Part shown: one piece after another, positions 1 to 64,000 of the stretch
Layout of the letters: each line of letters starts with the position of its first letter
Position numbering within the stretch: position 1 is the first letter of the stretch
Notes under the pieces: generated by a model
Database searches by the model: none
Seen by the model: only the letters and a program-made list of their open reading frames with translations
Told to the model about the DNA's origin: nothing
Assembly (NCBI GenBank): GCA_026707045.1
Contig: JAPOXO010000031.1
Location: 15,654-79,653 of the forward strand
DNA: 64,000 nt
Direction: 5' to 3'
DNA from: Gammaproteobacteria bacterium
Lineage (GTDB): Bacteria > Pseudomonadota > Gammaproteobacteria > Pseudomonadales > Azotimanducaceae
Made by a program: the position numbers and the translations under genes

Positions 1-103
1 CGCACTGAAGCGTTACGCCTTGTTCAAAGCGTAATAGTTGTGGCTCTACGATGCCGACGGAATCGCGAGTGTCGGGCACGCTTGCTTTCATCTTTGCCGA
101 GCA

Positions 104-670
104 TTATGTGGCGAGTTGCGGCGTGAATCGAATTAGTGGAATTATGTACGAATTCGCCATGAGTAAGACAAGCATACCGAGCATTGGCGAAAAGTCGAAT
201 CCCGCCATGGGCGGTAGGAATTTTCTGATCGGAGCCAAAAACGGATCAGCTAGTTGCTTTGCGATTTCCGCTAGCGGCGAATACACGTTTGGAGCAACCC
301 AACTCATAATCACCGACGCGAGAATTGCTACAAGGTACACCCAAATAGCCATTTGTACTGCCGAAATGGCTCCGTTCCACACATATGCCCAAAGCGGAAA
401 AATGTCAACTATGCCAGCGTGCATCACGCGAATGCACACACTGATAGTCTCCAAGACCAAAGTTGCCAACAGGGATGCAAGATCCAAACGCTGAGACACT
501 GGAAGCATTTTGCGAATGGGTTGCAGCACTGGATCGGTAATTCGCATAATCGAATTGACGATCGGGCTGTAGAAGTTGGCTCCCGCGAGATGCAATAAGA
601 AGCGTAGGAGGCAGAACAGCGCGAAAACAAGAACTGCGAAATCGACAATGAAGAGTAGAGGTCCAGCCAC
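104..670 (-). CDS. yggT: YggT family inner-membrane protein
   Basis: 188-aa hydrophobic ORF with the YggT motif present twice (ITDPVLQPIRKMLP and LADPFLAPIRKFLPP). It lies directly downstream of proC, as in the conserved yggS-proC-yggT cluster. Confidence 0.8.
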   Translation of the reverse strand: MAGPLLFIVDFAVLVFALFCLLRFLLHLAGANFYSPIVNSIMRITDPVLQPIRKMLPVSQRLDLASLLATLVLETISVCIRVMHAGIVDIFPLWAYVWNGAISAVQMAIWVYLVAILASVIMSWVAPNVYSPLAEIAKQLADPFLAPIRKFLPPMAGFDFSPMLGMLVLLMANSYIIPLIRFTPQLAT

Positions 671-675
671 GGCAA

Positions 676-1482
676 TTACAAACTAGCGGTCAATTCAGCC
701 GATCGTGCAAATGCGGCTTTTACAGCATCTATGATGGACTCTCGCACACGATTTGTGTCCAGAACCGAAAGTGCACGTTCGGTAGTTCCACCGGGAGATG
801 CAACCTGATCTCGAAGAACTGAGGGATCAGTACCAGAGTCTACCGCAATGGCAGCCGCTCCAAGTGCGGTTCGAGTCACGAATCGTTTGGCAATGCTCTC
901 ATCCATACCAAGTTCCTTAGCTGCTTGAATCGTAGCATCCATAAGGTAGAAAAAGTATGCAAGTCCCGTGCCTGATACAGAGGTGACGATGTCGATTTGT
1001 TCGTCCTCGTTAAGCCACTCTGCTTCTCCGACCGACTGAAAGATTCCTTGAACTACCGATTTCTGCGCTTTATTCACGCGAGTATTGGCAAACATGCCCG
1101 TCACACCCTTGTTCAACGATACTGCAAGATTTGGCATGCAATGTACGATTGGCGTAGATTCCCCTAGCCACAACTCGAGTTGCGAAAGGGGAACACCTGC
1201 TGCAATCGAGATAACCAACCTAGTGCCAATATCTGCAGCGTGCGTGGTGACGACCGACTTGATGACTTGAGGTTTTACAGCAAGAATGACAATGTCCGAC
1301 TCTTCGATTGCCTCACGATTGTTGGTAGTCGTGCGTACATTTGGGCTTGTATAGCCAACTAATTGCGCTGATTTTGGGTCGGAGACGAAGACTGAAGCTT
1401 CAAGACGTTTGGTGCCTGAAATGCCTACAGCAAGTGCGCGTCCCATGTGTCCGCTGCCTACAACGGCGATACGACAGGTCAC
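676..1482 (-). CDS. proC: pyrroline-5-carboxylate reductase
   Basis: 268 aa with an N-terminal Rossmann motif (IAVVGSGHMGRAL) and the C-terminal P5CR signature (ASPGGTTERAL). The GTG start overlaps the yggS stop (GTGA). Confidence 0.9.
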   Translation of the reverse strand: MTCRIAVVGSGHMGRALAVGISGTKRLEASVFVSDPKSAQLVGYTSPNVRTTTNNREAIEESDIVILAVKPQVIKSVVTTHAADIGTRLVISIAAGVPLSQLELWLGESTPIVHCMPNLAVSLNKGVTGMFANTRVNKAQKSVVQGIFQSVGEAEWLNEDEQIDIVTSVSGTGLAYFFYLMDATIQAAKELGMDESIAKRFVTRTALGAAAIAVDSGTDPSVLRDQVASPGGTTERALSVLDTNRVRESIIDAVKAAFARSAELTASL

Positions 1483-2192
1483 GCTCTAGGTCCAAATAAG
1501 GCGGTACCCAATCGCACAAGTGTTGCACCTTCCTGTATTGCAACTTCGTAGTCACTGGTCATTCCCATCGACAACGTATCCCAGTATTCCGACACAGACG
1601 GTCTTAGCTCATGAAAAAGTTCGTAAAGAGTACTAAATGCGGTTCTGGAAACCTCTGGATCGGAATCCACTTTTGGTATCGACATGAGTCCTCTTAGTCG
1701 CAAACGTGGCAATTCTTGAATGTTCTCGACCAAGTCGGCCGCTTCTGCCTTGCGAATGCCAGACTTTTGAGGTTCGTCGTCCACATTGACTTGAATGCAC
1801 ACATTCAGTGGTTCGTTGTGCCGTGATTCGTTCAATCGACGGGCAACGCTGGTTCGGTCAATGGAATGGACCCAATCAAAATGCTGTGCAATCAATTTTG
1901 TTTTGTTTGACTGAACTGTTCCGACAAAGTGCCAAGTCAATCCTAGTGGCACGAGTTCACGAATCTTTGGAAGTGCATCAACAACGTAGTTTTCGCCAAA
2001 GTCTACTTGCCCGAAACTGGCAAGCGTTCGTATTTCATCAATTGTTCGTGTCTTGCTGACAGCCAGTAAACCGATGTCGTTGGGATTTCGCCGTGCTCTA
2101 ACCGCGCATCTCTTTAACGCCTCCAATACCGAAGAGTAGCGATCTTCAATCAGGGACGAACGATCGTTCGGCGAAGCGATAGATTGAGTCAA
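1479..2192 (-). CDS. yggS: YggS family pyridoxal-phosphate homeostasis protein
   Basis: PLP-lysine context LLAVSKT and a C-terminal LSMGMTSDYEVAIQEGATLVRLGTALFG block. The track ORF extends to 2258, but an in-frame TTG at 2192 overlaps the ruvX stop (TTGA) and gives a typical length of about 238 aa. Confidence 0.8.
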   Translation of the reverse strand: MTQSIASPNDRSSLIEDRYSSVLEALKRCAVRARRNPNDIGLLAVSKTRTIDEIRTLASFGQVDFGENYVVDALPKIRELVPLGLTWHFVGTVQSNKTKLIAQHFDWVHSIDRTSVARRLNESRHNEPLNVCIQVNVDDEPQKSGIRKAEAADLVENIQELPRLRLRGLMSIPKVDSDPEVSRTAFSTLYELFHELRPSVSEYWDTLSMGMTSDYEVAIQEGATLVRLGTALFGPRA

Positions 2193-2605
2193 GAGTTGCT
2201 GTTGCCTCGATGCTTTGTGGCAACACGTTCGTGTAGCCAGCTCTCCGCGATCATGCATGCAGCAATTGCGTGGTCCTGTCGACCATCATTCGTTCGTGAT
2301 CTGGATTCAACCGTTGTCAATCGTTCATCGACAAAGTGAACGGGCAATGAAAATCTTCGTTGTAAGAACTTTCCAAATTTGCGTGAAGCTTTGGACATCG
2401 CAGACTCGGAGTTGTCCATATTCAGAGGAAGTCCAACGATTAGTTCCGTTGGCCTCCATTCTTTGAGCAAGTCATCCAACTGTTGGTTGTTTGGCTTTCC
2501 GTTCTTGGCAGCGAGTATTCCTCTTGGATTGACCGTGCATGTGGTCAATTCAATTGTCGCAACACCGATGTGCGACTTCCCAAAATCGAACGACATCGCA
2601 CTCAT
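2189..2605 (-). CDS. ruvX: Holliday junction resolvase-like RuvX (YqgF)
   Basis: 138 aa with an N-terminal FDFGKSHIGVA motif (RNase H-like YqgF fold). It sits between yqgE and yggS. Confidence 0.85.
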   Translation of the reverse strand: MSAMSFDFGKSHIGVATIELTTCTVNPRGILAAKNGKPNNQQLDDLLKEWRPTELIVGLPLNMDNSESAMSKASRKFGKFLQRRFSLPVHFVDERLTTVESRSRTNDGRQDHAIAACMIAESWLHERVATKHRGNSNS

Positions 2606-2617
2606 GTTTTCTATTTC

Positions 2618-3190
2618 TTAGGCGGACCCGCTTTGCGGTGAAAACTTGCTAAAGTCAATACCTATTGCAGATGTAACTTTGGCTATGCGTGATTCAAAAG
2701 GTTCATCAAATAATGTCCTGTGATCTGCGGGACATATAACCCATGCGTTCTCGCCAAGTTCGTTGTCCAATTGCTTTGGTCCCCAACCGGCATAGCCAAG
2801 CACGAACAAAAAATGTTCTGGTCCGTTCCCTTCAGCAATTGCTCTCATGGTGTTGTAAATACCTTCTCCTGAAGAATCTGTGATCAACGCTACCCCATCG
2901 GAAACGTGAAGAGAGCTATCGGTTTCAAAATCGTCCGAGTGAAGAATGGAAGGGTGCGAAGGGTTGACTGGACCTCCCTCTAGTATGGACACTTGCTTTC
3001 CTCGCGTCGGGTCGAGCTTGGCCTCTTTCATAATTTCAGCCAATTTAAGCGGGAGTGGGCGATTAACCACGAACCCCATGGACCCATCGTCCCCGTGACG
3101 CACCATGTAGGTCAGAGTGTCTTCGAAATAGGTATTGTTCTGGCTTGGAAGTGCCAGAAGAAAGTGGTTGGCTAAGGACGATTTACACAT
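2618..3190 (-). CDS. yqgE: YqgE/AlgH family protein
   Basis: 190 aa with the characteristic block LGYAGWGPKQLDNELGENAWV. It is immediately upstream of ruvX, as in E. coli and Pseudomonas. Confidence 0.85.
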   Translation of the reverse strand: MCKSSLANHFLLALPSQNNTYFEDTLTYMVRHGDDGSMGFVVNRPLPLKLAEIMKEAKLDPTRGKQVSILEGGPVNPSHPSILHSDDFETDSSLHVSDGVALITDSSGEGIYNTMRAIAEGNGPEHFLFVLGYAGWGPKQLDNELGENAWVICPADHRTLFDEPFESRIAKVTSAIGIDFSKFSPQSGSA

Positions 3191-3454
3191 TGCTAGTCAC
3201 TCTTGCACATATTGCATAAGTCATAAACGGGATACCTCTCTCATATTCGAATTCAGCAAAGTTCTTGAAATATAAGTGCATCTCGCAAGAATCGACTTCG
3301 CAACGCCAATTATCAAGCGGTTCAAAACCTTTGTCAATGAAAGTCCGACGTTCCTCGATGGCAGCGAATCAGAGAGTGATTCGAATTCATGTGAATCGCA
3401 CGCGGAGTATCGTAAATGAATAAAGGTTCAGTCAAGGATTGTTCTCTTGGTTTG

Positions 3455-4534
3455 TTAACTCCCGTGCCAGCGCAGTTTAGAAAGAAGCGACTTGGCACGG
3501 TCGGAAGAAATAAGCTTTTCGGTCAGAGCTTGCGACACAAGTCGTTTGAATCGAGACGGTTTTTCCAGCGTTGCCCATTTGTCACTTGAATCAAGTGGTT
3601 CCGGTTCTGATTCAAGCCAGGAGCGAGCATAGGTTTGAAATGCTGTTTCAACGGCCGAAATAGCGAAAATTCCAACATGTCCAAGCCGCATCAGAATGCA
3701 TGATGCAGGGACACCGTACTTTCGCTTTAGACTCAAGATCTCATCTGATGTCGAGAGACGATTGGAAGTACCTGTTACATTGAGAAGGGCTGGTTTGGGT
3801 ACGAGGAACGCGCCCGCAAACCGTTCCCTTGCTTTGGTCGATGGAAATTCTGGGTTGCCGGTTGAAGGAATGATCTGGTGTGCGAGCTCGTGGGCAAGTG
3901 TGAAACGCTTTTGCTCAATATTGACTCTGCTTGACACTAGGACGATGTCGACGACTCGCCAACCGTTGTTTAGGACTTCTGCCTGACAAGCCAAGCCGTC
4001 AATGTGCTTTGGAACATCCTGTTCCAAGATCTTGAAGCCGTTTTCTTCAAGCAATTCACACATGCTTGGAATGGGTTTTGCCCCGAGCTTCCAAATCGAA
4101 CGAAGCGCTTCTGCTTTAGCTTCTACATCTTCCCAGTTCATTAGTTTGGCGTGGCCAAGTTTCTTTCTCCAAGAAACTTGAGGGTCGAGTTCAAGGATCT
4201 GCTCGATCGTAAGGTAGCGCTCCAGCATGTCTTGAAAGGCAGATTCTGCCTGCATGCACTGTCTTTCAGTTATTTGTGGAGGTTTTCTATATTCCAGCAG
4301 ATGCAGATCGACAACGGGCGACCGCATGAACACTTCGATTGAAACATCGAGTGCTCTTCCGAATTCCACGAGTGCTGACCGCGACGGAATCACGCGACCG
4401 TTTTCGAAATTTCTTAATTCTTCAACCGTAACTTTGGGTTCCACAGATTCGGCTAGCCGCTGCAAGGAGAATCCTTTGGTGATTCTTGTCTGTCGTATCC
4501 ATTGTCCAACACTATCCATTTGCGGCCCTGCCAA
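3455..4534 (-). CDS. fused XRE-family HTH / ImmA-IrrE (COG2856) zinc-metallopeptidase domain protein
   Basis: 359 aa. It has an N-terminal HTH (FSLQRLAESVEPKVTVEELRNFENG) and a central HExxH (FTLAHELAHQIIP) in an ImmA/IrrE-like context, plus a C-terminal extension of about 120 aa. Confidence 0.75.
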   Translation of the reverse strand: MAGPQMDSVGQWIRQTRITKGFSLQRLAESVEPKVTVEELRNFENGRVIPSRSALVEFGRALDVSIEVFMRSPVVDLHLLEYRKPPQITERQCMQAESAFQDMLERYLTIEQILELDPQVSWRKKLGHAKLMNWEDVEAKAEALRSIWKLGAKPIPSMCELLEENGFKILEQDVPKHIDGLACQAEVLNNGWRVVDIVLVSSRVNIEQKRFTLAHELAHQIIPSTGNPEFPSTKARERFAGAFLVPKPALLNVTGTSNRLSTSDEILSLKRKYGVPASCILMRLGHVGIFAISAVETAFQTYARSWLESEPEPLDSSDKWATLEKPSRFKRLVSQALTEKLISSDRAKSLLSKLRWHGS

Positions 4535-4691
4535 TACTTAACTGCGGAATAAGCGTGAAACCTCGTCAGATTTTACGTTTACATTTTTAGTGATTGGCAC
4601 GGGCTCGATGGTCCTCAAATAGACTTTGTAGCTCGTAATCTAACGGAGAATCGTAGTATTCGCAAAGGTAAAGGATTACTACCAATATTGC

Positions 4692-5120
4692 TCAACGGGT
4701 AAGCGCGTTTTCGTACCGATCAAAAATTTTTTGTAGCAATTGGATCAGGCCATTCGAGGTGAATGTGAAGCTATCTATAGGTCGACCGATGGCAGGACAA
4801 TTGGTCCGAAATTCAATTGTGTTTAAACAGACCACTCCTTCAATCAGAAAGCGCTGATTGTCGAATGGACCGTAACCGCTCTTCCATTGGTCCAATAATT
4901 GCTGACTCAATATTGCTGAAGCTAACTCATTGAATTCATTAATGTTTGACATTAGTTGAGGGAATCTTGGTTCTAGAACACGATCAAATTCTAGTGCTAT
5001 TATATCTCCAGCTTCTGCGTCTTGCCGTAGGTATTGGAGTACGTTAAACGTGTCTATCTTGTTTAGGGCTTGATTCAGCGACATGGGATCAACCATATAG
5101 GCGACAATGAAATCACACAA
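4692..5120 (-). CDS. hypothetical protein (142 aa), upstream partner of the XRE/ImmA gene
   Basis: Clean ORF on the same strand, 157 bp upstream of the XRE/ImmA gene. No motif recognised. Confidence 0.45.
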   Translation of the reverse strand: MCDFIVAYMVDPMSLNQALNKIDTFNVLQYLRQDAEAGDIIALEFDRVLEPRFPQLMSNINEFNELASAILSQQLLDQWKSGYGPFDNQRFLIEGVVCLNTIEFRTNCPAIGRPIDSFTFTSNGLIQLLQKIFDRYENALTR

Positions 5121-5372
5121 GTCGCGTCCGATGTAAGTTAAAAATCGAACAATTCGTCCATAGAGTTTCTTGAAGAGAATCTCTCTAGTGCTCTCGGTGG
5201 TGAGACTAGTCGAGGACTCTTCATCTTGGCCGACTCCTGCCTGCCCATACTCTAACTCTTCACATCAAATCCCTCACATTGACGAGTCCGTAAGAGAAGG
5301 TCAAACCAGTCTTTAACACTATATATCTAGTATTTTAAAATCAATTAACATAAAATATTTAATGTGTAAAAG

Positions 5373-5750
5373 TTGAACGCAGGTAGCATGACTAGTCCTA
5401 GTGTCAAACGTGTAGCTGCAAAGCTTGGAGAAGATTTGCGAACCGCACGTCTCAGAAGACGTTGGTCTCAAAAGGATGTTGCAACGAAAGCTGGTGTGTC
5501 AATCGGGACAATTCAACGAACTGAGTCGGGGGATCCAGGAGTTTGTATGGGAACAATAATCATGCTCTTCTATATCTTCGGTTGTCAGAAGCAACTTGAA
5601 GATGCCCTAGATCCTTCAAAAGACGAAACGGGACTAGTCGCGGATTTTCTCCGTCTGCCCCAACGTATTCGTTCCGCACGTCGAACAGATCCCAGGATTT
5701 CTCCTTCCTTGGATCCTAACGATACACAAGAGGATGTGATTGCTTTTTAA
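5373..5750 (+). CDS. hipB: HipB-like XRE-family antitoxin
   Basis: HTH WSQKDVATKAGVSIGTIQRTESG. The stop overlaps the hipA start (TAATG). An ATG at 5388 preceded by AGG may be the real start. Confidence 0.7.
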   Translation: MNAGSMTSPSVKRVAAKLGEDLRTARLRRRWSQKDVATKAGVSIGTIQRTESGDPGVCMGTIIMLFYIFGCQKQLEDALDPSKDETGLVADFLRLPQRIRSARRTDPRISPSLDPNDTQEDVIAF

Positions 5751-7009
5751 TGGATCAAAAACGAAGGACCAATGTCGTTCTCGGTGTATCGCAACAGATC
5801 GTTGGCGAGCTCATTTTTGAAGAAAGAAGAAATCGTCAAAGCTCTGCTTTCCGCTACGTGAGCGAATGGCTCGAAAACCCCCTTTCATTCGCCATTGCGC
5901 CAAATATCGAACTGACCGACGAATGGCACTACTTTAGCGGTAGCGGGAGCGAGTCTCTACCGGGACCAGTGGCCGATGCAGGTCCGGACAGCTGGGGCAG
6001 AACAATACTTCAGACCGCAGCTGGTCTTCGACTGAACGAAATGGAAGTAGTCCTTTCGGTTAATGACCAAACTAGGATGGGAGCGTTGCGGTTCATTGAC
6101 GAAAACGGGAACATCATGTCCACTTCGACTAATGCTGTGCCACGCCTGAACAATCTCGCTAACTTGAGACAATTGATTGTGGAGTTCGAAAAAGGTGAGG
6201 GTGACCTTGCATCTCTAGCACTTCAGCTTCGAGGAACGGGAGATAGCCTCGGCGGCGCTAGACCGAAGTCAGCTCTTTTTGATGGTGAATACTTGGCGAT
6301 TGCCAAGTACACATCGGAGAGAGACACAATGCCGGTGGAGCGTATGGAGGTTGCAACCCTCAACATGGCTAGAGAAGTCGGTATACGGGCATCTTTGGCA
6401 CGACTAGAAGGCTCTGATTCGTCGTACCCACTTGCGATCCTGCAAAGATTTGACCGACGCGAAAACGGGCGTGTCCACTATATATCCGCGAGAAGCTTCT
6501 TAGGATTGCACGAAGACCATGCCACGGCTTACTACACGGACCTGTCTGATGGAATGAGAAGGCATTGTGGCAATGGCGAGCAGACAATTGTTGAATTGAA
6601 CGAACTGTACCGGCGCATTCTTTTTTCTATTCTTGTATCGAACAATGACGACCATTTGAAGAATCATGGCTTTCTGTACGCGGGCAATGGAAGATGGCAA
6701 CTCTCTCCTGCTTTTGATATCAATCCTCAGCCGTTTCGCCACTCTCAACTGAAGACTGGCATTTCCGAGTCAAGTGGTTTTACCGCATCAATTGAGGCTG
6801 CCATTGAGTCCTCTGCTTACTTTCAGATTGGCAAATCCGAGGCTGCGGCACTGGCATTTGAGATGGCACGGACGATCAAGAATAGATGGAAACATTGGTG
6901 CAGGGAGGCAGGAATGCTCAGTCGAGATTACGAAAGATATTCTCCTGCGTTTGAGCATTCCGAAATGGAAATTGCCCTCAAGCTAGGACAATCCTTTCAT
7001 AGAGCGTAG
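5750..7009 (+). CDS. hipA: HipA-family serine/threonine kinase toxin
   Basis: 419 aa. It has a HipA N-terminal layout and the catalytic-loop motif SNNDDHLKNHGFLY, followed by SPAFDINP. Confidence 0.85.
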   Translation: MDQKRRTNVVLGVSQQIVGELIFEERRNRQSSAFRYVSEWLENPLSFAIAPNIELTDEWHYFSGSGSESLPGPVADAGPDSWGRTILQTAAGLRLNEMEVVLSVNDQTRMGALRFIDENGNIMSTSTNAVPRLNNLANLRQLIVEFEKGEGDLASLALQLRGTGDSLGGARPKSALFDGEYLAIAKYTSERDTMPVERMEVATLNMAREVGIRASLARLEGSDSSYPLAILQRFDRRENGRVHYISARSFLGLHEDHATAYYTDLSDGMRRHCGNGEQTIVELNELYRRILFSILVSNNDDHLKNHGFLYAGNGRWQLSPAFDINPQPFRHSQLKTGISESSGFTASIEAAIESSAYFQIGKSEAAALAFEMARTIKNRWKHWCREAGMLSRDYERYSPAFEHSEMEIALKLGQSFHRA

Positions 7010-7104
7010 TTCGTTCTAGATCGTATCTCCAGACTGCAGTCCCAAAGTTTAGTTTTCCCAATATAGTGTGCACAAGGCCCAGTCCTCATATTTCGCAAGA
7101 ACTA

Positions 7105-10100
7105 TTAAGGTGTACCGCACCCTTTGCCCTCATACAGCCCCACATCGTCGATTTGAACGTCCAATTCGCTCTGTGCAAGATTGAAAGCAATACGGGCGGT
7201 AGTGTCCGTCTGGGTCGGAACAAATCTGTGATGAAATTCGCGATATTGCTCGTTAGTACTCGCTCCGCTTCCTCGGGCTGCGCCTCCAACTTCCGGAACA
7301 AACGCCGTACCCATCAACGACATGTAGCCAGGCAGATCCTCCGTTTCTGGTCCGGTGTCTACGTTTACTGTAACGTACCTGCTAGCTTCGCTCTTCGCTT
7401 TGTAGCAAAGACTGTAATCCTTGTTCTTGTCAACTGATACAGTGTGAGTTAAGCTCACCCGCCAAGTCTGCATCGGAGCTGTCTCGTGGATGGCAAAGTT
7501 GGCTTCGCCAGTCCACGAAACATCTGCCATTCCGTTGCTCAGGTTTACGTTCCAATCGCCCTGACCGTTAAAAGTTCCTCCGCTGGAAATTAGGTTTTCA
7601 CTTTCTGCTTGAAATTCGCTTTCGAGCACGAAGAAAGGTAGGTCATTGCTGAACAAACCGTGCGTATTCTGCACTTGAAGCATATGCATCGCATTTGCTT
7701 CTGGTAATTCATCCAGCTGCACCAGCACGATGTTGTCTCTGCAATTGGGTAATTCGCCTGTCTCGCAGCGCACGGAACCGTCGACCCTTCGTCCGTTCAC
7801 CAAAATGTTTGAGCCTGGATATATGTGCGACCCACGCAGTCGCAAAGGCTCGTTTTCGACGAGTTCTGGAAATTCCGCGGGTCTTCCACCACCAAACAGA
7901 GGCACTACCGGAAGGCCTACATCCCAGATTCCGGGTTGCGGATGTTCGTAGGTGACCCCATCTCCCAAACGAGCAGTGAAGGTTGCTAGCAACAGCTCCT
8001 GTTCTGCGAGATCCAACAATTGGCTGCGCGAGTACGAATTGCTAGGTTCACCCACTACAACATAGGCTCCATCACGGTAGTCAAACTCTATGTCATTTCC
8101 TTCACTCTCGGCGTCATCGAACAGTATTCCTTCGCCCTGCAGTACGACTCCTTCTTCGCGATCAGAGGTTTCTAGGGCTTCAAGAAGGTTTGAAGAAGTT
8201 GTTTCTGCGCTGGTGGTGCTGTTCAGAGTGACTTGCCGGGCGAATGAACCGGAGAATCCAACAGATCCCTCCAAGATCATCTGAAACAAGTCAGGATCAC
8301 TCGTGAAACCGGTACGTTCAGGAAATCCTTGGGTGTCGTTTTCAACCAGATCGGCAAAGAAAAATCGATTTTGAGGAGCATTCTTCCAACGATCGTTGGC
8401 TCCTCGCCAAGACGGAATGTCCATTCCGCTGCCACCGATGTTTGTATTTACCCAGAAAGGTAGCCGATGGCAATTTCCACATTGTTGTTCGTAGTGGAAT
8501 TCGTGTATTCCCTGAAGTGCCTGTGCGGAAAGCTCATTGGTAAAAGGTCGTTCTACTGAGGGAGGGTAGGGAACGCTTAGCAGATATTTGGCTAGAGCTG
8601 CGCGTTCTTCTCCTGAGAGCTTTCCAGGCTTTCCCTCGTCGTTCGTTTCACAGTCTTCCTGATCACACATCGTCGTTGCAAGCGAACCGTCGATGAGATG
8701 CAGAGTGCAGCTTTCCTCGTTTTCGATATTGCAGTTGGGATCCAAGAGGACATTGTGACTAGCGGTATTGACTCCTCCGAAAGGATCGCCAACCGTCCCG
8801 TCCCAGTGATACGGTGCGGAACCACGCAACCCTCGAATGTCCTGAACCAGTCGAGGTTGAATTTGATCGCATCCATTGCTGCACAGTGGGGTCTCCAACA
8901 CCCACAAGAGCTGATCGGTATGCCCGTCGGGATGGCAGCTGGCGCATGCAAATGTTTCAGTACTTGAGACACTCGCATCATTGAAAAGGATTCTTCCAAG
9001 TTTCAGCATTGGATCCGAGGGATCTTCTAGCTGGATCGTCGCAACGAGACTTGGATTTGCCAAGTCTTCCAAATCCACTAACGAAACGGAATTTTGCAAG
9101 GCGTTCAAAACCCAAGCTTTGGAGGGTGAACCGTCAGAGTTTGATAAGAGCGAAAGGCCACGTGGTATTGCTCCAACTTCAACCCTTCCCAGTACAGCGC
9201 CGGAAGTTGCGTCCATCGTGAAGACCCTGTTGGAAGCAGCAGCTGTTACTACCAGTGTTGCGTCGTCTTCGCTAATCTGAATAGCAAACGGAGTGGCGAG
9301 GGCCATGCCCTCCGCTGGATCGTCCGGAGGCAGGGGTTCAAGCTCAAAAAATATTGGATCTGTGCATTCCGTTCCGCTACAGTCGATCTTCGTAATCTGA
9401 TTCAAAAATGCACGATTCTCCATCTCTGCCAAACCGTGCCCTTCAGTTCCGGCCTTGCCGTTGGCATCGTTTCGTGCCTCAGCTTGTGCGACGTACACTC
9501 GATGCCGAGAGTCCACTGCAATGCCGTAGAGCAACGTACCCACCGTATCGACAATTTGCAGAGGCTCATTGCGAAATGGTGGTGCATTTGTATCGAATAC
9601 ATAGAGATCTCGATCGGGAATCCGGTCGTCGCGCACGATATCGGCTACGTAACCCCCTGAGGTACTCTGATCTGCGCCATCCATTGCATTTACAACGTGC
9701 GCGAGTGCGTCAAAAGTGCAATTTGGATCAGAATCCAGATTTTCGGGGTAGCAGCCGGAAATCTGTGTTTGATTGTTGGATTCAAAAGGAATTACATACA
9801 GCCGGTCGTCTCGTACAGCCAAAGCTCGTGGGTCCTGTGCTGTGACATTCAGGATGTCGGAAATTCCACGTGTTGCAACGTCGATTTTGGCAATTCGGTT
9901 CGAAGAAGAAAGTGCAACGTAGGCCGTATCGTTATGGGCAAAGACAATTCCAACGGGCTCGTCAAACAACGTGTGGTAATCATCCAAGTCAAAGACTTGG
10001 ATGGTGTGCAACACCTGATGGTATGTAGGGCTCTCTTGATTGGAGTCGATGACACTGACCGAATCCGAGACGTGGTTCGCGACCCATACCTCCTTTCCGT

Positions 10101-10512
10101 CTGGACGAATGGTGATTCCGACAGGATCAATGCCTACGTTGATTCGAGCAACAATAGTTCTGGTTTCTGCATTGATGACATCTACCGTGTCCGCAGGTGT
10201 ATTTGTCACATAGACCAAATTGGTGTGACTGTTGTAGTCGATTGGATTCGAGTGAGGACTCTCGAAATTCATGTGTCCCACTTGAGCTACGTTTTCGTCT
10301 ATGTCAAATTGTTCAAACTCGAGGGTTGCAAGACCAATGCAACTGACAAGCAACAATGCAGAGCTACCGGCGCATATGAGCATCACATGTGGCCGTAGTA
10401 GTTGTAACACTCGATCAGTGAGTTTACTGTGGCTAGGACGGTGATGAGGAGGCCGAGTAGAACTCTCCTTTTTGTGGAATTGAATGACCAGTTTCTTCAT
10501 GCTCCACAGCAT
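7105..10512 (-). CDS. large secreted/lipoprotein multidomain protein: YVTN beta-propeller + di-haem cytochrome c peroxidase-like + IPT/TIG-like + C-terminal CBM4/9-like
   Basis: YVTN-type repeat (LVYVTNTPADTVDVINAETRTIVARINVG...VWVANHVSDSVSVID). Two CxxCH haem motifs: CASCH at 8933-8947 and CGNCH at 8467-8481. The C-terminus ends in IDDVGLYEG, typical of CBM4/9 sandwich modules. The N-terminal LLLVSC is lipobox-like. The exact start is uncertain. Confidence 0.7.
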   Translation of the reverse strand: MLWSMKKLVIQFHKKESSTRPPHHRPSHSKLTDRVLQLLRPHVMLICAGSSALLLVSCIGLATLEFEQFDIDENVAQVGHMNFESPHSNPIDYNSHTNLVYVTNTPADTVDVINAETRTIVARINVGIDPVGITIRPDGKEVWVANHVSDSVSVIDSNQESPTYHQVLHTIQVFDLDDYHTLFDEPVGIVFAHNDTAYVALSSSNRIAKIDVATRGISDILNVTAQDPRALAVRDDRLYVIPFESNNQTQISGCYPENLDSDPNCTFDALAHVVNAMDGADQSTSGGYVADIVRDDRIPDRDLYVFDTNAPPFRNEPLQIVDTVGTLLYGIAVDSRHRVYVAQAEARNDANGKAGTEGHGLAEMENRAFLNQITKIDCSGTECTDPIFFELEPLPPDDPAEGMALATPFAIQISEDDATLVVTAAASNRVFTMDATSGAVLGRVEVGAIPRGLSLLSNSDGSPSKAWVLNALQNSVSLVDLEDLANPSLVATIQLEDPSDPMLKLGRILFNDASVSSTETFACASCHPDGHTDQLLWVLETPLCSNGCDQIQPRLVQDIRGLRGSAPYHWDGTVGDPFGGVNTASHNVLLDPNCNIENEESCTLHLIDGSLATTMCDQEDCETNDEGKPGKLSGEERAALAKYLLSVPYPPSVERPFTNELSAQALQGIHEFHYEQQCGNCHRLPFWVNTNIGGSGMDIPSWRGANDRWKNAPQNRFFFADLVENDTQGFPERTGFTSDPDLFQMILEGSVGFSGSFARQVTLNSTTSAETTSSNLLEALETSDREEGVVLQGEGILFDDAESEGNDIEFDYRDGAYVVVGEPSNSYSRSQLLDLAEQELLLATFTARLGDGVTYEHPQPGIWDVGLPVVPLFGGGRPAEFPELVENEPLRLRGSHIYPGSNILVNGRRVDGSVRCETGELPNCRDNIVLVQLDELPEANAMHMLQVQNTHGLFSNDLPFFVLESEFQAESENLISSGGTFNGQGDWNVNLSNGMADVSWTGEANFAIHETAPMQTWRVSLTHTVSVDKNKDYSLCYKAKSEASRYVTVNVDTGPETEDLPGYMSLMGTAFVPEVGGAARGSGASTNEQYREFHHRFVPTQTDTTARIAFNLAQSELDVQIDDVGLYEGKGCGTP

Positions 10513-11341
10513 TGAAAGCTCAACATATTACTGCTCTGTAGCAAGCAATGTCCTGTGGAGAGTGCTTTGAAGCTGAAGGGAGCTGGTGTCACTCTTGCTA
10601 TAGCTGGCGCAATATTAGGGATAGTTTGTGGCGTATAGACCGAGGTTGACGACGTGGGTGATTTGCTGTCAGGAAAGCAGATCGCGAAACAAGTATTAGC
10701 AATAGATTTGTGTGCGACGGAGTTCTCGTCGTTATTTGTTGTGATTCTCGCATTTAAAGCCAATAGGAGCAGCGGGGCCAGTGGCAATGTACTAATTATC
10801 CTTTGTTCGGTTGCAGCCACGTTGAGTCTATTGGTGATGCTTTATTAGCGGTAGCTATTCCTATCGACGGGAATGCTGACGTATTCGTCCGAGCGGTCTA
10901 CTTGAGCGGTGAGTTTGTTTTTCTATTTTTTGCTCTTGTGTTGATCGGAGAAGTCCCGATACGACTCAATGCTTCGGAAAGCAACAATTAGGTCTCGCAC
11001 TTCTACTGATTACAAAATCAAAGGATCAAATTGCTTGCGTTACCGAAATTTGAATCGAAGAGCATTTACATTAGATTTGAACTGATGCATGGATTCGTAC
11101 TCGTTACCGAACAATTCATGCCAGTCGAATCAATCTAGAGTGAGATTCGAACGCAGTCTGAAGAAGTCGAGTGGATCCGACGAGGCTTGGCGGGTCAGTC
11201 TGTGCCCAAATCTCCGAACGCCACGCAAGTATTCTCGGCGGAAGCTCGAGCGACAGAGCCGGCTACACGCCAACCGCAACCGATCCTCTCCTTGCAAATT
11301 CCCAAATGAGGTAGAAAATTCTTTTTCACAGGTTGAGGAGC

Positions 11342-11695
11342 TCAGCGGCTCTCTCGTCGGGCATCTACCAAACTAATGAGTCCAGCAACGAACAACAGGG
11401 CAATCCACAGACCAAATAGGATTCCCGTCAACTGCAGCAGTCCCTCGAAAAGCCAATCGTTAGAGTAAGTGTAGGTGTTGTCTACATATGCCAACACAGC
11501 CAATGCGCAAATCCCCAACAATGGACAGACGACCAAGAACCAACCTTGAGTGCTTCTACTTGTCTTATCACTCAGTCTCACGGTGGCAATTGCTGCCATC
11601 GACACGAAGAGTTCGGTAATGCCGCATCCCATCCCAAAATTTATATGCCACCACACTCCCAGCCACAGAGAATATCCCAAAGAAAATGAACACAC
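11342..11695 (-). CDS. small polytopic membrane protein (hypothetical)
   Basis: 117-aa hydrophobic ORF 116 bp downstream of the paralogue array. An overlapping, equally hydrophobic ORF in another frame (11568-11768) makes the 5' end ambiguous. Confidence 0.35.
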   Translation of the reverse strand: MCSFSLGYSLWLGVWWHINFGMGCGITELFVSMAAIATVRLSDKTSRSTQGWFLVVCPLLGICALAVLAYVDNTYTYSNDWLFEGLLQLTGILFGLWIALLFVAGLISLVDARRESR

Positions 11696-11811
11696 CCGCT
11701 CCGATCCGAATGAGCCTAATTTGTCCTTCTCTCATTGAAGGCACGTACAAATAAATCTGTGATTTCACTGATTGATTTACAGGTCAATCACCATCTTGGA
11801 CAAGCTTTAGC

Positions 11812-13662
11812 TTAGCCTTCCTCCAAAGAATTCGCATCTTCGTCTGTGAGAAATTTCTTTGCCGCGTCCACTTGTTTGTGGGTGAAATACTCTTCGAGTT
11901 GATTTTTGGACAGCAATATAGTGGCAATTTGTGACCTGAGCTCTCGAGTAGGAAAACGGTTCATTGAATTGAGCAATGCATCGGGGTCCAATTTTGCCCA
12001 ACGCAGTGCAACTGCAGCATAAGAACTTGCTCGTATAGATGTAGGGGCTTGCTGGATTAAGCGGAACACTTCGTCGACATCGCCATTTTGAATCAGAGCA
12101 TCACTTACCTCAATCAACGCAGCGGTCCGAGTTCCTTGTCTCACCTGAGGAAGCAACTCAAGCGCTTTTTGCAAGTTTAAATTTGCAAGAGTAGCAATGA
12201 CAGAGAGCTCCAATCCTGTTCTTGACACATGATCTCCTTCCTTCACCGGTTGTGCGAGCGCTATTTCCATAGCAATCTCAGGATACCCCGGTGCGAGGTC
12301 TGGCAGGATATGTTGCAGCACGTGACGTTTCAGCTCTTCCATAGCGGGCTCGTTCAAGATCCAATCGAGTGCCGCTTCCTGGTCCTTGCGAATCCAAGTG
12401 AAGGCGACACTAAGTGCAGCTCGAGCTCGTGCATCTCCCGAATCGATGCTACTTACCAAGCGCGCAGCTTCCTTTGGGGAATCTCTTGCAATTCTCCTCA
12501 AAGCTTCTGAAATCGCTGTTGATTGAACGTGTGCCGGAAATACATCGATGTTTGCTACAACTTCCTTTGGCTTGTGATTCGCCCACACATCCGCAACGAC
12601 CGACTCTAGCTCTTTGCGCAAAGACCAATTCTGAACTTCGGACGCTGCTGTCAAAGCAGATTGTGGATCTGAGCTTGCCCAAATGATTGATACACGTTGA
12701 ATGGTCGAATGGTTTGGGTCATCCTTGATAGTTAAGGCATACCTGAATGTGCCGACTGGATCAGACAAGACAACATTTGAGAGTACGCGACGAAGCACGT
12801 GGTGCCTGTCTTGTGAATTGGACAGCGACAGTAGTACCTGATCGAGTACGTTCACGCCATTCTTTTCAGCCCAAGCGAGCGCGACGTCTCCAATGTAGTT
12901 CATGTTCTGAGACTCGATCTGCATATTGGTAACCAACTCGTGCCATGATTCTTCCGGGTTTCCGATCGACTGTTCGATCTTTCGCCTCGCTACAGTCGCA
13001 ATGGTGAACGGTTCGTTACCAAGTTTTCGACCAATTGCTCGGAGAGTGCCATCGGACAGGTCCGTGCGTGCTCGCACTATTGTGTGTAAAGCGGATGTCT
13101 TCCATTCATTGTTGAGTGTTCGAGCATGTGCAACTGCAGCATCCAAATCGGAGTGTGCCCAGTCTCGGAAGATACTCTCTGCGAATTGTCGACGATAGCC
13201 GAGTGCGTCCATGACAAGCACGCGCGACAATGCTCTGTGAGGGTCGATTTGAGCAAGTTTTTGAACGACAGCTCTTTGAAAGTCGTACACACTGAAACTC
13301 GAAGGAATTTCCTGCGAGTGTTTCAGAAGATCAGCTACTTGAACTTCAGTCAAATCGTCCAGGAGAATACGCAGGGCTAAACCTTTCTCGAAGGAACTCT
13401 TGAATTTGTCGAGGTCATCGAGATTTCGTATCGGTGTATTCGGTAAATTGGATGAACTAGGTGCTACACCATTTGCTGTAGATTGAATTGCGACCAGTTC
13501 ATTTGTATTGGTGGGGTCTGATGTGGTGGTCGCATCGGACGAGTGATCTTTGTCTTCCGGGACGAGAGGGAGCCAGTAAACAGCACTAGCGATTCCAATT
13601 CCAAGAATGAAACCAACTGAAAGCAGCGCAATATGGATACCTTGTGATTTTGAGAGCTTCAC
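11812..13662 (-). CDS. membrane-anchored helical-repeat protein, paralogue 1 of 6 (unknown function)
   Basis: 616 aa with a GTG start. It has the N-terminal TM helix (GFILGIGIASAVYWL) and collinear conserved blocks shared with the five ORFs upstream of it. Confidence 0.8.
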   Translation of the reverse strand: MKLSKSQGIHIALLSVGFILGIGIASAVYWLPLVPEDKDHSSDATTTSDPTNTNELVAIQSTANGVAPSSSNLPNTPIRNLDDLDKFKSSFEKGLALRILLDDLTEVQVADLLKHSQEIPSSFSVYDFQRAVVQKLAQIDPHRALSRVLVMDALGYRRQFAESIFRDWAHSDLDAAVAHARTLNNEWKTSALHTIVRARTDLSDGTLRAIGRKLGNEPFTIATVARRKIEQSIGNPEESWHELVTNMQIESQNMNYIGDVALAWAEKNGVNVLDQVLLSLSNSQDRHHVLRRVLSNVVLSDPVGTFRYALTIKDDPNHSTIQRVSIIWASSDPQSALTAASEVQNWSLRKELESVVADVWANHKPKEVVANIDVFPAHVQSTAISEALRRIARDSPKEAARLVSSIDSGDARARAALSVAFTWIRKDQEAALDWILNEPAMEELKRHVLQHILPDLAPGYPEIAMEIALAQPVKEGDHVSRTGLELSVIATLANLNLQKALELLPQVRQGTRTAALIEVSDALIQNGDVDEVFRLIQQAPTSIRASSYAAVALRWAKLDPDALLNSMNRFPTRELRSQIATILLSKNQLEEYFTHKQVDAAKKFLTDEDANSLEEG

Positions 13663-13730
13663 GTATTCAGGTTGCGGAGCAAGATTTCAAGCTTTGATTA
13701 CTTTGTTTAAAGACGATATTCAGTGAAGAA

Positions 13731-15599
13731 TCACCACCCTTCAATAGTGCGAACTCCACCTTTCTCAAACGATTTCGTATCTTCATCTGAGAGAAATTTC
13801 TTGGCCATTGCGACTTGCTCGTCGGTCAAGCTTTTTTGAAACTGATTGATGGTCAAAAGCTCCATTGCCGCTTTCGACCTAACATCCTCTGAAGGAAATC
13901 GATTCATTGAATTGAGCATTTCTTCAGGATCGGATCCTGCCCAAGATGAGGCCAGATCCATATAGGGTTTCTGTCTCTCCGATTCAGGAAGTCCTTCGAC
14001 CATGGCGAACGCATCGTCGATTTTGCCAATTCGGATCAACGCTCCGTTTATCGTCTGTAACGCTAGCTGTTTGGTAAAACCTGCACGAACCTGAGGAAAC
14101 AGCTCAATCGCCTTGTTCAAGTCCTGACGAGAGAGATTTGAAATTACGATATATTCCATTCCAATTGGCCCTCTCTTATCACTGATGGGCTGTGCAACCG
14201 CAGTGTCCATGGCGAGTTCCGGGTCTGCCTCCACAAGACTATCCAAGACAGTCTCCAGTAGAACCGGTCTAAACTCCTGGATGGCGGGCTCGTTAAGAAC
14301 CCAGTCAAGGGCTCCTTTTGGGTCTCGATACGACCAACTGCTGACCACACCCGATGCTGCTTCCGCTTTTGCAGCACCAGCTTCCATCTTTACTACCAAA
14401 GATGCGGCTTCCTTCGGATAGTCTCCGGCAATTTCCGAGAGAACCGAGGACAGTGCTGTTGATCGAACAAGGTCAGGCAATCCATCGATGCTGATCATCA
14501 GTTCCCTCGGTTTCTCTCTAGCCCAGGTTCTAACAATCGTTTCCTGCAATTCTCTGCGCAAGGGTCCATGTTGAACTTCAGTAACCGCCGATAGGGCAGA
14601 TTGGGGATCAGAGCTTGCCCAGACTCTTGTGACACTTCCAATAGTCGCGTTGGAATGGTCGTTCTCAATAGTCATCGCATAGCTGAATGCGCCGGCAGGA
14701 TCATAGTAGGCAGCATCATTTAGAACTGTGAGAACTACTGTCTTGCGAGCCTGCGAATTGGTTAGCGAATCGGCGATTTGATCCATTACGCCCAATCCGC
14801 TTTTCTCAACCCAGGCAGATGCCACTCGCGCAAGGCTCCAAATGTGTCGTGAGTCGTCCTGCATATCGATGACCAGCTCGTTCCACAAAGTTTCTGGATT
14901 CTCTTTTGCCTCCTCTATCCTTCTCTCGGCTATAAACGTCACGGCAACTTGCTCGTCTCCAAGCTCTTGAGCTATTGATCTGAGAGTGTCTGCAGAAAGA
15001 TCCTTCCTTTCGTCGATGATTGTCCGCAAGACGGATTCCCTTAGTCTTTCCTGAAGCGTTCGTGCATGTGCGACGGCTTCGTCCAAGTCGGTATGTGACC
15101 ATTCTCGAAATATTTGAACTACAAGCTGGAGTGGCACGGAATCCTTGCTCATTTCAAGAACTTGTGACAACGCTTGGGTTGGGCTTAATTGGGTAAATCT
15201 CTGAATTACAGCCCGCTGAACGTGGTACTTTCTGTTGGTCGAGGGTAGGTCCTGAGATTGCTGCAGAAGTTCAGCTACTTGCACTTCATTTGAATCGGCG
15301 AGGAGAATCCGTAGAGCTAATTCTTGGTCGAAGAAGCTGTTGAGTCTGTTAAGCTCGTCGAGATTGCGTACCGCAACAATGGGCAGCCAAGATGAAATAG
15401 GGGCTACATCGCCTGCTGTCCCCTCAATTCCGACTGGTGTACTTGCATCCCCGGAGATTTCACTGGTCGCATCTGCCTTGGGATCGCTGTTTCCCTGACG
15501 CATAGGGAGCAAGTAAATGGCACTAGCTATCCCAATGCCAAGAATGAAACCGATTGAAAGAAACGAGATTAACTGAAGTTTCGATCTGGAATGTTTCAT
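13731..15599 (-). CDS. membrane-anchored helical-repeat protein, paralogue 2 of 6
   Basis: The track ORF starts at a TTG at 15626. The ATG at 15599 gives MKHSRSKLQLISFLSIGFILGIGIASAIYLL, which matches the N-termini of the other copies. Confidence 0.8.
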   Translation of the reverse strand: MKHSRSKLQLISFLSIGFILGIGIASAIYLLPMRQGNSDPKADATSEISGDASTPVGIEGTAGDVAPISSWLPIVAVRNLDELNRLNSFFDQELALRILLADSNEVQVAELLQQSQDLPSTNRKYHVQRAVIQRFTQLSPTQALSQVLEMSKDSVPLQLVVQIFREWSHTDLDEAVAHARTLQERLRESVLRTIIDERKDLSADTLRSIAQELGDEQVAVTFIAERRIEEAKENPETLWNELVIDMQDDSRHIWSLARVASAWVEKSGLGVMDQIADSLTNSQARKTVVLTVLNDAAYYDPAGAFSYAMTIENDHSNATIGSVTRVWASSDPQSALSAVTEVQHGPLRRELQETIVRTWAREKPRELMISIDGLPDLVRSTALSSVLSEIAGDYPKEAASLVVKMEAGAAKAEAASGVVSSWSYRDPKGALDWVLNEPAIQEFRPVLLETVLDSLVEADPELAMDTAVAQPISDKRGPIGMEYIVISNLSRQDLNKAIELFPQVRAGFTKQLALQTINGALIRIGKIDDAFAMVEGLPESERQKPYMDLASSWAGSDPEEMLNSMNRFPSEDVRSKAAMELLTINQFQKSLTDEQVAMAKKFLSDEDTKSFEKGGVRTIEGW

Positions 15600-15681
15600 G
15601 AATTCAGAAAATTGCAGCCGGTACAACTGAGCTCAATCGCGCTTCTTGTCCCAAATCCAAACACTTTTCAAGAAGCGATCA

Positions 15682-17535
15682 CTAGTGTTGACTAACTACA
15701 GCTTCTTCTTCCTCATGCGTCTTGAGGTCCTCTTCCGTGAGAAATTTCTTTGCTTCTTCGATTTGTTCGTCCGTTAAGTTTTTTTGGTGAAGATTGTGGG
15801 ACAAAATCGCCATGGCCGCTTTCGATCGTACTTCTCGTGATGGCAGACGGTTCATCGAATTGAGAAGACCAGTCGGGTCAGAATAGGCCCAAGACGAAGC
15901 CACAGCGGAGTAGACCCCAAGTCTATCAGGTTCATCAACCTGCTGTACCAAGTCTAGAGCTTCGTCGACCTCCTCGTTTCGAATTAAATATTGGCTTACC
16001 CTTTGGACCGCTTGAACAGTTGTCGGGCCTTTACGCACTTGAGGGAGCAGCTCAATGGCTTTGTCCAAGTTTGAATAGGTTAGCGAGGCTATAACTTGTA
16101 GCTCCATCCCCACTCCATTCGCTTCTTCGTCTATAGGTTGTGACAGTGCTGTATCCATGGCAAGTTGGGGGTCTGCCTGTACAACTCGATGCAAAATGTC
16201 TTGCAGCAAGTCAGTTCTTATTTCATCGACACTTGGGTCATTCAAAACCCAGTCTAGTGCTGCGTTATGGTCACCATACGACCAATTGCGCGCAACGCTG
16301 GTCGCGACCTGCTTCTTGGCTTCACTGTCTTCTATTCCTGCAACTAGCTGAACAGCTTCTTGGGGCGAATCTTGAACGATTGTTGATAAAGCTTCTGCTA
16401 ACGCCGTTGCCTTAACATGCTCGGGCAGTCCGTCGATGCCATCCAGTACCTCGCGTGGTTTGTAATACGCCCAAGTCCTAATGATGGAGTCCTCTAACGT
16501 GCTTCGCAACGATTTTTTCTCAATGTCGGAAGCGGCAGCGAAGGCCGAATGCGGATCTGATCGAGCCCAAGAGTCAGCAACGCCTCTAATAGTCGAGTTG
16601 TATTGGTCGTTCTCAAGAGTCAAGGCATACCTGAACGCCCCCTCTGGATTAGTATTGGCAGCATCAGTCAGGACACTGCGAACCACGAATTGACGAGTTG
16701 CCAAATTGGTCAGCGAATTGGAGATCTGATCTAAAACGCTCAATCCGCTTTGCTCAACCCAAGCGGATGCCACTCGTGCAATGCTCCACAGGTGTTGTGA
16801 GTTGCTCTGTAAATCGATCGCCAGCTCGTTCCAGGCTTTTTCTGGATCTGCAATCGCCTCTTCAATCTTTTGCTCTGCAATGGCCACAATAGCTAACTGT
16901 TCGTGGCCGAGTTCCCGAGCGATTGACCGCAATACATCCTCTGAGAGATCAGTTCTTTCCCGCACTATTGAACGTACTGCGGGTTCCTTCAAGTGTTCTT
17001 CCAATGTACGTGCTTGTGCTACGGCCTCGTCAAGATTGGAATTTGCCCACTCTCGAAAGATGCTTGCTACAAACGAGTAAGGCCAATATGGGTCCGTACT
17101 CATCTCAAGCACTTGCGTCAGTGCCAGTTGGGGGTTGATGTTGGCTAGTCTCTGAACGATGGCTGATTGTGTGTCGATTGTGCCGTACGGGGAAAGTTTT
17201 TGTGTTTGCTTTAGTAGTTCGGCTACTCGGGATTCATCCGAGTCGGCCAGAAGGCTACGCAACGCCAAATCTCTATGGAACGAGCTCTTTATTTCTTCGA
17301 GATCGTCTAGATTGCGAACTGTCTCCAGCGACGGATCGACGGTGACAGAAATTCTTTTGGATGCGTTTAGCTCTTGAGGCATCGGTTTGCCAGTATCCGC
17401 AAGGATGGGCGTGTCAGCTTCAGACACTTGAGGTGCAACGATGAGCCAATACACTCCGCTCGAAGTTCCAATTCCAAGGATGAACCCAATGGCGATCAGC
17501 CCCACAATAATGGTTTTCGAGTTTGCGCGATTCAT
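15682..17535 (-). CDS. membrane-anchored helical-repeat protein, paralogue 3 of 6
   Basis: 617 aa with the same architecture and conserved blocks. Confidence 0.8.
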   Translation of the reverse strand: MNRANSKTIIVGLIAIGFILGIGTSSGVYWLIVAPQVSEADTPILADTGKPMPQELNASKRISVTVDPSLETVRNLDDLEEIKSSFHRDLALRSLLADSDESRVAELLKQTQKLSPYGTIDTQSAIVQRLANINPQLALTQVLEMSTDPYWPYSFVASIFREWANSNLDEAVAQARTLEEHLKEPAVRSIVRERTDLSEDVLRSIARELGHEQLAIVAIAEQKIEEAIADPEKAWNELAIDLQSNSQHLWSIARVASAWVEQSGLSVLDQISNSLTNLATRQFVVRSVLTDAANTNPEGAFRYALTLENDQYNSTIRGVADSWARSDPHSAFAAASDIEKKSLRSTLEDSIIRTWAYYKPREVLDGIDGLPEHVKATALAEALSTIVQDSPQEAVQLVAGIEDSEAKKQVATSVARNWSYGDHNAALDWVLNDPSVDEIRTDLLQDILHRVVQADPQLAMDTALSQPIDEEANGVGMELQVIASLTYSNLDKAIELLPQVRKGPTTVQAVQRVSQYLIRNEEVDEALDLVQQVDEPDRLGVYSAVASSWAYSDPTGLLNSMNRLPSREVRSKAAMAILSHNLHQKNLTDEQIEEAKKFLTEEDLKTHEEEEAVVSQH

Positions 17536-17615
17536 GGATTCGACCTACTTCTGCCCGACAGTACAGCGGGAGCAAGCTTCAATTGTTGCAATGCATAGAG
17601 CCAAGCGAGTGGCCA

Positions 17616-19505
17616 TCACCACCCTTGCAACAATTCGAACATACCGGCTGGACCTTTCTCAAGGGTCTTGGCATCTTCTTCTGTGAGAAACGTCTTAGCC
17701 TCTTCGATTTGCTCGTCGGTCAGATTTTTCTGAAATTGGTTGTAGGACACAATCACCAATGCCGCTCTCGACTTGATCTCGTCCGAGGGAAAACGGTCCA
17801 TCGAATTGAGCACTCCTTCTGGATCGGACCCCGCCCAAGCCGCGGCCACTCCCATGTACACCTGGTTCCTTTCGGATTCGGGAGCTTGTCGAGCCATATT
17901 GAATGCTTCATCAATCTCGCCATTTTGGATCAAAGCTCCGCTTATCATCGCGAATGCTTGCATTTTCGTAGGACCTTCGCGAACCTGAGGAAGTAGCTCA
18001 ATGGCCTTGTCCAAGTCCGAATAGGCAAGCGAAGCGATTACATTCAACTCCATCCCCATTCCCAAGAACATCCCGACAGCACCCTCTTCGATGGGTTGCG
18101 AGAGTGCCGTGTCCATTGCAAGCTGAGGATCAATCTGAACGAGGCTATACATAATTGAACTCAGCATCTGCTGCCTATCTTGTTCGATAGCGGGCTCGTC
18201 GAGAATCCAAGCTAGTGCCGCCTCATGATCTTGAGTCGCCCAGGTGTTAGCAACGCTGATGGCTGCCATAGTCTTAGCCGAACTATTTTCCATTGCTGAT
18301 ATGAGAGTGGCAGCTTCCTTAGGAGAATTTCTAGCGATCTTGGCTACAGCCGCCGCGGTCGCCGGCTCTTGAGCATTTTTTGGTAGTGAGTCGATTACTT
18401 TCAAGACTTCCCGTGGCTTGTCTCGTGCCCAAGACTCTACAACTTGCTCCACCAACTCTCTTCTTAAGGACTTCTTCTCAACTTCAGCTGCTGCCACCAA
18501 AGCTGACTGCGGGTCCGATCGTGCCCAAGTGCTCGCCACGGATCTAAGTATCGAATTGTGAATATCACGGTCAATTGTCAACGCATACTTGAATGCGCCT
18601 TCGGGATCGCTGTTCACGACGTCGAAAAGGATGTTGCGAATCACATTCTGTCGAACTTGCCCATTGGTTAGGGTCTGGGCTATCTGATCTAGGACAGGCA
18701 ATCCACTTTTCTCGACCCAAGCCGAGGCGATTCGTGAAATGTCCTGCATATGCCGCTGATCGTTTTGCAATTCAAGAGCTATTTCATGCCATGCTTTTTC
18801 CGGGTCTCCAATTGCCTTTTGTATCTTTCGCTGGACTATGACCGAACTTGCAATCTGTTCATCGCCTAGTTCTCGAGCGATTGACAAGAGAACATCATCG
18901 GAGAGATCCATTCGCCGATGCACGATTGCTTGCACAGCAGCTCCTTTCCAGTCGTCTCTCATCGTCGCTGCATGTGCAACGGCCTCATCTAGATTGGACT
19001 GTGACCACTCCCGAAAGATGTTCGGCACATATCGAACGGGATAGGACTGGGAGTCTAACTTCCGTAGTTGTGATAAGGCTCGTTTGGGGTTGAGGTGCGC
19101 AAGTCGTTGAACAATAGCCATTTGCACGTCGGACCTGTCAGCCATCAAGGGGGTTGCCTCTGATTGCTCTAAGAGTGCAGCAGTCTCCGATTCATCCGAA
19201 TTAGACAGGAGAAGCCTTAGTGCCAGTCCTTGCTCGAATGCGTTGCTGATGTCGTTGAGTTCATCGAGACGGCTGATGGATGCCAGCGGTGATACGGGGG
19301 CACTCGTGTCTTCATCGGACGTACTTTGCGATTCCGTGATCGGTTGAAGAGGTTCAGATGGGATTGGCGGGATGGTATTCGCTAGGTGTTCGGTGTTTTC
19401 AGGCGCTATCACTAGCCAATAAACGACACTAGAAAGTCCGATACCAAGAACAATGCCTGTAGAAATGAGCCAAAAAATCGTGCTTGGCGATTGTGAAAAC
19501 TTCAT
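17616..19505 (-). CDS. membrane-anchored helical-repeat protein, paralogue 4 of 6
   Basis: 629 aa with the same architecture and conserved blocks. Confidence 0.8.
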   Translation of the reverse strand: MKFSQSPSTIFWLISTGIVLGIGLSSVVYWLVIAPENTEHLANTIPPIPSEPLQPITESQSTSDEDTSAPVSPLASISRLDELNDISNAFEQGLALRLLLSNSDESETAALLEQSEATPLMADRSDVQMAIVQRLAHLNPKRALSQLRKLDSQSYPVRYVPNIFREWSQSNLDEAVAHAATMRDDWKGAAVQAIVHRRMDLSDDVLLSIARELGDEQIASSVIVQRKIQKAIGDPEKAWHEIALELQNDQRHMQDISRIASAWVEKSGLPVLDQIAQTLTNGQVRQNVIRNILFDVVNSDPEGAFKYALTIDRDIHNSILRSVASTWARSDPQSALVAAAEVEKKSLRRELVEQVVESWARDKPREVLKVIDSLPKNAQEPATAAAVAKIARNSPKEAATLISAMENSSAKTMAAISVANTWATQDHEAALAWILDEPAIEQDRQQMLSSIMYSLVQIDPQLAMDTALSQPIEEGAVGMFLGMGMELNVIASLAYSDLDKAIELLPQVREGPTKMQAFAMISGALIQNGEIDEAFNMARQAPESERNQVYMGVAAAWAGSDPEGVLNSMDRFPSDEIKSRAALVIVSYNQFQKNLTDEQIEEAKTFLTEEDAKTLEKGPAGMFELLQGW

Positions 19506-19534
19506 ACTTTCAATCCGTGCAGGTTACAGTTAGG

Positions 19535-19563
19535 CTAATACGAGCTCCAGCTCTTGATTGCAA
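19535..19563 (-). promoter_or_regulatory. putative sigma70-like promoter upstream of paralogue 4 (TTGCAA-N17-TATTAG)
   Basis: Read on the minus strand. The -10 lies about 29 nt upstream of the ATG at 19505. Confidence 0.25.
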
Positions 19564-19581
19564 GACGAGAAACAGCAACCA

Positions 19582-21480
19582 TCAAAAACCCCGGAACAAT
19601 TCAATCATGCCTTCTTGGCCTTTTTCAAGTGCTTCCGCATCTTCTTCGAGGAGGAATTTCTTGGCTTTTTCGACTTGCTCGTCGGTCAGATTTTTTTGGA
19701 AGCGATTCATAGACACAAGCATCGCGGCAGCTTTCGACTTAACTTCCTTGGAAGGAAAACGGTCCATCGAATTGAGCATTCCTTCAGGGTCGTGTGCTGT
19801 CCAAGCACCGGCAATGGCGGTGTATAAACCTGCTCTTTCAGACTCGGAAAATTGCTGAACCATATTGAGCGCTGCGTCCACATCTCCATTTCGTATCATC
19901 GCTCCGCTTACCATGGAGAATGCTTGCACTTTGGTGGGACCCTCACGAACCTGTGGAAGTAGCTCAATCGCCTTGTCCAGATCCGAAAAGGCCAACGAAG
20001 TTATGACATTCAGCTCCATTCCTACTTCTCCCATTCCCGGCCACATACCACCCTCGCCCTTCTCGATGGGTTGCGAAAGAGCCGTATCCATGGCTAGTTG
20101 TGGGTCAATCTGCACAAGTCGAAACATTACTGATCTGAGCATCTGTGCTCTTAACGCTTCGATAGCGGGTTCGTTCAGAATCCAATCAAGCGCCGCTTCG
20201 TGATCTTGATATGTCCAAGTGCTGGCAACAAGGCTTGCGGCCGAGAGTTTTGCAGGGCCATTGTCCATTCCTGCTACTAAAACTGCCGCTTCTTTTGGAG
20301 AATTGTTAGCTATTCTCCCTATGGCCGATGCGACCGCATTCTCCTGGGCGTGTTCGGGCAAGACATTAATGCCTTCCAATACTTTGCGTGGTTCTTTTTG
20401 CGCCCAAGACTCTGCTGCTTCTTTCTCTAATTCCCGGCGCAAGGAACTTTTCTCAACTTCAGACGCTGCCACAAGAGCAGACCGCGGGTCCAATCTTGCC
20501 CAAGTGCTCATCATGCTCTTAATAGTCGAATTGTATGGGTCGCTTTCAAGAGTCAGTGCATACCGAAACGCGCCCTCGGGGTCGTGGCGGACAACTTCGT
20601 AGAGAACGTTTCGAACCACGGTCTGCCGAAGTTCGGCATTGGTTAGGGACTGGGAGATTTGATCCAAGACGCTCAACCCATCCTGCTCAACCCACGCAGA
20701 AGCGACCCGCGAGATACTCCACCTTTGCTGGGGGTCGTTTTGCATGTCGACAACCAATTCGTTCCACGCCTTTTCCGGGTTTCCGATTGCATCTTCTATT
20801 TTTTGTTGCGTTATGGCCGCAACCGCAATCTGTTCATGACCGAGGTCTCGCGCAATTGAAAGGAGAACTTCCTCCGAGAGGTCTGTTCGTTCCTGGACGA
20901 TTGCACGCAATGCAGACTCCTTCCAGTCGTTGCTCATTGTCCGCGCGTGGGCAATGGCTTCGTCCAGATTGGAACGCGACCACTCATGGAATATGCTCGG
21001 TATGTACCGGCCAGGATAGGACTGGGAGCCTAATTCTCTTAGATGAGCTACTGCCCGTTTGGGGTTGAACTGAGCAAGCCGTTGCACAATAGCTGTTTGC
21101 AGGCTCAATCTGAACGAGTTCGAGGGCATGTTTTCCGATTGAGCCAAAAATTCAGCTGTTTGGGCCTCACTTGAATCGGCTAAGAGAATTCGAAGCGCTA
21201 AACCTTGCTCAAATGCGCTCTCAATTCTCTTAAGATCGTCAAGGTTCCGTACGTCAGAAATGGACGATTGAATGGAACTGGCTACTTCGTTGGTGTCGGC
21301 TACTTCATGTGCGGGAGGCTCTTCAGCGTGAGGCAGAATTGGTGCGTCAGCACTTGCAATTTGGATTTGATTGTCAGGTAATACGATGAGCCAATAGACA
21401 GCACTCGAGGCACCGACTCCAAGGAGAAAAACTATTGCGATCAACGAAAAGAAAACAGCGGGCGTTTGGGGAAGGTTCAT
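19582..21480 (-). CDS. membrane-anchored helical-repeat protein, paralogue 5 of 6
   Basis: 632 aa with the same architecture and conserved blocks. Confidence 0.8.
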   Translation of the reverse strand: MNLPQTPAVFFSLIAIVFLLGVGASSAVYWLIVLPDNQIQIASADAPILPHAEEPPAHEVADTNEVASSIQSSISDVRNLDDLKRIESAFEQGLALRILLADSSEAQTAEFLAQSENMPSNSFRLSLQTAIVQRLAQFNPKRAVAHLRELGSQSYPGRYIPSIFHEWSRSNLDEAIAHARTMSNDWKESALRAIVQERTDLSEEVLLSIARDLGHEQIAVAAITQQKIEDAIGNPEKAWNELVVDMQNDPQQRWSISRVASAWVEQDGLSVLDQISQSLTNAELRQTVVRNVLYEVVRHDPEGAFRYALTLESDPYNSTIKSMMSTWARLDPRSALVAASEVEKSSLRRELEKEAAESWAQKEPRKVLEGINVLPEHAQENAVASAIGRIANNSPKEAAVLVAGMDNGPAKLSAASLVASTWTYQDHEAALDWILNEPAIEALRAQMLRSVMFRLVQIDPQLAMDTALSQPIEKGEGGMWPGMGEVGMELNVITSLAFSDLDKAIELLPQVREGPTKVQAFSMVSGAMIRNGDVDAALNMVQQFSESERAGLYTAIAGAWTAHDPEGMLNSMDRFPSKEVKSKAAAMLVSMNRFQKNLTDEQVEKAKKFLLEEDAEALEKGQEGMIELFRGF

Positions 21481-21509
21481 AAACTCAGGAAACTCGTTGA
21501 GTCATTCGA

Positions 21510-21538
21510 ATGTTATGGTTTTGAGAGTCTACGGTCAA
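21510..21538 (-). promoter_or_regulatory. putative sigma70-like promoter upstream of paralogue 5 (TTGACC-N17-TAACAT)
   Basis: Read on the minus strand, inside the 350-bp gap. The -10 lies about 29 nt upstream of the ATG at 21480. Confidence 0.3.
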
Positions 21539-21830
21539 CCACTAAACCTCGAGCATGCGTTGTAGAATTTACATGTGCGTTCGAAGCGACACGAGAGCCT
21601 CAAACAAATGCACAAGTGTTCTTTTGCACGTAGTAGTTTTCTCTATTGCAAGCTCTAATAAGTTACTGAAAAATAATGAATCTTAGTAGCGCAAACCACC
21701 GCACATGGATTGGTGCGGGACGGCTCGTAGCCCTGAATCTTAAACGGTAGCCTTACGATGATGGGCGACCTATTTCAGTAGTACTTGGTTTGTGGGGTGG
21801 TATTGTGTACCGTGATTTTCGGTTTGCAGT

Positions 21831-23738
21831 TCAATTTCCGCCTTGGAAGAATTCGAGCATGTTTGCCTCTCTTTTCTCAAGCGATTTAGCATCTTCGTCG
21901 GTGAGGAATTTCTTGGCTTGTTCGATTTGTTCGTCGGACAATCCGCTATCGAACTGGTTGAATTGGCTGAAAGACACAAGCACCAAGGCCGCTTGAGACT
22001 TGATCTCCTTTGATGGAAGACGATCCATCGAACCAAGTAACCCTTCAGGATCGTTTGCCGCCCATGATGTTGTCACTATCCCATACAGGTTGGTCCTTTC
22101 AGATTCCGGTGCTTTCTGGACTATATCCAGCGCTTTGTCGACTTCGCCATTTTGGATTAAAGCTCCACTGACTACAGAGTAAGCCTGTGTTTTTGTAATT
22201 CCTTCACGAACTTTAGGAAGCATTTCAATCGCCCTGTCCATATCCGCGTATGCAAGGGAAGAAATCACATTGAATTCCAGCCCGATGCCCATGCCTCTCC
22301 ACTGTCCGCCCTCGCCTTTGGCGATGGGTTGCGAAAGAGCTGTATCCATTGCAAGTTGCGGGTCTACCTCCACCAGCGTGTGCATAATTGGACCGAGAAT
22401 CTGCGACCTAATATCTTCGACACCGGGCTCGTTCAAAATCCAGTCAAGTGCTGCCTTATGGTCTTGATTTGCCCAGTTGCGCACTACGTTAGTTGCGGCA
22501 TTTGTCTTAGCCGAGCCATTTTCCAATCGGGCAACCAATAGGGCGGCTTCTTTCGGAGATTCTGCAGCAATCGTGCCTAGGGCGGATATGATCGCACTTT
22601 CCCGAGCATGTTCGGGCAACGCGCCGATACCCTTCAAAACTTCACGTGGTTCGTTGTGCGCCCAAGTCTGGGCAACTTGCTTCTCAAGCGCTCTGCGGAT
22701 GGAGTTCTCTTCAACTTCAGATGCAGCGGCAAAAGCAGATTGCGGATCAGTGCGTGCCCAATTCCTTATCACGCCGGTAATGATTGAATTGTGAGTGTCG
22801 TTTTGGATTGTCAACGCATATTGAAGGGCACCTCGGGGATTGGTATAGGCAACATCGAAAAGGATCTGTCGTATTACGTGTTGCCGAGTTTCCAGATTGG
22901 TTAGTGATTGGGAGATTTGGTCCAACACACTCAATCCGCTTTTCTCAACCCATGCAGATGCGACTTGCAAGATGTTGTATCGATGTTGAGGATCGTTTTG
23001 CAGGTCGGCTATCAGTTCGTTCCACGCTATCCCCGGATTTTCGATTGCATCATCGAATTTTCTCTGTGTTATGGCCTCGTCTACAACTTGCTCATTGCCC
23101 AGGTCACGAGCAATTGAACGGAGAACCTGTTCTGAAAGATCTTTTCGTTCTTCTAGGATTGCTCTTAAAGCAGTATCCTTCCAATCTATGCTCGACGTTT
23201 GTGCATAAGCCACAGCTTCGTCGAGGTTGGATCGTGACCAATCCTGGAAAATGATCGATACGAATTGTCCAGGGTGGGATTGTGATCCCAGTTCACGTAG
23301 TTCGGAAAATGCTCGTTTGGGATTGAGTTGAGCAAGTCTTTTAACGATTGTCCTTTGTATGTCGTTTCGAACTATGTACGAGGAAATTTCCTGAGATTGC
23401 GAAAGCAGCCTTGCCGCCTGCGATTCATTTGAATCGGCTAGAAAGATCCAAAGAGCAAGTCCTCGCTCAAAAGCGCTGTCAATATTTGCAAGATCGTGAA
23501 GGCTGCTTATTGCGGCCACCGGAGATTGTCTCGAACCCGATACGTCAGCGGGTTCACTGTGCTCTCGAGCGAGCTGCTCGCTAGTTGATTGCGGTACCGG
23601 TGCGATGACCTCCACACCTTGATCGCTGCTATTCGGAACCATGATCAGCCAATACACGACACTGGTTACGCCGATGCCAAGGACGAAACCGGTTGCGAGC
23701 ATCAAGTGAAGGGTGCGTTGCGTTATGGATGATTTCAT
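21831..23738 (-). CDS. membrane-anchored helical-repeat protein, paralogue 6 of 6
   Basis: 635 aa with the same architecture and conserved blocks. It is first in transcription order. Confidence 0.8.
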   Translation of the reverse strand: MKSSITQRTLHLMLATGFVLGIGVTSVVYWLIMVPNSSDQGVEVIAPVPQSTSEQLAREHSEPADVSGSRQSPVAAISSLHDLANIDSAFERGLALWIFLADSNESQAARLLSQSQEISSYIVRNDIQRTIVKRLAQLNPKRAFSELRELGSQSHPGQFVSIIFQDWSRSNLDEAVAYAQTSSIDWKDTALRAILEERKDLSEQVLRSIARDLGNEQVVDEAITQRKFDDAIENPGIAWNELIADLQNDPQHRYNILQVASAWVEKSGLSVLDQISQSLTNLETRQHVIRQILFDVAYTNPRGALQYALTIQNDTHNSIITGVIRNWARTDPQSAFAAASEVEENSIRRALEKQVAQTWAHNEPREVLKGIGALPEHARESAIISALGTIAAESPKEAALLVARLENGSAKTNAATNVVRNWANQDHKAALDWILNEPGVEDIRSQILGPIMHTLVEVDPQLAMDTALSQPIAKGEGGQWRGMGIGLEFNVISSLAYADMDRAIEMLPKVREGITKTQAYSVVSGALIQNGEVDKALDIVQKAPESERTNLYGIVTTSWAANDPEGLLGSMDRLPSKEIKSQAALVLVSFSQFNQFDSGLSDEQIEQAKKFLTDEDAKSLEKREANMLEFFQGGN

Positions 23739-23766
23739 AATGTAGCGCTAGAGGTGGATTGCCTGC

Positions 23767-23795
23767 ATATTATTTCTTTGAGATTTCATGGTCAA
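23767..23795 (-). promoter_or_regulatory. putative sigma70-like promoter upstream of paralogue 6 (TTGACC-N17-TAATAT)
   Basis: Read on the minus strand. The -10 lies about 28 nt upstream of the ATG at 23738, and the -35 hexamer is the same as in the paralogue 5 candidate. Confidence 0.35.
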
Positions 23796-24364
23796 TTGAT
23801 CCGCAATGCTGAACTGACAGACATGATGCGCTCTTCACAAGTACTCAGATCGCATCTCGAGTGTCGGAACAGCTCCCGCTGATCGGTACTCTGGAATCCT
23901 TTATTTGTTCTTTACGGCATCTGTGGATTGGGCTGGCTTCAAGCACCTTATGGAGCAACTCTCCTTCAGTCAAACGTAAGCAATACACTTTGGCAAGTCG
24001 AATTGGGCAACTGAATTGTTTGAAACGATGAAGAACCCAAAGCGGGTGACTACATCGAGAAATCCGATAAATGGCCAATGAATTCAGCAAAATCCGACCT
24101 ATCTAGCTTGGCTGAGGACTTTGAAAGGGCAAGCCCTGTTTCACTCACAACGGCAGGAACACTGTCATTCTGCGCGAGATGGAGGTGTTCATTTCCCTAG
24201 TGTTCTTCAGTGTCGCCGTTGAAGCTCTGGCCCCGGGTCTCAGCGAGACTACAACTTGTACTTTTCCGCAGAAAGAAAAGAAGCCACCCGGACAAGAGGA
24301 GGCTAGAACAGCATACCGAAGATTTTGAGGGGCAATGGATTGCGAGATCAGTGATCTGTTTTGA

Positions 24365-25117
24365 TCAAGTGACCTCCTTGTACCTTAAGCGCAACATCGC
24401 AAGCAGCACAAGAATAAGAGCGACATCAAACGCGTAAAGGGTTAGCAAACTCAAGTCGCCCCAACTATAGATTGAAGATGTCCCTAGGAAGTCCATCCAG
24501 GCGTTAAAAGGCCCATAACTAGGAAGGACGTACGACACGTAGTAGAAGGGGCCATCCCTAACAAATAGTTCGAACACCCAACTGAGATCGCTGAAAAAGG
24601 TTAAGACACCCGCCACTGCAGGATGCATTACTGTAGACAGTGCCAAGGCCAAGGAACACATCATGAGGAATTGGCAGAAAGTGAGCCACGGGGCGAAGCG
24701 CATTACTGGGAGCATGTCGAGATCGTGCACAAAGCAATAGAACACCATTACACCTCCCATGATCAGAGAATATCCAAGCATCACAATGAGTGCACCGACC
24801 AACTTTCCGAGCAGGAACTGCCAGCGAACTACTGGGCGACAGAGGAGCATGGCGATGGTTCCTCGGGAAATCTCACCGGAAATTGCGCTCGCTCCGACAT
24901 AGATGGCCGCAATAGTTCCAATGAAAGAACTGAACGCATAGAAGATTGCTAATGCAATGAACAACTGAGGTCTAATCTGCGGGTCATCGACAAACTGCTC
25001 AATAATGAAGTAAAAGAGCAACGTGATAATGAACATGCTGATCAGAAAAGCGAGCAGAAAACGGCGATGCATCAGCGTTCGCAAGTAATCTCCCGTTATG
25101 AAGAGCAATGAATTCAT
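24365..25117 (-). CDS. ABC-2 type transporter permease
   Basis: 250 aa with about 6 predicted TM helices. Its start overlaps the stop of the upstream ABC ATPase by 4 nt. Confidence 0.75.
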   Translation of the reverse strand: MNSLLFITGDYLRTLMHRRFLLAFLISMFIITLLFYFIIEQFVDDPQIRPQLFIALAIFYAFSSFIGTIAAIYVGASAISGEISRGTIAMLLCRPVVRWQFLLGKLVGALIVMLGYSLIMGGVMVFYCFVHDLDMLPVMRFAPWLTFCQFLMMCSLALALSTVMHPAVAGVLTFFSDLSWVFELFVRDGPFYYVSYVLPSYGPFNAWMDFLGTSSIYSWGDLSLLTLYAFDVALILVLLAMLRLRYKEVT

Positions 25118-25878
25118 TGGTCGCTACTTTCTGATTGATGGCTGGAAGCTTGATCGGTTCTTTCCTGCTCTATGGTGTCAAAGAAGAGCTTTTCTAGCGA
25201 AGAGTCATCTACGTCATTCCAAGTGCGAAGATCTTCAAGCCGTTTCAATTCGCCCGACTGCATTATTGCTACACGATCGCATACTGCACCGAGTTCAGAT
25301 AGGATGTGGGAAGATATGAACACGGTCCTGCCTTGCTTTTTCAAGTCGAGGACCAGTTCGCGAAATTCGCGGCGACCTACCGGGTCCATGTTCGAGGTTG
25401 GCTCATCGAAAATGAGAAGCTCAGGGTCATGGAGTAGAGCTTGTGCCAAACCCAACCGCTGCAACATGCCCTTCGAATACTTGCTCACCCTACGTTTGGC
25501 ATCGTTTTGAAGACCCACAAACTGAAGCACCTCTTCGATGCGGCGCTTCAACCGGAGAGACTTCAGACCAGACAGCTGACCGTAGAAATTCAGTAGACCT
25601 CGTCCGTTGTGGTAGGTGTGCAAGCTAATGGTTTCCGGTACATAACCCAAACGCTTTCGATGCCTTGCCCCTATCACTGGCTCGCCAAAGAGCTGAGCAC
25701 TACCGCCACTGGGTCGGATGAAGTTCAGTAGCAAGTGAATGGTTGTAGATTTCCCAGAGCCATTGGGACCAATAAAACCGAAGACTTCGGATTCACGAAC
25801 CTCGAGATTGAGGTTCTTCAGAGCAAGCGTTCCACCTTTATATCTCTTGGAGAGATTCTCGGTGAAAATGACGCTCAC
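25114..25878 (-). CDS. ABC transporter ATP-binding protein
   Basis: Walker A GPNGSGKST, signature YSKGMLQRL and Walker B LLIFDEPTSNMD. Confidence 0.9.
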   Translation of the reverse strand: MSVIFTENLSKRYKGGTLALKNLNLEVRESEVFGFIGPNGSGKSTTIHLLLNFIRPSGGSAQLFGEPVIGARHRKRLGYVPETISLHTYHNGRGLLNFYGQLSGLKSLRLKRRIEEVLQFVGLQNDAKRRVSKYSKGMLQRLGLAQALLHDPELLIFDEPTSNMDPVGRREFRELVLDLKKQGRTVFISSHILSELGAVCDRVAIMQSGELKRLEDLRTWNDVDDSSLEKLFFDTIEQERTDQASSHQSESSDQ

Positions 25879-25888
25879 TGACGTGCCT

Positions 25889-26527
25889 TCAAACTTGGGT
25901 CGATAGAGTCTTGGGTTCTTGAAGCAACTCCACTATCAGTTGCTTCAATTGTTTAGCTTTGAGCTTCATTTGATCCTCGCCCACAGGACTGCCCACAGAG
26001 TGGTGTCTAAGGCTCCCGTCCTTTCCGACTACGAACAGTTGTGGAATTCCTTGCACACCGAATTCGCTCTTGGTCTGGCTGTCTTGGTCCAAGACTACAG
26101 GAAAGCTGTATCCCTCAGTCTCGATGAATTCGCGGACAGTGTCGATGTCCTCGCCCACGTTTATAGCCAAGACTTGCACGCCGAGTTCGCCTAGTTCCTC
26201 ATGCAGTTCTTGCAAGGTGGGCATACCTTGCACGCATGGCTGGCACCAGGTAGCCCAGAAGTCCAGCACAACCACCTGTTCATCGCGAAACTCAGCAAGA
26301 GAAATGACTTCGCCACTAAGCCGAGTGCCCGAAAAGTCCGGAATCGCGTCCCCAATATTGAATTTGCTGGGAGCACCGATCGAACCTCCCATGCCAAAGC
26401 CCCCCAACCCCCACACCTTTGTCTTGACTTCGTAGTGAATCCACACGGTCGCAACCGCAAGAACCGCACCTAAAACTGCAAAGACAATTTTTCTTGTATT
26501 CGAATTCATTGCTATTTTCCTAGCCAA
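25889..26527 (-). CDS. TlpA/ResA-like periplasmic thiol:disulfide oxidoreductase
   Basis: N-terminal membrane anchor and the redoxin motif FWATWCQPC. It ends 10 nt upstream of the ABC ATPase start. Confidence 0.85.
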   Translation of the reverse strand: MARKIAMNSNTRKIVFAVLGAVLAVATVWIHYEVKTKVWGLGGFGMGGSIGAPSKFNIGDAIPDFSGTRLSGEVISLAEFRDEQVVVLDFWATWCQPCVQGMPTLQELHEELGELGVQVLAINVGEDIDTVREFIETEGYSFPVVLDQDSQTKSEFGVQGIPQLFVVGKDGSLRHHSVGSPVGEDQMKLKAKQLKQLIVELLQEPKTLSTQV

Positions 26528-26787
26528 TTGCTGATCGAGGGGAGAATGGGTCGACTCGAGAAAACAAATGATGTCAAGACGGTCGAATTTCTATCCGTGA
26601 ATCAGTTACGGGTTCATTCTAAACGAACTTTTCATACTCGCATACATGGGACACGCAGCCCGCCAGCAGACAACTGCAGTGACCGCCATTCGATGGATTT
26701 GACACAGCCCGATTCATTCGGAGCTGCATTCAATACGTACCCAGAAATGTACTGACACTCCTATAGGAGCGCAAATACATCTATATC

Positions 26788-27321
26788 CTAGTTCTTGTTT
26801 TGGTCGCTTTTCTGTTTTGGTTTAGGGTATATCCGCCGGAAACTGGAGAATTCACTTTCTCCTCTCGAATAAGTGAGGACGATGACGTACGGTAGCCGTC
26901 CAGTTTCTTCGGGCACCACACTATCAACCGGCGGTAGGGGCTCATTCTTACTCTCGCAACGATAAAAATTGCTGTACGAGTCTCTTGAGTCACCGTGTAA
27001 ATAGCTGTCCCAATTGCCATCTGCTTCTTCACATTCCTGAACAGCTAGCTCATACTGCTCTAGCGCTTTCTGTTTTGCTATGTCAGACTGCTCTGCGCGA
27101 TTGACTTTCCCCCTTTCGAATTTCGGAGGAAACACAAACTCGAATTCGTCGTTCCCGTATAGCTCCGGATAAACCAATTGCCGTTCGGGCAGGGACGCGC
27201 AGGATGTCAGTAGCAACGTGGCAGCTATAAGAGCAAGACTTGAGAGTGTGTTCACTGGAGCGCCTATTCGGTATGGCGCAATTAGCTCAGATCGTTGTTT
27301 TGGTGATTGAATTTCGGTCAT
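26788..27321 (-). CDS. small lipoprotein, paralogue family member (unknown function)
   Basis: Lipobox LLLTSC. It shares the blocks YRIGA, QLxYPEL, QEC..G.W, RC, LPY and FxRIYP with 27646-28161 and 45608-46063. Confidence 0.6.
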   Translation of the reverse strand: MTEIQSPKQRSELIAPYRIGAPVNTLSSLALIAATLLLTSCASLPERQLVYPELYGNDEFEFVFPPKFERGKVNRAEQSDIAKQKALEQYELAVQECEEADGNWDSYLHGDSRDSYSNFYRCESKNEPLPPVDSVVPEETGRLPYVIVLTYSRGESEFSSFRRIYPKPKQKSDQNKN

Positions 27322-27645
27322 ATCACATTGAAAGTTAGACGTGACATTGATTTGGAATCACACGCTTAAACAATACATTAGTTTATGTTAGTGCCGTCCT
27401 TTGTGACGGTAACTAACCGGATGCCTTCAGTTCCGATTCGCATCTCTGCATTAGGTTTGTAGCGGGATCATCTTGACTGAACTGGTGAATTCAAAACAAT
27501 TTTGCGAGCAATCAGATGGTTGTTCAATACAGATCGAATTTTCTTAAACCTGCGGGACCGATCCAGTTCCGAAGTCTATTCAAGGCGCACACGAAAACCA
27601 GCAACGAACGAGTGCTCTCGCTCTATTGAGTGAATACATAAATCT

Positions 27646-28161
27646 CTAGTTCCTTTCCTGAATATCGTGTTGATTTTGGTCCGAATTTGGGTAAATTCGA
27701 GAAAAGTTCACTACCCGTTGGGTCTTGCGAATGAAATCGACAGCTAAGTTGTAAGGTAACAATGAGCTCCGCTTCGATGATTGCTCGCAATCTGACATAG
27801 AGGGTGGGTCGCAATTTCTGCAATGATAGGTCCAGCGATCTGTGAGCGTTGAATGAGAGTGCGCCACTAACACCCATTTGCCACTTTCGTCCGCACACTC
27901 TTGCTTGGCTGTCTTGTACTGTTCTGCGTATTGTCCTAAGGACTCCAGCAGCATTTCACCTGTCTTGAGATCCTCAGGGTATTCAAGACTCAATTTCGGA
28001 GGAAACTCCCACTCAAAATCGACATTCTCCTCTAGTTCGGGATAGTTCAATTGCTTATCGGAAAAGGTAGCGCAAGACGTCAATATCAGTGCGACAGATA
28101 GTAGAACTAGCCCTGCGAGAATATTCATCGCTGCACCAATTCTGTAAAGCACAATAAGCAC
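27646..28161 (-). CDS. small lipoprotein, paralogue family member
   Basis: Lipobox LILTSC. The blocks AKQECADESGKW, LLPY and FSRIYP are shared with the other two copies. Confidence 0.6.
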   Translation of the reverse strand: MLIVLYRIGAAMNILAGLVLLSVALILTSCATFSDKQLNYPELEENVDFEWEFPPKLSLEYPEDLKTGEMLLESLGQYAEQYKTAKQECADESGKWVLVAHSHSTLTDRWTYHCRNCDPPSMSDCEQSSKRSSLLPYNLAVDFIRKTQRVVNFSRIYPNSDQNQHDIQERN

Positions 28162-28461
28162 TGCTTAACTTCTCTAAAGATCGAAGTTCGTTGGTTTCTC
28201 ACAGAAAATACTCGACGAGAATTGCACTCTTATTGATAGCTTGAGCGACTAAACCACTTTATGCCAACTCTTCAAAAAATTTTCTGTGTTCTCTGAAGAG
28301 CATTTTCAACTTATACAAGCGATCTTATGGTAATTTGAACACATACAAACAAGCATCTTTGAAAGTCCGCCTTGGTCAAGATTCTCCAAACGCAAAGATG
28401 GTCGACCTAGCGGGGAGATGGTTATGCTCGAGTCGATCCCTCTCCTTGCTCAGACTTCCAT

Positions 28462-29379
28462 TTAAGCTGCAAGTGCTAATTTTCCATCGTTTCCCTTAAG
28501 TTTCAGCATCGCGGAGATACAAGCCTCCGGCTGCTCAAGCTGTAGGAAATGCGTCGTATCAGGAACGAAGTCATAGTCAAGAGCTAGGATTTCCCCCAAG
28601 TCTACAGTAGGCATGTATGAATGAAGCATGACTGGATCACTACCGATCACTTTGACCGGGCAAGACAGCGCTTCTACATCAACCGAACTCGCAAAACGAC
28701 AGCCCTGTTCGCCAATCCGTGCTTCGTACTCGGGCGGACACCTTAGTACAAACGTTGAACCATCTCCTGCTGGACGCGTCGTAGTTTGGGCGATGAGATT
28801 GACGACTCCTGGTCGTAGCAGGTCGAATGCAGGTGCCTTTAGCATACGTTCAGCAAAGGACTCTAGTGACTCAAATGTTGAACGTCGTCGTCGAGCCGCT
28901 TCCACAAGGCTGCGCATCGTCTTCATAAGCCGATTCTTGTGGTCTGGGTCGCAACCCCGGGGACATATAAAAGGATCAAATAGCACTAGTCCGTCAAACG
29001 AACTAGTGCCGGAGCAAGCTTCGAGCATGGCTGTCTGCGCCGACATGGAGTGGAACACTCCGAAGATTTGTTTAGGGCCGAAAAAGTGCTTTATGTGGTC
29101 CGCCACTTGCGAAATATCGGACACGAATGTTTGGATGGTATGCGATTCCAAACGGCCGACGGCGTTCCATCCGTGATTGCGGAAGTCGAATACCACAAGA
29201 TCGAATCTTTCTGTAAGCAACGACCAAAACGGATAGTAGCAATCAACCGCTAATCCATTGGCATGGCTGAGCACAATTCGCATGCCATCAGGATTTCCGT
29301 AGCGACGGAGGAGAATGGCTGTGCCATCATCCATCACAGCCTCACAAATAGCCAGTGGTTCCGGAACCTTCCACTTCAC
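28462..29379 (-). CDS. alpha/beta-fold hydrolase
   Basis: 305 aa with a nucleophile-elbow-like FHSMSA and an oxyanion-region VLSHANG. It lies 27 nt downstream of the decarboxylase gene. Confidence 0.6.
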   Translation of the reverse strand: MKWKVPEPLAICEAVMDDGTAILLRRYGNPDGMRIVLSHANGLAVDCYYPFWSLLTERFDLVVFDFRNHGWNAVGRLESHTIQTFVSDISQVADHIKHFFGPKQIFGVFHSMSAQTAMLEACSGTSSFDGLVLFDPFICPRGCDPDHKNRLMKTMRSLVEAARRRRSTFESLESFAERMLKAPAFDLLRPGVVNLIAQTTTRPAGDGSTFVLRCPPEYEARIGEQGCRFASSVDVEALSCPVKVIGSDPVMLHSYMPTVDLGEILALDYDFVPDTTHFLQLEQPEACISAMLKLKGNDGKLALAA

Positions 29380-29406
29380 GGCAGTCGCCTTGCTATGCGA
29401 TCTTAC

Positions 29407-30840
29407 TTAGGACTCCGCTAAGGCTTTTCGACCGAACTGGGTCACTAGTTCAAGCGTTCTGCGTACGTCCTCCCAGGTTGTCGGGTGATTCAAGATACAC
29501 ATTCGCAACGAGAATACTCCCTTCAGGGAAGTCGATGAAAAGAACGACAATTCATTCCAGAAGATGCGAACCAAGACCTCTCTGTTGATTTTCTCCAAGA
29601 AGGATTCGTCGTATCTTCCTCCCTTTGGTTTGACCCGGAAACACAACACGCTCAGTTCAACAGGTGCCATCAACTCCAGAATCTCGCTAGTTTGAACGTA
29701 GTCTTCGGCGCGACGCGCCAAATCCAATCCTTGTTGAACAGCAGATCGGAACTTACTCATTCCAAATGTCTGAACAGACATCCAAATCTTAAGCGCGCGG
29801 GCTGCCCGACTCAATTGCAAGCCTCGATCCGCAAAGTTAGGGTGGTTTGCACCCCAAACGGTGTCCTGAAGTACATCGTGCCCCATAGCAAATACGTTTT
29901 CGAGGTGTTGCAGGTCTTTCACCATTAGCGCACCCGACTCGTATGGTTGGAAAAACCACTTGTGGGCATCCAATCCGATGGAATCCGCGAGCTGGATACC
30001 TTCGAGATGTTGCTTGCCTTCGTTCGTTATAAGGGCAAACCCTCCATAAGCGGCGTCCACGTGTAGCCAAATACTTTCCGTCGTGCAATAGTCGCTCAAT
30101 GCTTTCAGTGGATCGATAGATCCAGTGCTGGAACTCCCTGCATTTGCGCATACTGCGATCGGATGGAGACCAGTCGCTCTATCTTTGGCAACCTGTTCGC
30201 TCAATTTCGTCACATCCATTCGAAAATCGTCGTCTGACGGCACTAGTCGAATATGCTCGCGGCGTACGCCCGCTACCAATGCGGCACGTTTCAATGCGCT
30301 GTGACTCTGGTCACTCATGTAAACGACGGGATTATTAGGATGTCCCATAGCCTCGCGAGCCGCTGCCAGAGCTTCAACGCTCGCAGCTGAACCGCCGCTA
30401 GTCAACAGACCCCCCGCGGTCTCCGGGTAGCCAATCCATCCACGCAGCCAGTCCACAACGGTGAGTTCCAACTGGCTGGTTCCACTCGAGACAAGCCAAG
30501 TGCACGAATTGATGTTGAAGCCAGAAGCGAGAAAGTCCGCTATGATCCCCGGCCAAGTCGGAGACGAGGGCACAAAGCCGAAGAAACGGGGATGATCGAG
30601 TCGGGCTGCGTTTGGAAGTACTTTGTTTAGTACTAGCTCTAAGACTTTGTCTGCGGGTTGGCCTGTTTCAGGAGGTTGGCCGCCGAGTTGTTGCCCAAGT
30701 ACTTGGTGAAATTCTCCGTCCCAGGCATTAGCGTTGTCCAACCCAGAGATTCGGTCAACCAAGGCTTCTGTTGCCTTGGTAGCCAAATGCCGCATCTCCT
30801 GCGGCGTCATTGTTAAGCCACTTTCTTTGTCATCTTGCAT
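29407..30840 (-). CDS. pyridoxal-dependent (group II, aromatic-L-amino-acid/glutamate type) decarboxylase
   Basis: 477 aa. The PLP-lysine motif is LDAHKWFFQPYESG, and SGGSAASVEAL and HVDAAYGG blocks are present. Confidence 0.85.
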   Translation of the reverse strand: MQDDKESGLTMTPQEMRHLATKATEALVDRISGLDNANAWDGEFHQVLGQQLGGQPPETGQPADKVLELVLNKVLPNAARLDHPRFFGFVPSSPTWPGIIADFLASGFNINSCTWLVSSGTSQLELTVVDWLRGWIGYPETAGGLLTSGGSAASVEALAAAREAMGHPNNPVVYMSDQSHSALKRAALVAGVRREHIRLVPSDDDFRMDVTKLSEQVAKDRATGLHPIAVCANAGSSSTGSIDPLKALSDYCTTESIWLHVDAAYGGFALITNEGKQHLEGIQLADSIGLDAHKWFFQPYESGALMVKDLQHLENVFAMGHDVLQDTVWGANHPNFADRGLQLSRAARALKIWMSVQTFGMSKFRSAVQQGLDLARRAEDYVQTSEILELMAPVELSVLCFRVKPKGGRYDESFLEKINREVLVRIFWNELSFFSSTSLKGVFSLRMCILNHPTTWEDVRRTLELVTQFGRKALAES

Positions 30841-31306
30841 CTAATTCACGCCCAATTCTGCGTTTTATTCAGCCATATTCATGTCTATGGGTCAATCAAA
30901 CCATTAGCTCGCTGCGACTCTTGATTGCCTATTCGTTGTTTTTCTTTAATTCTTCGCGACTCCATTTCCACCAAGTGGAGGAGCTGTGTTGAGTGCGATC
31001 CCCTTTTACAAGTATATTGCTAGATCCTTGGTCGTTTTCGCTGCGGCTATCAACTAAGTGGAAAGTGCCTAGCGATTTCAGTCGTTCAATGATTGTTCAA
31101 CATTTGCGCAATTGATTAGTCGCGATTCCATTGTTCCTCTCTGACTCGACGTGATTCCGTAGCGACTGTCAAAGGTCCATTTCAACTAATGCATTCCAGG
31201 TCCTTTCGCACTGCCCCTTTGCTCGAAAACCAACAAATGAACGCAACGAAAGAAAGGAGATTCTGGCCTTTTGACCTGTACCTTAACGTTTGAAACAGGT
31301 GATGGT

Positions 31307-31583
31307 ATGACCAAACTCAAGGACTTGTAAGAACATTTGATGCAAGACCCGGAGTTTCGTGACGGGTATGGGAGGATTGAGGAGGAGTATCGAGGCATTG
31401 ATTTGTGCTCGAGCGAAAGTGAAACTGACGCAAGCAGAACTTGCCGAACGTCTTGGTACCACTCAGTCTACAGTCGCACGGATGGAAGGTGGTCGAATTT
31501 AGCTGACATTCAATACCGTTTGAAGATATGCAGAAGCAACCGGAACGCGATGAAAGATAGCTTTAGTACCTGTTGATGTATGA
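31307..31583 (+). pseudogene. decayed XRE-family antitoxin gene (partner type of RelE/Gp49-like toxins)
   Basis: The reading is MTKLKDL(TAA)EHLMQDPEFRDGYGRIEEEYR, then a frame change to LICARAKVKLTQAELAERLGTTQSTVARMEGGRI(TAG)LTFNTV(TGA)RYAEATGTR(TGA)KIALVPV. That is four in-frame stops plus one frameshift. Confidence 0.6.
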
Positions 31584-31717
31584 ACGACTGATTGCGTTTG
31601 TGTACTTTCAAATCCGGGATAGCACAATTTGTGGAAACTCCGTGCCAAGTGAATCGTGGGAAGATCGCACTTTCTAGGTCGATACTGAAGAATTCGTTTG
31701 GGTGTCTGTTCTTCGCG

Positions 31718-32536
31718 TCACTCTTCCTTGGGCGGGTCGGTCGTGTATGCGTTTTTTCGAAACTCCCACTCACGCACAATTTCTAGCAAATCGGTGTCGT
31801 TTGCAATTGATGGAGGAAATGGCGCAAAAGGTGCAGCAAGCTTGACAATTTCCACAGCCGCCTCGTCTAGAACTTCGTGGCCGGACGACTCTAACACCCG
31901 AGTCTCGACCAACGATCCATCCGGCGCGATCGATACGTACAGACTCAGCTTACCGTACAGCTTCTGCTCAACTGCTTCACTTGGATAGTTGAGTTGGCCC
32001 ACTCGACGTACCTTCCTCAGCCAAGATCGGAGATAGAAAGTTTCCTCGATGGAAGAAGTTCCTTCACCTGCAAGTCGCCGAATCCGTTTTTTGTCCTCCT
32101 CTTCGGCTTTAGCTGCAGCCATATCGGCGATGGACTGCACAATGTCCTGTGCGGACAGTTGATCCAGTGGGCTTGAATCAGGCGATTCTTCTGTATGATT
32201 CAATAGTGGTTCTTCTTCGTCGGATTCTTGCGTCATTCCTGGCAATACAGAAGTGAAGATGTCGTTGATTTCCCATATAACGTTGGAATCATCCTCGATC
32301 ACTTCTGTAACCGACTGAACCGGCTCTTCGACTGGGTGATCCGTCAGAGATTGGTCAATGACCGCTTCTTTAACCCTGGGTTGTTCCACCGGTTTGACCA
32401 GTCGCATGTTGAGTACGATTGGATCTCGTGGAATAGGCGCAAAGTCAATCTTAACAAGCAGTAGAAGTGCCACGTGAAGCGTTAACGAAACGCCTAGAGC
32501 AATCCAAAGGGGACGACTGTTTGTGAGGGTTTCCAC
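31718..32536 (-). CDS. tonB: energy transducer TonB family protein
   Basis: N-terminal TM anchor, an acidic/Pro-containing linker and a C-terminal TonB domain (LNYPSEAVEQKLYGKLSLYVSIAPDGSLVETRVLESSGHEVLDEAAVEIV). Confidence 0.8.
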   Translation of the reverse strand: METLTNSRPLWIALGVSLTLHVALLLLVKIDFAPIPRDPIVLNMRLVKPVEQPRVKEAVIDQSLTDHPVEEPVQSVTEVIEDDSNVIWEINDIFTSVLPGMTQESDEEEPLLNHTEESPDSSPLDQLSAQDIVQSIADMAAAKAEEEDKKRIRRLAGEGTSSIEETFYLRSWLRKVRRVGQLNYPSEAVEQKLYGKLSLYVSIAPDGSLVETRVLESSGHEVLDEAAVEIVKLAAPFAPFPPSIANDTDLLEIVREWEFRKNAYTTDPPKEE

Positions 32537-32723
32537 TTAAACTCGGGCACTCCTTTGCTTTGAGCTCACCTTGAGGAATAGACGAAACTAGTCTGGGACT
32601 GAGTTATCACTAGTAACAAATCCTCGATCATACCAATGGTATTAGGTTAGCGTTCAGGCCGCAAGTTCAGTCTGTAAAGGACCTGCTAGATTTGCTGAGA
32701 ATTCAGCAATTGACTGAGCGAGT

Positions 32724-33701
32724 CTAAATTCGTTTGCTGACTGCATCCATAAGAGTGCCAGCAATGTCCAGACCGCACATGTGGTCTATTTCACGTATGC
32801 AAGTCGGACAGGTCACATTGACTTCCGTCAAGTAGTCTCCAATGACGTCGATTCCGACGAACAACAAGCCGCGTTCTACAAAATCGAGTCCTAGCTCTCT
32901 TGCTATGGCATTCTCGTGCTCGGACAGAGCTCTGACTTCTCCACGTGCTCCTGCAGCAAGGTTTCCACGCGTTTCTCCTTGCTTGGGAATACGGGCAAGC
33001 AGGTATGGAATAGGTTCTCCATCCACAATCAAAATTCGCTTGTCCCCCTCAGCTATTTCCGGCACAAATTTCTGTGCCATGATCGGATTGGATTCGTTGC
33101 CAGTGAGCGTTTCGATCACTACATTTAGGTTGGGGTCGTCTTCCCGCATTCGAAAAATGCTTGTTCCACCCATTCCATCTAGTTTCTTATAGACGACATC
33201 TCGGTGCTCGTTGTGGAAGTCTGTCAAGACTTCAGTGCGCTGCGAAACCACCATTGGGGGTGCCAGATCAGAGAATTCAGTGGTGTAGTACTTCTCATTG
33301 CAATCTCTCAGGCCTTGCGGATCATTAACTACTAGAACACCATCCTGCTGCGCTTGGCTCAGCATGTATGTGGTGTAGATATAGTTCATGTCGAATGGCG
33401 GGTCCTTTCGCATGAAAATGGCATCGAAGGACGAGAGGTCTCGGAATACTTCCTTCTCAACTCGATACCAGAATTCTCCTTCCTTCAGCGAATCGGGATC
33501 CCTAGATTCAGCGAACGCTTCATTTAAGATCACTCTTTCAGCAAAGGCGGATGCTTTTCCGTCTCGCCAACAAAGGTCCCTCAAGCATATGGAATGGACC
33601 TCCCAATCACGCCTTTGCGCCGCAGCCATCATCGCAATTGTGGAGTCTTTCTTGACGTTGAGTGTGTCGAGCGGGTCGATTACAAATGCGACTTTTGACA
33701 T
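32724..33701 (-). CDS. gshB: glutathione synthetase
   Basis: 325 aa with the N-terminus MSKVAFVIDPLDTLNVKKDSTIAMM. The ATP-grasp C-terminal half contains GETRGNLAAGA. Confidence 0.9.
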   Translation of the reverse strand: MSKVAFVIDPLDTLNVKKDSTIAMMAAAQRRDWEVHSICLRDLCWRDGKASAFAERVILNEAFAESRDPDSLKEGEFWYRVEKEVFRDLSSFDAIFMRKDPPFDMNYIYTTYMLSQAQQDGVLVVNDPQGLRDCNEKYYTTEFSDLAPPMVVSQRTEVLTDFHNEHRDVVYKKLDGMGGTSIFRMREDDPNLNVVIETLTGNESNPIMAQKFVPEIAEGDKRILIVDGEPIPYLLARIPKQGETRGNLAAGARGEVRALSEHENAIARELGLDFVERGLLFVGIDVIGDYLTEVNVTCPTCIREIDHMCGLDIAGTLMDAVSKRI

Positions 33702-33755
33702 TCGGCGATTATAGAAATGGCATCTCTAAAATGACGCGTCTAGAGGGAGATTTCA

Positions 33756-35237
33756 ATGGATTTTGTAATGAACCAGTTCGTGGGTGTGAGAAGAGCACTA
33801 TTTTGGGTGGTTTGTGGATTTCTCCTACTTGGATCGAATGCCAGCTATGTGGCTGAAGAATCGACCGTTGAAGAAGACGGAGAGTTTGAATTCCAGAACA
33901 ACTGCGACATTACATCCGGTTCAAGCGAAGAATTAATTGTTCTCGGCAAACTCGTGCTCCGCACAGACTACGTCGACCACGGGGTGCTACATATCTCCAA
34001 AGGACGTATTGTTGGGATGGGCCTCGACGATTTCGCCAAACAGATTAGGGAAACAGCTCCCGATGCGACGGTTATAGATTGTGAGGACGCCTTTGTCTCG
34101 CCGGGACTCGTCAATCCCCACGAACATCTCAGGCATAGTGGGGGCATCCCCGATCCCAAGACAGAGCCTATTTACGATCATCGTGACGAATGGCGAGGGG
34201 TATTCGGCGAGAAGTATGCGCTTGAATTCGAACCGGTAGAAGGAATTGCGAGAGATATTTGGGTCGAACTCAGGCACCTATTGTCGGGAACCACAACCCT
34301 AGGCGCGTCAGGCGGCGTAACTGGGTTGGTCAAAAACGCAACCACACAGGAAACGTCAGACGGTTACCTCATCGACTTCGAGATTTTTCCCTATGGGTGG
34401 GTCTCCAAATTTCACGACATGGACTGTCCGCAGGAACTTGAAGACGTTAATCCGAGATTTTCTGAGGCGGAAGAACTGATAGGTCAGCCTTATCTAGCTC
34501 ACGTTGCAGAGGGAACAAATTGCGCGGCAGCGTTGGAAGGACAGGCATTTCTTGATTTTGTTGCGGCTAACCCAGGGCGTCGCTACTCGTTGCTGCATGG
34601 GGTTGGACTAAGTCCGGAAAGTATTGCCAGACTTGATGACTTGGATGTCACCTTGGTTTGGTCACCGAGGTCCAATGTCGCCCTCTACGATACGACAGCT
34701 AAGGTAATTGAAGTAATGGCGACCGGCGCACGTGTCGCTTTGGGATCAGATTGGTCTTACTCAGGGTCCTACAACATGCTGGAAGAGATTCAGTGTGCCG
34801 ACCGTGTGGATAACCTTCAATGGGAGGACCAGCTCTCGGGCACGGACTATTGGGTCATGTCCACCTCGGCAGGAGCTTATTCACTCGGGCTGGAGAATGA
34901 AATTGGAAGGCTAAATTTCGGGATGGCCGGTGATATCGTCATATTTCAGAACCTGTCGGGGGATTTCTTTCAGGATCTATTGGACTACGAAGTATCGAAT
35001 GTAATCGCTACGATCATCGATGGTTCAATTCGGAGTGGGAATCGGTTGTTCTTCGATACAGATCAGCTTCCTGCTCAATGCCAGAACTACATTGACAATC
35101 ACTTTGTATGCGTAGATTGGTCGAGTTACGAGGGAGATGAGCTCACAACCGAAGGAATAGTAGAAGAAAACCGACAGTACGAAAAAGCGGTCCCACTTTT
35201 TGAACCAAAGTTTCAGGCTCCATGCCTGGACGATTAG
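33756..35237 (+). CDS. secreted amidohydrolase-family metallo-hydrolase
   Basis: Signal peptide. The metal-binding HxH motif is PGLVNPHEHL, and a later GSDW block is present. Confidence 0.7.
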   Translation: MDFVMNQFVGVRRALFWVVCGFLLLGSNASYVAEESTVEEDGEFEFQNNCDITSGSSEELIVLGKLVLRTDYVDHGVLHISKGRIVGMGLDDFAKQIRETAPDATVIDCEDAFVSPGLVNPHEHLRHSGGIPDPKTEPIYDHRDEWRGVFGEKYALEFEPVEGIARDIWVELRHLLSGTTTLGASGGVTGLVKNATTQETSDGYLIDFEIFPYGWVSKFHDMDCPQELEDVNPRFSEAEELIGQPYLAHVAEGTNCAAALEGQAFLDFVAANPGRRYSLLHGVGLSPESIARLDDLDVTLVWSPRSNVALYDTTAKVIEVMATGARVALGSDWSYSGSYNMLEEIQCADRVDNLQWEDQLSGTDYWVMSTSAGAYSLGLENEIGRLNFGMAGDIVIFQNLSGDFFQDLLDYEVSNVIATIIDGSIRSGNRLFFDTDQLPAQCQNYIDNHFVCVDWSSYEGDELTTEGIVEENRQYEKAVPLFEPKFQAPCLDD

Positions 35238-35376
35238 TCTGTTAGTGCGACGAGAGGGAAGGTTGCTGGTGACTAGTGGTTCTCAGTCGGAGTTAGACTT
35301 TAGCAGCCATCTTGGAGCGAGGCTAAGGCCGGTAGACTTTGGCCCAAATATTCGCTTCTCATGTTGGTTCTACAAA

Positions 35377-35967
35377 CTAATTGTGCTCGCCATCTGACTT
35401 GCGGCCCTTCGCACCGTGTTCACCACCTGATTCGGGAACTTTACGGCCGTGTTCCCCGGCGCTGCCGTGCTCTCTGTCACCGTGCGAGCCTGAATGTTCA
35501 CCGGCTCCAGCTCCTCCTATTTCTGGATGAGCACCCCAGGTCTTAAATTTCTGGCCCGAAGCAGCAAGCATCACTTCCATCGATTCCTTGGGCTCAAGAT
35601 CCTTTGGTGTCGTCGGCCCCAATTCCGTACCATTCGAAAGATGTACTTCTACGCGAACTCTGCGAAGGGTTTTTTCTGTGGTATTCGAGACTTTGCCCAT
35701 GAACGCTTCTTTCTTCGGTTCATACTTCAAAACGAGTCGAGCGCCTCGTCTAATTTCGTCGTAGGTTTCGTCGAGCATGTATTGGGCTCCCGACTCTTCT
35801 CCTCCGTCCTCGGCGGAGTCTTTCATCTTGAATTTCGTCATCTGAGCATCATGGGTCACTCTTGTCTTCATCTCAGCTTCCTCGTCCGCACTGAGCGCAG
35901 TTGTTCCAAAAGCTAGTATTAACGCTGCGACGATGGTCCAGGCAGTCGTAGAAAATTTGATCTGCAT
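35377..35967 (-). CDS. secreted protein with His-rich GEH-repeat tail (hypothetical)
   Basis: Signal peptide ending TALSA. The C-terminal 45 aa contain GEH/EHG five times (GEHSGSHGDREHGSAGEHG...GGEHG...DGEHN). Confidence 0.5.
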   Translation of the reverse strand: MQIKFSTTAWTIVAALILAFGTTALSADEEAEMKTRVTHDAQMTKFKMKDSAEDGGEESGAQYMLDETYDEIRRGARLVLKYEPKKEAFMGKVSNTTEKTLRRVRVEVHLSNGTELGPTTPKDLEPKESMEVMLAASGQKFKTWGAHPEIGGAGAGEHSGSHGDREHGSAGEHGRKVPESGGEHGAKGRKSDGEHN

Positions 35968-36251
35968 ATAGTTTCCTCTTTTCTTGTTTTTCTACACGAA
36001 GAGCAATAATCCTAACGCTTGAACCAATTGGCAGGTGAACACACTTGCCGGTTGAGCATTGATCCGCCTAGGCCGCGTTAGGATTGCTCGATTAGACAAA
36101 GTTACGGTTTGAAGTTCCTCGGAATATCCTCTAACCAGCCCTAATGCAACGCACAATGTCGGTGTTCTTTGGATCGTGGCCATAATCTTTTTGAAGGTTA
36201 CGCCTGTCTGTACGGCGAAACCACAAGACTAGATCAACGGAGCTAGCCGCA

Positions 36252-37757
36252 TTGGACAATTCTGCACAGGTTCTACCGCCATATCTGTCGAAATCTCGAT
36301 TCATGTCCGGTATGCAGTGTGACTTGCGACTGTGGTACGAAGTCTTTGATCGAGACCTTCTACCGGACCCCGACTCGATTACTCGATTCAGATTCGACAC
36401 GGGAACTGAAGTGGGAGAACTTGCACAGAAACGCTATCGTGGGGGACGACTGATAGGTCACGACCACGAACATTTTCCTGATGCCCACAGAGACACAATA
36501 GAGCTCCTTCCCGATACTTCCATTCCTGCTCTTTTCGAGCCCGCGTTCCAATACCGACGGGTTCGGTGTCGTGTTGACATACTTCAGCGGCTGTCTGGAG
36601 GAGGCTGGCGAATCAATGAGGTCAAATCGGCCACAAGAGTGAAGGGAGAGTACATCGATGACGTTGCCCTTCAGTTTTGGGTGCTCAGGGGAAGCAATAT
36701 CGATGTTCGCGATGCTTGCGTGTTGACAATTAATTCGGACTATGTACGCGGCAAAAGACTAAACGTGCTAGAACTCTTCAAAGAACATCCTGTTTGGGAG
36801 GAAGTTCAAGAGCGAGTTCAGACCATCGGCGAAGACGTTGCATACATGAAGCATCTGCTCTCTGAATCAAGTCATCCGGATATTCGCATGGGGGATCATT
36901 GCACGAATCCCTACAAGTGTCCGTTCTATGATCATTGCTTCAGCAAGATGCCAGAACTCGACCACCCTGTCACCGAGTTCTATCGAATTTACAAGACTCA
37001 AGTCCAGGAGCTCATGGATCAAGGAATCGTAGAAATTCGAGATGTTCCAGAGGATTTTGAACTCAGCGAGATCAACAGAGTTGTTCGAAAGAGTATTGTT
37101 AGAGACGGGCCTCAGTTAAGAAACCAAGACGAATTGATGTATCGAATACATGGTTTAACGACACCAGTTCATCACTTAGATTTCGAGACATTCAACCCTG
37201 CAGTGCCGCAATTTGAGGGGACGAGCCCCTACCAAGCAATTCCATTCATGTTTTCGGTACATACTGAATCTAGGAGGGGTTCGCTCTACCACACTGACTA
37301 TTTGCACGAAGAACCTACAGATCCTCGACGGTGTGTCGCGGAACATTTAATTGATAGTGTTGGCGAACGCGGTTCGATTTGCGTGTACACGAGCTTCGAG
37401 AAGACGCAAATCGGCAATCTAGCTAAGGAATTTCCAGACCTCGAACCGGATTTAACAAGGATTTTGTATCGACTCGTAGATCTCCATCCATTCGTTCGAG
37501 ACCATTACTATCACCCCGATTTTCGCGGATCGTTTTCGCTGAAGAATGTCTATCCAGTGTTGGGTGAGTCAGATTATTCAGACCTGGCGATCGACGAAGG
37601 TGGATTGGCGTCTATCGTCTATATGCATGCATTGAGAACGGACGACACTGGCGAACGACAATTGTTCTTTCAAAATCTCCAAGAATATTGCAAGCGAGAC
37701 ACATTGGCAACCCACGAAATTCTGGAGAGCTTAAGAGAGCTTGTTGGATTGCGCTAA
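36252..37757 (+). CDS. DUF2779-type Cas4/RecB-like PD-(D/E)xK nuclease with Fe-S cysteine cluster
   Basis: N-terminal LSKSRFMSGMQCDLRLWY, a nuclease core VDIL...INEVKSATRVK and the cysteine cluster HCTNPYKCPFYDHC. Confidence 0.75.
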   Translation: MDNSAQVLPPYLSKSRFMSGMQCDLRLWYEVFDRDLLPDPDSITRFRFDTGTEVGELAQKRYRGGRLIGHDHEHFPDAHRDTIELLPDTSIPALFEPAFQYRRVRCRVDILQRLSGGGWRINEVKSATRVKGEYIDDVALQFWVLRGSNIDVRDACVLTINSDYVRGKRLNVLELFKEHPVWEEVQERVQTIGEDVAYMKHLLSESSHPDIRMGDHCTNPYKCPFYDHCFSKMPELDHPVTEFYRIYKTQVQELMDQGIVEIRDVPEDFELSEINRVVRKSIVRDGPQLRNQDELMYRIHGLTTPVHHLDFETFNPAVPQFEGTSPYQAIPFMFSVHTESRRGSLYHTDYLHEEPTDPRRCVAEHLIDSVGERGSICVYTSFEKTQIGNLAKEFPDLEPDLTRILYRLVDLHPFVRDHYYHPDFRGSFSLKNVYPVLGESDYSDLAIDEGGLASIVYMHALRTDDTGERQLFFQNLQEYCKRDTLATHEILESLRELVGLR

Positions 37758-37930
37758 AGAACCAGGCCTTCAAGGAATCGAATGGGCTTGCTCTGAGTGA
37801 TAGAAAACACCTCTGGAATGATTTGCTTACTCGAAACGACAATATCCACAATCGTCTCCAAGAATGAAGATGCCTGATTGTGACTTGGTTGGTTCGACAT
37901 CGAACTTGCAAGGCAGGATGCATCGATAGA

Positions 37931-38283
37931 TCAGGATCTCAGGAGATTACGTAAATTGCATAAAAGTTCCGGAATCTCAGTTGTAATGACGTCCCAGATG
38001 ATGTCGTCGTCGAGGAAGAGATATGCGTGAGCCAATCGATTTCGTATTCCGATAACCTCTTTCCAGGTAATCGACCGGTGTGCATCCCGCACATCAGTCG
38101 GAATATGCGATGCTGCTTCTCCGATGAGCTCGAGGTTTCGAAGTGTAGCGTCGTAGATGAGTGAATTTGTCGTGAATTCTTCAAAGTCGATTTTTCCGTG
38201 TACGACAGAATTTTTTCCGAGAATTCAATCATGTCACGGGCATAACAACGCCATTCGCGTTGTGCGGAGCCCTGTTCAGACAC
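37931..38283 (-). pseudogene. hepT: HepT (DUF86) RNase toxin, frameshifted
   Basis: The N-terminal part (ARDMIEFSEKILSYTEK) is in one frame. The conserved core (IDFEEFTTNSLIYDATLRNLELIGEAASHIP...ITWKEVIGIRNRLAHAY...) is in the -1 frame with no start of its own. The switch maps to an A5 run (T5 on the plus strand, 38191-38195). Confidence 0.7.
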
Positions 38284-38581
38284 GTATGAGATCCTTGTCT
38301 ACGTAAGGACGAAATTCTTCCCGCAATGCTTTGTCCGTTACCAAATCTACCTGAAGTCCGAGCAGATCTTCAATATAGAACTGTGTACCAAAATATCCTT
38401 TGAATGTCGAGCGGCCTTCGAATTTGACTAGGACATCCAGGTCACTCTCATGTGTGGCTTCGTCACGCGCAAATGATCCAAAAATTGCTAAGTATGCGAC
38501 ACCGTAACGATCCGTTAGGACCTTTTTGTGGGATCGAAGAGCATCGAGAACTTCATCACGAGTCAACGTACTACCTTGCAT
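38276..38581 (-). CDS. mntA: MntA-type minimal nucleotidyltransferase antitoxin
   Basis: 101 aa with the motif GSFARDEATHESDLDVLV. Its stop overlaps the hepT start (GTGTCTGA). Confidence 0.85.
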   Translation of the reverse strand: MQGSTLTRDEVLDALRSHKKVLTDRYGVAYLAIFGSFARDEATHESDLDVLVKFEGRSTFKGYFGTQFYIEDLLGLQVDLVTDKALREEFRPYVDKDLIRV

Positions 38582-38809
38582 GGGTATCTAGAGTTGTTTG
38601 TTGCCATATCTTACATCCAAGAGGCCTAGGCGGTCTATGACTATGTCTTGTACCGAATTCGCTACTCTTTGGATTCAAACTTGCCTTCTGCATTTCATAG
38701 CGTTGGTTGGAATTCTTTCAGTGGTTTCGATGTTCAGAGCGGGGACAGAAGCTTGCTCAAAGCCCAAGCAGCAGCCACGCAACGGCTGAACAATATAAAT
38801 CGACAGAAT

Positions 38810-39247
38810 TTAGCTTGACTTAGGTTCGAGATTGCCAGACTCCGGTGGGCGTGGCAATAGATTGAGAATTTCTACGTTCACCCGATGAGTCAGGAACCTG
38901 AAGAAAATTAACTGAAAAAACAAAAATAACAACAGAATAATGAAGTGCAAAAAGTGAAAGAGAGTCAGCTCTCCCCCAAAATCTATCATCAAGAAAACGC
39001 TTGTCCACACAAGAACGAATAGCGTGACAATTGCAATCACAGCTTGTCGACGCATTTTGATGACCCGACGATCTGCTACAAGTGATTTCTGTGATATCAC
39101 ATAGCCTTCAGGTAATCTACGCGGCAGAAGAGTCGGCAAGTAGGCCGCGACAAACAAACCCACGGCTCCCACTATCGCCAGCAATACATACATTTGTGTA
39201 GGAGCCAAGTCGTAATGCATGTGTGCGGGAACAAAGTCGTATTGCAT
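38810..39247 (-). CDS. three-TM membrane protein (hypothetical)
   Basis: 145 aa. The start lies 3 nt after the stop of the upstream 200-aa ORF (TAATCCATG). The N-terminus has the duplicated motif YDFVPAHM / YDLAPTQM. Confidence 0.55.
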   Translation of the reverse strand: MQYDFVPAHMHYDLAPTQMYVLLAIVGAVGLFVAAYLPTLLPRRLPEGYVISQKSLVADRRVIKMRRQAVIAIVTLFVLVWTSVFLMIDFGGELTLFHFLHFIILLLFLFFQLIFFRFLTHRVNVEILNLLPRPPESGNLEPKSS

Positions 39248-39250
39248 GGA

Positions 39251-39853
39251 TTACTGTTGTGTCTCCGATGCCTGACCGAACTTCTGCTCAAACAGTGCGA
39301 GGCTCGCGCCAAGTTCTCTTTTCACTACTCTTCGTAGCGACCGGCGCATTACTGTTAAGCAGTCGATCAGTTCGTATTGCCAGTCCAAAAACACTGGATT
39401 GAATCGTGTGGAGTATGCCATCCGTCCGTCGTCTATGACCTTTATGCGAGCATCACTGGGTGTGCTGGTCCCGGATTCTGCAGTTCTGAGGTCGATTCGT
39501 CTTTCTTCTGCGAACTTCCCAATCAAAGAATCTGGAACGGGACAATTGAACACACATCGCATTGTGAATTCCGGATGTTCTTGAAGCTTCTTCTCGATAG
39601 CTCCCAGAACCTCGTCGTCCCAGTAGTAGCTGTCGTTAACAGCGTCACCGTCATCGTAAATTACCATCTTGTCTTCAGCTTGGCCGAGCAATAGTAGAAA
39701 GTAGTGCTTTGCGATATCGGTGTTATTCAACCCAATGACCTTTCGTGTTCCCATTGTCCCCAAACTAACTCTGAACATGGTGACAGCGGCCGCCACCATG
39801 AGAATAATCATGATGCAATCCACAACAACGCTGAACACGGGGCTGACGTCCAT
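39251..39853 (-). CDS. N-terminally membrane-anchored protein (hypothetical)
   Basis: 200 aa with one TM helix followed by a soluble domain. No secure motif found. Confidence 0.55.
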   Translation of the reverse strand: MDVSPVFSVVVDCIMIILMVAAAVTMFRVSLGTMGTRKVIGLNNTDIAKHYFLLLLGQAEDKMVIYDDGDAVNDSYYWDDEVLGAIEKKLQEHPEFTMRCVFNCPVPDSLIGKFAEERRIDLRTAESGTSTPSDARIKVIDDGRMAYSTRFNPVFLDWQYELIDCLTVMRRSLRRVVKRELGASLALFEQKFGQASETQQ

Positions 39854-39888
39854 GTTTATCTACAGTTAATGGTCACAGAAATCGAACT

Positions 39889-40590
39889 TTGGGATTTTAT
39901 AGCTTACTTGTGAATGTAGACGAAAGTGAAGCAGATGTGCACATTTTTGCCCCTTCCACATGCCTATATTCTCGCCTAAGTCTTGGAATTACAGGGAACG
40001 CGCTAAACTTGATTAGTTTTCATAAACTTGGTGAATCGACATGTTGTTCACTTCTCGACTTTGTGTTTCGACTCCTTCGACCTTGCTTTTCTCCAACCAA
40101 TCAACGTTCCCTTTATGAAAAGCAACGTGGCGTATGCAACGGTTGTCGAGTATTACTCAAACTGCGTCATTTAGCCATTGATCACATCGTTGCGAGAAAC
40201 CAAGGAGGAACCCACAAATTGAGCAATTTGCAATTGCTTTGTGCTTCCTGCAACTCGGTAAAGGGGAACCGTTCTCAATCCTATTTGACACAGAGGCTCC
40301 AAATTCGAAATTGGATAAGTAGAAGCCCTAACGTTTCAAAGGTAAGTGCTTTGGTTTGGACTGGGTCGCGATGGGTGGACGTGTTTGAGCTGATTCTCTT
40401 CATCGATGATCCCGAATCATGTTTTTCAGGTTCTGTAGAGGGCCCAAAAACCCGTCTCTTTACTAGCGATCATGACTTCCATCGGGCATGGAAGAACATG
40501 CGCGCAGGATTGCGCGGATTGCTTGACCTGCTCGAGTCTAGAGAGGAAGATCGGCGTAAATTAGAGGATGACCGAAGTTGGTCCTTGTAA
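39889..40590 (+). CDS. HNH endonuclease with uncharacterised C-terminal extension
   Basis: HNH core CNGCRVLLKLRHLAIDHIVARNQGGTHKLSNLQLLCASCNSVKGN. The true start is more likely the in-frame TTG at 40009 or GTG at 40063. About 110 aa follow the HNH domain. Confidence 0.8.
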   Translation: MGFYSLLVNVDESEADVHIFAPSTCLYSRLSLGITGNALNLISFHKLGESTCCSLLDFVFRLLRPCFSPTNQRSLYEKQRGVCNGCRVLLKLRHLAIDHIVARNQGGTHKLSNLQLLCASCNSVKGNRSQSYLTQRLQIRNWISRSPNVSKVSALVWTGSRWVDVFELILFIDDPESCFSGSVEGPKTRLFTSDHDFHRAWKNMRAGLRGLLDLLESREEDRRKLEDDRSWSL

Positions 40591-40892
40591 AAACAGGCTA
40601 AAGAAAGAAGTTCAGTCTACGGGGTTCAATATCACTCTAGTGACAAGTGGCCAACATAGGGTCTTATAGCTCCTCCCTCCAAACGGAATCGCAAAGCGTA
40701 GCAAATCACAACGCAGGATGAAATTTCCAAAGAAGATTGCGATTAGTTTGTTCGAATCGACCAGTAAGGTTGCTAAAGATGAAAGCAGTTGTCTGGATAT
40801 GTGTGAGCGGGCTAACTTTGGATTGCGCTTTTCAGTCTAACTAAACGCTACCGCAGACATTCGCCTGCATGCTGTTCAGTTCTAATCGCTTT

Positions 40893-41114
40893 TTAGCTAG
40901 GAAGATGGGTATGTGGCTTCTCAGCAACGACATTCCACTGTTCTTGAACTTCGCGTTTGTGCAAGAGACTGGCTGCCTTGACATGTTCCATCCCAATGAT
41001 CAATCCTCTCAATCGAGGATCGAACTCTTCTGGAGGAAGCGTAATTGTCATTTCATCACAGTCGTTGAAATACGGATTTTCGAGCTCGTTAGAGAATCGG
41101 TATCGAATATTCAC
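40893..41114 (-). CDS. small hypothetical protein (73 aa)
   Basis: GTG start preceded by a strong Shine-Dalgarno sequence (AAGGAG, 9-nt spacing). Confidence 0.4.
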   Translation of the reverse strand: MNIRYRFSNELENPYFNDCDEMTITLPPEEFDPRLRGLIIGMEHVKAASLLHKREVQEQWNVVAEKPHTHLPS

Positions 41115-41345
41115 AGTTGCTAACTCCTTAATATCGAACCAAACTTCGTGCCTGTCTTGAGATGTTAATCACGAATCACGACTCAAAGCACTTAATATTT
41201 GGGACACGCACCGCAAACGAAGGTTCCAATGGCTATGACTCTTCAAGCACTTGGACCATGAAATCAAACATTGAAACGTTGCGGACCAATCTGCAAAAAG
41301 ACCCAGGTTAATTGGCGAAATTCGCGCAAATTTAGGTCCAAGTAA

Positions 41346-42548
41346 ATGCCGAACCAAAACTCACGAGGCGACTCTCTACCCATGAGAACAACCGATGTTC
41401 CATTGCCTAGAATCTTGCTTCTGGCCACCATTTTCCTGCTATCTCTTCCGACATTTGCCTCATTGTTTGAAGATTGTCGTAAAGAAGGCCATTTTGGTCC
41501 GTCCGAAGCCATCGAGGTCACGTGTGACAACTCAAACTTAGCAGACACGCTTCCAATGTGTAGGAAACTGGTGGCTGACATCGAAAGCCAGCCAGAACCC
41601 CTCACAGCTCAACAGCGATACGACCTGATATACGCCCTGTTTCAAATGCGATTTGTGGTCCATGATCCAGAGATAGCGGAAGTATGGGATAGCAAGTTGC
41701 AAAGCACGACTCGGAAACTGCTTGAGGAATATCCCCACGACGTTTCGATCAATGTGCTTGCCGTAGCAAGCGAATTTAGGCGAAGCGACGACGAGAGCTT
41801 CTTGGAGACCGCTCGGTATTTGGTTCATCTTGCGCCTTACTGCAACTCCAATACTTTTTTGCTCTCTTCTCATTTGGAGCGCCTAATCACTAGGAACGAA
41901 GACCGGTCCGCTGAAGAAATCGCTGTATTGGTCGACGAGCGCAACAAGCTCCTTGAGCTCGGCTACCAACATGCAAAGACTAAGGGCGACAAGGTGGAAT
42001 GGGGCGGTAAGCGCTACATGGAATATCTTCGCATAGACGAGGCGGAATTGGCCAGACAATGGCGGAATATGGTGGTGCGAGAAATCAATCCACCTGGTTT
42101 GCTTGTCGATTCGGACAATGTGGAGGACTCGCTACGTCTCATTTGCATCCCGAGAGCACATAGACTTAGGCTCGCCGAGCACTGCCTGCGTACTCTTGAA
42201 CGTGCAATAGAGCATGCGAACTCCAACAATGAGGAAGTCTCCTATTTTGTGCTCATTTTCGCTGAGGAATTGATGTACGGATTTTCCCTGTTTCCGTTTG
42301 AGTGGAGAATGGAACCAATCAGTCCAGAGAGAGGAGTCCCGTCTCCTCTTGCAATAACATGGGAATTCGAAACATACACTCCCAATGACGCAGCCTATAT
42401 TGTCCCTCGACTGCGCGATGTGTTGGAACTAATACCGGAGGAACAGCAGGACGAGAGGTTCTTCGAAGTCTATAGCTTGGTTATTGGTGAGCGCACAAGA
42501 GATCGATGGTTAAAGAAATTTGAAGAGAGAAATGATGGAGACAGCTAG
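41346..42548 (+). CDS. secreted hypothetical protein (400 aa, helical)
   Basis: N-terminal signal-like segment ILLLATIFLLSLPTFASL. No family recognised. Confidence 0.5.
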   Translation: MPNQNSRGDSLPMRTTDVPLPRILLLATIFLLSLPTFASLFEDCRKEGHFGPSEAIEVTCDNSNLADTLPMCRKLVADIESQPEPLTAQQRYDLIYALFQMRFVVHDPEIAEVWDSKLQSTTRKLLEEYPHDVSINVLAVASEFRRSDDESFLETARYLVHLAPYCNSNTFLLSSHLERLITRNEDRSAEEIAVLVDERNKLLELGYQHAKTKGDKVEWGGKRYMEYLRIDEAELARQWRNMVVREINPPGLLVDSDNVEDSLRLICIPRAHRLRLAEHCLRTLERAIEHANSNNEEVSYFVLIFAEELMYGFSLFPFEWRMEPISPERGVPSPLAITWEFETYTPNDAAYIVPRLRDVLELIPEEQQDERFFEVYSLVIGERTRDRWLKKFEERNDGDS

Positions 42549-42695
42549 AAAATGGAAAACTTATCTCAACATATTCACTGTCATTAATGCAAAGGCAATT
42601 CGCTTCTTTCTTCAAGTAGCGTGGGGACGATTAGTCTCAATCAAGAGTACGTGATACAGAGGCGACCTAAGAGGGAGTGCGAAATAGCGGGAAAT

Positions 42696-43901
42696 TCACT
42701 CGTTGCTCTCCGATATTTCCCTGTTAGGATTGGGAATCAAAGGTTCGTTCGAATCCCGTTTGGTCCTCACCTCTTCGATAGCCTTTTCGATGTTTTCCAA
42801 GCGTGCATCGCTGGCATGGTGCTTTTGCGCCGCATCCGATTCTGAGGGTAGACGATCCCAGACTAGCAATGCTTCGTCAAGATCTACGCCGGCCCGTGCG
42901 AGTAAGTATGTCGACACATAGTCGGCCTCCATTTCGTGTCCGGCAGTTGCGACCCAGGATCCGATCTTACTTCCTGCGGCTGCTCCACCTTTGATGAGGG
43001 CGACTGATCCCTCCATCAATCCTTCAGCCGCTTCCGACTCACCGGCAATGCCAGAAAAGATGGTGCCGATGATGGCTACGGGAAGGACAACCGCAGCAGT
43101 TGCGACACCTCCGACAACTCCCCCTGCAATAGACCCGCTTGCGTCCTTCGTGCCGTGTCCCCCGATGAAGTGTCCCAACTGATGCGCAACAAGTGCTTGA
43201 AGTTCCGCATCAGACTGAGTAAAGTCGCAAAGTCCTCTGGATAAATAGATCGTTCCTCCATCGGATGCCAAAAACTTGCCGGCATCTTCTGTGACTATAA
43301 CACGAACATTGCAGCGCTTCTGAGGCTGAAGCGTGGCAACAATGTCCACTCCTCCTCGTCGATAAGTTAGCCGGACTGGATTACCCTCTTCATTTGCCAG
43401 TGCAAGGATCTCGGTCAAATATCGACGGTATGGGCGAACTCCCATGACGTGGGATTGCAGCCTCGTTTGCAAGGGGTCTTCCTTGATGGATACGTCATTG
43501 ACAGCAAGGAGCAAGTCGTTCCGACGCAATCCCGCCCTATCAGCGGCAGATCCCTTTTCGACGTAGAGAATAGACGGAATCTCTCCTACATTCACAGCGG
43601 GTCCGACATCTTTACGGACTTCGATTGGGAGATCATTAATGGTGAGCCATTCGAGTCCTAGACTGTAAACGGTTCTCTCTTTGCAAAGTTCCGCGTTCAT
43701 AACAAGAATGGGAGAAGCCAGAGTTGCGACGTGTCCCTGCATGGAGCTTGAATCTTCAAAAAAGGCTACAGAATCCTGTACTTGCTGTGGAGTAAGAGGT
43801 GTGGGAGGCATCCAAGTATTACTCATCATGCAACCACTAAGGGCGGCAAACGAGGAAATGCATATACCTAACTGAAGGAAACTCGACATTCTTGAAACCA
43901 A
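42696..43901 (-). CDS. PDZ-domain M48-like lipoprotein with HQxxH (predicted catalytically inactive paralogue)
   Basis: Lipobox ALSGC, PDZ block GSAADRAGLRRNDLLLAVNDVSI and zinc-site AHQLGHFIGGH (Q codon CAG at 43179-43181). A Gly-zipper hydrophobic insert and the third-ligand region GHEMEADYVSTYLLARAG are also present. Confidence 0.75.
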   Translation of the reverse strand: MVSRMSSFLQLGICISSFAALSGCMMSNTWMPPTPLTPQQVQDSVAFFEDSSSMQGHVATLASPILVMNAELCKERTVYSLGLEWLTINDLPIEVRKDVGPAVNVGEIPSILYVEKGSAADRAGLRRNDLLLAVNDVSIKEDPLQTRLQSHVMGVRPYRRYLTEILALANEEGNPVRLTYRRGGVDIVATLQPQKRCNVRVIVTEDAGKFLASDGGTIYLSRGLCDFTQSDAELQALVAHQLGHFIGGHGTKDASGSIAGGVVGGVATAAVVLPVAIIGTIFSGIAGESEAAEGLMEGSVALIKGGAAAGSKIGSWVATAGHEMEADYVSTYLLARAGVDLDEALLVWDRLPSESDAAQKHHASDARLENIEKAIEEVRTKRDSNEPLIPNPNREISESNE

Positions 43902-44051
43902 ATCATAGATTTCTGATAGTGAAAATTGTATCGGTTTTTAAAGTAATCGAATGAGCGTGTTAAGGACCCGATCAGCCCCGAGAATACATCCCTTTCAACT
44001 TTAACAGGTGCTTCTAATGTCGAACCATAAACTCCCAACGAAGCATTCTGC

Positions 44052-45251
44052 TCAATTTTGGCGCTTGCTCTTCGAAACTTTCCTGTTGGAATTGGGGATC
44101 AAACGTTCGTTCGAATCGCGTTTGGCACTGACCTCTTCAATTGAGTTATTGATGTTTTGCAGACGCTCATTGCTTGTACGGTGTTTTTTGGCAATTTCCG
44201 ATTCTGTGGGCAGGCGATTCCAGACTAGCAACGCGTCTTCTATATCGACTCCGGCGCGAGCAAGCAGATAAGTGGATAGGTAATCTGCTTCCTTTTCCTG
44301 TCCGGAAGTCGAGATCCATGATCCGATACCGATTCCAGCGGCTACACCACCTGTTAGAAGCACTGCCGAGGCTTTCGTAATCTCTCCCCCTGTATCGGGT
44401 TCGCCTTCAAAGATCGAATTGACAGTATCCGCAATGGCTATGGTCGAGATTGCGCCAAGAGCCACTAGGCCGCCTACGACTCCTCCAACAACGCTTCCCG
44501 TCGCGCTTTTCGTTCCGTGGCCGGCAATGAAGTGTCCCAATTCATGCGCGATAAGAGCTTGAAGCTCTTCATCCGACTGAGCAAACTCGTAGAGTCCTCT
44601 GGACAGGTAGATGGTGCCTCCCCTTGAATACAACGCCAAGCCGGTATCTTCTACAACACTAACTTGCACGTTGCAGCGTTCTTGAGGTCGAAACTCCACA
44701 ACATCGTTTATTCCTTCCCGTCGAAGACTGAGTCGTACAGGGGTACGCTCCCGATTGGTCCGAGCAATAATCTCAGTCAAATACCTACGATATGGGCGAA
44801 CTTTCCTCCCGTTCGAATCTTGCCCAGTCTGCAAGGGATCTGACTTGATCGAAACATCATTCACGGCTAGAAGTAAGTCGCCCCGGCGCAATCCCGCCTT
44901 TTCGGCGGCCGATCCTGTTTCCACGTAAAGAATCGAGGGAATCTCTCCCAAGCCCAGAGCGGGACCAACATCTCTCCGATGCTCGATGGGTAGATCATTG
45001 ATGGTTACCCAGCCAATTCCAAGACTGTATACGGTTCTCTCTTCACAAAGATCTTCATTCGCAATCAGAATGGGTGAAGCCAGTGACGCTGCATGTTTCT
45101 GCGCAAATCTCGAATCTTCAAACGACCGAACCGATTCCTGCAACTGTTGCGGAGTCAGAGCTACAGGTGGCAGAAGGTCGCTGTTCATGACACACCCGGT
45201 CAGAATCGCCAACGACAACAAGCAGAGTCCAGGTGGCAGGTAATTCGACAT
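44052..45251 (-). CDS. PDZ-domain M48-family zinc metallopeptidase lipoprotein
   Basis: Lipobox ILTGC, a PDZ block, intact AHELGHFIAGH (44532-44546) and GQEKEADYLSTYLLARAG. It is a tandem paralogue of 42696-43901. Confidence 0.8.
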   Translation of the reverse strand: MSNYLPPGLCLLSLAILTGCVMNSDLLPPVALTPQQLQESVRSFEDSRFAQKHAASLASPILIANEDLCEERTVYSLGIGWVTINDLPIEHRRDVGPALGLGEIPSILYVETGSAAEKAGLRRGDLLLAVNDVSIKSDPLQTGQDSNGRKVRPYRRYLTEIIARTNRERTPVRLSLRREGINDVVEFRPQERCNVQVSVVEDTGLALYSRGGTIYLSRGLYEFAQSDEELQALIAHELGHFIAGHGTKSATGSVVGGVVGGLVALGAISTIAIADTVNSIFEGEPDTGGEITKASAVLLTGGVAAGIGIGSWISTSGQEKEADYLSTYLLARAGVDIEDALLVWNRLPTESEIAKKHRTSNERLQNINNSIEEVSAKRDSNERLIPNSNRKVSKSKRQN

Positions 45252-45607
45252 CCCTTCGAGGAGCTATTGAAAGTCGTGTTCATGGTACTGAATACTCTGG
45301 CAAGACTAAACAGGGATCATCGGTTTCGAGGGTCCTTCACAGCGGGAAGTGGTGGGTAGCAATTTCGGCTTTGGAGTGCACTTTCAACGACCTGTAAATG
45401 ACGTATGTCAGAGAGATCTTGATGAGGAACAAAAGACCACGCGTACGCTGAGGATCTGACATTGCAATTGGGGCTCGATAGACTGAAGCCAGGCCAAGAG
45501 TTAAGGCAATCGAAGCATTTGTACTTATGCTGAAAACCGAAGACCGTGTATAGAATTTATTGCCGAGATGGGCATCCACTCACAGTCGCATCGCGTGAGA
45601 TTGAGTC

Positions 45608-46063
45608 GTGCGCAGACAAAGTACACACATCGAAAACAGTTTACAAGCAAGCCTCACCATATTCACTGCGACGATGCTGATTCCAGCTTGCACGATCCTA
45701 TCCGAATCCGAACAACTGTCGGATTTACCAGTACAAACAGAAAGTGCCGAATCGCAATTGGATCACGAAGCTGAATATGAAAAAGCCAAACAGGAATGCG
45801 CTGATGCTGGAGGGCAATGGGTTTGGTATATGCATGGTGATGGGCCTGAGTTCTATACCTATTCCATGCGTTGCTGGGACAAGGATGATCCCCCACGTAA
45901 ACCGGGTAGTCCGCGTTGGAAGGAGCCCGCTCTATTGCCCTACGAGGTGTATGTTGTTCACTCTCGAGCAACCAATAGGGTAATTGAGTTTTCTCGGGTT
46001 GATTCAGACTCCAAGGAGGAACCCAAAGACGGCGTTAAAGATGTTCAAAATCCAACCGAGTAG
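45608..46063 (+). CDS. small lipoprotein, third member of the 26788/27646 family
   Basis: Lipobox-like MLIPAC and the shared blocks AKQECADAGGQW, RC, LLPY and FSRV. Confidence 0.55.
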   Translation: MRRQSTHIENSLQASLTIFTATMLIPACTILSESEQLSDLPVQTESAESQLDHEAEYEKAKQECADAGGQWVWYMHGDGPEFYTYSMRCWDKDDPPRKPGSPRWKEPALLPYEVYVVHSRATNRVIEFSRVDSDSKEEPKDGVKDVQNPTE

Positions 46064-46384
46064 CTGGATATTAGGGTCCGATTTCAACTTAACCATTGGA
46101 AAGGTGCGAATATCGTCCAGTACCGACACTTGGCCAATTCAGCCTGCTTTTGAGTCAGTCCTATACGTGCCTACACCTCGCAAGCAAACAAAGCATGAAT
46201 CTAGCTTTTCCATTTGGCAAGTTCGGAGCTTCTCGGGACGTTGTGAGACATGAATACGAAATGGCGTATGGAGATATAGATGAAATTGAGCTGCGCTCGA
46301 ATAACGGGGCTCGATTTAGAATCCACGTGAGTTTCGTGAAACTTTCGCCCTACTCGATAATCCAATTTCTCAGACGTTCCGCGA

Positions 46385-47077
46385 TTGGTTGAATCAATTG
46401 TGAGTAGTGAAAATCGCAACCGCCGCAGCTCGAAATTTCAGGGCTTAGCGCACTGGTTTGGGCTAGCTGTTGCGATTGTTCTAATTGGTTCGTTCGGCAC
46501 ATATTATTTCTGGCCAAATGGGGACACGCCGGTCGGCGAGTCCCTAGAACCAGACAAACAGTTAGATGACTCAGTTACCAAAGAGACTCCTGAGCAACAG
46601 TTTCCACCTCGAAAGTTGCGTCAGGCTTGGTACAAGACAAGCGGGAAGGATGCGAAACTGATTGAACGACCGCAAGATCTGCCGGGCGACTCTAGCTATG
46701 TCACACTAACAGGAGAGTATGATCAATGGTTGCTTGGTACTCCAGTCGAGATTGCTATACCTCAAATCGGGAAACGGTATCGTTCAGTCGTCGATCGAAT
46801 TGCCCCTGATGAATTCGGAAACGTGACCATTCACGCCAAGCCCGATGCAGACGAAGAGGAGTTTCTGCGCCTGATCCTGACTTTCAATAGTGCGCAGACA
46901 CTTGCTTATGTTTCGACTACTTCAGGAAGCTATGAACTGACTGGCACGGAGACAGGAGGATGGATTACATCGACAAGCAGTCTCCAAAAGAAAAGAGACT
47001 ACTCGCTTAAGGACGTGTTGGAAACGCAACGCGATCGTCACGCCAACACCAAATACGTGCCTCCAAGAGAGGATTGA
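46385..47077 (+). CDS. membrane-anchored hypothetical protein
   Basis: 230 aa with one N-terminal TM helix (WFGLAVAIVLIGSFGTYYFW). It ends 66 nt upstream of the giant exoprotein gene. Confidence 0.5.
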   Translation: MVESIVSSENRNRRSSKFQGLAHWFGLAVAIVLIGSFGTYYFWPNGDTPVGESLEPDKQLDDSVTKETPEQQFPPRKLRQAWYKTSGKDAKLIERPQDLPGDSSYVTLTGEYDQWLLGTPVEIAIPQIGKRYRSVVDRIAPDEFGNVTIHAKPDADEEEFLRLILTFNSAQTLAYVSTTSGSYELTGTETGGWITSTSSLQKKRDYSLKDVLETQRDRHANTKYVPPRED

Positions 47078-47143
47078 GTTTCCTGCCGCTGTGGAACATG
47101 TTTCGGTGAGAGTTTTTAGCAATTTGTGAGAGGAGTTGGGTTC

Positions 47144-50100
47144 ATGCAGAACATTATTCGCTGCTTTTTCGTCGGAATCTTTGGATTCGCCACGTTTGCA
47201 CTGAACGCCCAGCTTGAATGGGCACGCGTGGGCATCGTTTGCCCATGTACTCTTGAAAGCGAAGATGGCGCAACCGCGACTGTCCAATTCGGTCTTCAAA
47301 ATTACGAGGACTACCCCACCGAAAACCTGTGGGCCACGATCGCTGTGACGGGTTATTTCGACGACGAGGAATTCAGCGAGGAGGAATCGTTGTTTCTCGG
47401 AACAGCCCCCTTGAACTTTGGCTTGTCTGAACTCGAAGAGGTAGCTTCCAACAGCTATGAGATCGAATTTGGTCAATTGCCCGCTGGACGAGTCTATCTC
47501 GAGTTGATGATTCATGAGGGCCGGAGACCCACATTTGCTTCGCTCTTGGATACAGTTTGGTTCGAAGGTGAGACGGAAATGCCATTTGCGTCTCTCTCCA
47601 AACGTGATATGGATTTCCTGAGAGATACCGATGGGGATGGGATAGGCGATGTAAACGAGGAATTCATGAATACGGATCCTAGCGACCCAGAGGACTTTCC
47701 GAGCAAACCGGAGATAGATGTCCTGGTCGCCTACGAATCGGGGATACAGTCAGTGTTGCCGGGCGATGATACCGCTCAACAAATCAGCCACATTTTTGCA
47801 GTGACCAATTTCTTGTTCGAAAGGAGCGGATCTCCCCTCAGCTTTCGACTGGTCGGTACATTGGACGAGACTGAGGTACCTGAAATCGAAAACGGGAATT
47901 TCTTCCTGCCGGAAGAGTTGAGAGACCAGTATCAAGAGCAATACGGCGCTGACTTGATTGTGGTGTTTCATCCAGGCTCAACCGGTCTCTGCGGCATTGC
48001 GGAGGATATCGGAGGATGGCGTGGACGAGGGTTCATTCACCCCTTGAATCGAGCAATCTTGACGCACGTGTGGTTGAACCCCTCGATTTGCCCGATTAAT
48101 GTCACGGCCCATGAAATCGGACATCTTGTGGGGTTGGGTCATTCCTATGTTCAAGGCTCGGTCGGTACCTACTATTGGTCTCGAGGTCACGGTGAACATG
48201 ACGAGTTCGGCACCGTGATGTCGTATGCGGAATCCGCCTACAACGGAATTGACATCGACAAGTTCTCCAATCCCGAAGAGGACTGCAACGGTAAGCCGTG
48301 TGGAGTTTCGCACGAGCTGACTAACCACGAGAGGAGCTCGGATTCGGCATTGACGGTAAACGTTACCAAGTATCAGGTTGCATTAACGGGGAGTCCTCCT
48401 TCCGATCTTGACGTCGACGGCGATGGTTTTGCCGCTGATACCGATGTCTTTCCGCTTGATTCGACCGAGTGGTTAGATTCGGACGGAGACGGTCATGGTG
48501 ATAACGGAGACCAGTTTCCCAGTCTTGCGTCCGAATGGGCAGACACCGATGGAGACGGAATTGGTGACAACTCGGATCCCGACATTGACGACGACGGAGT
48601 CCTCAACCAAGATGATGCTGATCCGTTCAATTCCGAGGTTTCCACGGTGAGGATTCTTAATGTCGTGAGCGGACACATCAACGATGGGTGGGGCACGGAG
48701 ATTCTGCTCACCGGCGATTGGGACAACGACGGGCTGGACGACATAGCAATCTCTGCTCCTGAAATCACAAACGACGACCGGGAGGGAGTGGGAGCGGTGT
48801 ACTTGTTGTCCACGGACGGACTCACACAGGAACCGCTCGATGGCGAACTTCAGGACAGCCGACGCGAGATTGGTCATCTGATTGCCGAGGATCATGCGTG
48901 GGCCATCCACGGCATGGATGAAATTGGCGAAATTGGTAGGCACATGGCGTTCCTTTCCGTACCTGCAGAATCAGGAACCAGTGGCTACCTCTTGCTTTCG
49001 TCAGAGCGAAGTTTGTACATGATTCAACTGGACGACGCGACGTTGAACTCATTCGATTCACTGGACGGCGTAGAAGATCGACATCTCCATCTCGAGTACT
49101 GTCCTGAGAGCCTCGGTTGCTTGTTTGCAGGAGAGAACGAGAATTTCGAAGTGGAGGGAATTGTCGCGATGCGGGACCGCGACAACGACGGAACCTCCGA
49201 TTTTGCCGTTCTGGGCACTAGCCAAGACCCCTTCGAGGTCAACTTGTACCTACTTACACACGCCGCGCTAGTTACATTCGAGCCTGAATCGGAGGCAGAC
49301 GATGGAGCATTCGATCAATTCGTCTCGGAGTTTGACACGACCTTCCGCTTACATGCAGTTTTTTATCCACAGAACCTAAGCTTGACAAACTTGGGCAACT
49401 TGACGGGATTGGAAGCAGATGAATTGGGGATAGGACTGGAGCGTGCTCCAGGGGGCTCCGACGGCGTTGTCTATATCGTCAATACAGATGTTGTTTTTCT
49501 AACCGACGTAAATGATGGTTCAACCGACGGAGAAGTTCACCTAGACGACTTGCCCAGTGTGGACAGTGGTTCGTACAAAATCACTATGCCCGGAACGTCT
49601 TCGTTTGGTCGTTCGCTTAGTTCAATGGCTGATTCAGACGATGACGACCGACCCGAAGTCTTGATGTGGAGCCGGTTTGAACCTCATGTTTTGCTTACTT
49701 CCGAAGGACTTGAAAACTTGGACGAGCGAGACGGCACGACTGACGGAATAATTTCGATTGTCGACTCTTCGTTCGAATACTCCGGAGTTTGGTACTTCTA
49801 CGACGTCCAAGCTAGAAGCGAGGCGTCTCAAACCGTCCTGAACTCGACATTCGACAAGCCAAGCAGCCACATTCTCGCTCAGTACAGCAGGGGTTTACTT
49901 GTGGTCGAGGTGGACGATCTTGGAGAAATGGACGATCCCAATCCCAATCAGCGCGATGGACAAATCAGTTTCCAATCTCTATTGGGCCGACCTGGTGTAT
50001 TTCGGCTACAAATACCTCGGGATCTCAGACCAGGTACAAGTCTCAGCGGCATTTCTCCCCTAGGCGATCTTGACGACGACGGAGTGCTCGACTTCGTGTT

Positions 50101-52519
50101 TGCGGCCGAATCACAACGAGCGGACAGGCAGTCGACAAGTGCTGTTAATGTCATGTTTTCCTCCTCGTTCTCGACGATCGACCGAGCCGACGGTGAAGAG
50201 GACGGAATTCTGCGGCTGCACAACAATCTGAACGACACCGATGGCGACGGAATTGCGAATTTGCACGATTTGGACGACGACAATGACGGTGCGATCGACC
50301 AGTACGACCTTTATCCTCTTCATAGCAATGCGATTTACGATGCGGACGGAGACGGAACGGCGAACGTTATTGATGCGTTTCCCGATGATTCTGGTGTAGA
50401 TTCCGACCTAGATGGAGACGGAATAGGGGATCGACGTGACTCCGATACGGACGGAGACGGCATCGAAGACTTTGAGGACCAGTTTCCATTTGACACGGAT
50501 AACGACGGATTGGACAACTACGAAGACTTGGACGACGACAACGATGGGTTGGAAGACGAATTCGATGCCTTTCCTCTCGATTCCAACGAGCAATACGACA
50601 CGGATGGAGATGGATATGGTGACAATGTCGATCTTTTTGCCGACGATGAGAACGAGTGGCAGGACTCGGACCTCGATGGTATTGGAGACAACGGGGACCT
50701 AGACGACGACAACGACGGTTACGAAGACGACATAGATTATTTTCCCTTCAATCCGGATGAATGGTTGGACTCCGATGGCGACGGAATTGGAGACAATGCC
50801 GATCAGTTTCCGAACAATCCGTTTGAATGGGAGGACCAAGACAATGACGGACTTGGCGACAATCTAGGGTCCGCGGGAATCGCCATCCACCGAATCGAGT
50901 CGGACTGGGTGGCGTTCAGTTTTTTCTTTGGTATCCAAGCTGCTTCGGCACACAATCTTTGGGACTATGACTCAACGGGTGGTCCAAAGTTACTCATCCA
51001 AGGTGGTAGCCCCAATGATCCGAGAGGTGCCCTGCATCTGCTTTCAAGCACAGACTTGGGTCAGCTCGATGCGGTCGATCAACAAACGAATCAAACTATC
51101 CAGATTGGGGAAATTGCAGACGGTGCCCAAAGCTGGGAATTCCGTGGGCCACGTTCTTCTGACGTACTCTACGAGAACTATGGTGCTGTGACCGATGTAG
51201 ACGGAGACACGATCGGCGATTTGATTATCGGAAGCCCCTACGAGGAGAATGGACACGGAGCCATCTTCGTAGTCTACGGAAACCAACTTGTGGATGCAGA
51301 TTCCATCGATGGAACATTAGATGGGAGGATCAACCATACACAGTGTTCATTTCCCGGCACTTGTGCCGCGGTCTTCAATTCGAGTGAAAGTTACTTTGGA
51401 AGCAGCGCAACATCTTTAAATGGATTTTTTGGCGAGAACACATCGGTTTTAGCCATCACGAACTACTTTACCACCCAAAGGCCGGAAGGAGACTCGGAGG
51501 GCAGACCCTTAGTTCACCTATTGTCCAATACAGCCATATTGAATGAAGTAGAAGATTTGCAAAACGGCGATCTTGAACTGAATCGACTGCAAGAAAGGGA
51601 TGGTACCTACCAGATCTACTCCGAGTCTGATGAAGATTTTGCGTCTCCTTTTGCCGCCACAGTGCATCAAGTAATCGACTACGACAACGACGAAGCGGAA
51701 GACTTGATCGTTGCACTTCCTTTCAATGACGCAACCTATTTCCTAGCGTCGAGCGATATCGTGCAGGCGGATTCGGACGATGGAGAAGACGATGGACTGA
51801 TTGACGTGTTGAACATCGTGAAAAGGCCTAATAGCTACAGACTCGATGGTTTCACTCCCACGCTGTCATCTACCCGGACAACGTCGTGGGGAAGTAGTTC
51901 TAGTGGGGCTCATTATGTGCCGGTGACTGGTGGTGGTGAACACTATCTGCTGGACGTATCGGAACTCGAAAAACATATGGACTCGGGCGACGACGCGGAC
52001 GAAGAAGCGGACGGCATCATCACGGGAATCAAAACAGCGGACACCAACTCATGGATGCTTCAAGGTTTATCCGATCTCGAGGTATGCAACAGCGGCACTG
52101 ATCATCCCGACACCCGTGTCGTTGGATATTCGAACGCATTCGACGGACAAAGTTTCTACTTGTTCACATTGGACCAAATGCGTGACTGGCAAGAAGAATC
52201 AGGCGTCTCGACCAATTTTGTGGATGTAACCGAGGCGTTTTCAAGTGGTACTTCGGGAATTTGGTCCATTGGTCTCGGCGGTCTCAACGACGACCTGGAT
52301 AGCTTTCAGGTTTCGTGTGTGGGTGATTGGGACGGCGATGGTGAAGAGGATCTAACTGTGTCGATAGTGCAGGCTCGCTTCAGCTTTATCGAATCTAGAG
52401 CGAAGGCAACGGTATTCCTAATTATGACAGGAGATTTGCCGGCATTAGACGGTATTGACGGTACAGTGGACAATGAAGTTGATCTCTCACTACTTTGGAG
52501 GAAAGCGACAGACGAATAG
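47144..52519 (+). CDS. giant secreted metzincin-type zinc protease / TSP3-repeat / FG-GAP-repeat protein
   Basis: The ATG at 47144 is preceded by GAGGAG (the track ORF starts at a GTG at 47126), and the signal peptide ends ALNA-Q. HEIGHLVGLGH lies at 48110-48142, followed by the Met-turn VMSY. Two clusters of thrombospondin type-3 Ca-binding repeats (DxDGDGxGDxxD) are present. FG-GAP/integrin-alpha-like segments occur (GDWDNDGLDDIAISAP...GAVYLL; DVDGDTIGDLIIGSP...GAIFVVYG). Confidence 0.85.
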   Translation: MQNIIRCFFVGIFGFATFALNAQLEWARVGIVCPCTLESEDGATATVQFGLQNYEDYPTENLWATIAVTGYFDDEEFSEEESLFLGTAPLNFGLSELEEVASNSYEIEFGQLPAGRVYLELMIHEGRRPTFASLLDTVWFEGETEMPFASLSKRDMDFLRDTDGDGIGDVNEEFMNTDPSDPEDFPSKPEIDVLVAYESGIQSVLPGDDTAQQISHIFAVTNFLFERSGSPLSFRLVGTLDETEVPEIENGNFFLPEELRDQYQEQYGADLIVVFHPGSTGLCGIAEDIGGWRGRGFIHPLNRAILTHVWLNPSICPINVTAHEIGHLVGLGHSYVQGSVGTYYWSRGHGEHDEFGTVMSYAESAYNGIDIDKFSNPEEDCNGKPCGVSHELTNHERSSDSALTVNVTKYQVALTGSPPSDLDVDGDGFAADTDVFPLDSTEWLDSDGDGHGDNGDQFPSLASEWADTDGDGIGDNSDPDIDDDGVLNQDDADPFNSEVSTVRILNVVSGHINDGWGTEILLTGDWDNDGLDDIAISAPEITNDDREGVGAVYLLSTDGLTQEPLDGELQDSRREIGHLIAEDHAWAIHGMDEIGEIGRHMAFLSVPAESGTSGYLLLSSERSLYMIQLDDATLNSFDSLDGVEDRHLHLEYCPESLGCLFAGENENFEVEGIVAMRDRDNDGTSDFAVLGTSQDPFEVNLYLLTHAALVTFEPESEADDGAFDQFVSEFDTTFRLHAVFYPQNLSLTNLGNLTGLEADELGIGLERAPGGSDGVVYIVNTDVVFLTDVNDGSTDGEVHLDDLPSVDSGSYKITMPGTSSFGRSLSSMADSDDDDRPEVLMWSRFEPHVLLTSEGLENLDERDGTTDGIISIVDSSFEYSGVWYFYDVQARSEASQTVLNSTFDKPSSHILAQYSRGLLVVEVDDLGEMDDPNPNQRDGQISFQSLLGRPGVFRLQIPRDLRPGTSLSGISPLGDLDDDGVLDFVFAAESQRADRQSTSAVNVMFSSSFSTIDRADGEEDGILRLHNNLNDTDGDGIANLHDLDDDNDGAIDQYDLYPLHSNAIYDADGDGTANVIDAFPDDSGVDSDLDGDGIGDRRDSDTDGDGIEDFEDQFPFDTDNDGLDNYEDLDDDNDGLEDEFDAFPLDSNEQYDTDGDGYGDNVDLFADDENEWQDSDLDGIGDNGDLDDDNDGYEDDIDYFPFNPDEWLDSDGDGIGDNADQFPNNPFEWEDQDNDGLGDNLGSAGIAIHRIESDWVAFSFFFGIQAASAHNLWDYDSTGGPKLLIQGGSPNDPRGALHLLSSTDLGQLDAVDQQTNQTIQIGEIADGAQSWEFRGPRSSDVLYENYGAVTDVDGDTIGDLIIGSPYEENGHGAIFVVYGNQLVDADSIDGTLDGRINHTQCSFPGTCAAVFNSSESYFGSSATSLNGFFGENTSVLAITNYFTTQRPEGDSEGRPLVHLLSNTAILNEVEDLQNGDLELNRLQERDGTYQIYSESDEDFASPFAATVHQVIDYDNDEAEDLIVALPFNDATYFLASSDIVQADSDDGEDDGLIDVLNIVKRPNSYRLDGFTPTLSSTRTTSWGSSSSGAHYVPVTGGGEHYLLDVSELEKHMDSGDDADEEADGIITGIKTADTNSWMLQGLSDLEVCNSGTDHPDTRVVGYSNAFDGQSFYLFTLDQMRDWQEESGVSTNFVDVTEAFSSGTSGIWSIGLGGLNDDLDSFQVSCVGDWDGDGEEDLTVSIVQARFSFIESRAKATVFLIMTGDLPALDGIDGTVDNEVDLSLLWRKATDE
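48400..48640 (+). repeat. coding TSP3-type Asp-rich repeat cluster 1
   Basis: DVDGDGFAADTD / DSDGDGHGDNGD / DTDGDGIGDNSD / DIDDDGVLNQDD. Confidence 0.7.
50221..50870 (+). repeat. coding TSP3-type Asp-rich repeat cluster 2 (about 14 units)
   Basis: Reiterated D-x-D-G-D-G-[IY]-G-D-N units give a periodic gacggagacgg-type DNA pattern. Confidence 0.7.
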
Positions 52520-52711
52520 TCCATCTAAGTTAGCAGTGAGCGGATCGGCACGCTTCGGAATCTGTTGAGTTGAAGACCGAAATTGGACTGAAACTCTAGT
52601 CCTTGGCATCTGACCGAGTAGACTCGGTGAAGCCCAACCGAGATGGCGTCAGATTTGCCGGATCTATTTCAGGTGGCATTGAGATGGCGTTCTGGCCCGA
52701 GAAACGACCAG

Positions 52712-53278
52712 TTAGAGTGTCATCCTCCTAAGCACGTCATGCTTGTCGATCCAGCGGTGCTTTGCGACACCTAGAAGATGCGTAACAACCAATGCAAGGA
52801 TTGTGTACGCCGCCCACATGTGAAGCGATTCGCTTAGCTCCTCTCCGTTGGTGCCTGGCCAATTCTCCACGGTGGGAAACACTTTGGGCATATTCAGGCC
52901 AAACCAAGTTACTTCGTCTCCGCCAAGATTGACGTTCGCCCACCCCAAAGTCACGACTATGGCAGGCAGTACGTAGAGCAAAGCGTGTGTCCAATACGCA
53001 GGGACTGCATCCCATTTTGAAATTGCTTCTGGAAGCGGTGGCGGACGGTGCATCACCCAGGTGATTACCCGCGCAACCAGTAGAAACAGCAAGGTCACAC
53101 CGATCCAAATGTGCAAATTGAGAAGAATCTCCCGCAAGAGAGTTTCGTCCTGAACAAGATTTGCCATTGAATAGCCGCAGATCCACATGAACGCGAAGCA
53201 CACTGCCATTGTCCAGTGAATTATGCGCGCCGAAATGTGATACTTGCCATCCGTCGTTGTGGTGCAATGCTTTGTCAT
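52712..53278 (-). CDS. cytochrome b561 family protein
   Basis: 188 aa with four TM helices. Conserved histidines sit in the expected helices (ARIIHWTMA, LHIWIG, THALLY, VTHLLGVAKH). Confidence 0.7.
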   Translation of the reverse strand: MTKHCTTTTDGKYHISARIIHWTMAVCFAFMWICGYSMANLVQDETLLREILLNLHIWIGVTLLFLLVARVITWVMHRPPPLPEAISKWDAVPAYWTHALLYVLPAIVVTLGWANVNLGGDEVTWFGLNMPKVFPTVENWPGTNGEELSESLHMWAAYTILALVVTHLLGVAKHRWIDKHDVLRRMTL

Positions 53279-53661
53279 TAGCGTCTTCAGAGTGGTAATC
53301 AGCTGGGCTCTAACGAGGAAATTTCATTGATTGAGGAAGTAAACATACATCCAGATGATGCTGTCTCTGGTTTCGGGAAATTCTACATCGCCTGAAACAA
53401 GTGCTCAGGACGATTTAGAACGGCTGGCCAACAACTGAACTGTCCCAATGGGTTACTTCTGGTGGTGATTGCGCAGTGGCAATGAATATTAGAGGTCCTC
53501 ACAAGAACTTGCAAGAATCAGTAGAAGGGCAATGTTGTACATCCCCAACCCAACGAAACGCCGCCTTTGTTGCTGGCGCTGAGGATTTTTTCAGATCTTC
53601 CGTACTTGTCTTACATCTCTTTCAGCACAGGAAATTTTGCTTTTCAATAGAGCCAATGCAG

Positions 53662-54348
53662 TCATAATCTCCACTGTAGATCAAATTCAAAGGCGGTGTC
53701 CATTTGGGGGAAATCGTCGTAATAAACAAAAGACAGTGAAGCAGATACTCGTCGATCCTTGAGAGCGACTCGCACGCCCATGGATGCAAACAGCTTTGTA
53801 TCCTCGCTTGTAACTGCGACAGAGTCTGGAATGGGAACGAGCGCTTGAGCTTGAACACTTCCTCCCAACTGATACGAAAATTCTTCTTTGAAATCGGGAA
53901 ATGCAAGACCAGTATTTGCAATGAATGCAATTGGTTCCCGAAGCCGCAACTCATATACAGCAGCCACACGCAACAATGTCAAATCTAATTTGACGTTTCC
54001 ATCAAGTGTAAAGAACTCGTTGACGTCGTATACGAAGAAACGTCTTTTTATCGAAAGCTCCTGAGTAGGTCCTGCAACATAAGAGGCTTCGATCGACCAA
54101 TTCTCGTTGAAAGAATAACCGCCACCAAATCTGAACTTTGTTTCAGTACTAGATGTCGTAGCAGTAGGAGGACGAAAGCTTGAAGAGGGTCCATGGAATG
54201 CGATTTCAGTCGATTCACGCGCGGACCACTGAACAATTCCTCCGACAACGTAATAGGGAGACAATGTTGTCGCACTTGTGGAGATCGCTCCGGTCAGGAA
54301 TGCCAAGACTGCTAATGCGATTGCAACGTATGTGAGGCGAGACTTCAT
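53662..54348 (-). CDS. outer-membrane beta-barrel protein (OmpW/OmpA-like porin family)
   Basis: Signal peptide, alternating-hydrophobicity strands (FRFGGGYSF, WSIEASYV) and an amphipathic C-terminal strand. Confidence 0.5.
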   Translation of the reverse strand: MKSRLTYVAIALAVLAFLTGAISTSATTLSPYYVVGGIVQWSARESTEIAFHGPSSSFRPPTATTSSTETKFRFGGGYSFNENWSIEASYVAGPTQELSIKRRFFVYDVNEFFTLDGNVKLDLTLLRVAAVYELRLREPIAFIANTGLAFPDFKEEFSYQLGGSVQAQALVPIPDSVAVTSEDTKLFASMGVRVALKDRRVSASLSFVYYDDFPQMDTAFEFDLQWRL

Positions 54349-54721
54349 TTAGATGCTCGTTTCTCTTCTGTGTCACTCAGGATTTTAGAGTAGGACCCGG
54401 TCCCCCAATTTCATCTGGCCAGTGCCGCGAAAGCCTGCACGCAAACGGATCGAATAGCAAACGCAGTTCCAAAGCCATCGACTGCAGCAAACGCCAAAAC
54501 AAATGGGCGAAATCCAGTGACTTAAGCTACAAAAGGAAGTGAGTAGGGGCATCTGTATATGGTGAAATCTGCTCTTGATATAAGAGACTTGCTTATTCGA
54601 GCTGGAAATTCTCAGAACTTTTTTGTCCAAAACTCCAAGTTTCCTGAAGCAACACTCGCTCGAAATTGCAATTTTGATCTGCCCGCGGAATTCGGTTTGT
54701 CAGATTGAAATCACAATACCT

Positions 54722-56869
54722 TCAACGAAGTTCACGGGTCTCGATTCTGATGAAATCTTTCCTTGATACGTCGCCTTCATCATCCACAGCATAAAAGCGG
54801 ATGCGACGAGAATGGCCGTCAATCTCGTCCGGCGTGTAGATAACTCTTAGGCTGCAGCTTGTGTCGTCTTCCTCTTCGCAGTCACCCCCAGTCGAAAACG
54901 GCTTAGACTCTTCGATTTCATGAGTACCGTTTTCCTCTACGACAATACTCTCAGCGACCCGTCCATCGATGGTTTCAATTACAAAGTGCCGAATTGTTCC
55001 ATCAGGATCTCGAGCTCTCAATGTAAACTCCACAACGCCTCTTTTCTTGTCGTATCTAGGTTGGGGTTCATCGAAAATCGGAGGTGAATTGCGCACATGA
55101 ATAGTTACAGTCGTCCAATCCTCAAGACCCTTGTCATCCTCGACTTCAATGCGATATGAGTGAGTACCTTGTTCCGTTGCTTCAAATCGAAGATTCTTGA
55201 GCCTGCTTACGCGTCCTGACGAAGGAAAGAATCTGCCATTTGCTCCTCTTCTTCTGTCTTGTATAGTGAACCACCTTGCATCTCCATCCGGGTCGGAGAC
55301 GTGGATGTCCAGTTCGATTGTCTCTCCCACATACGCCTCGTAAGACCTTCGCCTAGATCTTATTGATGGTGGGTCAGGACTCTCAACGACCTCAATCGAC
55401 GCTGTCGCGGCGTAACTGCGCATGCCTTCGTCGTCAATTGCTACAAAATCGAACGAGTCGTCTCCCCAAAAGTCTGCTGATGGAGTGTATTCCCACTGGG
55501 ACCCATACCTTCGCAACGTCCCGTATCGCGGTGATTGCACGATTTCGAACCGTTCGATTTGTCCATCTGAATCATTTCCCTGCAAAGTTATTTTCAGACC
55601 CCTGCTGTCTTCTGCGGTAACCCAGTGGGACGGCTCTGCCGTTGGTCGGTCATTTTCGGGTTCGATTTCTATTGAAATCGTTGCCACCTGTGATTTCTGA
55701 CCCCGATCGTCGGTTACGGTGAACCGAATCGAGTCGGTTCCGTGGAAGTTCTCCTTTGGTGTATAGGTTCGAACTGGCCCGCTACCGGTTAGAGTTCCGT
55801 GTTGGGGAAACGCCACGATTTCATGAGTTGCTACAGTTCCGTCCGAGTCCGAGCTGTCCAGCTCAACTGTAACAGCACTGTCTTCGTACCCGCGGTACTC
55901 CTTGTCGAGGGCTGTTGGAGCGTCGTTTACTGACTCCACATTGATCGATACGGAGGCTGGAGCTGAAACCGATCCAGCTTCATCGACAGCGGCATATTCG
56001 AATGAATCGTTCCCGTTGAAGTTCGGATTGGGAGTGTAGGTACGCGTGGATCCGTTTCCGGAAATCTGTCCATGCTTAGGAAGTACGAGCACTCGATACT
56101 CCAGTTTCTCGTCGTCTGAATCCTCACCCATCAGTTCAATCGCGGTAGGAACATCTTCGCGGCCATAGACAGTTAAGCTGTGAGCAGATGGAAGATCGTT
56201 AGTCGCCGCAACAGTGATTTCAAAGCTAGCTGGTTCGGATTTCGCCCCTTCATTGTCGACGGCGACAAAGGTAAAGCTGTCTTTTCCATTGAAATTTTGA
56301 TCTGGCACATAAGTGAATGCAGTCGAATCAATGTCTACTTTGCCGTGTCTCGGAGGGCTTGAGATTTCGTACCGGACGACAAATCCGTCGATGTCGTTTG
56401 AGTCAGGTTTGGCATCGACACTGCCATCTTCATCCATCTCTAATGAAAGAGGTTGTGATGTAGGGGGATCGTTTACTGACTGTATCGATATCTCAATTGA
56501 TGCGGATTCTGATCTTGAACCGTTGGCATCGAAAATTGCGAAAGAGAACGAATCTTCGCCGTATACATCGGCGCGAGGGGTGTACGTCAATTTTGGTGGA
56601 GTGCCAGTTAGGTCTCCAATTCGCGGAGGGTCCGTTACTTCGTACGAATCTGCAGCGACCTTTGGACCTCGTGAAGAGAGTTCGATGTCGATCGATGTGT
56701 CCTCGAGTAAGACTACGGTCTGAGGTTCAGGAGAGGGTGACTTGCCGCAGGCAGCCAGAAGAATAGCTAGGCATAACACAATGATATGCCTGAAGAAATT
56801 ACTGTTGGAGCGAGAATTGTCTACGCGATTTTGAACCATTCGAGCGAAAGTTGCGTTTTCTAAATGCAT
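54722..56869 (-). CDS. lipoprotein with five tandem ~91-aa Ig/cadherin-like repeats plus two further Ig-like domains
   Basis: Lipobox LLAAC. Each repeat has the pattern ED..v.i.L...D.DG....yEI...P.HG.l.g.g....YTP..nF.G.DSF.F.a.D..G..S..A...I.v...ND.PT. Confidence 0.75.
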   Translation of the reverse strand: MHLENATFARMVQNRVDNSRSNSNFFRHIIVLCLAILLAACGKSPSPEPQTVVLLEDTSIDIELSSRGPKVAADSYEVTDPPRIGDLTGTPPKLTYTPRADVYGEDSFSFAIFDANGSRSESASIEISIQSVNDPPTSQPLSLEMDEDGSVDAKPDSNDIDGFVVRYEISSPPRHGKVDIDSTAFTYVPDQNFNGKDSFTFVAVDNEGAKSEPASFEITVAATNDLPSAHSLTVYGREDVPTAIELMGEDSDDEKLEYRVLVLPKHGQISGNGSTRTYTPNPNFNGNDSFEYAAVDEAGSVSAPASVSINVESVNDAPTALDKEYRGYEDSAVTVELDSSDSDGTVATHEIVAFPQHGTLTGSGPVRTYTPKENFHGTDSIRFTVTDDRGQKSQVATISIEIEPENDRPTAEPSHWVTAEDSRGLKITLQGNDSDGQIERFEIVQSPRYGTLRRYGSQWEYTPSADFWGDDSFDFVAIDDEGMRSYAATASIEVVESPDPPSIRSRRRSYEAYVGETIELDIHVSDPDGDARWFTIQDRRRGANGRFFPSSGRVSRLKNLRFEATEQGTHSYRIEVEDDKGLEDWTTVTIHVRNSPPIFDEPQPRYDKKRGVVEFTLRARDPDGTIRHFVIETIDGRVAESIVVEENGTHEIEESKPFSTGGDCEEEDDTSCSLRVIYTPDEIDGHSRRIRFYAVDDEGDVSRKDFIRIETRELR
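55350..56735 (-). repeat. five tandem coding repeats (~273 nt each) inside 54722-56869
   Basis: The repeat boundaries are marked by NDPPTS, NDLPSA, NDAPTA, NDRPTA and SPDPPS. Confidence 0.7.
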
Positions 56870-57096
56870 GGATGCTTATGCTTCGACTACGTTTATGATG
56901 TCTGGGTTCCCTACGTGCCTAATGGGACGGCACACTATCAATCATTGAGCTACTTTATTGCTGTCTCTTTCTTTGACAAGAGGGGCTGCGTAATCAACAA
57001 ATTGTGCTTGAATCCGGTTGAGAGCACAGTGCTTCGCCAGATTTCGGATCGTTGGAATGTGTAGCGAGGATTTACGTACTCACTCGCCTCGCCTGC

Positions 57097-57353
57097 TTAC
57101 GAGAGAGAATTCAGCGAGAAAAGATGGACAATAATCACCTGGTCGTAGTCCAGTAACCATGCGTCATGGAGCACGAGGCTATAAGTCCACTCAAAAAAAT
57201 CCTCCTCAATCCCATTATTGGTCGTCATTCTGGGATTTCCTATTGTGCTACTTGTCAACAACATCAATGGAAATTCGACAAAACATTCTTCTGCCCTCCA
57301 CTCAGCGATCAAAAAGGGTTCCACGTAAGCAGTGTCTACCTCGAGTACTGACA
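57097..57353 (-). CDS. hypothetical small protein
   Basis: The protein-like part of the 115-aa track ORF begins at the internal ATG (MSVLEVDTAYVEPF...). It overlaps the 5' end of the opposite-strand ORF, so only one of the two may be real. Confidence 0.3.
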
Positions 57354-57778
57354 TCCAGCCGGTCCAACCTGAAGAACTGGATGGTTTGACAGGCAGTACA
57401 TTCTTTCTCGGCGAAGAGTGCCCCGAGCGGCTAGACCAAGACACTCATCTCAAATCGGAGTGCTTGGATGCGGTCGAACAACATTTCAGCAAGGAAACCA
57501 CCTATACAGTCGATCACTTTGGCATGATTCCAATGGAGAGTTCCTTCACTTACGGAGCAATGACAGGCAATTACGAGAGAGACCGCGAACGCGTAATCGA
57601 AGCGTTCTTGAGTGCAGAGTGTCGATTGGTGGAAGGACCAATTCGCATGGATTTAAAAGAGAAATGCAATTCCTACTCGTTTTTTCGCTTTGCCTATTTC
57701 AGCGAAATGTGTGACGGGCCAATTGACAGTAGTATCTGGGTTGTAGGGAATTTAGACCAAGGACAAACCCTCTCCTAG
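57332..57778 (+). CDS. hypothetical protein
   Basis: 148-aa ORF with no motif. The start is uncertain. Confidence 0.3.
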   Translation: MSTSSTDIQPVQPEELDGLTGSTFFLGEECPERLDQDTHLKSECLDAVEQHFSKETTYTVDHFGMIPMESSFTYGAMTGNYERDRERVIEAFLSAECRLVEGPIRMDLKEKCNSYSFFRFAYFSEMCDGPIDSSIWVVGNLDQGQTLS

Positions 57779-57991
57779 CACACAATGGAATTGTTTGCAG
57801 CATGGAACGAACTAAACGTCAGTTTTCCAATGTTGAATGTGTTGCGAGAGACGGAGTTGAAAGATCTCTGGATCAGGTCAGCCTGTTCGTCCCGTCTATC
57901 CTAGGGTAGGTAGACTTCGTTCGGGCAAAGTTTCCCCAACGGGGAACTAACACATTGGTGGGATGAGTGAACAGGCGCACTGTGGCAGCAG

Positions 57992-58456
57992 GTGGTGTCA
58001 ACCGATTGCACCCTTTGCCAAATGGCTCGAGCCCGGTCGAATTGGGGAAACTATCAAATTCTGGCAGTCTCGTCTGGGAGACACAAGGCTGGTCTTGACG
58101 GTATGCCTCCTTCCGTTTTCGAAGAAGATAGCAAATATGGCGAGTCCAAACAAACTTTGTTCCCGTGGATGAAAAAACTGAAAGAACCATCGAAACTGAG
58201 AGACAGTTCACCTATCAAGGCGATTGCTCTTGCAGCACATGGATTGGTCGGCATTAACGAGTCAGGATTCGAGGCCGACGTTGCTGAGACTGCCAAATTC
58301 TTTTGTCAAACCGACCAAACGCGAGAATCGGAAGACGAAGCCGAGGATTGCGCAACGGCTATCAAGAACGCGGAATACTCGATCGAAACTGCAGACTGCC
58401 AAGTGCTTCGAATGCTAGAAGAAATTGCTAGTGCAGCTTTGGATCAAAGCTTCTAG
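57992..58456 (+). CDS. hypothetical protein
   Basis: 154-aa ORF whose C-terminal half looks protein-like (acidic, helical). The start is uncertain. Confidence 0.3.
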   Translation: MVSTDCTLCQMARARSNWGNYQILAVSSGRHKAGLDGMPPSVFEEDSKYGESKQTLFPWMKKLKEPSKLRDSSPIKAIALAAHGLVGINESGFEADVAETAKFFCQTDQTRESEDEAEDCATAIKNAEYSIETADCQVLRMLEEIASAALDQSF

Positions 58457-59053
58457 CGCTGACATTTGAGCTTGTGAAATCGGATTAGCTTCCATGGCCA
58501 AATCCGTAGATTTATTTTTCTTTCAAAATTTCAGCTAGTCCTGGAGTCGATTTGTGCTAGCAAAAACCTCGGTCGACCCACACAACAATTGTGCCGTAGA
58601 CAGCTTTCGAAGCACTTTATTTGCACCATTGCATAGGATGCAGACACTCTTTCTAATGTTGTTATTCAAGAATTTAAGCATATGAGCATTCGAACAGTGA
58701 ATATTCGATTATTTGCAATTCCAGCCTCACGATGTTCGATCGTCGGGTCAAGTGTTGTGAAGGCGAACAGATTGAAGGAATCACGGTGGAATCCTTCGAA
58801 GCAACGTCATTCATGATTCAATTTTTCAAAGCGGACCAAATTGAGTCCTCGGTTGTACAGCTAAAGATACACAAAGCCCAATACCTGTGTCGATGTGTAG
58901 TCGAATAGGTATTCCACTCCCACGGGTTCCCATTCAAATAAATCAAATTTTTTGCATGTTTTGCGCACTTTTCAGTTATTATTTAATTCTCGATTGGTTT
59001 GAACTCGTATCTGCGACATTCAAGGCTTTAGAACAACCTGTAGGGGGCAATAG

Positions 59054-60322
59054 GTGCTTGTTTCATTCGAAGTAGAAAACTGGACGTGTTTTCGAGATCA
59101 GCAGCATTTCAGCATGCGTGCCACCAAAGGGACACCCGAAGAGTTTGCATTTGATACCGGCGTGAGTCATTATCCGAGACTGAACCGCGCATCAGTGATT
59201 TTCGGACCCAACGGATCCGGCAAGTCGCGTTTCGTCGACGCGTTGGCTTTCGCACAGCAGCTTGTACTGTCCTCGGCACTGCAATCGCAAGAAGGAGATG
59301 CCATTGACGTCCAATCATTTCTCTATGACACTGAAATATCCATGAAAGCAAGCGGCTTCCGCTTTGTATTTATCGAGAATGAAATCGCCTACGAGTACAG
59401 TTTCGCTGTAGATTCGGAACGGGTCACGGAGGAACGGTTGGACGTGAGACCCCCAGGAGGCCGTAGACAGAATTGGTTTTCACGAGAATATGAATCGGAT
59501 TCTGCCACTTACACATGGAAATTTGGTGTAGGTCTCCGTGGTTCTCGTGGTGTTTGGAGAAAAGCCACTCGGGAAAACGCACTATTTGTGTCTACCGCGG
59601 TGCAATTGAACGCCGCTTCTTTGCGTCCGATAGTTCGTTGGTTTCGAAGATTGGTCGTTGTTAGATCCGGGGGATTCACAACAACATTCACATCCACTAG
59701 TCTCCAGGACAATCCAGGGTTCAAAGCCCGTCTAGTTCGATTCTTTAGGCAGTTGGACATCCACGTCTCGGACATCCGAGTGAGGGAAAAGGATCTCTAT
59801 GTCGATGAATCAGGTCGTCATATCATTCCAAGAATGCTAAAAGACTTTGACAACAGCAAGAGAAAGACGATGCTCGTCCCAGAGTTTGGGCTACCTGTAA
59901 AGGGGAAAAAGGGCCTCGCATTCCTTGACCTCGACCAGCTGTCAGATGGCACGCAACGAATCTATGCGTTTGCAGGACCGTGGTTGGATATTGTTGATCG
60001 CAATAGGGTCGTAGTGGTGGACGAACTCGACAGAAGCTTGCACCCACATCTGGTTTGGTTCCTCATACGATTCATCCACGACTGCTACACAACAACCGAA
60101 CATCGCGCGCAAATCATAGCTACGGTACACGACACGCATCTACTCGAGGATGCACTTGACCGAAGACAAGTTTGGCTCACTGAGAAAAATTTGGATCAGT
60201 CGGCGATGCTTACGCCTCTAGCCACCTATAAGCCAAGAAAGAACGAATCTCTACGGAGGGGTTATTTGGGTGGTCGTTACGGGGCGGTTCCGAACGTCGC
60301 GGAAATGGAAGCCATCGCTTAA
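59054..60322 (+). CDS. AAA_21/ABC-type ATPase, AbiLi-like (RloA-like)
   Basis: Walker A FGPNGSGKSRFVDAL, signature-like QLSDGTQRIYAF, Walker B VVVVDELDRSLHP and a downstream H-loop TVHDTH. Confidence 0.85.
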   Translation: MLVSFEVENWTCFRDQQHFSMRATKGTPEEFAFDTGVSHYPRLNRASVIFGPNGSGKSRFVDALAFAQQLVLSSALQSQEGDAIDVQSFLYDTEISMKASGFRFVFIENEIAYEYSFAVDSERVTEERLDVRPPGGRRQNWFSREYESDSATYTWKFGVGLRGSRGVWRKATRENALFVSTAVQLNAASLRPIVRWFRRLVVVRSGGFTTTFTSTSLQDNPGFKARLVRFFRQLDIHVSDIRVREKDLYVDESGRHIIPRMLKDFDNSKRKTMLVPEFGLPVKGKKGLAFLDLDQLSDGTQRIYAFAGPWLDIVDRNRVVVVDELDRSLHPHLVWFLIRFIHDCYTTTEHRAQIIATVHDTHLLEDALDRRQVWLTEKNLDQSAMLTPLATYKPRKNESLRRGYLGGRYGAVPNVAEMEAIA

Positions 60323-60352
60323 CTTTTTAAGTTTTGGATGGAATAGCAAAAG

Positions 60353-60973
60353 TTGGGACATCGCCGTTTGCGTTTAAGTGGCAAGCCCAGGATTCTCATC
60401 CTTTGTGAGGGAGCTCAAACAGAACCAAACTATTTCAATTGGTTGAAATTTCAAAACCGACTGACTAGCGTGGTAGTACGCCCGCCGCGTGGTCGCCAAT
60501 CGGGTCCTCAAGGCCTATTGAAACGGTTGAAATCCGAACTGAAAAGAGATTCAGGATGGGACGAAGTTTATTGTGTTCTGGATCATGACGAACGAACTGT
60601 TGAAATTGACATCTTTAAAACGGATCTAGCTCGATTGAACAACAGAAGAGCGTCTACTCGCATAGAAATGGTCTTGTCGAATCCATGCTTCGAACTGTGG
60701 TTGCTCCTACATTACGAGTTTACAGATCGCCCATATGCGTCGTTGCCCGAAGGAAGTAGTGCTTGTAATGGAGTAACCAATAAACTTTTGCGACATATAC
60801 CAAACTACAGCAAGAATTCAATCGATTACCTCAATGGGCTGGTAGACCGAGTGACTGACGCATTAGTCAACGCCGGTCGACTGAATAGTCTTGAGTTTCG
60901 GGAAGGCAGCGAACATTTACCCCATACAGACGTGAACGAGCTAGTCGCCAGACTATTGAAAATCAATGATTGA
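60353..60973 (+). CDS. RloB-like (AbiLii-like, Toprim-related) protein
   Basis: The family hallmarks are in order: ILILCEGAQTEPNYF, VYCVLDHDER and VLSNPCFELWLLLHYE. Confidence 0.85.
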   Translation: MGHRRLRLSGKPRILILCEGAQTEPNYFNWLKFQNRLTSVVVRPPRGRQSGPQGLLKRLKSELKRDSGWDEVYCVLDHDERTVEIDIFKTDLARLNNRRASTRIEMVLSNPCFELWLLLHYEFTDRPYASLPEGSSACNGVTNKLLRHIPNYSKNSIDYLNGLVDRVTDALVNAGRLNSLEFREGSEHLPHTDVNELVARLLKIND

Positions 60974-61158
60974 TGTGTAATGCGGTTTTTTGACATATCC
61001 AGGATTTTGAATGCGGTGTTGCACACCCACTCGTAGTCGCATGCACTTCAGTCTAGCAGTTTCGTAACCCTACACTCGTTACATCTTTCGAAATTACGGC
61101 GCAATTTGTACTTTGTTTTAGCTAGCGCAAATGTGTTCTGCGCAGATTCGTTCCGGGT

Positions 61159-61758
61159 TTGACATGGGACAAAGCTGCAGTAGATTGGTGTGCGCTTTCC
61201 GACCCTATCGTACGCGCTGCTCTCCTACATGCGCAATTCGAGCTCATTCATCCGTTTGACGATGGAAATGGACGGATAGGAAGACTATTGATACCGCTCC
61301 ACCTCACCAAGATTGACAGTCTTGTCAAACCATCCTTTTATATAAGCGGTTACTTTGAAATGCATCGTGCGGAATACCTACAACGCCTAGGCGCGATATC
61401 GAATCAAGGGGACTGGATGGGGTGGATAGAATTCTTTTTGAAGGCGGTCGTTGAGCAGGCACAACGAAATATCGGTCTCGTGCGAAGTATCGGGCAGTTA
61501 TACGAACAAAAAAAGAATGAATTCCTTACTCTCCTCAAGTCCGAACTAGCTATTCCACTTCTTGACTACCTGTTCAAGAAACCGGTGTTTTATGTACCGG
61601 ATGTGCACCGAACGCTGGGTATCAATCGTGTACGTGCTGCCAAATACATCGGAACTCTGCGCGAGGCCGGTATCCTTCAAGAGATCGAACTGGCAACGGG
61701 CCGGAAAGGAGCTTTTTTGGCACTCGACGCACTGTTTGAAATCACCGATCAACAGTAG
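61159..61758 (+). CDS. Fic family protein, 5'-truncated (core + C-terminal wHTH only)
   Basis: Fic motif HPFDDGNGRIGRLL. The ORF opens with a TTG only about 25 codons before the motif. The usual N-terminal domain of about 100-150 aa is absent, and only 185 bp separate it from rloB. Confidence 0.7.
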   Translation: MTWDKAAVDWCALSDPIVRAALLHAQFELIHPFDDGNGRIGRLLIPLHLTKIDSLVKPSFYISGYFEMHRAEYLQRLGAISNQGDWMGWIEFFLKAVVEQAQRNIGLVRSIGQLYEQKKNEFLTLLKSELAIPLLDYLFKKPVFYVPDVHRTLGINRVRAAKYIGTLREAGILQEIELATGRKGAFLALDALFEITDQQ

Positions 61759-62252
61759 TGATTCAGCCGAAATGTTTGCTAATGTACGTTCGTCGTATAA
61801 CAGTTATGTAGCACGACTCGCCATCGGTCGGATTGCTGAGTATTGGATCGAATTACCTAGAGTTGGCTTTTCCACACAGTACAAAATCGAGTCCTTGACT
61901 GAATCGTTCTTCGAAGCCTGAAGGGCAGACGACACGGTCTGATCCAAGACAACGGTATGTCGGACAAATGTGGAAACTGAGAAGACTTGTGATGGCTCGG
62001 ACAGGGAGGAAATGCTATTGAGATATGTTCGTCTCCGAAGTACCAACGTTTCTAATACAGCACTCTTTTCATTCTGTTTTCTATACAACAAACTTCCAGA
62101 TCCCAACCGCAATTCTCCAACCTTCAGAATCGGGTAGTTGCTTCAAAAGGGCCCGAAATTGAGGACCTAGTTTCACTGTCAGTTGTCCAAATTTGCAGGA
62201 AACCAACTCTGCTCGAGGGAAATTTCGGCTGTGTTAAGATTATCGAATAGTC

Positions 62253-62936
62253 TTGGTCGCAAGCAAATTCAAAATGAGAAGAACAACGAGTGCACTTTCG
62301 CGCCTAACACTCTTGGGACTCATCTTACTTGTGTCGGGCTGTGCGACTATATATACCGACCCAGAATTTGACAGGCTAAGACTCGAGCACCACTACATTG
62401 CCATAATCCCATTCAATGTATCCATAAATCCCGAGCATCAGGGCGGAGATGTCACGGAAGAGGAATTGGCGTCACTGGAGAAAGAACAAGGTGAAACGCT
62501 GCAGCGAGCGATGTATGCGCAGTTCCTACAGGGACAGCAGCGAGGTCATTACACGGTTCAATTCCAAGATGTCGATGAGACGAACACCTTACTGACTCGA
62601 GAACTAGAATTTCATCCAACCCGCAGAGTCTTGTCTGCGTTGACAAAATCCGAAATTTGCGAGATCCTCAAGGTAGACGCTGTTATTTCTGGCGACATGT
62701 ACCTCAATAAGCCAATGGGAAAAGGAATGGCGATTGCGTCATCGCTATTGTTGGGGGTAGGCGCTGCGACTAACGAAGCACATATTTCCATGTCCATTCA
62801 TGAGAGTGAAAGTGGCAGACTCCTTTGGAACTACGAACATGTCGCAAAAGGTGGATTGCTCAGTTCAGCTCAATCGGTTGCAAAAGATGTCATCAAGGGC
62901 GTACGTCGTTCGTTTCCCTATAAGAAGAGCAACTAA
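62253..62936 (+). CDS. lipoprotein (hypothetical)
   Basis: Lipobox LLVSGC after a basic N-terminus. 227 aa. Confidence 0.55.
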   Translation: MVASKFKMRRTTSALSRLTLLGLILLVSGCATIYTDPEFDRLRLEHHYIAIIPFNVSINPEHQGGDVTEEELASLEKEQGETLQRAMYAQFLQGQQRGHYTVQFQDVDETNTLLTRELEFHPTRRVLSALTKSEICEILKVDAVISGDMYLNKPMGKGMAIASSLLLGVGAATNEAHISMSIHESESGRLLWNYEHVAKGGLLSSAQSVAKDVIKGVRRSFPYKKSN

Positions 62937-63782
62937 TTGCATCTTCTCTTGCTCCGTAGGCGTAGTTTCCTCGATTTTGGAGTCATTTCTGGGATTCTGT
63001 ATATCCGCTGGGTGTCCTAATTTGCTCTAACAGTTCAGAGCCTGAAAGGAAGATATTTTTTCAGGGTGTGCTTTCCAAGTTCGAGAATCACCAATCCTCA
63101 TCTCTTTTGCGATCTTGCACAAATGGAAACGGCTACATCCCGCGCTTTTGGTCTTTATTGTGGTTATCTACATTGCGGTGTTGGGAACAGATACAGTGGT
63201 TCGATTGTTGGCTGAATGAGACCTTACCCATATAACTCCAGAAACACCATAGATTCTCCTCTGCATGCGCACGCATTGCCAATGACTAGCATTTGAAGCT
63301 GCAGCTTTTGCAGAACGAAAGCTTTCCCGATCACTAATCTGAGTTGGGAATTGCAACGAGAAAGGACTTAAGAGCACCTTCTATAGATGCCTACAGTCAG
63401 GAATTCGAACAGAAGGTGTCTTGAGCTCTCGTGGCGCAAGCGAGCTGACAATTGCGTGGTGACCCAGCTTGTTTGAAGCCACTCCGATTCGAAAGACCTG
63501 AAGCCGAAGCGACGCACACTGTTATCTCTCAGTTTGTGTTCGCAGATTGCAAGGTACCAGCACGACTCTTTTGGTACAACCGTAGGCAAAACTCTAGATA
63601 CAAACCTGTCCGATCTTCAATAGGCAATTCGTCCTTTAGTAGCTCCAACCTACTCACACATACACATTCCCATCGAATGCGCAAGCAGGCCATCAATCAG
63701 TTTGTCTAAAAGCAAACTTCTGGTGTCGCATGTCGTTCAGAGAGCATTTGAGACTTACTTGTGCCGCCATTGATTACCCACT

Positions 63783-63989
63783 TTAAAGGAGGAGCAACAA
63801 GAGATATAAACTAAGCAAGGAGACAGGCACCAAAAGAATGTGGGTGAGGGTCAGTCCGCCTTCTTTTTTTGTTCCATTATTTGCGCCTTCTTGCTGCTGC
63901 TCATGCTGGTCTGCTTCCATGTCGATCACGTCGTGAGTTACTTCGGTCAGGACTTGGGCGTGCACTTCGTCGTTTAGCTCGTCAGTCAT
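63783..63989 (-). CDS. small acidic protein with C-terminal hydrophobic tail (hypothetical)
   Basis: 68-aa ORF near the window edge, with the C-terminal segment ILLVPVSLLSLYLLLLLL. Confidence 0.2.
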   Translation of the reverse strand: MTDELNDEVHAQVLTEVTHDVIDMEADQHEQQQEGANNGTKKEGGLTLTHILLVPVSLLSLYLLLLLL

Positions 63990-64000
63990 TGGTACTTCGT

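Follow-up and report, generated by a model that had tools for sequence, protein, structure and literature searches.

Six tandem paralogues of an Azotimanducaceae genome encode membrane-anchored proteins with a 32-residue helical repeat, probably a repertoire of periplasmic binding scaffolds

Why should a gammaproteobacterium carry, one behind the other on the same strand, six related genes for long helical proteins that belong to no named family? We consider this question within the window, by which we mean the whole stretch of 64,000 nucleotides that was analysed. The ORF list bears out the original prediction that six same-strand ORFs of 616-635 aa occupy positions 11812-23738, with the sizes it gave and with spacers of 55-82 bp and, once, 350 bp; all six are intact and lie on the minus strand:

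11812..13662, minus strand: paralogue 1, ORF of 616 aa with a GTG start (family HMM, E=4e-243)
13731..15599, minus strand: paralogue 2, ORF of 622 aa from the ATG at 15599 (HMM, E=2e-256)
15682..17535, minus strand: paralogue 3, ORF of 617 aa (alignment; family HMM)
17616..19505, minus strand: paralogue 4, ORF of 629 aa, the copy used for the AlphaFold2 model
19582..21480, minus strand: paralogue 5, ORF of 632 aa (alignment; family HMM)
21481..21830, minus strand: gap of 350 bp between copies 6 and 5, with a promoter-like site
21510..21538, minus strand: sigma-70-like promoter consensus match TTGACC-17-TAACAT, 30 bp upstream of copy 5
21831..23738, minus strand: paralogue 6, ORF of 635 aa, transcribed first (alignment; family HMM)
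23767..23795, minus strand: sigma-70-like promoter consensus match TTGACC-17-TAATAT, 29 bp upstream of copy 6

The successive spacers measure 68, 82 (55 with a TTG start), 80, 76 and 350 bp. Paralogue 2 has an alternative in-frame TTG start at 15626 (13731-15626, 631 aa), but alignment with the other copies favours the ATG. The long gap contains no remnant of a family gene (hmmsearch on six-frame translations), no Rfam match and no known RNA, and the two promoter sites are consensus matches only, of which the whole region has fewer than its shuffles. A family profile matches all six copies over their full length (E=1e-243 to 1e-285), and paralogue 4 is identical to NCBI MCY3883756.1 ('hypothetical protein OXG24_02450 [Gammaproteobacteria bacterium]'). 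The alignment contains, collinear, every conserved block that had been listed, and the identity of "about half" that had been estimated by eye between neighbours is now computed at 46.8, 49.8, 51.3, 59.6 and 57.2% (43.6-59.6% over all pairs, the most divergent copy being paralogue 1, which is transcribed last and is 44-47% identical to the others); the six genes are thus diverged paralogues of one family.

All six proteins have the same layout: a very short N-terminal tail (~8-12 residues, predicted cytoplasmic), one transmembrane (TM) helix of 23-25 residues rich in glycine and small residues, an acidic linker and an all-helical domain of ~550 residues. In copy 4 these parts are:

19404..19478, minus strand: membrane helix (signal anchor), residues ~10-34, with a GxxxGxG / small-residue motif (IFWLISTGIVLGIGLSSVVYWLVIA)
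19275..19400, minus strand: linker, residues ~36-77, non-conserved, acidic, Pro/Ser/Thr-rich and predicted disordered
17619..19274, minus strand: alpha-solenoid, residues ~78-629, ~17 helix-turn-helix hairpins with a ~32-residue repeat

The original prediction needs some adjustment here. Its membrane core, G[FIV][IV]LGIGxxSxVYWL, holds approximately (copy 5 has VFLLGVGASSAVYWL instead, and the core of copy 2 closes with AIYLL); its short basic N-terminus is short in all copies, but the tail of copy 5 has no basic residue and the positive-inside signal is weak; and its non-conserved linker of about 40-70 aa is present, but at the low end of that range (38-43 aa, net charge -3 to -8, 26-45% P/S/T). 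Residues 20-72 of copy 4 have pLDDT <50 in the AlphaFold2 model. An N-terminal hydrophobic 19-mer is found in 135 of 148 family representatives, with a median uncharged run of 23 aa, and this segment is, judged from sequence, a hallmark of the family.

The helical part, put at about 520 aa and suspected to be repetitive, is indeed all-helical over ~550 aa in the model of copy 4 (pLDDT 82.4, pTM 0.62), where DSSP finds 36 helices arranged in hairpins, and its internal repeats are significant when the sequence is compared with itself by hhalign (E=4e-15 and 5e-12). The period is 32 residues, with the pooled consensus ..R..A...V...WA..DP..AL..aL.LP, and this register is kept exactly (31-33 residues) in distant relatives. 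As far as sequence profiles can tell, such a repeat is described in no curated library. Foldseek returned only generic HEAT/ARM/PPR solenoids for copy 4, the top 50 matches all being scaffolds and the best ones SF3B1, CAND1, importin-beta, PP2A-A and PPR10; the TM-scores are so low (0.14-0.37, with E=5e-5 to 1e-3, rmsd 14-30 A and ~11% identity) that they support the fold class only. HEAT, ARM and PPR solenoids are protein- and RNA-binding scaffolds.

Could the family nevertheless be a known one in disguise? The original prediction saw no catalytic motif and could assign no named family, and this agrees with our searches, since Pfam, NCBIfam and PDB sequence searches revealed no named family, no catalytic domain and no cytoplasmic signalling domain, PADLOC anti-phage defence models matched neither copy 1 nor copy 4, and no characterised family came forward to claim the proteins. 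They share with TPR, PPR, HEAT, ARM and Sel1-like proteins the stacked helix-turn-helix hairpins, the elongated superhelix and the lack of a catalytic site; however, their period is 32, against 34 in TPR, 35 in PPR, 36-44 in Sel1 and ~40 in HEAT, their signature is WA..DP..AL, and no Pfam repeat model reaches threshold. TPR_19, with 17.4 bits for a cut-off of 25, and TPR-S, with 16.2 bits for a cut-off of 27.6, come closest, and each aligns with just one site of one copy. Pfam PPR, HEAT and Arm models gave no match (the likeness to HEAT and ARM is one of fold class, set by weak superposition), and Sel1 (PF08238) gave none at E<=10, whichever of the six was searched. The hairpin pair at aa 489-544 bears a weak likeness to the PPR/TPR consensus; a PDB profile match to designed PPR proteins (E~2e-8) was rejected, because it sums 4-7-bit matches of this same segment to every target repeat. 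The proteins also differ from membrane-bound anti-sigma factors, which have a cytoplasmic sigma-binding domain (ASD, zf-HC2 or RskA type) before the TM helix and an ECF sigma gene beside them (here the tail is very short and no anti-sigma Pfam model matches), from sigma fusions (neither Pfam nor NCBIfam finds Sigma70_r2/r4 domains) and from Slt70-type lytic transglycosylases, whose SLT domain (PF01464) with its catalytic Glu follows a superhelical U-domain (no SLT or SLT_L match, and no Slt70 in the top 50 Foldseek matches). What all six copies do have is a hydrophobic anchor at the N-terminus, ~17 repeats of 32 residues and a match to their own family profile over the full length.

The family is large: at E<=1e-30 it has 1,421 cluster representatives, the clusters being drawn at 50% identity. 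In other genomes, too, the homologues come in multi-copy tandem arrays, not as single-copy genes. Arrays of 4-7 copies recur (L007, L008, L010, L012, L015, L032) among 14 Pseudomonadales/Ca. Azotimanducaceae MAGs, many of them from sponges or coral, a concentration that is read from the origins of the MAGs. The SB06xx bins, for instance, derive from Ircinia ramosa (PMC11706023). On one chromosome of 3.67 Mb there are at least 17 copies, spread over four loci and in part frameshifted; the family occupies about 1% of that 3.7-Mb genome. The arrays recur, but their neighbours do not: no gene is conserved beside related arrays, and none names a pathway. In the NJ tree, the sister group of paralogue 3 lies in other genomes (L003, L004, L005, L006, L012), copies 4, 5 and 6 form one clade, and orthologous arrays are mixed with lineage-specific bursts; the family has grown by tandem birth-and-death duplication in Ca. 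Azotimanducaceae (HTCC2089) Pseudomonadales. We hold this account of the architecture and evolution of the six-gene family with high confidence.

Distant relatives are found in another phylum, Verrucomicrobiota, and all of them, fusions and stand-alone forms alike, are known from sequence alone. There the same repeat occurs in two settings, in proteins laid out like those of the window and as the rear part of ECF sigma factor fusions. The stand-alone relatives (~630-650 aa) have a few-residue tail, one TM helix, a linker and repeats, as in the window proteins. In the fusions the repeat domain is C-terminal and follows a single TM helix, which places it on the opposite side of the membrane from the ECF sigma domain, itself necessarily cytoplasmic. 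The homology is significant by hhalign for the fusion P0229 (1005 aa; probability 99.3%, E=2e-20) and for P0270 (probability 98.5%), the alignments being matches of the repeat lattice and not collinear from end to end. Unlike these fusions, the window proteins carry no sigma domain, and tblastn found no sigma-70-like gene in the window or at any Azotimanducaceae locus. In general, a fused C-terminal extension takes the place of an anti-sigma factor as the regulatory module (10.1101/2019.12.11.873521). The occurrence of the repeat in both settings argues for a role in binding or sensing outside the cytoplasm. The link to the sigma fusions, the regular 32-residue repeat, the size of the family and its concentration in sponge- and coral-associated Pseudomonadales all go beyond the original prediction.

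We infer that the proteins are single-pass inner-membrane proteins with a cytoplasmic N-terminus and the remainder in the periplasm. The periplasmic location of the bulk, already proposed from the sequence, is supported by the family-wide anchor, by the acidic (solenoid pI 4.6-5.7) and entirely Cys-free nature of the six proteins, and by the position of the repeat beyond the TM helix from the ECF sigma domain in the distant relatives. The tail and the glycine/small-residue-rich helix would hold each protein in the inner membrane, while the flexible acidic linker of ~40 residues would carry the solenoid into the periplasm. Each paralogue would then serve in the periplasm as a membrane-tethered scaffold or receptor module for binding, its long repeat surface being open to ligands such as proteins, peptides or glycans, with a specificity that may differ between paralogues. 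We think that such a diversified repertoire of membrane-tethered periplasmic scaffolds is the best overall explanation (probability about 0.6); for the binding function of the solenoids taken by itself, the odds are about even. The strong conservation of family-specific blocks such as AWVE.SGL.VLDQI and LLPQVREGPTK could mean one common partner instead of diversified ligands. There are precedents of a sort: YfgM, CcmI/CycH, NlpI and ExoR are periplasmic helical-repeat chaperones, adaptors or regulators that bind other proteins, and several of them are anchored by one N-terminal TM helix. They have no detected sequence relationship to the window proteins, however, and are single-copy with conserved partners, whereas the present family is multi-copy without a conserved neighbour.

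A first alternative is that the hydrophobic segment is a cleaved signal peptide, so that soluble periplasmic or released, 'eukaryotic-like' solenoids act on the animal host, a role already suggested for the ankyrin and TPR proteins that sponge symbionts make. The origin of many members in sponge- and coral-derived MAGs would fit, as would the small residues (ASA, SSG, SSA) that come after the GIG motif in the alignment, the signal-peptide-like N-termini of more divergent paralogues (L003) and the fact that the closest structural matches are eukaryotic solenoids. We nevertheless think it improbable, because the uncharged stretch of 23-25 residues extends beyond the putative cleavage site and takes in the conserved VYWL(I/V)xxP, conservation is higher in the membrane segment than in the linker (all 46 family members compared have G21), no secretion system lies near the array, and relatives of the same layout occur in Opitutales and Chthoniobacter (Verrucomicrobiota) MAGs that bear no host label.

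The conserved GxxxGxG / small-residue motif suggests another possibility, namely accessory sensor or co-receptor subunits whose glycine-zipper helix docks on a kinase, protease or transporter that the solenoid gates upon a periplasmic signal. ExoR acting on ExoS and the repeat domain of the sigma fusions would be analogues, and the Opitutales contig L036, with two tandem stand-alone copies directly upstream of a sigma fusion, is in keeping with it. We give this reading a small chance: sigma-70-like genes are missing from the window and the Azotimanducaceae loci, no membrane partner recurs beside the arrays, the cytoplasmic tail lacks the length to signal alone, and at least 17 co-receptors without a matching set of partners are hard to picture.

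Slimmer still are the prospects of structural envelope tethers or adaptors that link the inner membrane to peptidoglycan or the outer membrane, like TolA, TonB, LpoA or NlpI. A TM anchor, a flexible Pro/Ser/Thr-rich linker and a long rigid domain do recall periplasm-spanning proteins, and NCBI and JGI annotate the distant relative P0231 as 'SLT domain-containing'; this label, however, is irreproducible with Pfam, NCBIfam or PDB searches, no peptidoglycan-binding or outer-membrane-interaction domain was found, and at least 17 diverged copies per genome, with pseudogenised ones among them, would be left unexplained.

That the proteins are all-alpha enzymes working on host matrix glycans (polysaccharide lyases or hydrolases, or lytic transglycosylases) is very improbable. 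Sulfatase and TauD genes do lie near one related array (L001), and there are a few invariant charged residues (R198, D426, E486, R509), but the invariant residues are mostly W, P and A at repeat positions, no catalytic family is found, the model is an open hairpin solenoid and not an (alpha/alpha)n toroid, and the best structural matches, as said, are scaffolds.

There remains the reality of the genes themselves. Pairwise dS among the six copies is saturated (1.5 to >3) with dN/dS of 0.10-0.29, so that the duplicates are old and maintained, as the original prediction had argued; dN/dS gives no sign of diversifying selection among these paralogues, which are too saturated for site tests, and pairs of close orthologues or of recent paralogues from other genomes have a dN/dS of 0.13-0.33. 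In the DNA the unit recurs with a period of 1,940-1,975 nt (2,258 across the long gap), and the best stretches between copies reach just 60-82% identity without any near-identical tract, which speaks, again as predicted, against recent duplication or mis-assembly, as well as against chance. The idea of non-functional relics or an assembly artefact, for which one may quote the frameshifted relatives and the absence of an obvious Shine-Dalgarno sequence from every short spacer, is effectively refuted by this dN/dS, by six frames intact over 1.85-1.9 kb each and by the lack of near-identical tracts, and an independent NCBI MAG assembly contains these proteins as well.

Sponge symbionts are known for expanded 'eukaryotic-like' repeat families (ankyrin, TPR, LRR, Sel1). 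The present family is likewise multiplied in host-associated bacteria (about 1% of a reduced-size genome), but its proteins are membrane-tethered and not obviously secreted, and it falls outside the Pfam-defined classes (ankyrin, TPR, LRR) that symbiont surveys count. Such surveys miss it because it is labelled 'hypothetical' everywhere and no Pfam model sees the repeat. With a profile of the 32-residue repeat, thousands of proteins could be annotated and also linked to the sigma-factor fusions, which offer an experimental route to the ligand. If it is true that the paralogues bind different periplasmic ligands, the arrays would record what uncultured associates of sponges and corals sense or capture. 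A bolder view, which we regard as rather doubtful, is that the WA..DP..AL solenoid defines a new, phylum-spanning class of membrane-tethered extracytoplasmic receptor modules, sigma-coupled in Verrucomicrobiota and expanded, in its stand-alone form, in sponge- and coral-associated Azotimanducaceae to a repertoire of at least 17 receptors per genome for host or community ligands; if true, this would be a major symbiosis gene family, so far invisible for want of a Pfam model.

Six tandem ORFs on the minus strand, numbered here so that copy 6 is transcribed first and copy 1 last, occupy 11812-23738 of the window:

11812-13662, minus strand: copy 1, 616 aa
13731-15599, minus strand: copy 2, 622 aa if started at the ATG (an in-frame TTG further upstream, at 15626, would give 631 aa)
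15682-17535, minus strand: copy 3, 617 aa
17616-19505, minus strand: copy 4, 629 aa
19582-21480, minus strand: copy 5, 632 aa
21831-23738, minus strand: copy 6, 635 aa

An ORF listing of the window confirmed the original prediction of six same-strand genes with short spacers and a single long gap, the intervals being 68, 82 (or 55 with the TTG start), 80, 76 and 350 bp. All of the conserved blocks quoted at that time were found in a six-way alignment, and the estimate by eye that neighbours are about half identical agrees with the measured 47-60% protein identity (43.6-59.6% over all pairs in the same six-copy comparison). At the DNA level the copies are 56-67% identical, with a unit spacing of ~1,945-1,975 nt that rises to 2,258 nt where the long gap intervenes, and local identity tops out at about 82%, as expected from the claim of an old expansion rather than a recent duplication or an assembly artefact. 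Because identities are low and the unit is regular, we consider the array to be real, far above what chance would give, and explained neither by the assembly nor by recent duplication; its reading as an artefact or as pseudogenes is the sole rival that we count as excluded.

Moderate purifying selection maintains all six copies as protein-coding genes. By the Nei-Gojobori method, dN among them is 0.29-0.47 and dN/dS 0.10-0.29, while dS is saturated (1.5 to >3), too strongly for site models of selection; in close orthologue or recent-paralogue pairs of other genomes, with dS unsaturated (0.2-0.8), dN/dS is 0.13-0.33, and the N-terminal tail and linker form the least constrained portion. Pairwise and windowed dN/dS gave no sign of positive selection, remaining below 1 save in isolated terminal windows. 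A check for gene conversion among the copies likewise revealed no recent tracts, windowed identity having neither mosaic blocks nor long stretches of high identity.

Each protein begins with a tail of 8-12 residues, 0-3 of them basic, followed by an uncharged stretch of 23-25 residues containing G(F/I/V)(I/V)LG(I/V)G..S.VYWL and then by a non-conserved linker of 38-43 residues (net charge -3 to -8, 26-45% Pro/Ser/Thr), which is disordered in the AlphaFold2 model of copy 4 (pLDDT <50 for residues 20-72). The same model (overall pLDDT 82.4, pTM 0.62, most 10-residue blocks above 90) has residues ~73-628 as 36 helices in ~17 successive hairpins, and the family profile aligned with itself by hhalign gives an internal repeat (285-575 against 92-377, E=4e-15) and a second off-diagonal match (204-461 against 270-563, E=5e-12), so that model and profile both bear out the helical-repeat nature originally proposed. 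With the register set by aligning hairpins on the start of the second helix, the repeat unit comprises ~32 residues: a long helix closing in W-A, a D-P turn and a short helix (..A-L..a-L), often terminated by L-P. None of the six proteins contains a cysteine, and their solenoid parts are acidic (pI 4.6-5.7, net charge -12 to -39).

The view that these proteins belong to no named family and have no catalytic motif stood up to Pfam, NCBIfam, PADLOC and PDB searches, none of which led to a family assignment. Scans of the copies with the first three gave nothing above threshold; the only recurring weak Pfam-type signals (TPR_19, TPR-S, ELYS) fall on one hairpin pair, residues ~490-550, and neither six actual repeats nor a synthetic consensus rose above threshold in Pfam, the output being noise such as PI3Ka, ELYS and Katanin_con80. 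Among PDB sequences the family profile matched designed PPR proteins at E~2e-8, a score that is the sum of 4-7-bit matches between one query segment and every target repeat; when a distant relative and the repeat consensus were also compared with PDB sequences, the three queries together yielded only such weak, summed PPR matches or noise. An "SLT domain" lead, from the source annotation of a distant relative, was not reproduced. A Foldseek comparison of the model with the PDB brought up only HEAT/ARM/PPR solenoids of eukaryotes (SF3B1, CAND1, importin-beta, PP2A-A, PPR10), with E-values between 5e-5 and 1e-3, TM-scores between 0.14 and 0.37 and ~11% identity. These matches establish the fold class, an alpha-solenoid, and nothing narrower.

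In the weakest matches of the first search, proteins P0069-P0072, the repeat (WA..DP..A..WL..LP) is very regular, its period keeping exactly to 31-33 residues. With P0069 as query, P0229 (1005 aa) was found, a protein in which an ECF sigma-70 domain (TIGR02937, 4e-22) at the N-terminus is followed by a single hydrophobic segment and ~650 residues of repeat, the latter matched by the window family profile with an hhalign probability of 99.3% (E=2e-20, 409 columns). The repeat region of P0229 alone matched 243 proteins, verrucomicrobial (Opitutales, Chthoniobacter) wherever the organism is named. Two architectures occur: sigma-70(r2+r4)/TM/repeats, of 580-1005 aa, in 15 among the 120 matches listed of these 243, and, again among the matches listed, stand-alone proteins, many of ~620-650 aa, without a Pfam domain; the stand-alone relatives inspected match the window layout (a tail of few residues, one TM, linker, repeats). 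On one Opitutales contig (L036, 5001-10909) two tandem stand-alone 640-aa genes directly precede a 615-aa ECF-sigma/TM/repeat fusion gene, possibly forming a three-gene signalling module. In the fusions the sigma domain must reside in the cytoplasm, and as just one TM separates it from the repeat domain, the latter must be extracytoplasmic. C-terminal extensions fused to ECF sigma factors generally have a regulatory function and take the place of anti-sigma factors (10.1101/2019.12.11.873521), so homology to these fusions supports, for the proteins of the window, both a putative periplasmic location and a role in binding a ligand or partner. What is shared is the repeat, not the whole protein: the hhalign alignment to a stand-alone verrucomicrobial protein is shifted by several repeats, and end-to-end orthology with these ~640-aa proteins was therefore rejected. 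Neither the window nor any Azotimanducaceae locus contains a sigma-like gene.

The sequence of copy 4 is the same as that of NCBI MCY3883756.1, which is recorded as a "hypothetical protein" from an uncultured Gammaproteobacteria MAG. An exhaustive profile search over 1.84 billion 50%-identity cluster representatives matched 12,934 proteins at E<=1e-3, 6,012 at <=1e-10 and 1,421 at <=1e-30, and most of the best 150 are full-length, the matched proteins measuring about 570-700 aa. When GTDB species representatives were scanned with two exact peptide patterns, an approach that under-samples divergent members and is unreliable on free-living relatives, the outcome was 33 loci in 14 genomes, all of them Pseudomonadales, "Ca. 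Azotimanducaceae" or unclassified Gammaproteobacteria MAGs. Many isolate names (SB06xx bins, COS2_bin_1, CO36404bin_7, Plut_88873) indicate a sponge or coral origin, the SB06xx bins deriving from the sponge Ircinia ramosa (PMC11706023); the Azotimanducaceae are the same group as HTCC2089 (PMC12625764). The tandem arrangement, whose recurrence the original prediction had raised, was found again when copies were counted by hmmsearch over all ORFs of the fetched loci (L numbers):

L008, L012 and L032: tandem arrays of six copies each
L010: tandem array of seven copies
L015: tandem array of five copies
L007: tandem array of four copies plus fragments
L003: array of seven genes on both strands, one frameshifted

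Chromosome OZ241909.1 (3.67 Mb) carries no fewer than 17 family members, spread over four loci and amounting to about 0.9% of the genome. In an NJ tree the arrays of L005, L006 and L012 are one-to-one orthologous and L008 is a lineage-specific burst; copies 4-6 of the window form one clade, copy 3 is sister to copies of other genomes, and copies 1-2 are basal. Copies split into two adjacent ORFs, frameshifted or decaying, lie at array edges:

L003, 7927-9828
L004, 8796-10684
L007, 9469-10634
L027, 12185-14023

These are consistent with gene death alongside duplications, and the family evolves by birth and death. At L003 (15190-21880, minus strand) four more divergent members (~600-617 aa), with signal-peptide-like N-termini instead of the GxxxGxG anchor, lie back-to-back with two canonical copies, so subfamilies with different N-terminal targeting coexist there. 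Between its two oppositely oriented sub-arrays (13962-15083) is a 374-aa protein with a lipoprotein-like N-terminus and no Pfam match; related ORFs occur in L004 and L035.

In the reading that we find best supported, the window proteins are alpha-solenoids tethered to the membrane and located in the periplasm, where the long surface formed by the repeats would bind other molecules. The flexible acidic tether would hold the solenoid off the membrane, binding specificities may differ between paralogues, and the family would be retained as a diversified repertoire in host-associated Pseudomonadales. The analysis shows the architecture, the repeat, the fold class, the purifying selection, the expansion and the lack of catalytic or signalling domains; the topology, the binding and the differences in specificity are inferred. 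That the proteins are instead cleaved and released as host-directed, "eukaryotic-like" factors seems to us unlikely, even though the solenoids matched by Foldseek are eukaryotic. As a hydrophobic 19-mer lies at the N-terminus of 135 of 148 among the best 150 representatives (median longest uncharged run, 23 residues), the predicted signal-anchor layout is a hallmark of the family. The membrane stretch has a GxxxGxG, small-residue motif, and G21 is unchanged in 46/46 aligned family members, yet we give only a slender chance to co-receptors that dock through this glycine-zipper helix onto another membrane protein. Structural tethers spanning the envelope we hold to be improbable. All-alpha enzymes are very improbable. 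The copies have no enzyme-like, cytoplasmic signalling or anti-sigma domain.

A gene that consistently goes with the arrays was sought in two ways: 20 neighbours from the window were compared by tblastn with every related locus, and the ORFs of the loci were clustered all-vs-all. Neither revealed one, bringing up nothing beyond generic ABC ATPases, a multi-copy AAA_14+DUF4143 ATPase and blocks of orthologous synteny. Upstream of the window array, on the same strand, are a thioredoxin-like gene, an ABC ATPase and an ABC-2 permease. Two genes lie downstream:

11342-11695, minus strand: 117-aa multi-TM ORF, 116 bp downstream of copy 1, without a Pfam match (weak PADLOC PDC-M18B match, E=0.003)
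7105-10512, minus strand: 1,135-aa protein, about 1.3 kb downstream of the array, an unusual fusion of a YncE-like beta-propeller (aa 90-159 matched) and a di-haem cytochrome c peroxidase/MauG domain (aa 503-575)

None of these flanking genes is conserved at other arrays. A 1,418-1,437-aa protein without Pfam or PADLOC match, absent from the window, lies 108-515 bp downstream of the array in three loci:

L005, 12045-16298
L006, 12405-16691
L012, 11992-16302

With a homologue in L015, it could be a local partner in this subset of arrays. In 11 loci the AAA_14 plus DUF4143 gene lies no more than 10 kb from family genes (at L007, 8258-9415, it is 54 bp from one); it is probably a multi-copy element, not a partner. 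Since promoter-like hexamers, which are consensus matches only, just precede copies 6 (TTGACC-17-TAATAT) and 5 (TTGACC-17-TAACAT), copy 6 may have a transcript of its own and copies 5-1 may form an operon. No AGGAGG-like Shine-Dalgarno sequence is obvious in the 15 nt upstream of the start codons of 6/6 copies (13663-23830), an Rfam search of 10400-24500 gave no match, the 350-bp gap included, and neither this gap nor either array flank contains degraded gene copies.

The array lies inside a ~28.5-kb stretch (about 3.2-31.7 kb) flanked by housekeeping genes. Other features of the window are:

104-2258: yggT, proC and yggS
2618-3190: algH/yqgE-like DUF179 gene, one border of the stretch
3455-4534, minus strand: HTH plus M78 (ImmA/IrrE-like) peptidase gene
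5750-7009, plus strand: HipA-like kinase gene, adjoining the HTH/M78 gene
31718-32536: tonB, other border
32724-33701: gshB, other border together with tonB
42696-43901 and 44052-45251, minus strand: second tandem paralogue pair, ~400-aa PDZ plus M48 metallopeptidases
47126-52519, plus strand: 1,797-aa protein with reprolysin-like (M12B) metalloprotease motifs
54722-56869, minus strand: 715-aa protein with Big_9 and cadherin-like repeats

Because gshB and yqgE/algH adjoin in E. coli and P. aeruginosa, the stretch resembles a variable segment inserted between housekeeping genes; its GC content (0.47-0.50) does not differ from that of the remaining window. The HTH/M78 and HipA-like pair looks like a toxin-antitoxin or regulatory module at its edge. 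Large proteins of adhesin or protease type, like those of 1,797 and 715 aa, are often reported from host-associated bacteria.

Alpha-solenoid repeat proteins are already familiar, as are repeat-protein expansions in symbionts. What is new is the 32-residue WA..DP..AL repeat class, absent from Pfam and NCBIfam, the fixed N-terminally anchored layout of the family, the scale of its expansion in this lineage, and the link of the repeat to sigma-factor fusions in another phylum. We regard the finding as real, unusual and relevant to annotation.

Follow-up and report, generated by a model that had tools for sequence, protein, structure and literature searches.

Tandem PDZ-M48 lipoprotein genes of an Azotimanducaceae bacterium and their small family with glutamine in place of the catalytic glutamate

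Gene Pair and Sequence Support

The window analyzed in this study is a 64,000-nt stretch of contig JAPOXO010000031.1 (assembly GCA_026707045.1). Its minus strand carries two tandem genes, winE (44052–45251, 399 aa) and winQ (42696–43889, 397 aa), the products of which align over 395 aa without a gap at an identity of 62%. The zinc-binding motif of winE reads H236-E237-L-G-H240 and is encoded by GCG CAT GAA TTG GGA CAC (GAA, 44543–44541, minus strand), whereas that of winQ, H236-Q237-L-G-H240 (43170–43184, minus strand), is encoded by GCG CAT CAG TTG GGA CAC (CAG, 43181–43179). An earlier, sequence-only reading of this DNA had described tandem PDZ-M48 lipoprotein paralogues of shared architecture that differ by HQLGH and HELGH, and both the paralogy and the two codons were confirmed. 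The winQ gene exists as it was described there, but ATG 43889 rather than TTG 43901 is its likeliest start, since the start pattern M-x-x-F/Y/L-L..., located 19 residues ahead of the lipobox Cys, is common to all 12 family genes read as DNA.

The two genes are separated by a spacer of 162 nt (43890–44051, minus strand), which contains a diverged copy of the conserved 5' leader block of the family (CCGATACAAT versus CCAATACCAT). In no 30-codon window do the two genes exceed a nucleotide identity of 80%, and sequence exchange by gene conversion was rejected on this basis. The lid regions of the two proteins are strongly diverged (27–53% amino acid identity in codon windows starting at 241–286). 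The stretch is matched in full, with 0 differences, by contigs of public run X1, possibly the source sample. A 367-nt contig of run X4, obtained in a different study from a different sample, crosses the junction of winE and winQ (43835–44201), likewise with 0 differences. The codons at 43179–43181 and 44541–44543 are covered by X1, the contigs of X2–X4 lying outside both.

Domain Organization and Zinc Site

Bioinformatics analysis revealed that both proteins exceed the Pfam gathering scores for Peptidase_M48 (PF01435; 36.0 bits for winQ and 55.2 bits for winE; cut-off, 20.3) and for PDZ_6 (36.8 and 38.1 bits in the two window proteins; cut-off, 27). The PDZ domain of winQ (43329–43628, minus strand; PDZ_6 E-value, 3.3 × 10−9) occupies approximately residues 88–187, as bounded by the secondary structure of the AF2 model, which is confident apart from the lid (mean pLDDT, 81.5; pTM, 0.79). 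Foldseek analysis with this model gave the best matches to the PDZ domains of HtrA1, HtrA3 and DegQ (target TM-score, 0.64–0.69; E-value, about 2 × 10−4) and none to M48 structures; thus, the assignment of the M48 fold rests on sequence profiles, which match 3C37 (E-value, 9.4 × 10−25) and BepA (E-value, about 1 × 10−19).

The lipobox of winQ is L17-S18-G19-C20 (43830–43841, minus strand) and that of winE is L17-T18-G19-C20 (45192–45203, minus strand), placing the lipobox Cys 19 residues past the start in both, and the pattern (L/P/V)(S/T/P)GC is kept in 12 out of 12 DNA-level copies. Asp is absent from position +2 of winQ and winE, for which the E. coli rule predicts sorting to the outer membrane.

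Profile alignments with 3C37 and BepA identified the third zinc ligand of winQ as E319 (42933–42935, minus strand), the first Glu of the E-x-E-A-D sequence (E-x-x-A-D motif) present in both proteins, so that the third-ligand region proposed earlier is narrowed to a single residue. H357 of winQ (42819–42821, minus strand) aligns with the M48 'HP' plug histidine (BepA H246) and with the 'sHP' motif of 3C37. The remainder of the Q copy is intact, as had been suggested: both His residues, the third-ligand Glu and the plug His are retained in winQ and its orthologues. The general-base Glu of HExxH is present in winE, the site of which is fully canonical (HELGH, E319 and plug His), and missing from winQ. 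Judged by sequence, winE is a full member of M48, whereas winQ is predicted to have the M48 fold and falls outside the enzyme class.

Between the second His and the third ligand lies a Gly-rich hydrophobic lid (42954–43154, minus strand; residues 246–312 of winQ). The insert, previously described as a Gly-zipper, is indeed present and coincides with the position of the alpha6-lid of BepA. In winQ, the two ligands are 79 residues apart versus a family median of 53. The lid contains 21% Gly, and the most hydrophobic 19-residue windows of the members average 2.23 on the Kyte-Doolittle scale. Residues 249–310 of winQ have pLDDT values below 50, and the model is thus uninformative for the lid. Among 96 family members, Cys69 is near-invariant and Cys193 is invariant.

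Distribution and Selection of the Q-Type Clade

The wider PDZ-M48 family is large (7,765 matches at E-value < 1 × 10−3), and about 87% of it is of the HExxH type (139 of 160 top representatives). The clade that holds winQ and winE (support 100/99, with a long stem) comprises 19 distinct sequences and is narrowly distributed, its members coming from metagenome genomes of sponge-associated, Azotimanducaceae-like Pseudomonadales. Position 237 is Gln in 17 of these sequences, with CAG as the codon in each of the 11 Q-type genes for which DNA was read. The dN/dS values of winQ and its orthologues (0.10–0.17) are the lowest in the clade; in the other Q subclades, the ORFs are intact and dN/dS is 0.2–0.46. 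Stepwise erosion of the metal site is restricted to subclade B, where the second His is replaced by D, the third ligand by D, A, Q, K or H, and the plug His by L or F.

Three features of a maintained pseudo-enzyme were found: the catalytic residue is replaced, the replacement is kept in orthologues, and purifying selection acts on the genes (dN/dS, 0.10–0.46). Retention of Q under such selection indicates maintained pseudo-proteases, neither decaying genes nor a strain SNP, in agreement with the sequence-only reading. Gln in place of Glu is therefore typical of this small family of protease-like, predicted outer-membrane lipoproteins, in which it is kept by selection, and it is the E-bearing winE that represents the unusual copy.

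Neighboring Copies and the Status of winE

In five other loci (L001, L002, L004, and L003 with L010), every neighboring paralogue, whether adjacent or nearby, is of the Q type, which argues that Q proteins function without an E-type partner of the clade. The winQ orthologues of L004, L005 and L002 likewise adjoin Q-type genes only. Members have been lost or gained between the arrays of L004 and L002.

Searches of 5.8 billion proteins and 185,579 species genomes gave no further clade member with a fully canonical site. Apart from winE, E is present in the clade only in P0165, where His takes the place of the third-ligand Glu; the E codon of P0165 is GAG, and as this protein is nested with 100/100 support within Q-type sequences, it represents a Q-to-E reversal. 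The search for winE orthologues returned a single unrelated match of 29% in genome contigs and no match in metagenome contigs. The AU tests did not reject a history in which winE is basal and one E-to-Q change occurred, nor did they separate winE from the Q subclades (p = 0.35 and 0.39; best tree, 74/54). With the only complete catalytic site in the clade, winE may still be a protease, and in the genome of the window 'cut' and 'hold' functions could be divided between winE and winQ, which would not be the general mode of the family.

Divergent Small Lipoprotein and Promoters

A gene for a small lipoprotein (45608–46063, plus strand, 151 aa) is located divergently upstream of winE. It belongs to an unannotated family of 120–181 aa that adjoins the PDZ-M48 genes of the clade, with such a gene found divergently upstream of 11 out of 13 assessable ones. 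The AF2 model of the 151-aa protein consists of a helix and a four-stranded sheet (pLDDT averages of 87–98 for residues 51–130), the matches to NTF2-, SnoaL- and cystatin-like folds being weak (E-values of at least 0.076), and the protein is probably disulfide-bonded. A strict one-to-one co-phylogeny of the small lipoproteins and the PDZ-M48 genes was considered and dropped, as L004 and L002 differ in array members.

The sigma-E/AlgU promoter consensus is of the GGAACTT-N16-TCnAA type, and BepA of E. coli is a member of the sigma-E regulon. Four subclade-B genes carry an exact GAACYT-N15-GTCYAA 54 nt ahead of the ATG, the single occurrence of the pattern in each of these loci, and two further subclade-B genes score 10–11 out of 12; a sigma-E-type promoter is thus predicted in most subclade-B copies. 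Upstream of winE, a weak sigma-E-like remnant (45306–45334, minus strand; GACCCT-N17-GTTTAG, 9/12) has its −10 element ending 54 nt before the ATG, which matches the position of the strong subclade-B sites. No sigma-E-like promoter was detected for winQ or its orthologues. A search for RNA runs returned none. The single match to the sigma-E-like pattern in the window (36092–36117) is within the chance expectation of 0.7 and was rejected.

Comparison with Known Systems

BepA (YfgC) of E. coli, which acts in envelope quality control, shares with the proteins described here the M48 fold, HExxH, the third-ligand Glu in E-x-x-A-D and the plug His and, like winQ, has a flexible hydrophobic lid between HExxH and the third ligand. 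It differs in being soluble, in carrying a C-terminal TPR domain and no PDZ, and in its shorter lid (about 61 residues from the second His to the third ligand versus 79 here). No TPR match was obtained in the Pfam search of winE and winQ, and winE scores 16.9 bits against the BepA family NF052400, far below the cut-off of 570, and is not a member. The Q variant of BepA is engineered, whereas Q in the winQ family is a natural conserved state. BepA E137Q is protease-dead, stabilizes LptD binding and keeps partial chaperone-like activity (PMC8423444); it binds substrates with incomplete degradation and co-elutes with BamA and LptD, and the alpha6-lid of BepA (Q154–T197) inserts into the outer membrane (bioRxiv 10.64898/2026.07.01.735768).

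LoiP (YggG) and YcaL are E. coli outer-membrane M48 lipoproteins with a hydrophobic lid (bioRxiv 10.64898/2026.07.01.735768) and are similar to winQ and winE in these respects, but they have a canonical HExxH and no PDZ. LoiP (NF052399) is the best NCBIfam family for the two window proteins, although the scores of 20.8 and 22.1 bits are well below the cut-off of 365. In Sinorhizobium meliloti, the M48 lipoprotein JspA is catalytically active, its E148A/D variants are inactive, and its function needs the 148-aa lipoprotein LppA (PMC10659215). The present 120–181-aa lipoproteins, the genes of which are paired with those of M48-fold lipoproteins, are comparable to LppA in this respect; jspA and lppA have separate locus tags. 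JspA differs in having a LysM domain instead of PDZ and a working active site.

No natural M48 pseudo-protease was found in the literature searched. Among other folds, the degenerate LytM factors EnvC and NlpD (M23) are envelope proteins of a metalloprotease fold that have lost catalytic or metal residues and are kept for binding and activation, and mammalian ACE3 (M2) carries HQxxH, a natural Glu-to-Gln change of HExxH.

Interpretation and Alternative Explanations

Replacement of the HExxH Glu by Gln inactivates other zincins, and by analogy with these and with BepA the Q proteins would be catalytically inactive. The reading that best explains the data, to which we assign a probability of about 0.7, is that winE and winQ are tandem paralogues of lineage-restricted, outer-membrane-type lipoproteins that combine the M48 zincin fold with a PDZ domain resembling those of HtrA, and that they belong to a maintained pseudo-protease family that holds clients. 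The general-base Glu would have been swapped to Gln in the clade and then retained, while the lipid anchor and the enlarged hydrophobic Gly-rich lid would keep the lipoprotein at the membrane. An envelope client would be captured by the PDZ domain together with the M48 groove and would be retained, shielded or presented and not degraded; by comparison with the BepA variant, the most likely role of the family is to bind such clients and leave them uncut. As all four zinc-site residues are kept and the base alone is missing, winQ and its orthologues have probably preserved zinc binding and would hold a peptide uncut in the groove. The small divergent lipoprotein would be the best candidate for a partner or client.

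It is practically out of the question that Q is a strain-specific SNP or a sequencing error, or that winQ is a decaying pseudogene: CAG is shared by 11 genes from six other contigs, and no frameshifts or indels were seen in the 12 DNA-level copies, the ORFs are intact, and dN/dS is low (0.10–0.17). The possibility that HQxxH proteins remain proteases through another residue or route of water activation appears very unlikely. An enzyme would show the same complete set of zinc-site residues and lowest dN/dS as the winQ subclade, but E-to-Q kills BepA (PMC8423444; bioRxiv 10.64898/2026.07.01.735768), and the sister Q subclades lose zinc ligands (D in place of the second His, A or K in place of the third ligand) under purifying selection, which indicates a conserved function independent of the metal site.

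The tandem arrangement with a 162-nt spacer, the complete site of winE, the junction recovered in the independent sample (X4) and the strong divergence of the lids, which could mean different roles, are compatible with winQ serving specifically an active winE, be it as regulator, as adaptor or as partner in a hetero-oligomer. We consider this unlikely, however, because the winQ orthologues of L004, L005 and L002 have only Q-type neighbors and winE is the exceptional, only fully canonical member of the clade, so that the adaptor role proposed in the sequence-only reading was not borne out; moreover, winQ retains its own diverged family leader region and is thus not obviously co-transcribed with winE. 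Somewhat more probable, yet still a minority view, is that the E of winE is itself a secondary reversal or neutral flicker and that winE is non-catalytic like its relatives. The reversal in P0165, a protein with His as third ligand, and the AU results for winE are in line with this; on the other hand, both His, E319 and the plug His are kept in winE, unlike in P0165, GAA is two steps from CAG, and the basal position of winE with one E-to-Q change is the simplest history.

As an unlikely extension of the pseudo-protease reading, these loci might represent a diversifying array of two-part envelope modules confined to sponge-associated Azotimanducaceae-like bacteria, in which a small, probably disulfide-bonded lipoprotein is paired with a PDZ/pseudo-M48 protein, the dead groove serves as receptor, and Q/E toggling sets hold or cut. 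If true, this would be a naturally evolved substrate-trap system instead of a quality-control protease, the groove would be a high-affinity receptor for its own partner or for host or envelope peptides, and single-codon Q/E toggling, as in winE and P0165, would switch between holding and cutting.

Significance

Clade proteins are named 'M48 family metalloprotease' in public records, and gene callers often omit their lipoprotein signal peptide; as a result, both activity and location are mis-stated. Natural, maintained E-to-Q zincins would be ready-made traps, and pull-downs could show the substrates of PDZ-M48 lipoproteases. Finally, stepwise ligand loss under purifying selection suggests how a protease fold of the bacterial envelope may be taken over for binding, an M48 parallel to dLytM.

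Tandem PDZ-M48 Genes

Two adjoining minus-strand genes of the window encode PDZ-M48 lipoproteins: winQ, first called as an ORF at 42696–43901, and winE, located upstream of it at 44052–45251. The products share 62% identity over 395 residues with no gaps, and a Pfam scan placed PDZ_6 and Peptidase_M48 above the thresholds in both. At the DNA level, winQ reads GCG CAT CAG TTG GGA CAC (HQLGH; CAG at 43181–43179), and winE reads GCG CAT GAA TTG GGA CAC (HELGH; GAA at 44543–44541), so the ORFs, domains and codons of these paralogues are all as the sequence-only reading described them. Comparison of the two genes gave no sign of recent gene conversion. Among four sponge metagenome runs, the contigs of X1, possibly the source sample, show no differences to the window, and one contig of X4 (other study, other sample) covers the winE/winQ junction (43835–44201) with no differences, the two codons at position 237 lying outside the coverage of X2–X4.

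Distribution of the Gln Residue

Word-based searches of 5.8 billion proteins revealed only about 17 close relatives of winQ and winE, and the resulting clade comprises 19 distinct sequences, copies read from related loci included. Gln occupies the general-base position in 17 of the 19, so the residue in winQ is not a SNP or recent mutation. It is encoded by CAG in all 11 Q-type genes read at the DNA level (window, L001–L006). Position 237 is always CAG, while both CAA and CAG are used in other conserved Gln columns (overall usage, 82 to 74); this uniformity may reflect nucleotide-level constraint or shared ancestry.

The clade is supported at 100/99 and has a long stem. Its E-bearing members are winE (GAA) and P0165 (L008, 95–1519), which reads HELAH (GAG), has His as third ligand, and carries RQ for the downstream GH. 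Because P0165 is nested among Q-type sequences (support 100/100), at least one Q-to-E reversal has happened, and this protein is evidently such a reversal within an otherwise eroded site. At its base, the tree splits three ways into winE, the winQ group and all other members; the best tree has a support of 74/54, and all three possible resolutions survived the AU tests (p = 0.35 and 0.39). Thus, winE may either have kept the ancestral Glu or have regained it. No winE orthologue was found among the 5.8 billion proteins or in related-locus searches of genome and metagenome contigs.

Among GTDB species genomes, the clade occurs only in OZ241909.1 (Candidatus Azotimanducaceae) and OZ242357.1 (Pseudomonadales), whose GshB proteins are 80–81% identical to that of the window. 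The hosts of clade genes are uncultured, and one clade member bears the NCBI label 'M48 family metalloprotease'. The wider PDZ-M48 family (7,765 matches at E below 1e-3) is mostly canonical, with HExxH in 139 of 160 top representatives. The tree places independent E-to-Q changes in sister lineages, namely P0016 with P0034 (beside E-type P0014) and P0024 with P0080; at the sequence level, the change is recurrent in the family. These replacements lie in other branches of the lid-expanded PDZ-M48 sister group, where P0069 is a further case.

Lipobox, Fold and Metal Site

All 12 family genes read at the DNA level start with M-x-x-F/Y/L-L..., the conserved lipobox Cys following 19 residues on. Based on this common spacing, the start of winQ is most likely the ATG at 43889 (397 aa). 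Several database gene calls (P0001, P0005, P0006, P0008, P0010, P0011) are 376 instead of 397 aa long and begin past the lipobox Cys, without a signal peptide; therefore, signal peptide and lipoprotein nature are missing from public predictions.

Profile alignment to solved M48 structures (3C37, E-value 9e-25; BepA, E-value 1e-19) revealed that the proposed third-ligand region is present and pinned the ligand to E319, the first Glu of E-x-E-A-D; H357 aligned with the M48 'HP' motif, the site of the BepA plug His246. AF2 modeled winQ with confidence except for residues 249–310 (mean pLDDT, 81.5; pTM, 0.79), and structure comparison showed its PDZ domain to be HtrA-like. The low-confidence stretch, between HQxxH and E319, is the Gly-zipper hydrophobic insert of the earlier reading; in the clade it has 21% Gly and a membrane-like hydrophobic window, and its position is that of the BepA alpha6-lid (Q154–T197), which is flexible and hydrophobic and reportedly inserts into the outer membrane (bioRxiv 10.64898/2026.07.01.735768). 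The H2-to-third-ligand distance is 79 residues in the clade versus a wider-family median of 53. Among 96 family members, Cys193 is invariant and Cys69 near-invariant, a conservation compatible with a periplasmic disulfide.

The dN/dS values are 0.11–0.17 for winQ against its three orthologues, indicating purifying selection, 0.10–0.17 among those three, and 0.2–0.46 in other Q subclades. In the winQ group, the general base is the one residue changed: H236, H240, E319 and the plug His are all retained, so the rest of the site is intact as had been suggested. In another subclade (B), the site erodes stepwise, with H240 replaced by D, E319 by D, A, Q, K or H, and the plug His by L or F; the genes are nevertheless intact. 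Intact genes under ligand erosion, together with purifying selection, bear the sequence signature of a fold that would be retained for a non-catalytic function.

Gene Neighborhood

A divergent gene for a small lipoprotein (120–181 aa) lies directly upstream of 11 of 13 assessable clade genes, a pairing that is a new finding; the two genes without it, winQ and the third copy of L002, both stand in tandem behind another PDZ-M48 gene. The window copy (45608–46063, plus strand) is divergent to winE, and others are found in L001 (5380–5793, 8428–8862), L002 (212–574, 2266–2694, 2806–3252), L003 (7156–7602), L004 (5207–5752, 7285–7653), L005 (9282–9689, 11419–11793, 11944–12387) and L006 (8704–9117, 9227–9670). 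The E-type sister genes P0015 and P0018 have no such neighbor. The proteins share a lipobox LTAAC, two further invariant Cys, and the motifs AEYEKAKQECADEGGEW, HGDG, MRCW and GLLPYD. The family has 33 members among 5.8 billion proteins, shares contigs with the clade, and has no Pfam domain, name or annotation; its model, in which a helix packs against a sheet of four strands, has no significant PDB match. Two distant paralogues (26–37% identity) with their own lipoboxes are encoded on the minus strand of the window (26788–27321, 27646–28161), not beside any M48 gene.

In six of seven subclade-B genes, an element GAAC(C/T)(T/A)-N15-GT(C/T)(T/C)A(A/G) ends 54 nt before the ATG, matching 10–12 of 12 positions of GAACYT-N15-GTCYAA, which we take to resemble RpoE/AlgU-type (sigma-E-like) promoters. 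Four loci each contain a single exact match, invariably at that distance (L001 9112–9138, L002 3482–3508, L003 7857–7883, L006 9920–9946). A weak remnant (9 of 12 positions; 45306–45334, minus strand) lies equally far from the ATG of winE, and no such pattern was found upstream of winQ and its orthologues. A leader block, CCAATACCAT, follows the promoter-like site and is common to nearly all paralogues.

The window is syntenic with L004 and L005, where a giant reprolysin-like protein, a ~210-aa protein and a small gene precede the divergent PDZ-M48 gene. The winQ orthologue comes first among the PDZ-M48 genes there, a place that winE holds in the window, with winQ directly behind. The 1797-aa reprolysin-like/FG-GAP/TSP3 protein of the window (47126–52519) is preceded in conserved synteny by a 230-aa protein gene (46385–47077); this protein is 65–68% identical to L005 and L004 products with a precomputed BamI_lipocalin (PF27177) match, and its own Pfam scan gave no match at E up to 0.01. 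Relative to OZ242357.1 (L003, 9543–12566), which is syntenic, the window has extra genes at ~37800–42548, between a DUF2779 gene and the PDZ-M48 pair: an islet of toxin-antitoxin, membrane-pair and HNH genes as well as a 400-aa gene without family match (41346–42548). A third conserved unannotated family (119–256 aa as called, 70–89% mutual identity) follows a subclade-B PDZ-M48 gene on its downstream side in L004 (9343–9963), L008 (1838–2458), L006 (12797–13447) and L001 (7370–8140), and is upstream of P0006 in L003 (6570–6929); the window pair has no such neighbor.

Putative Function of the Q-Type Proteins

NCBIfam scores far under the cut-offs, the absence of a TPR domain and the presence of a PDZ domain exclude winQ and winE from being BepA or LoiP. 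A literature search found no M48 pseudo-protease family. The E-to-Q replacement in HExxH is the classical dead mutant. In E. coli, BepA E137Q no longer degrades, binds LptD more stably and keeps a partial chaperone-like function (PMC8423444), with clients stalled at BAM (bioRxiv 10.64898/2026.07.01.735768). By analogy, proteolysis would be lost in the Q-type proteins, which would work as a natural counterpart of this engineered variant.

The sequence-only reading took winQ for a maintained pseudo-protease, possibly an adaptor for its active neighbor. Its first part agrees with the conserved Gln, purifying selection, fold and lipobox, and we give a pseudo-protease that binds without cutting a probability of about 0.7. 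The second part was weakened because neighboring paralogues are all Q-type in L001, L002, L004, and L003 with L010; a specific role of winQ toward winE is thus improbable. A functional parallel for an M48-fold lipoprotein beside a small lipoprotein gene is JspA of S. meliloti, an M48 lipoprotein dependent on the small lipoprotein LppA (PMC10659215). In a non-cutting Q-type protein, the lipid anchor and enlarged lid would provide membrane association, the PDZ domain and M48 groove would capture clients, and the small lipoprotein would be a candidate partner or client.
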